Virus genome (UHGV): UHGV-1600615
Strand: one strand, 5' to 3'
Origin: a virus
Length of the DNA stretch: 16,547 bases
Positions 1 to 16,547 of the stretch are shown in pieces. The first letter of the stretch is position 1; every line of letters begins with the position of its first letter. Under the pieces are notes generated by a model, which saw nothing but the letters and a program-made list of their open reading frames with translations, did not search any database and was not told where the DNA came from. Both the position numbers and the translations under genes were made by a program.

Positions 1-49
1 GCGACCACCGAGATCTACACTCTTTCCCTACACGACGCTCTTCCGATCT
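1..49. other. Illumina TruSeq universal adapter (P5/Read-1 primer region), technical contamination
   Basis: Positions 1-49 read GCGACCACCGAGATCTACACTCTTTCCCTACACGACGCTCTTCCGATCT, the 3' 49 nt of the TruSeq universal adapter. Position 50 is A, consistent with an A-tailed insert ligated to the adapter T overhang. Confidence 0.95.
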
Positions 50-50
50 A

Positions 51-290
51 TCAGATGACTTTCTTCGGAAAAGCTCATTGCAGGGGATCTACCTGGACAG
101 TCTGCCAACGGCACAGGAACTTGCAGAGTTCAGAATTTACTGGATGGCTGAGGGTAAGGCATACCATCAGGCACAATGGGAGCAGAAGCTGGCAAGGCGG
201 CTGCAGATTAGCAGACAGAAGCAATCAACATTACCTGATAACAACGTTCCGCACTGGAACAGCCCTGAAGCGTGGGAGGATTTCTTGTGA
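51..290 (+). CDS. 3' end of an upstream gene truncated by the window start; possibly a replication initiator (O-like) given its position before the P-like gene
   Basis: Frame is open from the first insert base to TGA at 288-290 and overlaps the start of the P-like gene, as O and P do in lambdoid phages. No diagnostic motif was recognised; the function is inferred from synteny only. Confidence 0.35.
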   Translation, partial: SDDFLRKSSLQGIYLDSLPTAQELAEFRIYWMAEGKAYHQAQWEQKLARRLQISRQKQSTLPDNNVPHWNSPEAWEDFL

Positions 291-1072
291 ACAACGTTTT
301 TACCGCGATACAAAACCGTGACGGAGAAGCCCTTTCTCGCATGTCAGGTTATGAGCATCAGTACGTCAACAATGACAATGTGGTGAACATGTCAGCAGAG
401 AGGCTTGTTGATGCCCTTTTCAAACAGCTGAAACAACTGTTTCCGGCGGCAGTGGTAACCAACCTGAAGACGCCAGAGCAGGAAGTTGCTGCAAAACAGC
501 AGTGGATTGCTGCGTTTGCAGAAGGGGGGATCCGAACCCGTGAACAGGTTTCTGCTGGTATGCGCCACGCCCGCGCCAGTGAGTCTCCGTTCTGGCCGTC
601 GCCAGGGCAATTCATCAAGTGGTGTAAAGACAGCAAGATGGTTCTTGGCGTCACCATTGACGATGTGATGGCGGAGTTTCACCGGTACAGCAAGGAAAAA
701 AGTTTATATCCTGGTGGTCCCGAAAGATTCCCGTGGCGACATCCGGTTATGTACTGGGTCGTATGTGATACCCGCCGTGCAATGTATCAGCGCCAGCTTA
801 GCGAGATTGAGGTTGAGAAACACGCGCGCAGGCTGCTCGATGATTGGGCGAAAAAGGTGGCTTCCGGACAGCAGATACCCGATCCGGTGATCAGCATACA
901 GGCAAAGCCAGAGCCCATGAGTACGCCTCCGGACACAGGGAGAGACGTTTACCATCCACCAGGGCGAAGTTTCGGGTGCATGCCTAACGCCGCCACCCTT
1001 GGGGGAATAACACCGGCGCAGTGGCTGATGGAGGAATACAGGCGGGGAAAGGCGGCAGGATTTATCAAGTAA
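272..1072 (+). CDS. P: Lambda P-like replication protein (DnaB helicase loader)
   Basis: 266-aa ORF. The segment LFPAAVV...QQWIAAFAEGGIRTREQVSAGMRHARASESPFWPSPGQFIKWCKD...SLYPGGPERFPWRHPVMYWVV matches the conserved core of lambda P as recalled (FPASL...RRQWVLAFRENGITTMEQVNAGMRVARRQNRPFLPSPGQFVAWCRE...GLYPDAESYPWK..HYWLV). The start is uncertain: GTG at 272 or ATG at 341. Confidence 0.85.
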   Translation: MGGFLVNNVFTAIQNRDGEALSRMSGYEHQYVNNDNVVNMSAERLVDALFKQLKQLFPAAVVTNLKTPEQEVAAKQQWIAAFAEGGIRTREQVSAGMRHARASESPFWPSPGQFIKWCKDSKMVLGVTIDDVMAEFHRYSKEKSLYPGGPERFPWRHPVMYWVVCDTRRAMYQRQLSEIEVEKHARRLLDDWAKKVASGQQIPDPVISIQAKPEPMSTPPDTGRDVYHPPGRSFGCMPNAATLGGITPAQWLMEEYRRGKAAGFIK

Positions 1073-1077
1073 TACCA

Positions 1078-1097
1078 GCGCGATAGCGCATTTTTTT
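1078..1097 (+). terminator. Weak candidate intrinsic terminator after the P-like gene
   Basis: GCGC (1078-1081), loop GATA, GCGC (1086-1089), then A plus a run of seven T (1091-1097). The stem is only 4 bp, so this is weak. Confidence 0.3.
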
Positions 1098-1108
1098 ACG
1101 TCTATATG

Positions 1109-1187
1109 ATTACCTGGAAGGTAATAAAATGTTCTAATCTCTATTGATTTCATGTCTTATGTGGTTTTTAATTACCTAAGGGGTAAA
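1109..1187 (+). promoter_or_regulatory. Pair of similar 17-bp inverted-repeat sites (operator-like) upstream of the gene at 1190
   Basis: ATTACCTGGAAGGTAAT at 1109-1125 is a perfect 6-bp inverted repeat around a 5-bp spacer. ATTACCTAAGGGGTAAA at 1171-1187 is a near copy that overlaps the ribosome-binding site of the next gene. The region is AT-rich and intergenic. Confidence 0.3.
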
Positions 1188-1189
1188 TC

Positions 1190-1537
1190 ATGAGAAAACA
1201 GATACAGGCTCTTGGTCGACTCAAAACAGGCCAGATGAACAAAACAGAATCTGCGTATTGCCAGCACCTTGAGCTGCGTAAACGTGCAGGGGAAATCGCC
1301 TGGTATCGATTCGAGGGTATCAAGCTGCGGTTAGCTAATAACACGTTCTATACGCCCGATTTCGCTGTGATGCTCGCCACCGGCGAGATGGAGCTGCACG
1401 AAGTGAAAGGGGGATTCTGGACCGATGACGCCAGAGTGAAAACCAAAGTCGCCGCAGATCAGTATCCGTTCCGAATCATCGGGGTAACGGTTAAGCCAAA
1501 GAAAGCAGGTGGTGGCTGGAACATCGAAGAGTTCTGA
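1190..1537 (+). CDS. Small phage protein, DUF1064-like, with a PD-(D/E)xK nuclease-fold signature
   Basis: 115-aa ORF with ribosome-binding site AAGGGG 7 nt upstream of the ATG. It contains FYTPDF followed about 15 residues later by ELHEVKG, the D ... (D/E)xK pattern of restriction-endonuclease-like folds. Confidence 0.6.
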   Translation: MRKQIQALGRLKTGQMNKTESAYCQHLELRKRAGEIAWYRFEGIKLRLANNTFYTPDFAVMLATGEMELHEVKGGFWTDDARVKTKVAADQYPFRIIGVTVKPKKAGGGWNIEEF

Positions 1538-1598
1538 ATCGACGATCTTTTTAGTTATCAATGTAATCAATAAGTTATGTGGATAAGCGAGGGTAAAG

Positions 1599-2174
1599 AT
1601 GGACGGTAATATCAAAGGGTTAGTTTCCGCCGGGCATGAGATGGCTTCGGAACTGAAAGCTGAATGTGGTGCCGTTGATATGCGCAGTGTGGCAAAGCTG
1701 ATCAGCGATTTGGCAACGCAACTGGAAGTGCAACTGGTGCGTGCTAATGCGCTGGCAGCGGAGAATGCGGGGCTGAAGTCTGGCGCTATGGATGAAATCA
1801 AGGTTATCAACCGTGGAGGGCAGGCATATTGCGTAAAAGATGGAGTGCAAGTTAATCCCATGTATGCAAGAGGGTGGAATGACTATCGCGCAAAGTCTCT
1901 GCAATCAGACACCCCAGCCACCGATGCTTTCCTGGCTGAAGTGAAGACTGAAGCACGCAAGGAGGGCGCTTACTTTGTGGCGAACAGGATGCTGGCTGCC
2001 TGGGAAGCTGGTTTTATTGATGATACTGCGAAGAACGCCGCGGATATTGCCCGGATGATTCTTACCTCTACTGAGTTTATGGCTAATGCGCCGGAAGGCG
2101 ATTTTGACCGCTCATTCTCTGATGGCGTTCTCGAAGATATCGCCGCCCAGCTTCGCAAAGGAGGCAACCAGTGA
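1599..2174 (+). CDS. Hypothetical phage protein (nin-like accessory region)
   Basis: 191-aa ORF with ribosome-binding site GAGGG upstream of the ATG at 1599. The N-terminus is predicted helical or coiled-coil. No family recognised. Confidence 0.7.
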   Translation: MDGNIKGLVSAGHEMASELKAECGAVDMRSVAKLISDLATQLEVQLVRANALAAENAGLKSGAMDEIKVINRGGQAYCVKDGVQVNPMYARGWNDYRAKSLQSDTPATDAFLAEVKTEARKEGAYFVANRMLAAWEAGFIDDTAKNAADIARMILTSTEFMANAPEGDFDRSFSDGVLEDIAAQLRKGGNQ

Positions 2175-2692
2175 GCAAGATTGATTATCAAAAGCTTCGT
2201 GAAATCGCTGAAAAAACAAAAATTGCTGGTGAAGCACCTGTAATGCCTTTCGATCAGCGAATTAATGCGCTTAACGATTTTATGAAGCACTTTTCGCCAG
2301 ATATCGCGCTGGCATTGTTGGATGAACGGGAAAGAAACCTGCAATACATCAAAAGCCGCGACCAGGAGAACGAGGATATTGCGCTAACGGTAGGGAAGCT
2401 GCGCGTTGAGCTGGAAGCCGCAGAGAAGCGCATTGCAGAACTGGAAAGCAACGAAGTCCGTGAAGTCGGAAATCAGTTTCTTGTTGTTCGCCATCCTGGG
2501 AAAACTCCTGTCATCAAGCACTGCACTGGTGACCTGGAAGAGTTTCTGCGGAAGTTAATCGAACAAGACCCGTTAGTAACTATCGGCATCATTACGCATC
2601 GCTATTACGGGATTGGCGGTCAATGGGTTCAGGATGCAGTTGAGTATCTGCATATGATGTCTGACGCTGGCATTCGCATCAAAGGAGAGTGA
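2171..2692 (+). CDS. Ead/Ea22-like prophage protein (putative)
   Basis: 173-aa ORF starting at GTG 2171, with a perfect Shine-Dalgarno AAGGAGG 6 nt upstream and a GTGA overlap with the previous stop. The N-terminal QKLREIAEK and the coiled-coil segment ALLDE...LEAAEKRIAELE resemble the Ead/Ea22-like family common in E. coli lambdoid prophages, recalled from memory. Confidence 0.6.
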   Translation: MSKIDYQKLREIAEKTKIAGEAPVMPFDQRINALNDFMKHFSPDIALALLDERERNLQYIKSRDQENEDIALTVGKLRVELEAAEKRIAELESNEVREVGNQFLVVRHPGKTPVIKHCTGDLEEFLRKLIEQDPLVTIGIITHRYYGIGGQWVQDAVEYLHMMSDAGIRIKGE

Positions 2693-2693
2693 T

Positions 2694-2903
2694 ATGGCTA
2701 TCGCTGCAAGTTACACCATGCATCTCTATTGTGACTGCCGCCAGTGTACGGAAGGTGTATATCCAGTGCCAGACTTCGGTGAGTATATCGGTAGGTCATG
2801 GTCTGGTTGTGCAAAAGAGGCCCGTAAAGACGGGTGGCGAATAAGCGCCGACAAAACGCGTGCTTTTGCGCCCGGGCATAAAGTTTTGAGGATTAACAAA
2901 TGA
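2694..2903 (+). CDS. Small hypothetical Cys-containing protein
   Basis: 69-aa ORF with ribosome-binding site GGAG upstream. Start and stop are coupled to the neighbouring genes, including an ATGA overlap with the next gene. Contains CDCRQC ... C. Confidence 0.5.
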   Translation: MAIAASYTMHLYCDCRQCTEGVYPVPDFGEYIGRSWSGCAKEARKDGWRISADKTRAFAPGHKVLRINK

Positions 2904-3436
2904 CCACTATAACCGATAAGAAACAGTATCCCAGCGAGCAATATCTTAATGAGCTGATCACCAACATAGAGTTTGCTGCAAGGGCACCAGTTGAAGTCGT
3001 GAGAGCGATGGCAGCAGAGCTACAGAAGCGGCGCGAAGCTGATAGTGCAGAACCTGCAAGTAATCATGAAGAGTTGCCGCTTGATTATCTCCAAGGTCAA
3101 AAAGATGGTCTTGAATGGGCTGCGCAGCTTGCAGAAGCAAATCACCCACAAACTGGCGACTGGCTTTACGATGACCCGCTGGAGCTGGCTAAAGCTATCA
3201 GAAAAGGTCCTGACATGCCCGAATTCGATGGACCAACTCCGGTAACTCCGGATGGTTGGATAAGCTGTAGTGAGCGAATGCCGGATAATAATCACGACGT
3301 ACTTTTCTTCGATGTGTGGGGTTATATCCGGATGGGCTGGTTCAGTGCGGACGATCGTTCGTGGTTTACGTCGGATGATGGGTGCCGCATGGAGGTAACC
3401 CACTGGATGCCGCTACCAGAACCGCCCCAGGGGTGA
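2900..3436 (+). CDS. DUF551-domain phage protein
   Basis: 178-aa ORF. The C-terminus WISCSERMPD...VLFFDVWGY...VTHWMPLPEPP matches the DUF551 signature (ending W.PLPEPP) as recalled. Confidence 0.65.
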   Translation: MTTITDKKQYPSEQYLNELITNIEFAARAPVEVVRAMAAELQKRREADSAEPASNHEELPLDYLQGQKDGLEWAAQLAEANHPQTGDWLYDDPLELAKAIRKGPDMPEFDGPTPVTPDGWISCSERMPDNNHDVLFFDVWGYIRMGWFSADDRSWFTSDDGCRMEVTHWMPLPEPPQG

Positions 3437-3502
3437 AATGATGCTTGGCCTGAAGTATTTTATGTAATTGGTATTGCTATATTTTTATCTGGGGATAAAC
3501 GA

Positions 3503-3745
3503 ATGTTCTCTCTGATTCAACGTGGTCAGATATACACCGATAGCGCCGGCTATCCAGTAAAAATCATTCGTAGTACTGATCACTCAGTGTTCTTCAAGAG
3601 GATGGATGGCTATCCTGGAAGGGTGTGCATCAGAAAATTCAATAATTTATTCGAACACATTGATCACAGAGAATATCACCAGATCCTGGCTGAAACAGAA
3701 CAGGAGAACCATCTGAAAAAATTACGTGCCATGCAAAGGAGATAA
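3503..3745 (+). CDS. Hypothetical small phage protein
   Basis: 80-aa ORF preceded by an AT-rich intergenic region and ribosome-binding site GGGGAT. No family recognised. Confidence 0.55.
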   Translation: MFSLIQRGQIYTDSAGYPVKIIRSTDHSVFFKRMDGYPGRVCIRKFNNLFEHIDHREYHQILAETEQENHLKKLRAMQRR

Positions 3746-3777
3746 ACCGGTAAAGGTGTTCGCGATAAAGGTAAATA

Positions 3778-4119
3778 TTGATGGCTAAATCAGCAGCAGA
3801 GCGCAAAGCCGCTCAGAGAGCCAGACAAGCTGCATCTGGTGTGCGTAAGCTGGAAATTGTGCTTGATGCTCAGGAAATTGAAATGCTGGAGCGTAACTGT
3901 GCCACGCGTCGCCCCGGGCGTGCGCCTTACGAATTTGGTGAGTATATAGCGTTACTGATCCGCCAGGATGATGCACGCGTGCGCGGGCGTATAAAATCGA
4001 TCAGCAGAAAACGTTGCGGTAAGTGCGGCGGGAGAGTTCCAGTTAATTCATGCCCGTGTAATGGTGACTCGCAATGCTGGGTGACTAAAGGCTGGCATGA
4101 AACGAAATTAATAGTGTGA
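3778..4119 (+). CDS. Putative small DNA-binding regulator: ribbon-helix-helix-like N-terminus plus C-terminal Cys4 zinc-ribbon-like cluster
   Basis: 113-aa ORF; the likely start is the ATG at 3781. The N-terminal segment VRKLEIVLDAQEIEMLERN has a strand-then-helix pattern typical of ribbon-helix-helix proteins. The C-terminus carries RCGKCGG-x9-CPCNG. It is the last gene before the terminator and the packaging genes. Confidence 0.6.
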   Translation: MMAKSAAERKAAQRARQAASGVRKLEIVLDAQEIEMLERNCATRRPGRAPYEFGEYIALLIRQDDARVRGRIKSISRKRCGKCGGRVPVNSCPCNGDSQCWVTKGWHETKLIV

Positions 4120-4168
4120 CATGTCACGAGTAGATTATGCATGATGAATTTGATGGGTTTTGAATACT

Positions 4169-4195
4169 GCCGCCAACTATGGCGGCTTTATTTTG
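4169..4195 (+). terminator. Rho-independent terminator between the regulator gene and the terminase genes
   Basis: Perfect 7-bp stem GCCGCCA (4169-4175) and TGGCGGC (4180-4186) around loop ACTA, followed by TTTATTTT (4187-4194). Confidence 0.75.
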
Positions 4196-4198
4196 CAT

Positions 4199-4230
4199 GG
4201 TACTATTACCACAACGGTAACTATTACCAC
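4199..4230 (+). repeat. Tandem direct repeat GGTA(A)CTATTACCAC in the leader of the small terminase gene
   Basis: GGTACTATTACCAC at 4199-4212 and GGTAACTATTACCAC at 4216-4230. It lies between the terminator and the probable terS start codons at 4238/4241, and it contains the same ATTACC half-site seen at 1109-1187. Confidence 0.5.
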
Positions 4231-4237
4231 GGTGGTT

Positions 4238-4834
4238 ATGATGCCTGCTGAACCTAAAACCTATAAACGCAAATCAACGCAATTTAAGCCACTAACAGCA
4301 ATGCAGGAGGCTTATTGCCAGTCATACATCAAAACGCCTGAAAACCAGACTCAGGCAGCGATTAACGCAGGATTCTCCCCAAATACAGCGGCAGTTAAAG
4401 CCAGTGTCATGATGCGCGATGAACGCATTCAAAAACGGATTGCCGAGCTGATGGAGGAGCGCAACAAACGAATGCGCGTCAGTGCCGATTACGTTCTTAT
4501 GCGCCTGGTGGAGATCGACCAGATGGATGTGATCGACATCCTCAACGACGATGGGAGCCTTAAGCCAATCCGCGAGTGGCCGAAAATCTGGCGCACTACG
4601 CTTAGTGGCTTTGATCTGTCATCGACCATCATGAACATGAACGAGGATTCGATAGAGACAATCCTCAAAAAAATTAAATGGCCTGACAAGGTGAAGAACC
4701 TTGAGCTGATTGGTAAGCATGTTGATGTCAACGCGTTCAAAGAACGTCTGGATGTTAATGTGAATGTGACAATTGCTGATCGCATAGCAGCAGCCAGGAA
4801 GCGACTCAAAGAACGTCAGGATGGTAATCAGTGA
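4238..4834 (+). CDS. terS: Terminase small subunit (Terminase_2-type)
   Basis: LTAMQEAYCQSYIKTPENQTQAAINAGFSPNTAAVKASVMM...RVSADYVLMRLVEID matches the conserved helix-turn-helix core of Terminase_2 small subunits. The track ORF starts at TTG 4160, but that would span the terminator hairpin, so the ATG at 4238/4241 (GGTGG ribosome-binding site upstream) is preferred. The stop overlaps the next start as GTGA. Confidence 0.85.
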   Translation: MMPAEPKTYKRKSTQFKPLTAMQEAYCQSYIKTPENQTQAAINAGFSPNTAAVKASVMMRDERIQKRIAELMEERNKRMRVSADYVLMRLVEIDQMDVIDILNDDGSLKPIREWPKIWRTTLSGFDLSSTIMNMNEDSIETILKKIKWPDKVKNLELIGKHVDVNAFKERLDVNVNVTIADRIAAARKRLKERQDGNQ

Positions 4835-7293
4835 CAGATACAGCGTTATCTCCTGAAGAGCAGTTGATCGAGGATATTGCAGGGTTCACTCACGATCCGC
4901 TTGGCTATGCCCTCTATGCGTTCCCGTGGGGGGAAGAGGGGACTGAACTGGCACATGCCACCGGCCCACGTCAGTGGCAGGCTGATGCGTTCCGAGAGAT
5001 ACGTGATCACCTGCAGAATCCAGAGACGCGCTATCAGCCGCTTATGCTGGCACGCGCTTCTGGTCACGGTATTGGTAAATCCGCATTCATCTCAATGCTG
5101 ATCAACTGGGGCATGTCCACTTGCGAGGATTGTAAGGTCGTGGTGACCGCCAACACCGACAACCAGCTACGAACGAAGACCTGGCCGGAAATTATCAAGT
5201 GGTCGAACCTTGCTATCACGAAAGACTGGTTTGCCTGTACCGCTACCGCGATGTACAGCAATGATCCTGGGCACGACAAGCGGTGGCGAGCTGACGCAAT
5301 CCCCTGGTCTGAGCACAACACTGAGGCATTCGCCGGACTACACAACGAGCGCAAACGCATCATCGTGGTATTCGATGAAGCGTCGAACATTGCGGATCTG
5401 GTGTGGGAAGTTGCTGAGGGTGCGCTTACGGACGAAGACACTGAGATTATCTGGGTGGCGTTCGGAAACCCTACTCGTAACACCGGGCGTTTCCGCGAAT
5501 GTTTCCGCAAATATAAACACCGCTGGAAAACTGCGCAGATTGACAGCCGGACGGTGGAAGGCACTAACAAACAGCAGTTGCAGAAATGGGTTGATGACTA
5601 CGGGGAAGATAGCGACTTCGTTAAAATCCGTGTGCGCGGCATATTCCCTGATGCATCTGAATTGCAGTTTATCCCTACCGGTCTTACTGATGAGGCAATG
5701 AAACGGGTGGTAACCGCTGCGCAGGTGGCGCATGCTCCGGTGATAATCGGTGTTGACCCGGCATATTCAGGCGTTGATGACGCGGTGATATACCTGCGGC
5801 AGGGGCTACACAGTAAGGTGCTGTGGACTGGCAACAAGACTACCGACGATCTGATTATGGCGAAGCGTATCGCTGACTTTGAAGACCAGTATCAGGCTGA
5901 CGCAGTGTTCATCGACTTCGGTTACGGAACCGGTTTGAAGTCAATCGGTGATGGCTGGGGACGTACATGGCAACTTGTTCCGTTCGGCGGTGCGTCCACT
6001 GACCCGCAGATGCTCAACAAGCGTGGGGAGATGTTCAACTCATGCAAGACATGGCTGAGGCTGGGCGGGATGCTGGATGACCAGGAAACAGCGGACGACC
6101 TGTCGGCGGCAGAGTATAAAGTTCGAGTGGACGGTAAAATCGTTATCGAACCGAAGGAAGATATCAAGGAGCGGCTTGGGCGTTCTCCTGGTAAAGGCGA
6201 TGCGCTACTGCTGACGTTTGCTTTCCCTGTGTCAAAGCGTCTGCGAATTCCCGGGTACCCGAACATTGACCGCGATACATCGAAGCTGGATAGCAAGAAC
6301 AAGCCATTCAAATCGGTTTATTACGAGGTTGGTGGCGATAACGACAAGTTGTTGCGTGAGTCCGGATTCGATGAGTTTCCAATTATGGCTCCGCGCTGGG
6401 AAGTTAACGGCGAAGATGTTTATGGATCATCATGCCCGGGTATGCTGGCGCTTGGACCTGTTAAGGCATTGCAGCTTCTCCAGAAGCGCAAGTCGCAGTT
6501 GATTGATAAAGCCACCAATCCGCCGATGGTTGCTCCTACTTCCCTCAAGAATCAGCGCGCCTCCCTTCTTCCTGGCGACATCACGTATATCGATCAGATT
6601 ACTGGTCAGGATGGCTTCAGGCCTGCTTATCTGGTTAACCCCAGTACAGCAGATTTGGTGGCAGATATTCAGGACACTCGTCAAATCATTAACAGCGCCT
6701 ACTTTGTCGATCTGTTCATGATGTTGCAGAACATCAATACCCGCTCGATGCCTGTTGAAGCGGTGATCGAAATGAAAGAAGAAAAACTTCTGATGTTGGG
6801 GCCGGTTCTGGAGCGTCTGAACGACGAATGTCTTAATCCTCTCATTGACCGTGCTTTCTCGATGATGGTGCGTAAAAACATGCTGCCTCCACCGCCAGAT
6901 GTGATGGAAGGTATGCCACTGAAGGTCGAATACATTTCCGTCATGGCTCAGGCACGGAAGTCTATCGGCCTGTCCAGTCTGGCGTCTACGGTCAACTTCA
7001 TTGGTCAACTTGCGCAAGCGAAACCAGAAGCTCTCGACAAACTCAACGTTGATCAGGCGATCGATGCATTCGCTGATATGTCCGGAGTGTCTCCAACCGT
7101 CATTGTTCCGCAGGAACAGGTTGAGCATGCTCGCCAGCAACGGGCACAGCAACAACAGCAGCAACAAATGATGGCGATGGGGATGGCGGCGGCACAGGGT
7201 GCCAAGACGCTAAGCGAAGCTAAAACTTCGGATCCGAGTGTTTTGTCTGCTATGGCGAATGCAGTTAGTGGTCAGGGTGGGCAATCACAATGA
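4831..7293 (+). CDS. Anomalous 820-aa fusion ORF: terminase large subunit (residues ~1-472) fused in frame to the C-terminal ~340 aa of a T7-like portal (head-tail connector)
   Basis: The N-terminal part has a Walker A-like P-loop ARASGHGIGKS (~5053-5085), Walker B IIVVFDEASN (~5359-5390), a WVAFGNPT motif, and a nuclease-domain signature VIIGVDPAYSGVDDAVIYL ... SPGKGDALLLTFAF. From residue ~478 the sequence follows the C-terminal two thirds of a podovirus portal, including a Q/M/A/G-rich tail QQRAQQQQQQQMMAMGMAAAQG that resembles the T7 gp8 C-terminus as recalled. The portal N-terminal ~200 residues are absent. The junction codons RIPGYP are encoded by GAATTCCCGGGTACC (6245-6259). Confidence 0.8.
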   Translation: MTDTALSPEEQLIEDIAGFTHDPLGYALYAFPWGEEGTELAHATGPRQWQADAFREIRDHLQNPETRYQPLMLARASGHGIGKSAFISMLINWGMSTCEDCKVVVTANTDNQLRTKTWPEIIKWSNLAITKDWFACTATAMYSNDPGHDKRWRADAIPWSEHNTEAFAGLHNERKRIIVVFDEASNIADLVWEVAEGALTDEDTEIIWVAFGNPTRNTGRFRECFRKYKHRWKTAQIDSRTVEGTNKQQLQKWVDDYGEDSDFVKIRVRGIFPDASELQFIPTGLTDEAMKRVVTAAQVAHAPVIIGVDPAYSGVDDAVIYLRQGLHSKVLWTGNKTTDDLIMAKRIADFEDQYQADAVFIDFGYGTGLKSIGDGWGRTWQLVPFGGASTDPQMLNKRGEMFNSCKTWLRLGGMLDDQETADDLSAAEYKVRVDGKIVIEPKEDIKERLGRSPGKGDALLLTFAFPVSKRLRIPGYPNIDRDTSKLDSKNKPFKSVYYEVGGDNDKLLRESGFDEFPIMAPRWEVNGEDVYGSSCPGMLALGPVKALQLLQKRKSQLIDKATNPPMVAPTSLKNQRASLLPGDITYIDQITGQDGFRPAYLVNPSTADLVADIQDTRQIINSAYFVDLFMMLQNINTRSMPVEAVIEMKEEKLLMLGPVLERLNDECLNPLIDRAFSMMVRKNMLPPPPDVMEGMPLKVEYISVMAQARKSIGLSSLASTVNFIGQLAQAKPEALDKLNVDQAIDAFADMSGVSPTVIVPQEQVEHARQQRAQQQQQQQMMAMGMAAAQGAKTLSEAKTSDPSVLSAMANAVSGQGGQSQ

Positions 7294-7586
7294 CAGATTA
7301 CGAAGACGATCAACTGAAAGAAGAAAACGCCAGTAAGCAACGTGACATGGCACAGCGTGAAATTGATGACATTCGCTTTGTCATGAGCAGTGAACAGGGG
7401 CGTCGCGTTGTCTGGTCTGTGCTGGAGAAAGGCCGGGTGTTTTCCGCTATCTCACCGATGGACGCTATGGCAATGGCATTTAATGAGGGGCAACGCAATC
7501 TGGCGCTGGAACTGTTTCAGCGCGTTATGGCGCATTGCCCTGAACAGTATTTGAAGATGGCCAAAGAGGCCAGTGAACAGGAGTGA
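7290..7586 (+). CDS. Small conserved head-module protein (possibly Bbp19-like)
   Basis: 98-aa ORF whose ATGA start overlaps the previous stop. It sits between portal and scaffold, as the small gene does in BPP-1-like modules; the family assignment is from memory only. Confidence 0.55.
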   Translation: MTDYEDDQLKEENASKQRDMAQREIDDIRFVMSSEQGRRVVWSVLEKGRVFSAISPMDAMAMAFNEGQRNLALELFQRVMAHCPEQYLKMAKEASEQE

Positions 7587-8284
7587 TCATGAATTTATTT
7601 GAGCGTTTGCTGTATCGCCGTCTTTGCAATGAGCAACCAGTCGATGGTGGAGCAGCTCCGGCTGCGTCAGAACCGTCAGCGCCTGCAGGTGATACCCCTG
7701 CTCCAGTTGGTGATCCATCACAACAGGAAGGTGATAAGCCACAACCTGTTGCTGATGGCGATAAACCTGCTGATGACAAAAAGCCTGAAAACGATAAGCA
7801 GGATGAAAAAAAGGGCGGCGATAAACCAGAGGGTGCGCCTGAGAAGTACGAGTTTCAGGCTGCCGAAGGCGTAGATCTGGATACAGAAGCGTTGAAGGAA
7901 TTCGAGCCGGTGGCGCGAGAACTTAACCTGACCAACGAGCAAGCGCAAAAGCTGGTTGATGCTTATCCGAAGATTCTGGCAGGTGTTCAGCAGCGCCAGG
8001 CAGAAGCCTGGCAGAAAACAACCGAGCAGTGGGCTGCGGATGTAAAAGCTGACAAAGAAATCGGTGGCGACAAGTTGATTTCTAACCTTAGCGTCGCACA
8101 GCGTGCGCTTGACCAGTTCGGGACACCTGAACTCAAAGAATATCTGAACACCACCGGGCTGGGTAATCACCCTGATCTGGTCAAAACGTTCGTGAAAATC
8201 GGAAAGGCGATGTCTGAAGATGGCATGGTCACCGGTGGTAATGAAGGCCAGCGTAGTGCGGCCGAAGTGCTCTATGGCAAATAA
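7583..8284 (+). CDS. Putative scaffolding protein
   Basis: 233-aa ORF immediately upstream of the capsid gene, with its start coupled to the previous stop. It has a long acidic, Pro/Ala/Lys-rich low-complexity N-terminal region followed by a helical C-terminal part ending SAAEVLYGK. Confidence 0.55.
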   Translation: MIMNLFERLLYRRLCNEQPVDGGAAPAASEPSAPAGDTPAPVGDPSQQEGDKPQPVADGDKPADDKKPENDKQDEKKGGDKPEGAPEKYEFQAAEGVDLDTEALKEFEPVARELNLTNEQAQKLVDAYPKILAGVQQRQAEAWQKTTEQWAADVKADKEIGGDKLISNLSVAQRALDQFGTPELKEYLNTTGLGNHPDLVKTFVKIGKAMSEDGMVTGGNEGQRSAAEVLYGK

Positions 8285-8292
8285 GAGAGGAA

Positions 8293-9285
8293 ATGACAAT
8301 GGCTGTTAAAGGCTTAACTGCGCTAACGCTGGCTGACTGGGGTAAGCGCGTCGATCCAAACGGGAAAGTCGATAAGATTATCGAGCTTCTCGGTCAAACT
8401 AACCCGATCCTTCAGGATATGCCTTTTGTCGAAGGGAACCTTCCTACCGGACACCGAACCACCATTCGTTCTGGTTTACCTTCAGCTACCTGGCGTTTGC
8501 TGAACTATGGCGTACAGCCAAGCAAATCAACCACAGTGCAGGTAACCGATTCCGTTGGCATGCTGGAAACCTATGCTGAAGTCGATAAGTCACTGGCTGA
8601 TCTGAACGGCAACACCGCCGAATTCCGCCTGTCTGAAGACCGCGCATTTATTGAAGCGATGAATCAGCAGATGGCGCAGACGCTGTTTTATGGTGATTCC
8701 AGCGTTAACCCTCAGCAGTTTATGGGACTGTCCTCCCGCTATTCCAGCCTGTCTGCGGGTAATGCTCAGAACATCATTGATGCTGGTGGCACGGGTACAG
8801 ATAACACCTCAATCTGGTTAGTGGTGTGGGGCGAAAACACCGTGCATGGCATCTTCCCGAAAGGGCAGAAGGCTGGCATCCAGATGGAAGATAAAGGCCA
8901 GGTGACACTGGAAGATGCTAATGGCGGCAAGTACGAAGGCTATCGCACCCATTACAAATGGGATAACGGACTTGCTCTGCGTGACTGGCGTTATGTTGTT
9001 CGCATTGCAAACATCGATGTCAGCAATCTTTCAGAACCTTCCTCTGCCGCAAATATTGCGAAGTTGATGGTTAAAGCACTGCATCGAATTCCAAACCGTG
9101 GCATGGGTCGCCCGGTGTTCTACATGAACCGCACTGTAGGCCAGGCTCTTGATCTGCAATCTCTGGAGAAAACATCTCTGGCGATCAGCGTAAAAGAGAC
9201 AGAAGGCGAGTGGTGGACGTCATTCCGTGGTGTACCAATCCGTGAAACTGATGCGCTTCTGGAAACAGAAGCCCGCGTGGTGTAA
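8293..9285 (+). CDS. Major capsid protein (putative)
   Basis: 330-aa ORF with ribosome-binding site GAGAGGAAA upstream. Size and position (after the scaffold, before decoration and tail genes) fit a major capsid protein. It is followed by a stem-loop and an internal terminator. Confidence 0.7.
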   Translation: MTMAVKGLTALTLADWGKRVDPNGKVDKIIELLGQTNPILQDMPFVEGNLPTGHRTTIRSGLPSATWRLLNYGVQPSKSTTVQVTDSVGMLETYAEVDKSLADLNGNTAEFRLSEDRAFIEAMNQQMAQTLFYGDSSVNPQQFMGLSSRYSSLSAGNAQNIIDAGGTGTDNTSIWLVVWGENTVHGIFPKGQKAGIQMEDKGQVTLEDANGGKYEGYRTHYKWDNGLALRDWRYVVRIANIDVSNLSEPSSAANIAKLMVKALHRIPNRGMGRPVFYMNRTVGQALDLQSLEKTSLAISVKETEGEWWTSFRGVPIRETDALLETEARVV

Positions 9286-9301
9286 CGCCTGTTATTAACC
9301 T

Positions 9302-9321
9302 GTGGGTCGTAACAGACCCAC
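9302..9321 (+). other. Stem-loop immediately downstream of the capsid gene, with no T-tract
   Basis: Perfect 7-bp stem GTGGGTC (9302-9308) and GACCCAC (9315-9321) around loop GTAACA. It lies between the capsid stop (9285) and the ribosome-binding site of the next gene. Confidence 0.45.
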
Positions 9322-9336
9322 TAATGGAGAAAGAAG

Positions 9337-9774
9337 ATGATCACCGACAAACTGTTGATGTTCTCCGAAGCTCAGGCGGTTACGAATACCGCGGCTTCTA
9401 CTGACGTAATCGATCTCGGTCCAATTGACGGAAAACGTCGTGATATCGGCGTGGGTTACCCGCTTGAGTTTTGGGCGCTGGTTAACACAGCCGCCGCAGC
9501 AAGCGGTGATGCAACTGTAAACATCCAGTTGCAGACGAGTGAGGATAACAGCTCATGGACCACTATTTATGATAGTGGTGCACTGGCAAAGACCGCCCTG
9601 ACAGCAGGTAAACGAGTTGTTTCTGCAAAGGTGCCTGCCGGTGTTCAGCGATATCTGCGTGTTAACTACTCCGTCGCAACTGGCCCGCTAACGGCTGGCG
9701 AATTCACTGCTGGTATCAGTCTTGATGTTGATGCCAATACGCCGTATCCGATCCGCTCAAAAGTAACTGGTTAA
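9337..9774 (+). CDS. Putative capsid decoration/cement protein (possibly Bbp16-like)
   Basis: 145-aa ORF directly after the major capsid gene with ribosome-binding site GGAGAAAG. Predicted beta-rich and Ala/Thr/Gly-rich. The assignment is by synteny and family memory only. Confidence 0.4.
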   Translation: MITDKLLMFSEAQAVTNTAASTDVIDLGPIDGKRRDIGVGYPLEFWALVNTAAAASGDATVNIQLQTSEDNSSWTTIYDSGALAKTALTAGKRVVSAKVPAGVQRYLRVNYSVATGPLTAGEFTAGISLDVDANTPYPIRSKVTG

Positions 9775-9775
9775 G

Positions 9776-10120
9776 GTGATATCGATGTCAGGTGAGAAAC
9801 CAAGATACCGCGTTCTGCGCCTCTCTCATATCCATAACACACTGTGGCCGGAGGGGGCAGAAATCGAATACGAAGGTGAGCCTGGTAGCGCACTGGAACC
9901 TGTTAACGATGCAGCCAGACAGGCAAAAGCAAAAGTTGCAGGAAAGGTGTCAATGGCAGCAACCAGCACCAAAATCATCAACGATGTGTCAGATGATGGT
10001 GAACTGGATAAGCTCCGTGAAGAGTACGAATTGCTCTTTAACGAGAAGCCACACCATAACGCCAAAGCTGAAACGCTCCGCGAGAAGATCGCAGATAAGC
10101 GTAAAGAACTGGGCGTGTAA
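9776..10120 (+). CDS. Hypothetical virion-module protein
   Basis: 114-aa ORF. The likely true start is the ATG at 9785, with AAGGTG 6 nt upstream. The C-terminal half is charged and helical. It is followed by a strong terminator hairpin. Confidence 0.6.
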   Translation: MISMSGEKPRYRVLRLSHIHNTLWPEGAEIEYEGEPGSALEPVNDAARQAKAKVAGKVSMAATSTKIINDVSDDGELDKLREEYELLFNEKPHHNAKAETLREKIADKRKELGV

Positions 10121-10136
10121 GCCTCGCGGATCAGAC

Positions 10137-10158
10137 AAGGGGCTTCGGCCCCTTTATT
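10137..10158 (+). terminator. Intrinsic terminator or attenuator between head and tail gene blocks
   Basis: 7-bp stem AAGGGGC (10137-10143) and GCCCCTT (10148-10154) closing a TTCG tetraloop, followed by TTTATT. Confidence 0.7.
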
Positions 10159-10164
10159 GCAGGA

Positions 10165-10494
10165 GTGTATATGGAACTCGTAAACCTCAAAACCGGCACT
10201 GACAGCTACCAGGATGAGAGCGGAGAAACCAGAACTCGCGATGAATACCCGTGGGGGCTGTGCATCACTCTTAATAACGACACATTGAATAAGCTGAAGG
10301 CGCAACCTCAGGGCGTCGGAACAGAAGTGATGATAACTGCAAAGGCTGTTATTCGAGGCCTGTCTGCCAGAGAAACTGACGATGGTGTTAATCGCAGCGC
10401 CGATCTGCAGATCACTGATATGGCGATCGCTCCTGTTTCCGGGGATGTAGAAAAATCAGCGGCTGAAACCCTGTACGGCAATGGGGGTGAGTAA
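10165..10494 (+). CDS. Hypothetical virion protein whose C-terminus matches the scaffold C-terminus
   Basis: 109-aa track ORF. The likely start is the ATG at 10171, with AGGAG 5 nt upstream. Its C-terminus KSAAETLYGNGGE resembles the scaffold C-terminus RSAAEVLYGK. Confidence 0.6.
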   Translation: MYMELVNLKTGTDSYQDESGETRTRDEYPWGLCITLNNDTLNKLKAQPQGVGTEVMITAKAVIRGLSARETDDGVNRSADLQITDMAIAPVSGDVEKSAAETLYGNGGE

Positions 10495-11099
10495 TGGCCT
10501 CTGTAGTAGAGATCTGCAATCGTGCGCTGTCCAATATTGGCAACAGCCGCAGCATTAACAGCCTGACGGAAGCCAGCAAGGAAGCGGGGGAATGTTCGCT
10601 GCACTTTGAGGCCTGCCGTGATGCTGTGCTTTCTGATTTTGACTGGAACTTTGCTACCAAACGCGTGGCGCTTGCAAATACGAGCAATCCACCGCCTGAC
10701 TGGGAATATGCGTATCAGTACCCGTCCGATTGTCTGCGCATTACTGAAATTATGCTTCCTGGTGTACGCAATCCAACAGCAGCAATGCGCGTTCAGTACG
10801 AAGTTGGTGCAGACACCAACGGAACAGGAAAGTTGATCTACACAGACCAGCCGCAGGCATGGCTCAAGTATGTCTCTCGCGTTTCAGATGTGAACATGTT
10901 TGATGCCATTTTTATGGAGGCGTTGGCCTGGCGTCTTGCGGCAGCTATTAACATGGCGCTGACTGGGAATGCAGACCTCGGTACGTTTTCCCTCAATATG
11001 TACAATCGCGTGATTCTTAGTGCTGGCTCGCATAGCCAGAATGAATCACAGGAACCACAGCCACCGGTTGACGAGTTTACCATTGCGAGGTTGTCCTGA
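10494..11099 (+). CDS. Tail tubular protein A (T7 gp11-like adaptor/gatekeeper), putative
   Basis: 201-aa ORF with a TAATG start/stop overlap. The N-terminus ASVVEICNRALSNIGNSRSINSLTE...DFDWNF parallels T7 gp11 ([24 protein letters not shown]...RGWTFN) as recalled, and the size matches gp11 (196 aa). Confidence 0.6.
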   Translation: MASVVEICNRALSNIGNSRSINSLTEASKEAGECSLHFEACRDAVLSDFDWNFATKRVALANTSNPPPDWEYAYQYPSDCLRITEIMLPGVRNPTAAMRVQYEVGADTNGTGKLIYTDQPQAWLKYVSRVSDVNMFDAIFMEALAWRLAAAINMALTGNADLGTFSLNMYNRVILSAGSHSQNESQEPQPPVDEFTIARLS

Positions 11100-13570
11100 T
11101 GGCTATCAGTTGGATCCAGCCCAGTTTTGCCGGTGGTGAGATTGGACCGTCGTTGTACGGTCGTATCGACATGGCGAAGTACCAGGTGGCATTGCGCAAG
11201 TGCGATAACTTTATCGTGCGGCAGTATGGCGGCGTTGAGAATCGACCTGGTACGCGTTTTGTCGGTGCCGCCAAATACCCAAATCGGAAATGCCGCCTGA
11301 TCCCGTTCCAGTTCTCGACGGTTCAGACTTATGCTCTGGAGTTCGGACACCAGTACATGCGCGTTATCAAAGATGGTGCGTTGGTGCTGAACAGCAGCAA
11401 TGTTATTTATGAAATTGCCACGCCATATACTGAAGCCGATCTGTTCCGAATTAAATTCACGCAAAGCGCAGACGTGCTTACGCTGGTTCATCCGGCATAC
11501 CCGCCGAAAGAGTTGCGCCGCTATGCGCATGACAACTGGCAACTGGTTGATGTGGTAACGAAGAACGGGCCATTTGAAGATATCAATATTGACGAGTCAG
11601 TGACGGTTTATGCCAGCGCCAGCACCGGGACAATTACGTTAACGGCAAGCGCCTCTATTTTTGGCGCGGAGCAGGTAGGCAAATTGTTCTATCTGGAACA
11701 GCCTGCAGTGGATTCTGTGCCGGTATGGGAAACCAGTAAGAGTACGTCGATTGGCGATATTCGCCGTGCAGACAGTAACTACTATCGCGCCGTTACAGCA
11801 GGCAAAACAGGCACTTTGCGCCCTTCGCATACAGAAGGCACATCATGGGATGGCTGGGGCGGATCCGGTGATGATGATACCGGCATTGAGTGGGAGTATC
11901 TGCACAGTGGTTTTGGCATTGCCCGTATCTCTGCTGCAAATGGAACTACTGCAACTGCCGAGGTGATTTCCTATATCCCTTCGCAGGTAGTTGGCGAGGA
12001 TAATGCCAGCTATAAATGGGCTAAATATGCCTGGAACAGTATTAACGGTTATCCTGGCACTGTTGTTTATTATCAACAACGTCTTTACTTCGCCGCATCG
12101 ACTGCGTTCCCTCAGACTATCTGGGCCAGCCGTACTGGGGATTATAAGGATTTTGGCAAAAGCAATCCTACGCAGGATGACGACAGAATTATCTACACCT
12201 ATGCCGGGCGTCAGGTTAATGAGATCCGCCACCTGATTGATGTTGGTTCGCTGGTGGCGCTGACTTCTGGAGGTGAGTACGTCATCACCGGCGACCAGAA
12301 CAAAGTATTAACCCCATCATCATTTGCATTCAGCTCTCAGGGATCAAATGGCTCGAGCAATGTCCCACCAATTGCCGTGGCGAATATTGCTCTGTTCGTC
12401 CAGGAGAAAGGCAGTGTTGTCCGTGATCTGGCCTACTCATTCGATGTTGACGGCTATCAGGGGAACGACCTGACCATCCTTGCCAATCATCTTTTTCAGA
12501 AGCACAGCATTGTTGACTGGTGCTTCTCTATTGTCCCTTACTCCAGCGCCTTCTGCATTCGTGATGACGGTAAATTACTGGTGATGACCTATTTGCGTGA
12601 TCAGCAGGTTTTTGCATGGGCACCACAATCCAGTACCGGAAAATATGAAAGCACATGCAGTATCAGCGAAGGCAATGAAGATGCGGTGTATTTCGTCGTT
12701 AACCGAACCGTTAACGGGCAAACAGTGAGATACATCGAGCGGCTGTCCAGCCGTTTATTTACCAGCGATGAAGATGCTTTCTTTGTTGATTCTGGCCTTA
12801 GCTATGATGGAAGAAATACGTCTGACAGAACGATGACCATCACTGGTGGTTCTGGCGAATGGGATTATCGCGCGGAATATACAATCAGTGTTTCTGGTGG
12901 TGCGTACTTCACCAGTAGTGATGTCGGCGCGCAACTACAGTTCCCTTATGCCGGAACTGATCCTGATACTGGCGATGAAGTGTCAAAAGAATTACGTTGC
13001 GACATTATTTCTGTAACCAGCAATACCGCTGTAGTGGTTCGTGCCAACAGGAACGTCCCGCCATCCCTCAGGAATGCGGCCACCACGAACTGGCAGATGG
13101 CGCGCCGGACATTTGGAGGCCTGTCTCATCTTGAAGGCCAGACCGTAAACATTCTCTCTGATGCGAACGTGGAACCACAGAAAGTGGTTTCCGGAGGTGC
13201 CGTCACACTGGAATCTCCGGGGGCTGTAGTGCACATCGGCCTGCCAATAACTGCTGAATTCGAAACACTGGATATCAACATTAACGGACAGGAAACGCTG
13301 CTGGACAAAAAACAGGTGATACCCTCCGTTACTCTGGTTGTGAATGCCAGTCGCGGCATCTGGGCGACTACGCCCGGCGGTAAATGGTACGAATATCCAC
13401 AGCGTGAATTCGAGTTCTACGATGATCCTGTTGATGATGCTACCGGAAAAGTAGAAGTGAAACTGGACAGTAACTGGGGCAAAAACGGACGTGTAAAAAT
13501 CCGTCAGCTTGACCCGTTGCCGCTGTCTGTTCTTGCCGTTATTCCTCGCCTTACTGTTGGGGGATTCTGA
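11099..13570 (+). CDS. Tail tubular protein B (T7 gp12-like nozzle), putative
   Basis: 823-aa ORF with a TGATG overlap. The size is close to T7 gp12 (794 aa), the N-terminus MAISWIQPSFAGGEIGPSLYGRID parallels the gp12 N-terminus as recalled, and it directly follows the gp11-like gene. Confidence 0.6.
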   Translation: MAISWIQPSFAGGEIGPSLYGRIDMAKYQVALRKCDNFIVRQYGGVENRPGTRFVGAAKYPNRKCRLIPFQFSTVQTYALEFGHQYMRVIKDGALVLNSSNVIYEIATPYTEADLFRIKFTQSADVLTLVHPAYPPKELRRYAHDNWQLVDVVTKNGPFEDINIDESVTVYASASTGTITLTASASIFGAEQVGKLFYLEQPAVDSVPVWETSKSTSIGDIRRADSNYYRAVTAGKTGTLRPSHTEGTSWDGWGGSGDDDTGIEWEYLHSGFGIARISAANGTTATAEVISYIPSQVVGEDNASYKWAKYAWNSINGYPGTVVYYQQRLYFAASTAFPQTIWASRTGDYKDFGKSNPTQDDDRIIYTYAGRQVNEIRHLIDVGSLVALTSGGEYVITGDQNKVLTPSSFAFSSQGSNGSSNVPPIAVANIALFVQEKGSVVRDLAYSFDVDGYQGNDLTILANHLFQKHSIVDWCFSIVPYSSAFCIRDDGKLLVMTYLRDQQVFAWAPQSSTGKYESTCSISEGNEDAVYFVVNRTVNGQTVRYIERLSSRLFTSDEDAFFVDSGLSYDGRNTSDRTMTITGGSGEWDYRAEYTISVSGGAYFTSSDVGAQLQFPYAGTDPDTGDEVSKELRCDIISVTSNTAVVVRANRNVPPSLRNAATTNWQMARRTFGGLSHLEGQTVNILSDANVEPQKVVSGGAVTLESPGAVVHIGLPITAEFETLDININGQETLLDKKQVIPSVTLVVNASRGIWATTPGGKWYEYPQREFEFYDDPVDDATGKVEVKLDSNWGKNGRVKIRQLDPLPLSVLAVIPRLTVGGF

Positions 13571-14034
13571 TGATCGATGTTCGAATTATTCCCGCTACCG
13601 AAGAGCATCTTCAGATGATTTTGCCGGATGTTCGTCAGGCTGATATTGACGAACTGTATGCGGTATCGCTGATGACTACCGAAGATGCGCTGCGTGTTGG
13701 TCTGCGCACTGCGACTATGGCCTGGTCAGGATTTGCGAACGGAGAACTGGTAACCATGTTTGGCGTATCTCCGGCGTCAATGATCGGTGGCAATGGTACG
13801 CCCTGGCTGGTCGGAACCAGCCGTATCGAAAAATATCAGAAGACATTTCTTCGCCACTGCCGCCCTGTATTGCAGCAGATGCTGGCAGTTTATCCGCGCC
13901 TGGAAAACTATGTCGACGAGCGAAACCATGTTGCCAAAGCATGGCTGCACTGGCTTGGATTCAGGCTTGAAGAAGCCGCGCCTTATGGTGCTCTTGGTCT
14001 TAATTTCCACAGATTTCACATGGAGAGAAAATAA
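13570..14034 (+). CDS. Putative internal virion protein (gp13-like by position)
   Basis: 154-aa ORF, translationally coupled by a TGATG overlap. The assignment rests on synteny with T7-like modules only. Confidence 0.45.
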   Translation: MIDVRIIPATEEHLQMILPDVRQADIDELYAVSLMTTEDALRVGLRTATMAWSGFANGELVTMFGVSPASMIGGNGTPWLVGTSRIEKYQKTFLRHCRPVLQQMLAVYPRLENYVDERNHVAKAWLHWLGFRLEEAAPYGALGLNFHRFHMERK

Positions 14035-14579
14035 TGTGCGATCCGGTTATTGCTGGTGGCGCAATGCTCGCCATGAGTGGCATTCAGGCATACACCCAGT
14101 ACCAACAGGGAAAGTATGCCTCGAAGGTTGCAGAAGCGAACGCAGATATAGCCACAGCTCAGGCAAATGATGCAATAAACAGAGGTAACGCTGAAGCTGA
14201 GCAACGGCGCAGAGAGACCCGACAGCGGCTTGGTACACAGGCGGCGACAATGGGGGCTACCGGCGCTGATTTATCTACAGGTAACGCGCTGGATATATTT
14301 GGCGACACTGCCCAGTTTGGCGCTCTTGATTCTCTGACGACGGTGAATAACGCGCAACGCGAGGCTTACGGTTATCAGGTTCAGGCTGCCAACTATAAAG
14401 CAGAAGCCAGTTCAGCCCGTAAACAGGGGAATGTGGGAGCAGCAACAACATTGCTCACTGCGCCTCTGAAGGCATACGGTGCGTACCAGATGTTTGGTGG
14501 GACGTGGAGTCCGTTTACTCAAAGCACCCCTGCGCCAATCTGGGCAGCAGCAGGAACCAGATTACCCGGAGGATTATAA
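14034..14579 (+). CDS. Putative internal virion protein B (T7 gp14-like)
   Basis: 181-aa ORF with a TAATG overlap. It begins MC followed by a hydrophobic segment (MCDPVIAGGAMLAMSGIQA), as T7 gp14 does, and is Ala/Gln-rich with a Gly/Pro-rich C-terminus. The size matches gp14 (196 aa). Confidence 0.5.
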   Translation: MCDPVIAGGAMLAMSGIQAYTQYQQGKYASKVAEANADIATAQANDAINRGNAEAEQRRRETRQRLGTQAATMGATGADLSTGNALDIFGDTAQFGALDSLTTVNNAQREAYGYQVQAANYKAEASSARKQGNVGAATTLLTAPLKAYGAYQMFGGTWSPFTQSTPAPIWAAAGTRLPGGL

Positions 14580-16547
14580 TGCCAGTCGTACCAACAGTAT
14601 CCGGCCGTCAGGTTCAGAGCCGTGGAGTTCAGTCAGCAGGCTTGCAGACGTTTTCTCAGCCAGGTATTGGTGATGCTTTTGTTCGGGCAGGGACAGAGGC
14701 AATTGATGTTTTTGGTCAGGCAAAACAGCGTGCCAATATCGCTCTGGCTCAGGAGGCATCTCTTAACCTCAGTCAGATAAGCAGTGATCTGCTGAATAAT
14801 CCTGAAACAGGATTGCTTAACCTGAAAGGGAAAAATGCTATTGGAAAAGGTCAGGAGTATACGCAGCAGTTTGATGCTCAGGCCGAACAACTGGCTATGT
14901 CGCTGCCGGATGAACAGGCTCGTAATGCTTTCATGCAGCAGGCGCAGCAGCAGCGCATTCAGTTCACTACGCAGGCAGGGCGGCACGAGATAGGGCAAAT
15001 AAATGCCTACGAAGAAGGCCAGTTTCAGGCTACGCTGCTGAACAATGGTAAAAATGCCGCAGCATTGTATGGCGACAACGCCGCATATGTATTGGCTAAT
15101 AAGCAAACTTTCCAGCAAATTGAGGATTACGGCATTGCACATGGCTGGAGTGACGAGCAAATCCAGGCCAAGAAAATCGAGTTTAAAGAGAAGGTTGCTG
15201 ATGCCGCATTGTCCCAGTGGTCGGCAAACAATGCGACCGCATTCATCCAAAGTAATGGCGAGTTAAGTGATACTGCTGCTGGAGCTCGCCGTGCTGTAGC
15301 AGATAGTGACTCTTCCGAGCGTGCCCGTGGCATACGCAACAATAACCCAGGAAATCTCGAATACAGCAAAACTAATCCGTGGGTAGGCCAGACCGGTGAT
15401 GATGGTCGATTTGCTAAATTCGAAACACCTGAACACGGGATTCGTGCATTAGGGCGAAACCTGATGTCGTATCAGAGGCAGGGTATTGATACCGTCAGCG
15501 AGATAATTAATCGCTGGGCACCGCCTACTGATAAAAATGATACTATGTCGTATATCAAAGCAGTGTGCGAACAACTTGGCGTTTCTGCTGATGATCCTCT
15601 CGATGCATCTAATCCTGATACCCTGAAGGCGCTTTGTGCAGCCATTATCCATCATGAGAACGGTAGCCAGCCATACAGTGATCAGCAGTTAACTGCTGGT
15701 GTCAGTGCAGCACTTGGTTTATCAACAATTCCAACCAACACCAAACGCTATACCGGTAATGCAGCATTCGATGCGGCATCTCCTGAGGCGCAGGCAAGTT
15801 TTATGCGACAGGCGGATCAACTGCGTCGGCAGCAGCAGGCTGAATATAAAACGATGATTGACAGCCAGGTTCGCGATGCGACAGCTGCATATATGCGTGG
15901 CGTTGAATTTCCTAACCCACCTGGTGAGGATGATTTTATTGCAGCTTATGGAGTCAGAGAAGGAAACCTGCGATATACCGAGTTTAAGAATACGCAGATC
16001 GCCGGACAGTATATAGGCTCTTTCCGCAACATGCCGACAAGCAGCATTACAGCATATGTTGAGCAATTACGCCCGGATACTGGTGATACAGGGGAGGGCT
16101 ATGCGGCACGCGCAGCTCTTTATGACAACGTTGTTTCGGCTGCAAATCAGGTGATAAAGCAGCGGCAGTCGGATCCTGTGCAGTTCTCTCTTGCCTCCGG
16201 ACAGGCAAAGCCTATCGACATGAGCAATAAGGATAACTTTGGACAGAGCGTTGCCTTGCGTGCCGCTCAGGTCAGTGACCTTGCTAAGTCATATGGCACT
16301 CCACTGACGTTCTTTTCCAAAGACGAGGCCAATCAGATCGGTGTTTTCTTTCGTGATGCTCCAGTTTCCCAACAGGCAGCATATCTCGATACCATCAGGC
16401 AGAGCACTGGTGGTGGGCAGGTGTATATGTCAGCACTACAGCAGATCAGTACCAACGCTCCATCTGCTGCCGTTGCAAAAACCTACCTGAATATCAGTGT
16501 GAAACAGAACGCTGCTGCACTGACACAGGCTAAGAACGTTACAATCA
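14579..16547 (+). CDS. Large internal virion/ejection protein (gp15/gp16-like), 3' end outside the window
   Basis: The frame is open from the ATG at 14579 (TAATG overlap) to the window end, at least 656 codons. It is absent from the ORF track only because it has no stop in the window. It follows the gp14-like gene and contains a conserved-looking block RNNNPGNLEY...RFAKFETPEHGIRAL...IINRWAP. Confidence 0.65.
   Translation, partial: MPVVPTVSGRQVQSRGVQSAGLQTFSQPGIGDAFVRAGTEAIDVFGQAKQRANIALAQEASLNLSQISSDLLNNPETGLLNLKGKNAIGKGQEYTQQFDAQAEQLAMSLPDEQARNAFMQQAQQQRIQFTTQAGRHEIGQINAYEEGQFQATLLNNGKNAAALYGDNAAYVLANKQTFQQIEDYGIAHGWSDEQIQAKKIEFKEKVADAALSQWSANNATAFIQSNGELSDTAAGARRAVADSDSSERARGIRNNNPGNLEYSKTNPWVGQTGDDGRFAKFETPEHGIRALGRNLMSYQRQGIDTVSEIINRWAPPTDKNDTMSYIKAVCEQLGVSADDPLDASNPDTLKALCAAIIHHENGSQPYSDQQLTAGVSAALGLSTIPTNTKRYTGNAAFDAASPEAQASFMRQADQLRRQQQAEYKTMIDSQVRDATAAYMRGVEFPNPPGEDDFIAAYGVREGNLRYTEFKNTQIAGQYIGSFRNMPTSSITAYVEQLRPDTGDTGEGYAARAALYDNVVSAANQVIKQRQSDPVQFSLASGQAKPIDMSNKDNFGQSVALRAAQVSDLAKSYGTPLTFFSKDEANQIGVFFRDAPVSQQAAYLDTIRQSTGGGQVYMSALQQISTNAPSAAVAKTYLNISVKQNAAALTQAKNVTI

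What the first reader, a model, noticed from the sequence alone, without database searches (positions are those of the whole stretch)
1..49. Untrimmed Illumina adapter at the 5' end of the window
The first 49 nt are the TruSeq universal adapter, followed by an A-tailed insert. The contig end is therefore a library-fragment boundary, the first gene is truncated artificially, and the sequence was not adapter-trimmed. This bears on how much weight to give assembly-level anomalies elsewhere in the window.
Basis: seen in the sequence. Interest (0 to 1): 0.5.

Follow-up and report, generated by a model that had tools for sequence, protein, structure and literature searches.

The report
Leftover Illumina adapter at contig start
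The first 49 bases of this window are leftover Illumina sequencing adapter, not biology, stuck onto an otherwise accurate E. coli prophage contig; this is a common, already described assembly artefact.

Summary
Confirmed. Window 1-49 matches nt 10-58 of the 58-nt TruSeq universal (P5) adapter exactly, 49 of 49, with no i5 index. No other adapter fragment occurs in the window.

In every related phage or prophage I inspected, homology starts at or within four bases of position 50. That point lies inside a 271-codon DnaT-like replication gene, and only its last 79 codons plus the stop (to position 290) are present.

The same inward-facing, contig-end adapter occurs in at least 120 IMG/VR contigs and is described in PMC11536531.

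One detail is wrong. The A at position 50 is a phage base, not an A-tail. The T at position 49 is the adapter's T-overhang.

On anomalies elsewhere, the result is mixed:
- **3' end:** the last 71 nt (16477-16547) are Bacteroides nqrA joined mid-gene to the phage, so this is a second terminal artefact.
- **Interior:** positions 50-16476 are reproduced by assemblies of two other samples with three mismatches in total.
- **Internal deletion:** these assemblies include a 2,063-nt deletion that fuses terminase and portal in frame (6255|6256). That deletion is real.

This is an ordinary artefact: trim 1-49 and 16477-16547.

The parts
1..49 (+). Illumina TruSeq-type universal (P5) adapter, nt 10-58 of 58. 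There is no i5 index. It ends with the T-overhang at position 49. It is non-biological sequence.
   Evidence: Exact 49 of 49 match. The only adapter 12-mer in the window. Homology of listed relatives starts at 50, or at 46 by chance.
50..290 (+). 3' fragment of a DnaT-like ssDNA-binding / primosomal replication gene. It holds the last base of codon 192, codons 193-271 and the TGA stop at 288-290. The first 575 nt of the gene are missing because the contig runs into the adapter.
   Evidence: The full 816-nt gene is present in L001 at 926-1741 and in L008/L009 at 3305-4120, and window 50 corresponds to nt 576. Pfam DnaT (PF17948) hits residues 19-76 of the translation of 3-290. The first 16 residues of that translation are adapter-encoded.
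287..1072 (+). Replication protein P gene. It is intact and is the first complete gene in the window.
   Evidence: Annotated as replication protein P in relatives. The exact protein is found on about 1000 contigs.
4831..7293 (+). An 820-aa in-frame fusion ORF. Large terminase codons 1-475 are joined at 6255|6256 to portal codons 215-559. This is a real 2,063-nt deletion, not an assembly error.
   Evidence: The breakpoint was mapped against L003, L004 and L008. Pfam Head-tail_con covers profile positions 210-488 at residues 476-757. The same junction occurs in L009 (SAMEA8899562, 100-kb contig), L215 (SRR9333245), L005 and L012.
14579..16476 (+). The first 632 codons of the 837-codon internal virion protein gene that follows the T7 gp14-family core protein gene. 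It is cut at 16476 by the chimeric join.
   Evidence: The 837-aa gene is intact in L003, L215, L217 and L221. All phage and prophage matches that reach this far stop at 16476.
16477..16547 (+). A chimeric tail of 71 nt from a Bacteroides nqrA gene (subunit A of the Na+-translocating NADH:quinone reductase). It is joined in frame to the phage gene with a 2-nt 'GC' microhomology.
   Evidence: No E. coli or phage match for these bases. Contig L005/L220 is 100% identical and continues about 1 kb into nqrA. Pfam NQRA_2nd starts mid-domain at the junction residue 633. Protein identity is 97% and nucleotide identity 89.7% to Bacteroides faecis.

Best explanation
Window 1-49 is technical contamination. 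It is the 3' 49 nt of the single-index TruSeq-type universal (P5) adapter, still ligated through its T-overhang at position 49 to the end of one sequenced DNA fragment that began at window position 50.

The most likely route is as follows; this part is inferred. A short-insert library molecule was read in Read 2 past the end of its insert into the reverse complement of the P5 adapter (AGATCGGAAGAGCGTCGTGTAGGGAAAGAGTGTAGATCTCGGTGGTCGC). The read was not, or not fully, adapter-trimmed. The assembler then used it to extend a low-coverage or branching contig end.

The carrier sequence is a phiV10-like (Uetakevirus) temperate podophage or prophage of E. coli from a human-gut-type metagenome. The adapter cuts its DnaT-like replication gene at nt 576 of 816. 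It would add 16 spurious codons to any edge gene call.

The other contig end carries an analogous read-level artefact, a 71-nt Bacteroides nqrA tail. The interior, 50-16476, is faithful.
For: Shown:
- Exact 49 of 49 identity to the adapter, with no i5 index between P5 and the Read-1 primer site.
- The sequence lies flush with the contig start and points inward.
- Listed relatives lose homology at 49|50, and the natural upstream sequence (...CAATGGCAGCC) is known from near-identical prophages L008 and L009.
- The same configuration recurs in at least 120 IMG/VR contigs. Of 122 occurrences, 108 are inward-facing within 110 nt of an end and 77 are flush with the end. Adapter lengths range from 38 to 58 nt, and five cases are exactly 49 nt.
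- PMC11536531 reports that CTCTTCCGATCT is concentrated at contig beginnings, next to the reverse-read-specific adapter segment, in microbial genome databases.
- Another assembly, 100% identical over 14,478 nt (L005, SAMN06111986), carries no adapter 12-mer, so the adapter belongs to this assembly and not to the organism.

Inferred: the Read-2 read-through route and the coverage-gap reason for the contig ending here.
Against: No reads are available, so read-through by a single read or a few reads is not shown directly. The window's own contig was not found in any searchable collection, so the library kit and the trimming history are unknown. The adapter sequence was taken from my own memory of Illumina's published sequences, not from a database. 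PMC11536531 independently quotes the core 12-mer and the neighbouring reverse-specific segment, and both are present here.
Confidence: 0.97

Rival explanations
1. The adapter did not enter by 3' read-through. It came from an aberrant library molecule, such as an adapter concatemer or an adapter ligated internally, so that Read 1 itself began with adapter sequence followed by phage DNA.
For: The orientation and sequence would be the same as observed. In IMG/VR a minority of adapter copies lie away from the ends or in the opposite orientation (14 of 122), so non-standard molecules do exist.
Against: Read-through of short inserts is by far the commonest source. The junction is a clean ...GATCT|insert join, as expected from a normal ligation. 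The partial length of 49 of 58 nt fits a read running out. PMC11536531 describes the contig-end pattern as general.
Confidence: 0.08
2. The 49-mer is a genuine part of the replicon, either natural sequence or an engineered phage or vector that carries Illumina primer sites.
For: None beyond its presence in the window.
Against: The chance probability is about 4^-49. None of the listed E. coli or phage relatives carries it, and the natural sequence upstream of position 50 is known and different. The adapter interrupts an essential replication gene mid-codon. It is truncated at the contig edge.
Confidence: 0.005
3. The whole contig is an unreliable chimeric assembly, so its internal oddities, above all the terminase::portal fusion, are artefacts like the adapter.
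For: Both contig ends are artefactual: the adapter at 1-49 and Bacteroides nqrA at 16477-16547. No complete E. coli genome or phage record spans the 6255|6256 junction.
Against: Window 50-8692 equals L009 (SAMEA8899562, a 100-kb contig) with 2 mismatches. Window 6099-16476 equals L215 (SRR9333245) with 1 mismatch. Both span the junction. The junction has no microhomology that could mislead an assembler. Contigs from differently named pipelines (NODE_, scaffold_, Logan) agree.
Confidence: 0.03

Closest known systems
Illumina adapter contamination at contig extremities in microbial genome and metagenome databases (PMC11536531, BMC Genomics 2024). From my own knowledge, this is also the target of NCBI VecScreen/UniVec and FCS-adaptor screening.
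   Same: The core 12-mer is the same (CTCTTCCGATCT at a contig beginning). It sits next to the reverse-read-specific segment (the reverse complement of CGTCGTGTAGGGAAAGAGTGT). It lies flush with the contig end and faces inward, and the contig breaks inside a gene. The same pattern occurs in at least 120 IMG/VR contigs.
   Different: Nothing material. In this case the adapter extends 49 nt into P5, which shows that it is the no-i5 (single-index) form.
phiV10-like temperate podophages of E. coli. vB_EcoP_ZX5 and related isolates are assigned to the genus Uetakevirus (PMC9782041).
   Same: About 97-98% nucleotide identity and the same gene order from the replication genes through the structural module: terminase, portal, protease, capsid, and tail or internal proteins.
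   Different: The window lineage lacks 2,063 nt. The missing stretch holds the terminase C-terminus, a gp49-family gene, tRNA-Arg(TCT), a 68-aa ORF and the portal N-terminus. The accessory genes at 1757-3737 are mosaic.
Inter-genome chimeric contig ends in short-read metagenome assemblies
   Same: There is an abrupt mid-gene switch from an E. coli phage to Bacteroides nqrA with only 2 nt of shared sequence, confined to the contig terminus.
   Different: The same junction also appears in a second public assembly (SAMN06111986 scaffold_937, L005/L220). It is therefore supported by reads, probably as a chimeric library molecule, and was not invented by one assembler.

Membership tests
TruSeq-type universal (P5) adapter contamination at a contig end | Exact or near-exact match to the published adapter sequence | tested here: met
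   49 of 49 identity to nt 10-58 of the 58-nt universal adapter. The 12-mer and the neighbouring segment quoted in PMC11536531 are both present.
TruSeq-type universal (P5) adapter contamination at a contig end | Located at the contig terminus with its 3' (ligation) end facing the insert | tested here: met
   It occupies positions 1-49 on the plus strand, flush with the window start. The geometry is the same in 108 of 122 IMG/VR occurrences.
TruSeq-type universal (P5) adapter contamination at a contig end | Homology to the organism's relatives breaks at the adapter boundary, and the relatives carry different sequence there | tested here: met
   Matches start at 50 (or at 46 by chance) in the listed records and at 50 in nine related contigs. 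The natural upstream sequence is shown.
TruSeq-type universal (P5) adapter contamination at a contig end | Single-index (no i5) architecture, with P5 directly abutting the Read-1 primer site | tested here: met
   The sequence ...GAGATCTACAC|TCTTTCCCTACACGACG... is contiguous, with no 8-nt index. The adapter architecture is from my own knowledge.
TruSeq-type universal (P5) adapter contamination at a contig end | Supported only by read-through reads: low terminal coverage, with adapter at the 3' ends of Read 2 | not testable with these tools
   No reads are available, and the source contig was not located.
   The A at position 50 is present in the natural prophage sequence. The first insert base is A in only 28 of 108 comparable junctions.
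phiV10-like (Uetakevirus) E. coli prophage | High nucleotide identity and the same gene order as reference phages across the replication and structural modules | tested here: met
   97.6-98.4% identity over 84-90% of the window to O157 typing phages 9 and 10, phiv142-3, PAS61 and ZX5. phiV10 itself matches at 97.9% over 4120-16476. The genus assignment of ZX5 comes from PMC9782041.

The most novel reading that the evidence does not exclude
The adapter itself leaves no room for novelty. The least ordinary thing in the window is the 2,063-nt deletion. It fuses large-terminase codon 475 to portal codon 215 exactly in frame, giving an 820-aa ORF, and removes tRNA-Arg(TCT) and a gp49-family gene. 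It recurs at 99.98% identity or more in gut metagenome assemblies of at least three samples, yet it is in none of 5,426 complete E. coli genomes. The most novel reading is that this is a retained, domesticated or satellite-like prophage derivative in which the fusion protein has a function. The more likely reading is a recently inactivated prophage spreading clonally with its host.
Probability: 0.04. Interest if true: 0.3.

Novelty: not a real feature. Interest (0 to 1): 0.06.

Why it matters
The value is practical. Positions 1-49 and 16477-16547 should be masked before any annotation. Otherwise an edge gene call gains 16 adapter-encoded residues (DHRDLHSFPTRRSSDL...), and a phage virion protein appears fused to NqrA domains. 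That false fusion is already on record as an 896-aa gene call on the public contig scaffold_937.

The result also shows that terminal artefacts do not discredit the interior. The internal terminase::portal fusion, which looks like a misassembly, is a genuine deletion.

More broadly, it adds one more example, alongside at least 120 in IMG/VR, of untrimmed adapters ending viral contigs in public collections.

Tried and rejected
1. Finding the window's own contig. I tried the adapter|phage junction pattern in IMG/VR and in JGI metagenomes. I also tried an exact look-up of the adapter-extended partial protein. All found nothing. The cluster look-up shows the fusion protein only on two ENA contigs of at most 15,472 nt. 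The source therefore remains unknown.

2. An engineered origin for the 6255|6256 junction. The junction reads GAATTCCCGGG|TACC, which holds EcoRI, SmaI and KpnI sites. I rejected the idea because GAATTCCCGGG is natural terminase sequence in intact relatives, and the join does not fall at a restriction cut position.

3. Misassembly as the cause of the deletion. I rejected this because assemblies of other samples share it.

4. Real mosaic divergence as the explanation for the last 71 nt. I rejected this because they are Bacteroides nqrA, entered mid-domain. In addition, phage contigs identical up to 16476 continue as phage.

5. The deletion junction in JGI metagenomes and IMG/VR: no hits.

6. 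tRNA scan of the window: none found. This fits loss of the tRNA-Arg that lies in the deleted segment of L008.

Full report
**Observation**

The window begins GCGACCACCGAGATCTACACTCTTTCCCTACACGACGCTCTTCCGATCT|ATCAGATGAC.... A longest-common-substring comparison with adapter sequences that I supplied from memory shows that window 1-49 equals nt 10-58 of the 58-nt TruSeq universal adapter, with no mismatch. It also contains the full 33-nt PE/Read-1 primer site at 17-49 and the last 20 nt of P5 at 1-20. P5 abuts the primer site directly, so no i5 index is present. This is the single-index 'universal' form, which from my own knowledge is also used by other TruSeq-compatible kits.

Outside 1-49, no adapter, P7, Nextera or PhiX fragment longer than 10 nt occurs. 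The diagnostic 12-mer AGATCGGAAGAG occurs once, at 38-49 on the minus strand. Even allowing one mismatch, 0.07 matches are expected by chance. The observation and its coordinates are exact.

**What the adapter is attached to**

Megablast of the first 3 kb and of the whole window finds hundreds of E. coli prophages and phiV10-like podophages at 95-99.9% identity. These include O157 typing phages 9 and 10, phiv142-3, PAS61, ZX5 and phiV10. In every listed row the match starts at position 50, at 46 where the natural sequence happens to share ATC, or further in.

A three-way alignment shows 17 of 49 identities before position 50 and about 99% identity after it. In the two nearest relatives the natural sequence is ...CAATGGCAGCC|ATCAGATGAC... 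These relatives are CP090402.1 (L008, 1 mismatch in 6,206 nt) and a 100-kb metagenome contig (L009, 2 mismatches in 8,643 nt).

Position 50 corresponds to nt 576 of an 816-nt gene annotated as a DnaT-like ssDNA-binding domain protein. The window therefore keeps only one base of codon 192, codons 193-271 and the stop at 288-290. Translating from the contig edge (3-290) gives 16 adapter-encoded residues followed by a Pfam DnaT domain at residues 19-76.

**Correction of one detail**

From established knowledge of TruSeq chemistry, the non-templated A is added to the 3' ends of the fragment and pairs with the adapter's 3' T-overhang. On this strand that overhang is the T at position 49. As an empirical check, I looked at 108 comparable adapter-insert junctions from IMG/VR. 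The base after ...GATCT was A 28, G 33, C 32 and T 15 times, so A is not enriched.

**How it got there (inferred)**

On the minus strand the window start reads insert followed by AGATCGGAAGAGCGTCGTGTAGGGAAAGAGTGTAGATCTCGGTGGTCGC. This is the classic Read-2 read-through of an insert shorter than the read. An untrimmed read of this kind can extend a contig wherever true coverage is thin or the assembly graph branches. The extension ends when the read ends, here 9 nt short of the full adapter.

This is a common artefact. A capped scan of IMG/VR for the 38-nt no-i5 adapter core returned 120 contigs. Of 122 occurrences, 108 lie within 110 nt of a contig or locus end and face inward, and 77 are flush with the end. 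Adapter lengths range from 38 to 58 nt, and five are exactly 49 nt.

PMC11536531 reports the same pattern across the MGnify genome catalogues: the reverse complement CTCTTCCGATCT is concentrated at contig beginnings, next to the reverse-specific segment. The authors argue that such contamination breaks contigs.

A public assembly that is 100% identical to window 2070-16547 (ENA ERZ28665303, SAMN06111986, scaffold_937; L005/L220) has no adapter 12-mer. This shows that the adapter belongs to this particular assembly.

**Does the adapter cast doubt on the rest of the window?**

I checked the two other discontinuities that I noticed.

*The 3' end.* Every phage or prophage match that reaches this far stops at 16476. 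The remaining 71 nt continue, in scaffold_937, for about 1 kb into a gene whose product hits Pfam NQRA_2nd from profile position 73 of 145, starting exactly at the junction residue 633, followed by NQRA_SLBB. That product is 97% identical in protein to NqrA of Bacteroides faecis and related Bacteroides, and the DNA is 89.7% identical. The join shares only 'GC' between the two partners. Contigs from other samples that are identical up to 16476 (L215, L221) continue as the normal 837-aa phage gene. The 3' tail is therefore an inter-genome chimera. Because two assemblies share it, it is supported by reads, most likely from a chimeric library molecule at a coverage gap.

*The interior.* The ORF at 4831-7293 (820 aa) joins large-terminase codon 475 to portal codon 215 at 6255|6256, exactly in frame. 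Relative to CP090402.1 it removes 2,063 nt (L008 10086-12148). The lost stretch holds the terminase C-terminal 16 codons, a gp49-family gene, tRNA-Arg(TCT), a 68-aa ORF and 214 portal codons. There is no microhomology at the junction.

No complete E. coli genome among 524 matching records, and no phage record, spans the junction. Neither do JGI metagenomes or IMG/VR. However, the identical junction is present in L009 (LEEM22-1, SAMEA8899562, a 100-kb contig), in L215 (Logan SRR9333245, 22 kb), and in L005 and L012. L009 and L215 together cover window 50-16476 with three mismatches in total. The deletion is therefore real and marks a defective prophage lineage, and the interior of the contig is accurate.

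**Verdict**

The finding is correct and ordinary. Positions 1-49 are untrimmed Illumina adapter at a contig end, a known artefact with no biological meaning. The practical consequences are to mask 1-49 and 16477-16547, to treat the first and last genes as artificially truncated, and not to dismiss the internal terminase::portal deletion.

The source contig was not found, and no reads could be examined. The read-through route is therefore inferred rather than shown.

Noticed in passing
window 16477-16547 (junction 16476|16477): The last 71 nt are Bacteroides nqrA, joined in frame and mid-domain to the phage internal virion protein gene with only 2 nt of microhomology. The same chimera occurs in public contig ENA ERZ28665303 scaffold_937, where it has been called as an 896-aa 'protein' with NqrA Pfam domains.
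   Followed up: yes
window 4831-7293 (junction 6255|6256): An 820-aa in-frame large-terminase::portal fusion is created by a 2,063-nt deletion. The deletion also removes a gp49-family gene, tRNA-Arg(TCT) and a 68-aa ORF. It is present at 99.98% identity or more in assemblies of at least three samples (SAMN06111986, SAMEA8899562, SRR9333245), but in none of 5,426 complete E. coli genomes, nor in IMG/VR or JGI metagenomes. The prophage lineage is presumably defective.
   Followed up: yes
window about 2048-2070: Two other public assemblies that are 100% identical to the window (NODE_1304 of ERZ773516 and scaffold_937 of ERZ28665303) both begin here, inside the 191-aa ORF just upstream of the Ead/Ea22-like gene. 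This suggests an assembly-graph branch in the mosaic accessory-gene region. The window's assembler passed it and then ran into the adapter.
   Followed up: partly
window 1757-3737: This is a mosaic accessory-gene block holding a 191-aa hypothetical, Ead/Ea22-like, 69-aa, DUF551 and DUF4222 genes. It matches only patchily in most relatives. It is shared intact with a small set of genomes and contigs, including CP090402.1.
   Followed up: partly
Many of them come from a few metagenome accession numbers, for example 3300045988.
   Followed up: partly

What the first reader, a model, noticed from the sequence alone, without database searches (positions are those of the whole stretch)
4831..7293. 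In-frame terminase-portal fusion with an EcoRI/SmaI/KpnI site cluster exactly at the junction
A single 820-aa ORF contains an apparently complete large-terminase ATPase and nuclease core, followed directly by a region that aligns by eye to the C-terminal two thirds of a T7-like portal. About 200 N-terminal portal residues and the extreme terminase C-terminus are missing. The junction codons RIPGYP are encoded by GAATTCCCGGGTACC (6245-6259), three overlapping 6-bp restriction palindromes in 15 bp, which resembles a polylinker or linker scar. This could be an engineered deletion or fusion, or a natural deletion that left a defective prophage; the window also starts with an untrimmed adapter, so it comes from raw short-read data. 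A portal lacking its N-terminal domain should not assemble, so the element would be packaging-defective unless complemented. A genuinely natural terminase-portal fusion would be very unusual.
Basis: partly seen in the sequence, partly recalled or inferred. Interest (0 to 1): 0.85.

Follow-up and report, generated by a model that had tools for sequence, protein, structure and literature searches.

The report
Natural deletion in E. coli prophage
A resident virus (prophage) of gut E. coli has lost about 2 kb between its DNA-packaging motor gene and its portal gene, which joins the two genes in frame; the "polylinker" at the joint is native phage sequence, so this is an ordinary crippled prophage and not an engineered construct.

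Summary
ORF 4831-7293 (820 aa) is TerL residues 1-475 of 491 joined in frame to portal residues 215-559 of 559, and GAATTCCCGGGTACC lies at 6245-6259.

The "linker scar" reading does not hold. GAATTCCCGGG is native terL sequence, found in phiV10 and in at least 80 wild viral contigs. TACC is native portal sequence, found in 64 of 64 relatives. The joint (6255|6256) has no foreign base and no microhomology. The KpnI site arises from GG (left arm) plus TACC (right arm).

The window is a phiV10/epsilon15-like (Uetakevirus) prophage of E. coli, integrated beside guaA. The closest intact relative has one mismatch in the 6,206 bp left of the breakpoint and carries 2,063 bp more. That stretch holds the terL 3' end, a Gp49-like ORF, tRNA-Arg(UCU), a 68-aa ORF and the first 214 portal codons.

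The same junction and 820-aa ORF occur on a 100-kb scaffold from a different BioSample (2 SNPs in 12 kb) and on about 8 contig records overall. None of 5,426 complete E. coli genomes has it.

Verdict: a real, heritable, natural deletion that should block packaging. It is not engineered, not an assembly artefact, and shows no sign of being a selected fusion. Low interest.

The parts
4160..4834 (+). Small terminase subunit gene (TerS), intact. Its end overlaps the start of the fusion ORF, as in relatives.
   Evidence: ORF list. PHROG 51 'terminase small subunit', E=3e-58. Same 224-aa gene in relatives.
4831..7293 (+). 820-aa chimeric ORF: TerL(1-475) joined to portal(215-559).
4831..6255 (+). 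terL-derived arm, codons 1-475 of 491. Walker A at 5056-5082, Walker B at 5359-5385, nuclease-region motifs IIGVDPA at 5743-5763 and GKGDALLL at 6190-6213.
   Evidence: One mismatch in 6,206 bp (window 50-6255) against intact prophages L091 and L087. 471/475 aa identical to phiV10 TerL. PHROG 2 match. Motif positions; their functional assignment is inferred from general terminase knowledge.
6245..6255 (+). GAATTCCCGGG: overlapping EcoRI and SmaI sites that are native terL sequence (codons R-I-P-G).
   Evidence: Identical in phiV10 at 2126-2136 and in L091. The native continuation GCGAATTCCCGGGCAGCAGAA was found in 80 IMG/VR contigs, which is the return limit. 80 of the 82 left contexts tabulated in the held loci carry GAATTCCCGGG.
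6255..6256 (.). Deletion junction. It is blunt, with 0 bp of microhomology and no inserted bases, and falls at a codon boundary in both genes. The KpnI site at 6254-6259 is formed by GG (terL) plus TACC (portal).
   Evidence: Left homology ends at 6255 and right homology starts at 6256 in every relative. The longest exact word shared by the two wild-type breakpoint regions (±60 nt) is 6 nt, typical of random pairs of 120-mers.
6256..7293 (+). Portal-derived arm, codons 215-559 plus the stop codon. The first 214 codons are absent.
   Evidence: Pfam PF12236 profile positions 210-488 of 489 only. PHROG 332 positions 223-560 of 560. PDB 8ck0 residues 217-549. The wild-type context GTGATGCATTCGGTT|TACCCGAACATTGA is invariant in 64/64 relatives.
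7290..14579 (+). Downstream head and tail genes, all full length: Bbp19-like 7290-7586, protease 7583-8284, major capsid 8293-9285, Bbp16 cement 9337-9774, tail and connector proteins 10494-11099 and 11099-13570, T7 gp14-like internal virion protein 14034-14579. The junction is the only lesion seen in the window.
   Evidence: Ungapped alignment of window 6256-16476 to an intact prophage at 98.5% identity. PHROG matches cover almost the whole length of each query, less so for the major capsid protein (residues 7-248 of 330). Gene calls.

Best explanation
The window is part of a phiV10/epsilon15-like (Uetakevirus-type) temperate podovirus. It sits as a prophage beside guaA in an E. coli lineage found in metagenome samples. 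One homology-independent (illegitimate) deletion of about 2,063 bp removed five things: the last 16 codons and stop of terL, the variable 'moron' spacer (a Gp49/Sf6-gp66-like ORF and tRNA-Arg(UCU) on the minus strand), a conserved 68-aa ORF, and the first 214 codons of the portal gene. Both breakpoints fell on codon boundaries, so an 820-aa TerL-portal chimera is the by-product.

The EcoRI/SmaI pair is native terL sequence. The KpnI site is a chance product of the joint.

Inferred consequence: no intact portal gene and no 68-aa ORF remain in the head module. The portal fragment lacks the N-terminal 43% of the Head-tail_con fold. TerL has lost its C-terminal tail. The prophage therefore should not build portal-containing proheads or package DNA. 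It is a recently 'grounded' defective prophage, inherited vertically with its host.

Shown here: the anatomy, the native origin of every base, the presence of the allele in independent samples, and the intactness of the neighbouring genes. Inferred: the deletion mechanism and the loss of function.
For: 1. Family. The region is 97-98% identical to phiV10, phiv142-3 and hundreds of E. coli prophages, all with separate terL (491 aa) and portal (559 aa) genes.

2. Junction. Left homology ends at 6255 and right homology begins at 6256. The sequence GAATTCCCGGG|TACC is fully native.

3. Near-isogenic intact allele. L091 is 100.000% identical to the deleted allele L092 over the 14,657 bp left of the breakpoint, including guaA and the integrase gene. 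It carries 2,063 extra bp with TerL 491 aa, Gp49-like ORF, tRNA-Arg(tct), 68-aa ORF and portal 559 aa.

4. Independent occurrence. The same junction and the same 820-aa ORF are on ENA scaffold LEEM22-1_SAMEA8899562 (100,029 bp). It differs from the window by 2 SNPs in 12,125 bp, one synonymous and one Q709R. The window's own protein is on WENC17-2_SAMN06111986 scaffold_937, 100% identical over 14,478 bp. The two protein variants sit on 6 and 2 contig records from Logan and ENA.

5. Host. The guaA flank is 100% identical to E. coli chromosomes.

6. No assembler shortcut. The breakpoint regions share at most a 6-nt word, so a k-mer assembler could not jump between them without reads that span the joint.

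7. Single lesion. The other structural genes are intact and colinear.

8. Precedent in the family. Other large rearrangements occur in relatives, for example a lambda-P/TerL chimera P0113, and L088 and L094.
Against: - Raw reads could not be mapped, so coverage across the joint and any co-existing intact allele in the same samples are unknown.
- A junction with no microhomology is less typical of E. coli illegitimate recombination than a short-homology junction (background knowledge).
- A breakpoint falling exactly at the end of a native EcoRI/SmaI pair and creating a third site is a roughly 1-in-1000 coincidence, though it was selected post hoc.
- The two arms have different closest intact relatives: left arm L091, right arm L086. 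The exact intact parent has therefore not been sampled. One search shows L091 and L086 are nearly identical (1 mismatch) from about 490 bp left of the breakpoint to about 1.1 kb into the deleted interval, so a mosaic parent made by ordinary homologous exchange is enough to explain this.
- Only part of the prophage is visible in the window. Relocation of the missing 2 kb elsewhere in the element is not excluded.
- Loss of function is inferred, not tested.
Confidence: 0.9

Rival explanations
1. The deletion was engineered. A laboratory made an in-frame terL-portal deletion, for example a packaging-defective helper or lysogen, using restriction sites or a linker, and the construct or its DNA ended up in the sequenced samples.
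For: Three 6-bp sites lie within 15 bp at the joint. The junction is scarless, in frame and on codon boundaries. Such a cluster is rare for random junctions, 0.09%. CCCGGGTACC also occurs in pUC-type polylinkers (my own knowledge).
Against: - Every base is native. GAATTCCCGGG is in wild terL and TACC is in wild portal.
- Cutting at SmaI/XmaI (CCC^GGG or C^CCGGG) cannot leave an intact CCCGGG joined to the native TACC, and the wild-type portal has no KpnI site.
- The phage is not phiV10 itself (about 97% identity). It is a wild mosaic prophage in an E. coli chromosome next to guaA.
- The allele appears in two BioSamples from differently labelled studies, with 2 SNPs between the copies.
- No plasmid or phage record carries the junction.
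- Fusing TerL codon 475 to portal codon 215 is not a sensible design.
Confidence: 0.02
2. The junction is an artefact: an assembly chimera, or a library-preparation chimera in untrimmed raw data, and no such molecule exists.
For: The window begins with 49 nt of untrimmed Illumina adapter. The sequences are metagenome assemblies. Reads could not be inspected.
Against: - The identical junction appears in assemblies of two different BioSamples, in the window itself, and on about 8 contig records from two assembly sources, Logan and ENA.
- The wild-type breakpoint regions share no word longer than 6 nt, so a de Bruijn graph cannot bridge them without spanning reads.
- One copy lies inside a 100-kb scaffold.
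Confidence: 0.02
3. The fusion is functional and retained by selection. For example, a TerL-portal chimera expressed from the prophage could act as a dominant-negative decoy that poisons portal-ring assembly or terminase docking of superinfecting Uetakevirus relatives, or it could serve a satellite-like parasitic lifestyle.
For: The reading frame is open over 820 aa in all copies. The allele persists in more than one sample. The rest of the module is intact.
Against: - The copies differ by only 2 SNPs in 12 kb, so the allele is very young and an open frame carries no information. A random deletion between two co-oriented genes is in frame one time in three.
- The single coding change since the deletion, Q709R, is nonsynonymous and lies in the fusion.
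- No diverged fusion was found. None of the best 120 cluster representatives in a search of 5.8 billion proteins covers more than 60% of the query.
- The junction was not found in IMG/VR, GTDB species genomes or JGI metagenomes, nor in 5,426 complete E. coli genomes.
Confidence: 0.04

Closest known systems
Escherichia phage phiV10 and Salmonella phage epsilon15 (genus Uetakevirus) and their E. coli prophage relatives, e.g. phiv142-3 and the intact prophage on scaffold ZHAN20-1_SAMN15422486 (L091)
   Same: Same gene order: TerS, TerL, variable spacer, 68-aa ORF, portal, Bbp19-like, protease, major capsid, Bbp16 cement, and so on. 97-98% nucleotide identity to phiV10, and one mismatch in 6,206 bp to L091 left of the breakpoint. 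Integrase next to guaA.
   Different: The window lacks 2,063 bp (2,083 bp in phiV10 coordinates 2137-4219). As a result terL and the portal gene are truncated and fused, and the spacer genes, the tRNA-Arg and the 68-aa ORF are gone.
Defective ('grounded' or cryptic) prophages produced by deletion, such as the cryptic prophages of E. coli K-12 (background knowledge; general literature on prophage decay)
   Same: A temperate phage genome in a bacterial chromosome has lost essential morphogenesis functions through deletion and is inherited with the host.
   Different: Only one lesion is visible and the element is otherwise nearly identical to intact relatives. This is a very early stage of decay, not an old remnant.
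pUC-type cloning polylinkers or linker scars (EcoRI, SmaI and KpnI sites)
   Same: Three common 6-bp cloning sites lie within 15 bp. The decamer CCCGGGTACC also occurs in pUC18/19 polylinkers (from memory).
   Different: No base is foreign. 11 of the 15 bases are native terL sequence and 4 are native portal sequence. The site order and spacing do not match a pUC polylinker, which has SacI between EcoRI and KpnI (from memory). No vector sequence is nearby and there is no match in 72,556 plasmid records.
Intein-containing TerL of the same family (813-814 aa, LAGLIDADG domain PF14528)
   Same: These are also unusually long (about 815 aa) ORFs that begin like this TerL, so they could be confused with the 820-aa ORF on length alone.
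   Different: Their extra ~320 residues are an insertion inside the Walker A motif (GHGIGK|S), and both TerL ends are intact. In the window the extra residues are a portal fragment appended after TerL residue 475.

Membership tests
Uetakevirus-type (phiV10/epsilon15-like) prophage of E. coli | High nucleotide identity and colinear gene order with phiV10, epsilon15 and their prophage relatives | tested here: met
   96.9-98.1% identity to phiV10-group phages and 84% to epsilon15 over terL. Ungapped 98.3-98.5% identity over the head and tail genes. Same gene order.
Uetakevirus-type (phiV10/epsilon15-like) prophage of E. coli | Integrated in a bacterial chromosome, with an integrase at the end of the element | tested here: met
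   Scaffold L092, which carries the same allele, has guaA, then a tyrosine integrase (PF00589), then the early genes. The guaA flank is 100% identical to E. coli chromosomes. The window itself contains no host DNA.
Phage large terminase subunit (TerL) | Similarity to terminase families over both the ATPase and nuclease domains, with Walker A and Walker B motifs | tested here: met
   PHROG 2 'terminase large subunit', E=7e-52 over residues 21-470. Walker A at 76-84 and Walker B at 177-185. Sources name the 491-aa relatives 'terminase'. Pfam and PDB sequence searches gave no significant terminase hit for either this protein or wild-type phiV10 TerL.
Phage large terminase subunit (TerL) | Full-length protein with its own C-terminus and stop codon | tested here: not met
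   The last 16 of 491 residues and the stop codon are absent, replaced by 345 portal residues.
T7-type portal / Head-tail_con (PF12236) | Match over the whole profile, as in the family's 559-aa proteins | tested here: not met
   Only profile positions 210-488 of 489 are present. The phiV10 portal covers 2-488. PHROG 332 positions 223-560 of 560.
Engineered junction / cloning scar | Bases at the joint that belong to neither native flank (linker, polylinker or recombination-site scar) | tested here: not met
   The joint lies at 6255|6256 and every base is native to one of the two flanks.
Engineered junction / cloning scar | Breakpoints consistent with cutting at restriction sites present in the parent | tested here: not met
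   The parent has SmaI at the left breakpoint, but the complete site is retained. The parent has no KpnI site and no site at the right breakpoint.
Engineered junction / cloning scar | Occurrence in vector, plasmid or laboratory-phage records | tested here: not met
   No record covers at least 80% of a 100-nt junction probe in 72,556 plasmids or 50,697 phage records. A dedicated vector database was not available.
Naturally selected gene fusion | The fusion is conserved across diverged lineages | tested here: not met
   It is found only in near-identical copies, 2 SNPs in 12 kb. No other hit among the best 120 cluster representatives covers both halves. Caveat: this fusion is itself hidden inside a terminase cluster at 90% identity, so other fusions could be hidden in the same way.
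Defective prophage | Loss of the ability to produce infectious particles | not testable with these tools
   Inferred from the absence of an intact portal gene, the 68-aa ORF and the TerL C-terminus. Confirming it needs an induction experiment.

The most novel reading that the evidence does not exclude
The in-frame TerL(1-475)-portal(215-559) chimera is not just debris. It is expressed from the grounded prophage and acts as a dominant-negative decoy that blocks head assembly or packaging of superinfecting phiV10/epsilon15-like phages, which would give the host lineage a selective reason to keep it.
Probability: 0.04. Interest if true: 0.55.

Novelty: already known. Interest (0 to 1): 0.08.

Why it matters
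It matters little biologically. This is one more example of an early step in prophage decay: a single 2-kb deletion that should ground an otherwise intact Uetakevirus-type prophage in a gut E. coli lineage.

Its practical value is as a caution in two respects.
- Clusters of restriction sites at a junction can be entirely native and need not indicate engineering.
- Clustering at 90% identity hid this chimera inside an ordinary terminase cluster.

The near-isogenic pair of intact L091 and deleted L092 could serve as a clean natural example of homology-independent deletion. It could also serve as a strain marker for tracking this E. coli lineage across metagenomes.

Tried and rejected
1. Polylinker or linker scar. 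Rejected after aligning both arms to phiV10 and to intact prophages, because no foreign bases are present.

2. Restriction-site-mediated deletion (SmaI/XmaI/KpnI). Rejected because the SmaI site is retained whole and the parent has no KpnI site.

3. Microhomology or repeat-mediated deletion. No direct or inverted homology beyond 6 nt exists at the breakpoints, which is the same as for random pairs of 120-mers.

4. Exact-junction scans. The junction was not found in IMG/VR, in GTDB species-representative genomes or in JGI metagenomes. It is not contiguous in any of the 543 complete E. coli genomes (of 5,426 searched) that carry the region.

5. Sample provenance. The terms SAMN06111986 and WENC17 are absent from the paper library. 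I guessed that WENC17 might be Wen et al. 2017 (Genome Biol 18:142), a gut metagenome study. The paper lists only SRP100575, so the link is unverified.

6. Literature. No paper was found for PDB 8ck0, and a phiV10 terminase/portal search returned nothing relevant.

7. Pfam and PDB sequence searches for the TerL half. No significant terminase hits, and the same is true for wild-type phiV10 TerL. I relied on PHROG 2 instead.

CP090402 is not in the annotated collections.

9. Not run. Structure prediction and fold search were not run, because sequence-level evidence was decisive for what the two halves are.
Full report

Yes. The + strand carries an 820-codon ORF at 4831-7293 with a GTG start that overlaps the end of the upstream small-terminase gene. 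GAATTCCCGGGTACC occurs once in the window, at 6245-6259. EcoRI starts at 6245, SmaI at 6250, and the only KpnI site of the window at 6254. Window bases 1-49 are an exact match to bases 10-58 of the Illumina TruSeq universal adapter (adapter sequence from my own knowledge). Phage homology begins at base 50.

**2. What the two halves are**

Megablast places the region in the phiV10/epsilon15 group (genus Uetakevirus). It is 96.9-98.1% identical to phiV10, vB_EcoP_PAS61, phiv142-3 and others, and 84% identical to epsilon15. It also matches prophages in 543 of 5,426 complete E. coli genomes.

In every one of these relatives terL and the portal gene are separate genes. TerL is 491 aa and the portal is 559 aa. 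Between them lie a variable spacer and a conserved 68-aa ORF.

| Fusion residues | Origin | Identity to phiV10 | Family matches |
|---|---|---|---|
| 1-475 | TerL 1-475 of 491 | 471/475 | PHROG 2 'terminase large subunit', E=7e-52, residues 21-470 |
| 476-820 | Portal 215-559 of 559 | 340/345 | Pfam PF12236 profile positions 210-488 of 489, E=1e-100; PHROG 332 positions 223-560 of 560; solved portal 8ck0 residues 217-549 |

The TerL half carries Walker A at 76-84 and Walker B at 177-185. For comparison, the full phiV10 portal covers PF12236 profile positions 2-488. The missing pieces are the last 16 TerL residues (QQNQQGKAITDYDPYA) and the first 214 portal residues.

**3. The junction is not a linker**

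BLAST against intact relatives ends the left alignment at window 6255 and starts the right one at 6256. The three sequences side by side:

- Wild-type terL: ...CTGCGAATTCCCGGG|CAGCAGAACC...
- Wild-type portal: ...GATGCATTCGGTT|TACCCGAACATT...
- Window: ...CTGCGAATTCCCGGG|TACCCGAACATT...

The overlapping EcoRI/SmaI pair is therefore native terL sequence. It is present in phiV10 at 2126-2136. Its native continuation was found in 80 IMG/VR contigs, which is the return limit. 80 of the 82 left contexts tabulated in the held loci carry it. The TACC is native portal sequence, and the right-hand context is invariant in 64 of 64 relatives.

No base is foreign. The KpnI site is made from GG of the left arm and TACC of the right arm. 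The wild-type sequences contain no KpnI site, and the SmaI site is retained whole, so cutting and rejoining at these sites cannot produce the joint.

A random deletion junction in this DNA creates some 6-bp palindrome 7.4% of the time. A three-site cluster is rarer at 0.09%, but that rarity is post hoc. Another native cluster of three or more palindromic hexamers lies at 7055-7072.

No plasmid record (72,556) or phage record (50,697) covers at least 80% of a 100-nt probe across the joint.

**4. What is missing**

The interval between the two breakpoints is 1,733-2,455 bp in 62 relatives and 2,083 bp in phiV10.

The best intact relative came from a look-up of a neighbouring window protein. L091 (ENA scaffold ZHAN20-1_SAMN15422486, 101 kb) and L087 (CP090402.1) each have one mismatch in the 6,206 bp left of the breakpoint. 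In L091 the deleted interval is 14658-16720, which is 2,063 bp. It contains:

- the terL 3' end;
- a Gp49/Sf6-gp66-like ORF on the minus strand;
- tRNA-Arg(tct) on the minus strand;
- the 68-aa ORF;
- portal codons 1-214.

The window has no tRNA.

**5. Is the allele real, and is it natural?**

The window's exact 820-aa protein is on ENA scaffold WENC17-2_SAMN06111986_METAG-scaffold_937. That scaffold is 100% identical to the window over 14,478 bp but has different ends, so it is a separate assembly.

A different BioSample carries the same junction and an 820-aa ORF: scaffold LEEM22-1_SAMEA8899562_METAG-scaffold_75 (100,029 bp, L092). It differs from the window by 2 substitutions in 12,125 bp. 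One is synonymous, at window 1988. The other, at window 6956, gives Q709R within the portal part of the fusion.

The Q709 variant is recorded on 6 contigs (Logan and ENA) and the R709 variant on 2.

L092 shows the element integrated beside guaA, with a tyrosine integrase at its end. The guaA flank is 100% identical to E. coli chromosomes.

The wild-type breakpoint regions share no word longer than 6 nt, so an assembler could not create this joint without reads that span it.

Taken together, these results rule out an assembly artefact for practical purposes. They also make laboratory engineering very unlikely. This is a wild mosaic prophage in a chromosomal context, seen in independent samples, with a gene fusion that no one would design.

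**6. Origin of the allele**

L092 is 100.000% identical to intact L091 over all 14,657 bp left of the joint. It is 100.000% identical to intact L086 over the 4,059 bp right of it. L091's right arm matches L092 at only 98.7%, and L086's left arm at only 96%.

L091 and L086 are nearly identical to each other (1 mismatch) from about 490 bp left of the breakpoint to about 1.1 kb into the deleted interval. An intact mosaic parent formed by ordinary homologous exchange in that stretch, followed by a single deletion, therefore explains the pattern. That parent was not found among the sequences examined.

The joint has zero microhomology, which points to homology-independent illegitimate joining. This is inference. 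I could not tie it to any specific enzyme.

**7. Consequences (inferred)**

Downstream head and tail genes are colinear with intact relatives, ungapped and full length. Upstream genes are essentially identical to the intact allele. The junction is therefore the only visible lesion.

Three functions are affected:

- There is no intact portal gene. The remaining fragment lacks the first 43% of the Head-tail_con profile. From general knowledge of T7-type portals, that region contributes much of the wing domain that builds the dodecamer.
- The 68-aa ORF conserved from epsilon15 to phiV10 is gone.
- TerL lacks its C-terminal tail. In several phages (lambda gpA, T3 gp19; background knowledge) this tail is the portal-docking element.

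The prophage should still be able to excise, replicate and lyse its host. It should not be able to package DNA. It is a recently grounded, defective prophage. A deletion between two co-oriented genes is in frame one time in three, and the copies are too similar for the open frame to indicate selection.

**8. Comparison with what is known, and novelty**

Both genes, the phage family and the phenomenon of prophage inactivation by deletion are well known. The specific allele is absent from all the collections searched:

- 5,426 complete E. coli genomes;
- IMG/VR;
- GTDB species-representative genomes;
- JGI metagenomes.

No other protein among the best 120 cluster representatives covers both halves. 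One caveat applies. This chimera is itself hidden inside a 2,726-member terminase cluster, so cluster-level searches are blind to such fusions.

The most novel reading still open is a dominant-negative decoy that excludes related phages. I give it about 4%.

**9. Verdict**

The engineered or polylinker interpretation is not supported. The natural-deletion and defective-prophage alternative is supported with about 0.9 confidence. Interest is low.

Noticed in passing
window 1-49: 49 nt of untrimmed Illumina TruSeq universal adapter (bases 10-58 of the adapter) form the left end of the contig. Phage sequence starts at base 50. This has no bearing on the junction at 6255|6256.
   Followed up: yes
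P0018-P0038, P0067 (homologues of window 4831-6255): Many TerL homologues of this family (97% identical) are 812-814 aa (one is 687 aa) because a ~320-aa LAGLIDADG intein (PF14528) is inserted inside the Walker A motif, between GHGIGK and S84. The window's TerL has no intein.
   Followed up: partly
P0113 (619 aa, one Logan contig of 21,955 bp): This is another chimeric ORF in the same prophage family. About 233 N-terminal residues carrying a lambda replication-protein-P domain (PF06992) are joined to TerL residues 106-491. It implies a different large deletion or rearrangement, and suggests such deletion fusions recur in these prophages.
   Followed up: partly
L094 (JGI 3300076470 contig Ga0564270_00015), 10192-13620 and 13274-16702: A 3.4-kb segment (Ead/Ea22 to TerS to the 5' part of terL) is directly repeated at 100% identity, which truncates terL at 141 aa. 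Lysis genes lie directly upstream of the integrase, as in a circularised genome. This may be a duplication variant or an assembly wrap-around.
   Followed up: no
L088 (E. coli EC24, CP182191.1), 13745-18062: In this complete genome the prophage has terL and the Gp49-like ORF, but then a ~2.1-kb stretch with no called genes, followed by 600-aa and 824-aa proteins in place of the portal-protease-capsid block. This is another altered or decayed structural module.
   Followed up: no
Between terL and the portal gene in relatives (L091 14709-16078; phiV10 2188-3577): The terL-portal spacer is a variable 'moron' region. The interval between the two breakpoints ranges from 1,733 to 2,455 bp in 62 relatives. 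Its content varies: a Gp49/Sf6-gp66-like ORF, tRNA-Arg(tct), and small ORFs. It also appears to be a boundary for mosaic exchange, because the left and right arms of the deletion allele have different closest relatives.
   Followed up: partly
window 1757-3780: The early-gene region (Ead/Ea22, DUF551 and DUF4222 genes) is mosaic relative to most complete-genome prophages, with broken and partial alignments. It is colinear with the guaA-adjacent prophages L087, L091 and L092.
   Followed up: partly
window 14579-16547 (continues in L003 12510-15200): A long ORF runs off the right end of the window (896 aa in L003). It has precomputed hits to NQRA-type domains (PF24836, PF11973) and lies after the T7 gp14-like internal virion protein, so it is presumably an ejection or internal virion protein.
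   Followed up: no
window 7055-7072: A second, wholly native place where three or more 6-bp palindromes fall within 15 bp. It shows that such clusters occur in this phage without any junction.
   Followed up: no

What the first reader, a model, noticed from the sequence alone, without database searches (positions are those of the whole stretch)
8255..8284. Scaffold protein and a downstream 109-aa protein share a C-terminal SAAE(V/T)LYG motif
The putative scaffold ends QRSAAEVLYGK (8255-8281) and the ORF at 10165..10494 ends KSAAETLYGNGGE (motif at about 10456-10479). Scaffolding proteins bind coat or portal proteins through their C-termini, so a shared C-terminal peptide on two otherwise different proteins suggests both dock to the same site. 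The 109-aa protein may be an auxiliary scaffold, a decoration protein or a competitor.
Basis: partly seen in the sequence, partly recalled or inferred. Interest (0 to 1): 0.5.

Follow-up and report, generated by a model that had tools for sequence, protein, structure and literature searches.

The report
Shared capsid-docking tail, scaffold and gp10
In this epsilon15/phiV10-like prophage, the scaffolding protein and a small head protein end in the same short peptide, which is kept and changes in step across related phages and is swapped together with the capsid gene, so it is most likely a common tag that docks both proteins to the inside of the capsid shell.

Summary
The scaffold (7589-8284) ends SAAEVLYGK. 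The 107-aa protein (10171-10494) ends SAAETLYGNGGE. That protein is a homologue of epsilon15 gp10 (Pfam PF21628), which NCBI names 'capsid staple protein'.

- **Conservation.** The core A-x-x-[L/M]-[Y/F]-[G/P/S] is found in 153 of 176 scaffold and gp10-like tails, against 16 of 3806 other ORFs.
- **Covariation.** The two tails co-vary within each genome (z = 5-8, 0 of 20000 permutations). Examples are AFYP/AFYP in epsilon15 and RMY/RMY in CP2.
- **Protein-level selection.** Codon use shows selection on the protein, not DNA-level gene conversion.
- **A natural recombinant.** PAT1 and epsilon15 are 92-93% identical in DNA except for one swapped block. That block is the scaffold linker and motif, the capsid gene, the cement gene, gp9 and gp10. 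The tails therefore travel with the capsid gene, not with the portal gene.
- **More carriers.** Some relatives put the same tail on a third and a fourth small protein.

A 2022 re-analysis concluded that the 'staple' density in PDB 3J40 is really the Bbp16-like protein (here 9337-9774). That leaves the role of gp10 open.

Best reading (inferred, no binding data): a tethered tag that docks to the capsid protein, shared by the scaffold and an internal head protein. This is a new variant of a known principle.

The parts
7589..8284 (+). Scaffolding protein gene (231 aa from ATG 7589; the ORF is open from GTG 7583). Databases annotate it as 'protease/peptidase'.
   Evidence: It lies immediately upstream of the capsid gene. 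It matches PHROG 458 (E = 7.6e-111) but no Pfam or NCBIfam protease domain. The AF2 model is low-confidence: disordered residues 1-82, an all-helical core at 99-210, a disordered linker at 211-223 and a short helix at 224-229.
8219..8254 (+). Flexible Gly-rich linker of the scaffold (residues 211-222, DGMVTGGNEGQR)
   Evidence: pLDDT is below 50. The PAT1/epsilon15 recombination breakpoint falls at the start of this linker.
8255..8281 (+). C-terminal docking motif of the scaffold, SAAEVLYGK (the finding)
   Evidence: Across distinct scaffold tails, position -4 is Ala in 83%, position -1 is Leu in 82%, position 0 is Tyr in 87% or Phe in 12%, and position +1 is Pro, Ser or Gly.
8293..9285 (+). 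Major capsid protein (GP7 family, HK97-like fold); inferred receptor of the motif
   Evidence: Pfam PF20911, E = 2e-149. PDB matches are 3J4U_A, 8CJZ_Y and 3J40_A. The tails are swapped together with this gene. Tail similarity between phages tracks capsid-protein identity more than portal identity.
9337..9774 (+). Bbp16-like cement or decoration protein; the probable true external 'staple'
   Evidence: Pfam PF21190, E = 2.8e-47. PDB matches are 3J4U_H 'cementing protein' and 8CJZ_B 'capsid decoration protein'. The re-assignment is in PMC9207676.
9776..10120 (+). gp9-like protein of unknown function; a member of the exchanged cassette
   Evidence: PHROG 590. It lies inside the block swapped between PAT1 and epsilon15.
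10137..10155 (+). GC-rich hairpin (AAGGGGC-TTCG-GCCCCTT, then TATTG) between gp9-like and gp10-like; a possible partial terminator
   Evidence: The MFE and centroid fold form this 7-bp stem with a TTCG loop, but the 53-nt segment folds no better than its shuffles (-16.2 kcal/mol, z = -1.0, 31 of 200 shuffles fold as well). The epsilon15 record annotates a rho-independent terminator at the same position. The simple terminator scan did not flag it.
10171..10434 (+). Body of the gp10-like protein (residues 1-88)
   Evidence: Pfam PF21628, E = 1.2e-51. PDB 3J40_N, E = 2e-21. The AF2 model has mean pLDDT 77.7, with a long beta-hairpin at 53-88. No fold match was found outside the family.
10435..10455 (+). 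Linker of the gp10-like protein (residues 89-95, PVSGDVE, followed by K)
   Evidence: The 10-residue block 91-100 has mean pLDDT 48, and residues 92-96 are below 50.
10456..10494 (+). C-terminal motif SAAETLYG, then NGGE and the stop codon
   Evidence: Tyr is invariant in the gp10-like tails that could be anchored. AF2 predicts a short helix at residues 97-101.

Best explanation
The window is the head module of an epsilon15/phiV10-like podophage (Uetakevirus) prophage.

**The motif.** SAAE(V/T)LYG is a short linear docking peptide. Its family consensus is A-x-x-[L/M]-[Y/F]-[G/P/S], predicted to be one helical turn plus a hook. It sits at the end of a flexible linker.

**On the scaffold.** I infer that this peptide is the element that grips the inner face of the major capsid protein while the procapsid assembles.

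**On the 107-aa protein.** The epsilon15-gp10-family protein has an unrelated beta-rich body, but it carries its own copy of the peptide, which evolves in step with the scaffold's copy. I infer that it is recruited to the same capsid-protein site. That would make it a component of the inside of the procapsid or head: a cargo-like internal protein, an auxiliary scaffold, or a competitor that tunes scaffold occupancy. It would not be the external 'capsid staple' it is currently annotated as.

**Shown here:**
- the motif is conserved in both families;
- it co-varies within genomes;
- selection acts at the protein level;
- it is linked in one cassette with the capsid gene;
- the tails are predicted to be flexible.

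**Inferred, not shown:**
- physical binding;
- that the capsid protein is the partner;
- that the small protein sits inside the head.
For: **(1) Identity of the genes.**
- GP7 capsid protein, Bbp16-like cement protein and gp10-like protein.
- The region is 98-99% identical in DNA to phiV10, TL-2011b and ZX5.

**(2) Both tails carry the motif in every relative examined.** Thirteen named phages were checked first, then 83 loci.

| Phage | Scaffold tail | gp10-like tail |
|---|---|---|
| epsilon15 | DLISAFYPKK | ELKDAFYPDGEDD |
| BPP-1 | GDARRLYAASNMNP | SAAQRLYGASSMSA |
| BcepC6B | ARAAKLYDKS | QRAAKFYANTPTT |
| CP2 | KPWNRMYPDM | NKYARMYADDPSMKD |

- The pattern occurs in 153 of 176 scaffold and gp10-like tails, against 16 of 3806 other ORFs.
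- Of 141 full-length gp10-family representatives at 50% identity or less, 130 keep [LMFIVW][YF] in the last 16 residues. The family holds 3470 such clusters.

**(3) Covariation within genomes.**
- Same-genome scaffold/gp10 tail pairs score 23-24; cross-genome pairs score 16-17.
- z = 8.4 with 45 capsid-protein clusters, and z = 5.3 with 15 clusters below 70% identity.
- 0 of 20000 permutations reach the observed value.

**(4) No gene conversion.** Of 308 identical residues in the matched 8-mers, 148 use the same codon. Codon usage alone predicts 161.6.

**(5) Natural recombinant.**
- PAT1 and epsilon15 are 92-93% identical in DNA over the portal gene, gp5, scaffold codons 1-216, and everything from 14 nt before the gp10 stop onwards.
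- The block between these stretches is replaced (one weak 67% patch across the gp9/gp10 junction remains). It holds the scaffold linker and motif, the capsid gene, the cement gene, gp9 and gp10 with its motif.
- Identity of the window's proteins to PAT1 / epsilon15: portal 82/82%, scaffold body 72/73%, capsid protein 84/43%.

**(6) Tails track the capsid protein, not the portal or the gp10 body.**
- Partial rank correlations of tail similarity with capsid-protein identity are 0.38-0.49.
- With portal identity they are 0.10-0.15, and with the gp10 body 0.05.

**(7) The tag is modular.**
- Small basic proteins of PHROGs 16028 and 16759 carry it in BPP-1-like phages. L158 has four carriers.
- Some gp10-like proteins have two tandem copies.

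**(8) Structure predictions.** AF2 places both motifs as short helices after low-confidence linkers.

**(9) Literature.**
- The epsilon15 staple density fits the 130-aa protein, not the 111-aa gp10 (PMC9207676).
- As a precedent, the 80alpha scaffold and SaPI1 CpmB share a C-terminal helix-and-hook that binds the N-arm of the capsid protein (PMC5644958).
Against: - There are no binding or structural data for this lineage's procapsid.
- I could not run a complex prediction.
- The swapped cassette also contains the cement protein and gp9, so the partner is not uniquely the capsid protein.
- Parallel covariation would also arise if the two tails paired with each other.
- PMC9207676 says proteomics of infectious epsilon15 particles 'putatively identified' gp10. 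From memory of the earlier epsilon15 literature, it was treated as a major virion protein. A highly abundant internal protein would be unusual, and a 2025 paper still calls it a staple (PMC12391199).
- The scaffold AF2 model is of low confidence (mean pLDDT 49.5).
- The residue after the aromatic differs systematically. In scaffolds it is Pro 48%, Ser 22%, Gly 19%. In gp10-like proteins it is Gly 76%. The two tags may therefore not be equivalent.
- The pairwise correlations use non-independent pairs and carry no P-values.
Confidence: 0.6

Rival explanations
1. The small protein is the external capsid 'staple' or decoration protein, as annotated (PDB 3J40, NCBI 'capsid staple protein'). On this view its resemblance to the scaffold tail has no common function.
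For: It is homologous to 3J40 chain N (E = 2e-21). The Pfam and NCBI names say so. The protein was reported in epsilon15 virions. A 2025 paper repeats the staple role.
Against: - The authors' own AF2 re-analysis found that the 111-aa model does not fit the density and that the 130-aa protein does (PMC9207676).
- BPP-1 at 3.5 A and PDB 8CJZ show the Bbp16-like protein as the cement, and this window encodes one at 9337-9774.
- My AF2 model is a hairpin-rich fold with no PDB neighbour.
- An external protein has no reason to mimic, and co-vary with, the tail of an internal scaffold.
Confidence: 0.07
2. Both tails dock to the portal, or to another non-capsid head component, for example to nucleate assembly at the portal vertex.
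For: Scaffolding proteins of other phages also recruit portals (general knowledge). In BPP-1-type genomes the gp10-like gene directly follows the portal gene; 69 of 83 loci have the gene order gp10-like, scaffold, capsid gene.
Against: - PAT1 and epsilon15 have near-identical portal genes (92-93% DNA identity) but different tails, and the tails switch with the capsid cassette.
- Partial correlation of tail similarity with portal identity is only 0.10-0.15, against 0.38 with the capsid protein.
Confidence: 0.08
3. The two tails bind each other (like-with-like pairing). On this view the small protein is a partner, chaperone or release factor of the scaffold, and does not bind the same receptor.
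For: Parallel covariation is also expected for a self-complementary interface. The systematic difference at position +1 could reflect asymmetric roles.
Against: - The scaffold family keeps the motif in phages where no gp10-like gene was seen in the head-module region examined, such as MPK9 and Nostoc JY18, so the motif has a role without gp10.
- Up to four different proteins, and tandem copies, carry the motif, which fits one receptor with many sites better.
- The scaffold tail is swapped with the capsid gene.
Confidence: 0.12
4. The motif is a processing or degradation signal, for a phage or host protease, that removes both proteins after assembly.
For: The scaffold is annotated 'protease/peptidase'. 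C-terminal degrons exist in bacteria (general knowledge).
Against: - No protease domain is detectable in the scaffold, and the AF2 model is all-helical and disordered.
- No prohead protease gene is seen in the module.
- A host degron should track the host, yet two Salmonella phages, PAT1 and epsilon15, differ, and the difference tracks the capsid gene.
- BPP-1 capsid proteins are uncleaved.
Confidence: 0.05
5. The similarity is chance or a by-product of DNA-level events: gene conversion between the two 3' ends, or constraints from the downstream ribosome-binding sites.
For: Both motifs lie just upstream of the next gene's start.
Against: - The score of 34 exceeds all 2215 unrelated tails.
- The motif is conserved across 3470 family clusters.
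- Codon identity at matched residues is not above expectation: 148 observed against 161.6 expected.
- The ribosome-binding sites lie after the motif codons.
Confidence: 0.01

Closest known systems
Staphylococcal phage 80alpha scaffolding protein and SaPI1 CpmB (shared C-terminal 'RIIK' helix-and-hook; PMC5644958)
   Same: Two otherwise different proteins end in the same roughly 16-residue C-terminal element, which binds the same site on the HK97-fold capsid protein inside the procapsid. The rest of each protein is not ordered. The tails can be exchanged. The pattern of a short helix followed by conserved hydrophobic and aromatic residues is analogous here.
   Different: - CpmB is encoded by a satellite that pirates the phage and redirects capsid size. 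Here both proteins belong to the same phage and are conserved together in thousands of genomes.
- The motif sequence is unrelated (A-x-x-L-Y-G versus RIIK).
- The second protein is beta-rich, not a helical dimer.
- Binding is inferred here, not seen.
Encapsulin cargo-loading peptides
   Same: A short C-terminal peptide on a flexible Gly/Pro/Ala-rich linker targets unrelated proteins to the interior of an HK97-fold shell. Several cargo types can share one tag (my own knowledge of the field; not tested here).
   Different: Encapsulins have no scaffold and no DNA packaging. Here the tag is first of all the scaffold's own docking element. The sequences are unrelated.
Phage T4 capsid targeting sequence on internal proteins and prohead core proteins
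   Same: A common short peptide directs several different proteins into the assembling prohead (my own knowledge).
   Different: The T4 sequence is N-terminal, binds the scaffolding core and is cleaved off by the prohead protease. Here the tag is C-terminal, no protease is evident, and the inferred target is the capsid protein.
Phage P22 scaffolding protein C-terminal helix-turn-helix
   Same: It is the C-terminal coat-binding element of an otherwise elongated, helical, partly disordered scaffold that exits intact (as cited, and my own knowledge).
   Different: P22 uses a folded helix-turn-helix domain of about 30 residues that binds by charge. It is not known to be copied onto another phage protein.
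Epsilon15 gp10 'capsid staple' (PDB 3J40 chain N; Pfam PF21628)
   Same: It is a true sequence homologue of the window's 107-aa protein (E = 2e-21, about 42% identity).
   Different: The structural role attached to the name was probably mis-assigned. The family's location and function are therefore unknown. The tail motif described here is not part of any published description that I could find.

Membership tests
Pfam PF21628 Gp10-like (epsilon15 gp10 family) | Sequence match to the family model above the gathering score | tested here: met
   173.5 bits against a cut-off of 27, covering 98 of 98 profile positions. PDB 3J40_N, E = 2e-21.
Capsid staple / decoration protein (the functional role attached to PF21628) | Occupies the external density bridging capsomers at the two-fold axes | not testable with these tools
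   Literature re-analysis assigns that density to the 130-aa Bbp16-like protein (PMC9207676). My AF2 model has no similarity to any PDB fold. The window has its own Bbp16-like gene.
Phage scaffolding protein (functional class) for ORF 7589-8284 | Gene adjacent to and upstream of the major capsid gene; helical or elongated, partly disordered protein | tested here: met
   AF2 gives an all-alpha core at 99-210 with a disordered N-terminus and tail, at low confidence.
Phage scaffolding protein (functional class) for ORF 7589-8284 | C-terminus binds the capsid protein; the protein is absent from mature virions | not testable with these tools
   Only indirect evidence is available: the tail is swapped with the capsid cassette and tracks capsid-protein identity.
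Protease / peptidase (PHROG 458 and NCBI name for the scaffold) | A recognisable peptidase domain or catalytic motif | tested here: not met
   No Pfam family at E <= 0.01. No NCBIfam protease model matched. The predicted fold is helical and disordered.
Shell-targeting (cargo-loading or capsid-targeting) peptide systems | A short terminal peptide on a flexible linker, present on several unrelated proteins of one element | tested here: met
   The scaffold and the gp10-like protein carry it in all loci examined. PHROG 16028 and 16759 proteins carry it in some. Tandem copies occur. The linkers have low pLDDT.
Shell-targeting (cargo-loading or capsid-targeting) peptide systems | The peptide co-evolves with, and is genetically linked to, the shell protein | tested here: met
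   Within-genome covariation, cassette exchange and partial correlations.
Shell-targeting (cargo-loading or capsid-targeting) peptide systems | The peptide physically binds the interior of the shell and is sufficient for loading | not testable with these tools
No procapsid structure of this lineage was found in the PDB searches run.
80alpha SP / SaPI1 CpmB-type competing scaffolds | The second protein is a satellite-encoded, helical, dimeric alternative scaffold that redirects capsid size | tested here: not met
   The gp10-like protein is encoded by the phage itself in all 83 loci. It is predicted to be beta-rich. No size-redirection context is present.

The most novel reading that the evidence does not exclude
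The A-x-x-L-Y-G tail would be a general, modular 'load-me' tag for a very large lineage of HK97-fold podophage capsids (epsilon15, BPP-1, BcepC6B and CP2-like phages). The scaffold would use it to build the shell. Between one and three further proteins per phage would use the same pocket to be packed inside, among them the gp10 family of 3470 clusters, currently mis-named 'capsid staple'. This would amount to a phage counterpart of encapsulin cargo loading. It would solve the orphaned identity of epsilon15 gp10 as an abundant internal, possibly ejected, head protein. It would also give a portable peptide for loading foreign proteins into phage heads.
Probability: 0.35. Interest if true: 0.75.

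Novelty: new variant of a known kind. Interest (0 to 1): 0.6.

Why it matters
- **It pinpoints the scaffold's docking element.** No procapsid structure exists for this widespread group of podophages and prophages. The scaffold family has 2894 clusters at 90% identity, and the gp10 family has 3470 clusters at 50% identity. This work identifies the probable capsid-docking element of the scaffold.
- **It gives epsilon15 gp10 a testable hypothesis.** The protein lost its structural assignment in 2022, yet databases still propagate the name 'capsid staple protein'.
- **It questions a second annotation.** The label 'protease/peptidase' on the scaffold has no support in this analysis.
- **It explains a mosaic boundary.** Recombination cuts just before the scaffold tail, so that the tail stays with its capsid gene.
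- **It could be useful.** If the tag is sufficient for loading, it could be used to pack cargo into phage heads.

Tried and rejected
- **Complex prediction.** I built a paired alignment of capsid protein, (GGGGS)x6 linker and scaffold tail (A5). No docking model was obtained.
- **First IMG/VR scan.** It returned only near-identical E. coli prophages. I re-ran it with BPP-1-like sequences to obtain diversity.
- **PDB sequence searches.** The scaffold sequence and the gp10 family profile found nothing beyond 3J40.
- **Apparent ClpP fusions.** Proteins P0021 and P0117 look like ClpP-gp10 fusions. They are assembly chimeras joined at the 'QITDMAI' versus ClpP 'QATDIEI' k-mer, not real fusions.
- **Terminator.** The terminator scan did not flag the hairpin at 10137-10155, and the fold z-score is unremarkable. 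I list it only as a possible partial terminator, by analogy with the epsilon15 annotation.
- **Literature.** The original epsilon15 genome and proteomics paper and the 2013 PNAS structure paper are not held. I could not verify the virion copy number of gp10. Nothing was found for '8CJZ', 'capsid staple protein', phage Bbp20, or the epsilon15 scaffold.
Full report
**What the window is.** The 16.5-kb window is the head and tail module of an epsilon15/phiV10-like podophage (genus Uetakevirus) of E. coli. Region 7290-11099 is 98-99% identical in DNA to phages vB_EcoP_ZX5, phiv142-3, TL-2011b and phiV10. The genes, are:

| Coordinates | Gene |
|---|---|
| 4831-7293 | fused terminase/portal ORF |
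| 7290-7586 | Bbp19-like protein |
| 7589-8284 | scaffold (PHROG 458; annotated 'protease'; no Pfam domain) |
| 8293-9285 | major capsid protein, GP7 family |
| 9337-9774 | Bbp16-like protein |
| 9776-10120 | gp9-like protein |
| 10171-10494 | gp10-like protein (Pfam PF21628) |
| 10494-13570 | tail tubular proteins A and B |
| from 13570 | internal virion proteins |

**The observation.**
- 8255-8281 encodes SAAEVLYGK, then a stop codon. 10456-10479 encodes SAAETLYG, followed by NGGE and a stop.
- The small protein most likely starts at ATG 10171, which has an AGGAG 5 nt upstream and matches the start of homologues. It is therefore 107 aa. The scaffold probably starts at ATG 7589 and is 231 aa.
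- The best 8-mer BLOSUM62 score between the two tails is 34. The scaffold tail reaches at most 27 against 2215 unrelated ORF tails. Only 1 of 5000 shuffles of the gp10 tail reaches 34.
- Only 3 of the 7 identical residues share a codon.

**Conservation and covariation.** I fetched the corresponding region from 12 named relatives and from 80 diverse IMG/VR contigs. I located scaffold, gp10-like and capsid genes with jackhmmer.
- In all 83 loci with both C-termini complete, both proteins end in the motif.
- Anchored on the aromatic residue, both families show Ala at -4 (83%), Leu or Met at -1 (about 92%) and Tyr at 0 (87% in scaffolds, 100% in gp10-like). Position +1 is Pro, Ser or Gly in scaffolds and Gly (76%) in gp10-like proteins. 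A median of five further residues follows.
- The i, i+3, i+4 spacing fits one face of a short helix. AF2 predicts exactly that in both proteins: gp10-like residues 97-101 and scaffold residues 224-229, each after a low-confidence linker.
- The pattern occurs in 153 of 176 scaffold and gp10-like tails, against 16 of 3806 other ORFs in the same loci.
- A profile search of 1.84 billion cluster representatives finds 3470 gp10-family clusters (1516 at E <= 1e-10). Of the 141 full-length best hits, 130 keep [LMFIVW][YF] in the last 16 residues. Four of the other 11 have an equivalent L/F-Y site a little further from the C-terminus.
- The variable positions change together within a phage: AFYP/AFYP in epsilon15, RLY.AS.M in BPP-1, RAAK[LF]Y in BcepC6B, RMY in CP2, ADLLYPS in L145, and LEERAA.ALYG in L155.
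- Same-genome tail pairs score 23-24 and cross-genome pairs 16-17. With 45 clusters defined by capsid protein, z = 8.4. With 15 clusters below 70% capsid-protein identity, z = 5.3. None of 20000 permutations reaches the observed mean.
- Codon identity at matched residues (148) is not above the expectation from codon usage (161.6). The similarity is therefore maintained by selection on the peptide, not by recent DNA conversion.

**Which partner?** A natural recombinant is informative.
- Relative to the window, PAT1 and epsilon15 are equally distant for the portal (82/82%), the scaffold body (72/73%) and tail proteins gp11-gp14.
- They differ sharply for the capsid protein (84/43%), the Bbp16-like protein (82/36%) and the gp10 body (73/47%).
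- Directly compared, PAT1 and epsilon15 are 92-93% identical in DNA through the portal gene, gp5 and scaffold codons 1-216.
- Similarity then stops, about 21-23 codons before the scaffold stop, at the start of the Gly-rich linker.
- It resumes 14 nt before the gp10 stop. Only one weak 67% patch across the gp9/gp10 junction lies in between.
- The exchanged module is therefore the scaffold linker and motif, the capsid gene, the cement gene, gp9, and gp10 with its motif.
- The tails stay with the capsid cassette while the portal stays with the backbone.
- Across all locus pairs, tail similarity follows capsid-protein identity (partial rank correlations 0.38-0.49). It follows portal identity (0.10-0.15) or the gp10 body (0.05) much less. 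These values are descriptive, because the pairs are not independent.

**The tag is modular.**
- Most of the 16 'other' ORFs that carry the pattern are small basic proteins placed right after the gp10-like gene in BPP-1-like phages. They belong to PHROG 16028 (tail KESAAEKLYPEQGNEKKKKR) and PHROG 16759 (tail REFMAEKLYPTSDKERKSKG). Locus L158 has both, so four proteins there carry the tag.
- Several gp10-like proteins carry two tandem copies (L005, L121, L149 and L150).
- The scaffold family is broader than the gp10 family: 124 phage records against 60.
- The scaffold keeps the motif in MPK9 and Nostoc phage JY18, where no gp10-like gene was seen in the head-module regions examined.
- Vibrio phage PS25B.1 has a divergent gp10-like protein with a matching tail: DRAEQLYG against the scaffold's DRVSLLYP.
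- The motif therefore looks ancestral to the scaffold and copied onto other proteins.

**What the small protein is not.**
- It is a clear homologue of epsilon15 gp10 (PDB 3J40 chain N), and NCBI names the family 'capsid staple protein'.
- The laboratory that built 3J40 later showed that the AF2 model of the 111-aa gp10 does not fit the staple density, whereas the 130-aa protein does. They concluded that the original assignment was probably wrong (PMC9207676).
- The 130-aa protein is the Bbp16-like cement protein, established at 3.5 A in BPP-1 (PMC3863775; PDB 3J4U_H and 8CJZ_B). This window encodes it at 9337-9774.
- The function and location of this large family are therefore open.

**Mechanism proposed.**
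- The scaffold consists of a disordered acidic, Pro-rich N-terminus, a helical core, a flexible linker and the tag. I propose that it grips the inner face of the capsid protein through the tag.
- The gp10-like protein carries a co-evolving copy of the tag on its own linker. I propose that it is drawn to the same pocket and so becomes part of the inside of the procapsid.
- It might stay as an internal head protein, which would be consistent with its reported detection in epsilon15 virions. It might act as a second scaffold. Or it might compete with the scaffold; the systematic Gly versus Pro/Ser difference at +1 hints at tuned affinities. These options cannot be decided here.
- The hairpin just upstream (10137-10155) is annotated as a terminator in epsilon15. 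If it terminates partially, it would lower expression relative to the capsid and cement genes. That would fit a sub-stoichiometric internal protein better than a 1:1 decoration protein. This point is weak.
- The closest precedent is the helix-and-hook shared by the 80alpha scaffold and SaPI1 CpmB, which bind the same capsid-protein site (PMC5644958). Encapsulin cargo-loading peptides and the T4 capsid-targeting sequence are functional analogues (my own knowledge).

**Rivals considered.**

| Rival | Why it ranks lower |
|---|---|
| External staple | Contradicted by the re-analysis and by the covariation |
| Portal as partner | Contradicted by the cassette |
| The two tails pairing with each other | Not excluded, but fits poorly with scaffolds that keep the motif without gp10 and with three or four carriers |
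| Protease or degradation signal | No protease domain found; the difference tracks the capsid gene, not the host |
| Chance or gene conversion | Refuted |

**Limits.**
- No binding or structural evidence exists for this lineage's procapsid.
- The complex prediction was not possible with the tools.
- The cassette also holds the cement protein and gp9.
- The scaffold model is of low confidence.
- The key proteomics papers could not be read.

**Verdict.** The feature is a new variant of a known principle: a shared docking peptide for the inside of the shell. It also bears on two database annotations, 'capsid staple protein' and 'protease', which this analysis does not support.

Noticed in passing
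window 4831-7293 (junction at 6255/6256): The 820-aa ORF is an in-frame fusion of the N-terminal ~475 residues of the large terminase with the C-terminal part of the portal (Pfam Head-tail_con profile positions 210-488). Intact relatives carry 1733 bp more at this point (for example L092, positions 2352 to 4086). The missing stretch covers the terminase C-end, the small gp3 protein and the portal N-terminal part. The prophage is defective, or the assembly has a deletion.
   Followed up: yes
window 10137-10155: A GC-rich hairpin with a TTCG loop, followed by TATTG, lies between the gp9-like stop and the gp10-like start. The epsilon15 record annotates a rho-independent terminator at the same position. 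The simple terminator scan missed it and its fold z-score is ordinary.
   Followed up: partly
window 7589-8284: The scaffold is annotated 'protease', 'peptidase' or 'endoprotease' in PHROGs, NCBI and most phage records. It has no detectable peptidase domain in Pfam or NCBIfam, and its predicted structure is helical and disordered. The name seems to descend from an old similarity to the Salmonella 'putative endoprotease' STM2005.
   Followed up: partly
L006:8339-8518, L008:8330-8497, L126:396-659, L147:8138-8413, L158:8159-8491 and 8431-8661: Small basic proteins (PHROG 16028 and 16759) directly downstream of the gp10-like gene in BPP-1-like metagenomic phages end in the same A-x-x-L-Y-[GP] motif, followed by a Lys-rich tail. 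The N-terminal parts of the PHROG 16759 members match the N-termini of larger 'virion structural proteins' (PHROGs 22033 and 25121).
   Followed up: partly
L005:8007-8375, L121, L149 and L150 (gp10-like genes): Some gp10-like proteins carry two tandem copies of the tail motif, for example RATALYGAGSEGSRINNLSNALYGGG.
   Followed up: no
scaffold and gp10-like tails of 83 loci: The residue after the aromatic differs systematically between the two families. In scaffolds it is Pro 48%, Ser 22%, Gly 19%. In gp10-like proteins it is Gly 76%, Pro 12%. In the window both are Gly.
   Followed up: no
proteins P0021 and P0117 (ENA assemblies): These apparent ClpP/gp10-like fusion proteins are chimeras. 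They are joined where gp10 'LQITDMAI' resembles the ClpP stretch 'GQATDIEI' (recalled from memory). They are assembly artefacts, not evidence of a protease link.
   Followed up: yes
L001:339-545 (epsilon15 gp3), L002:2831-3238 (Bbp22), L173-L176 small ORFs upstream of the portal gene: The small proteins encoded just upstream of the portal gene all end in TLLG[GQS]. Epsilon15 gp3 starts MCIGSKPS, which recalls T7 gp6.7 (recalled from memory; not tested here). This gene is the one lost in the window's deletion.
   Followed up: no
L004 versus L001 (PAT1 versus epsilon15): A clean mosaic replacement of the capsid cassette is seen between two Salmonella phages. Its left breakpoint lies inside the scaffold gene, about 21-23 codons before the stop. 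Its right breakpoint lies 14 nt before the gp10 stop.
   Followed up: yes
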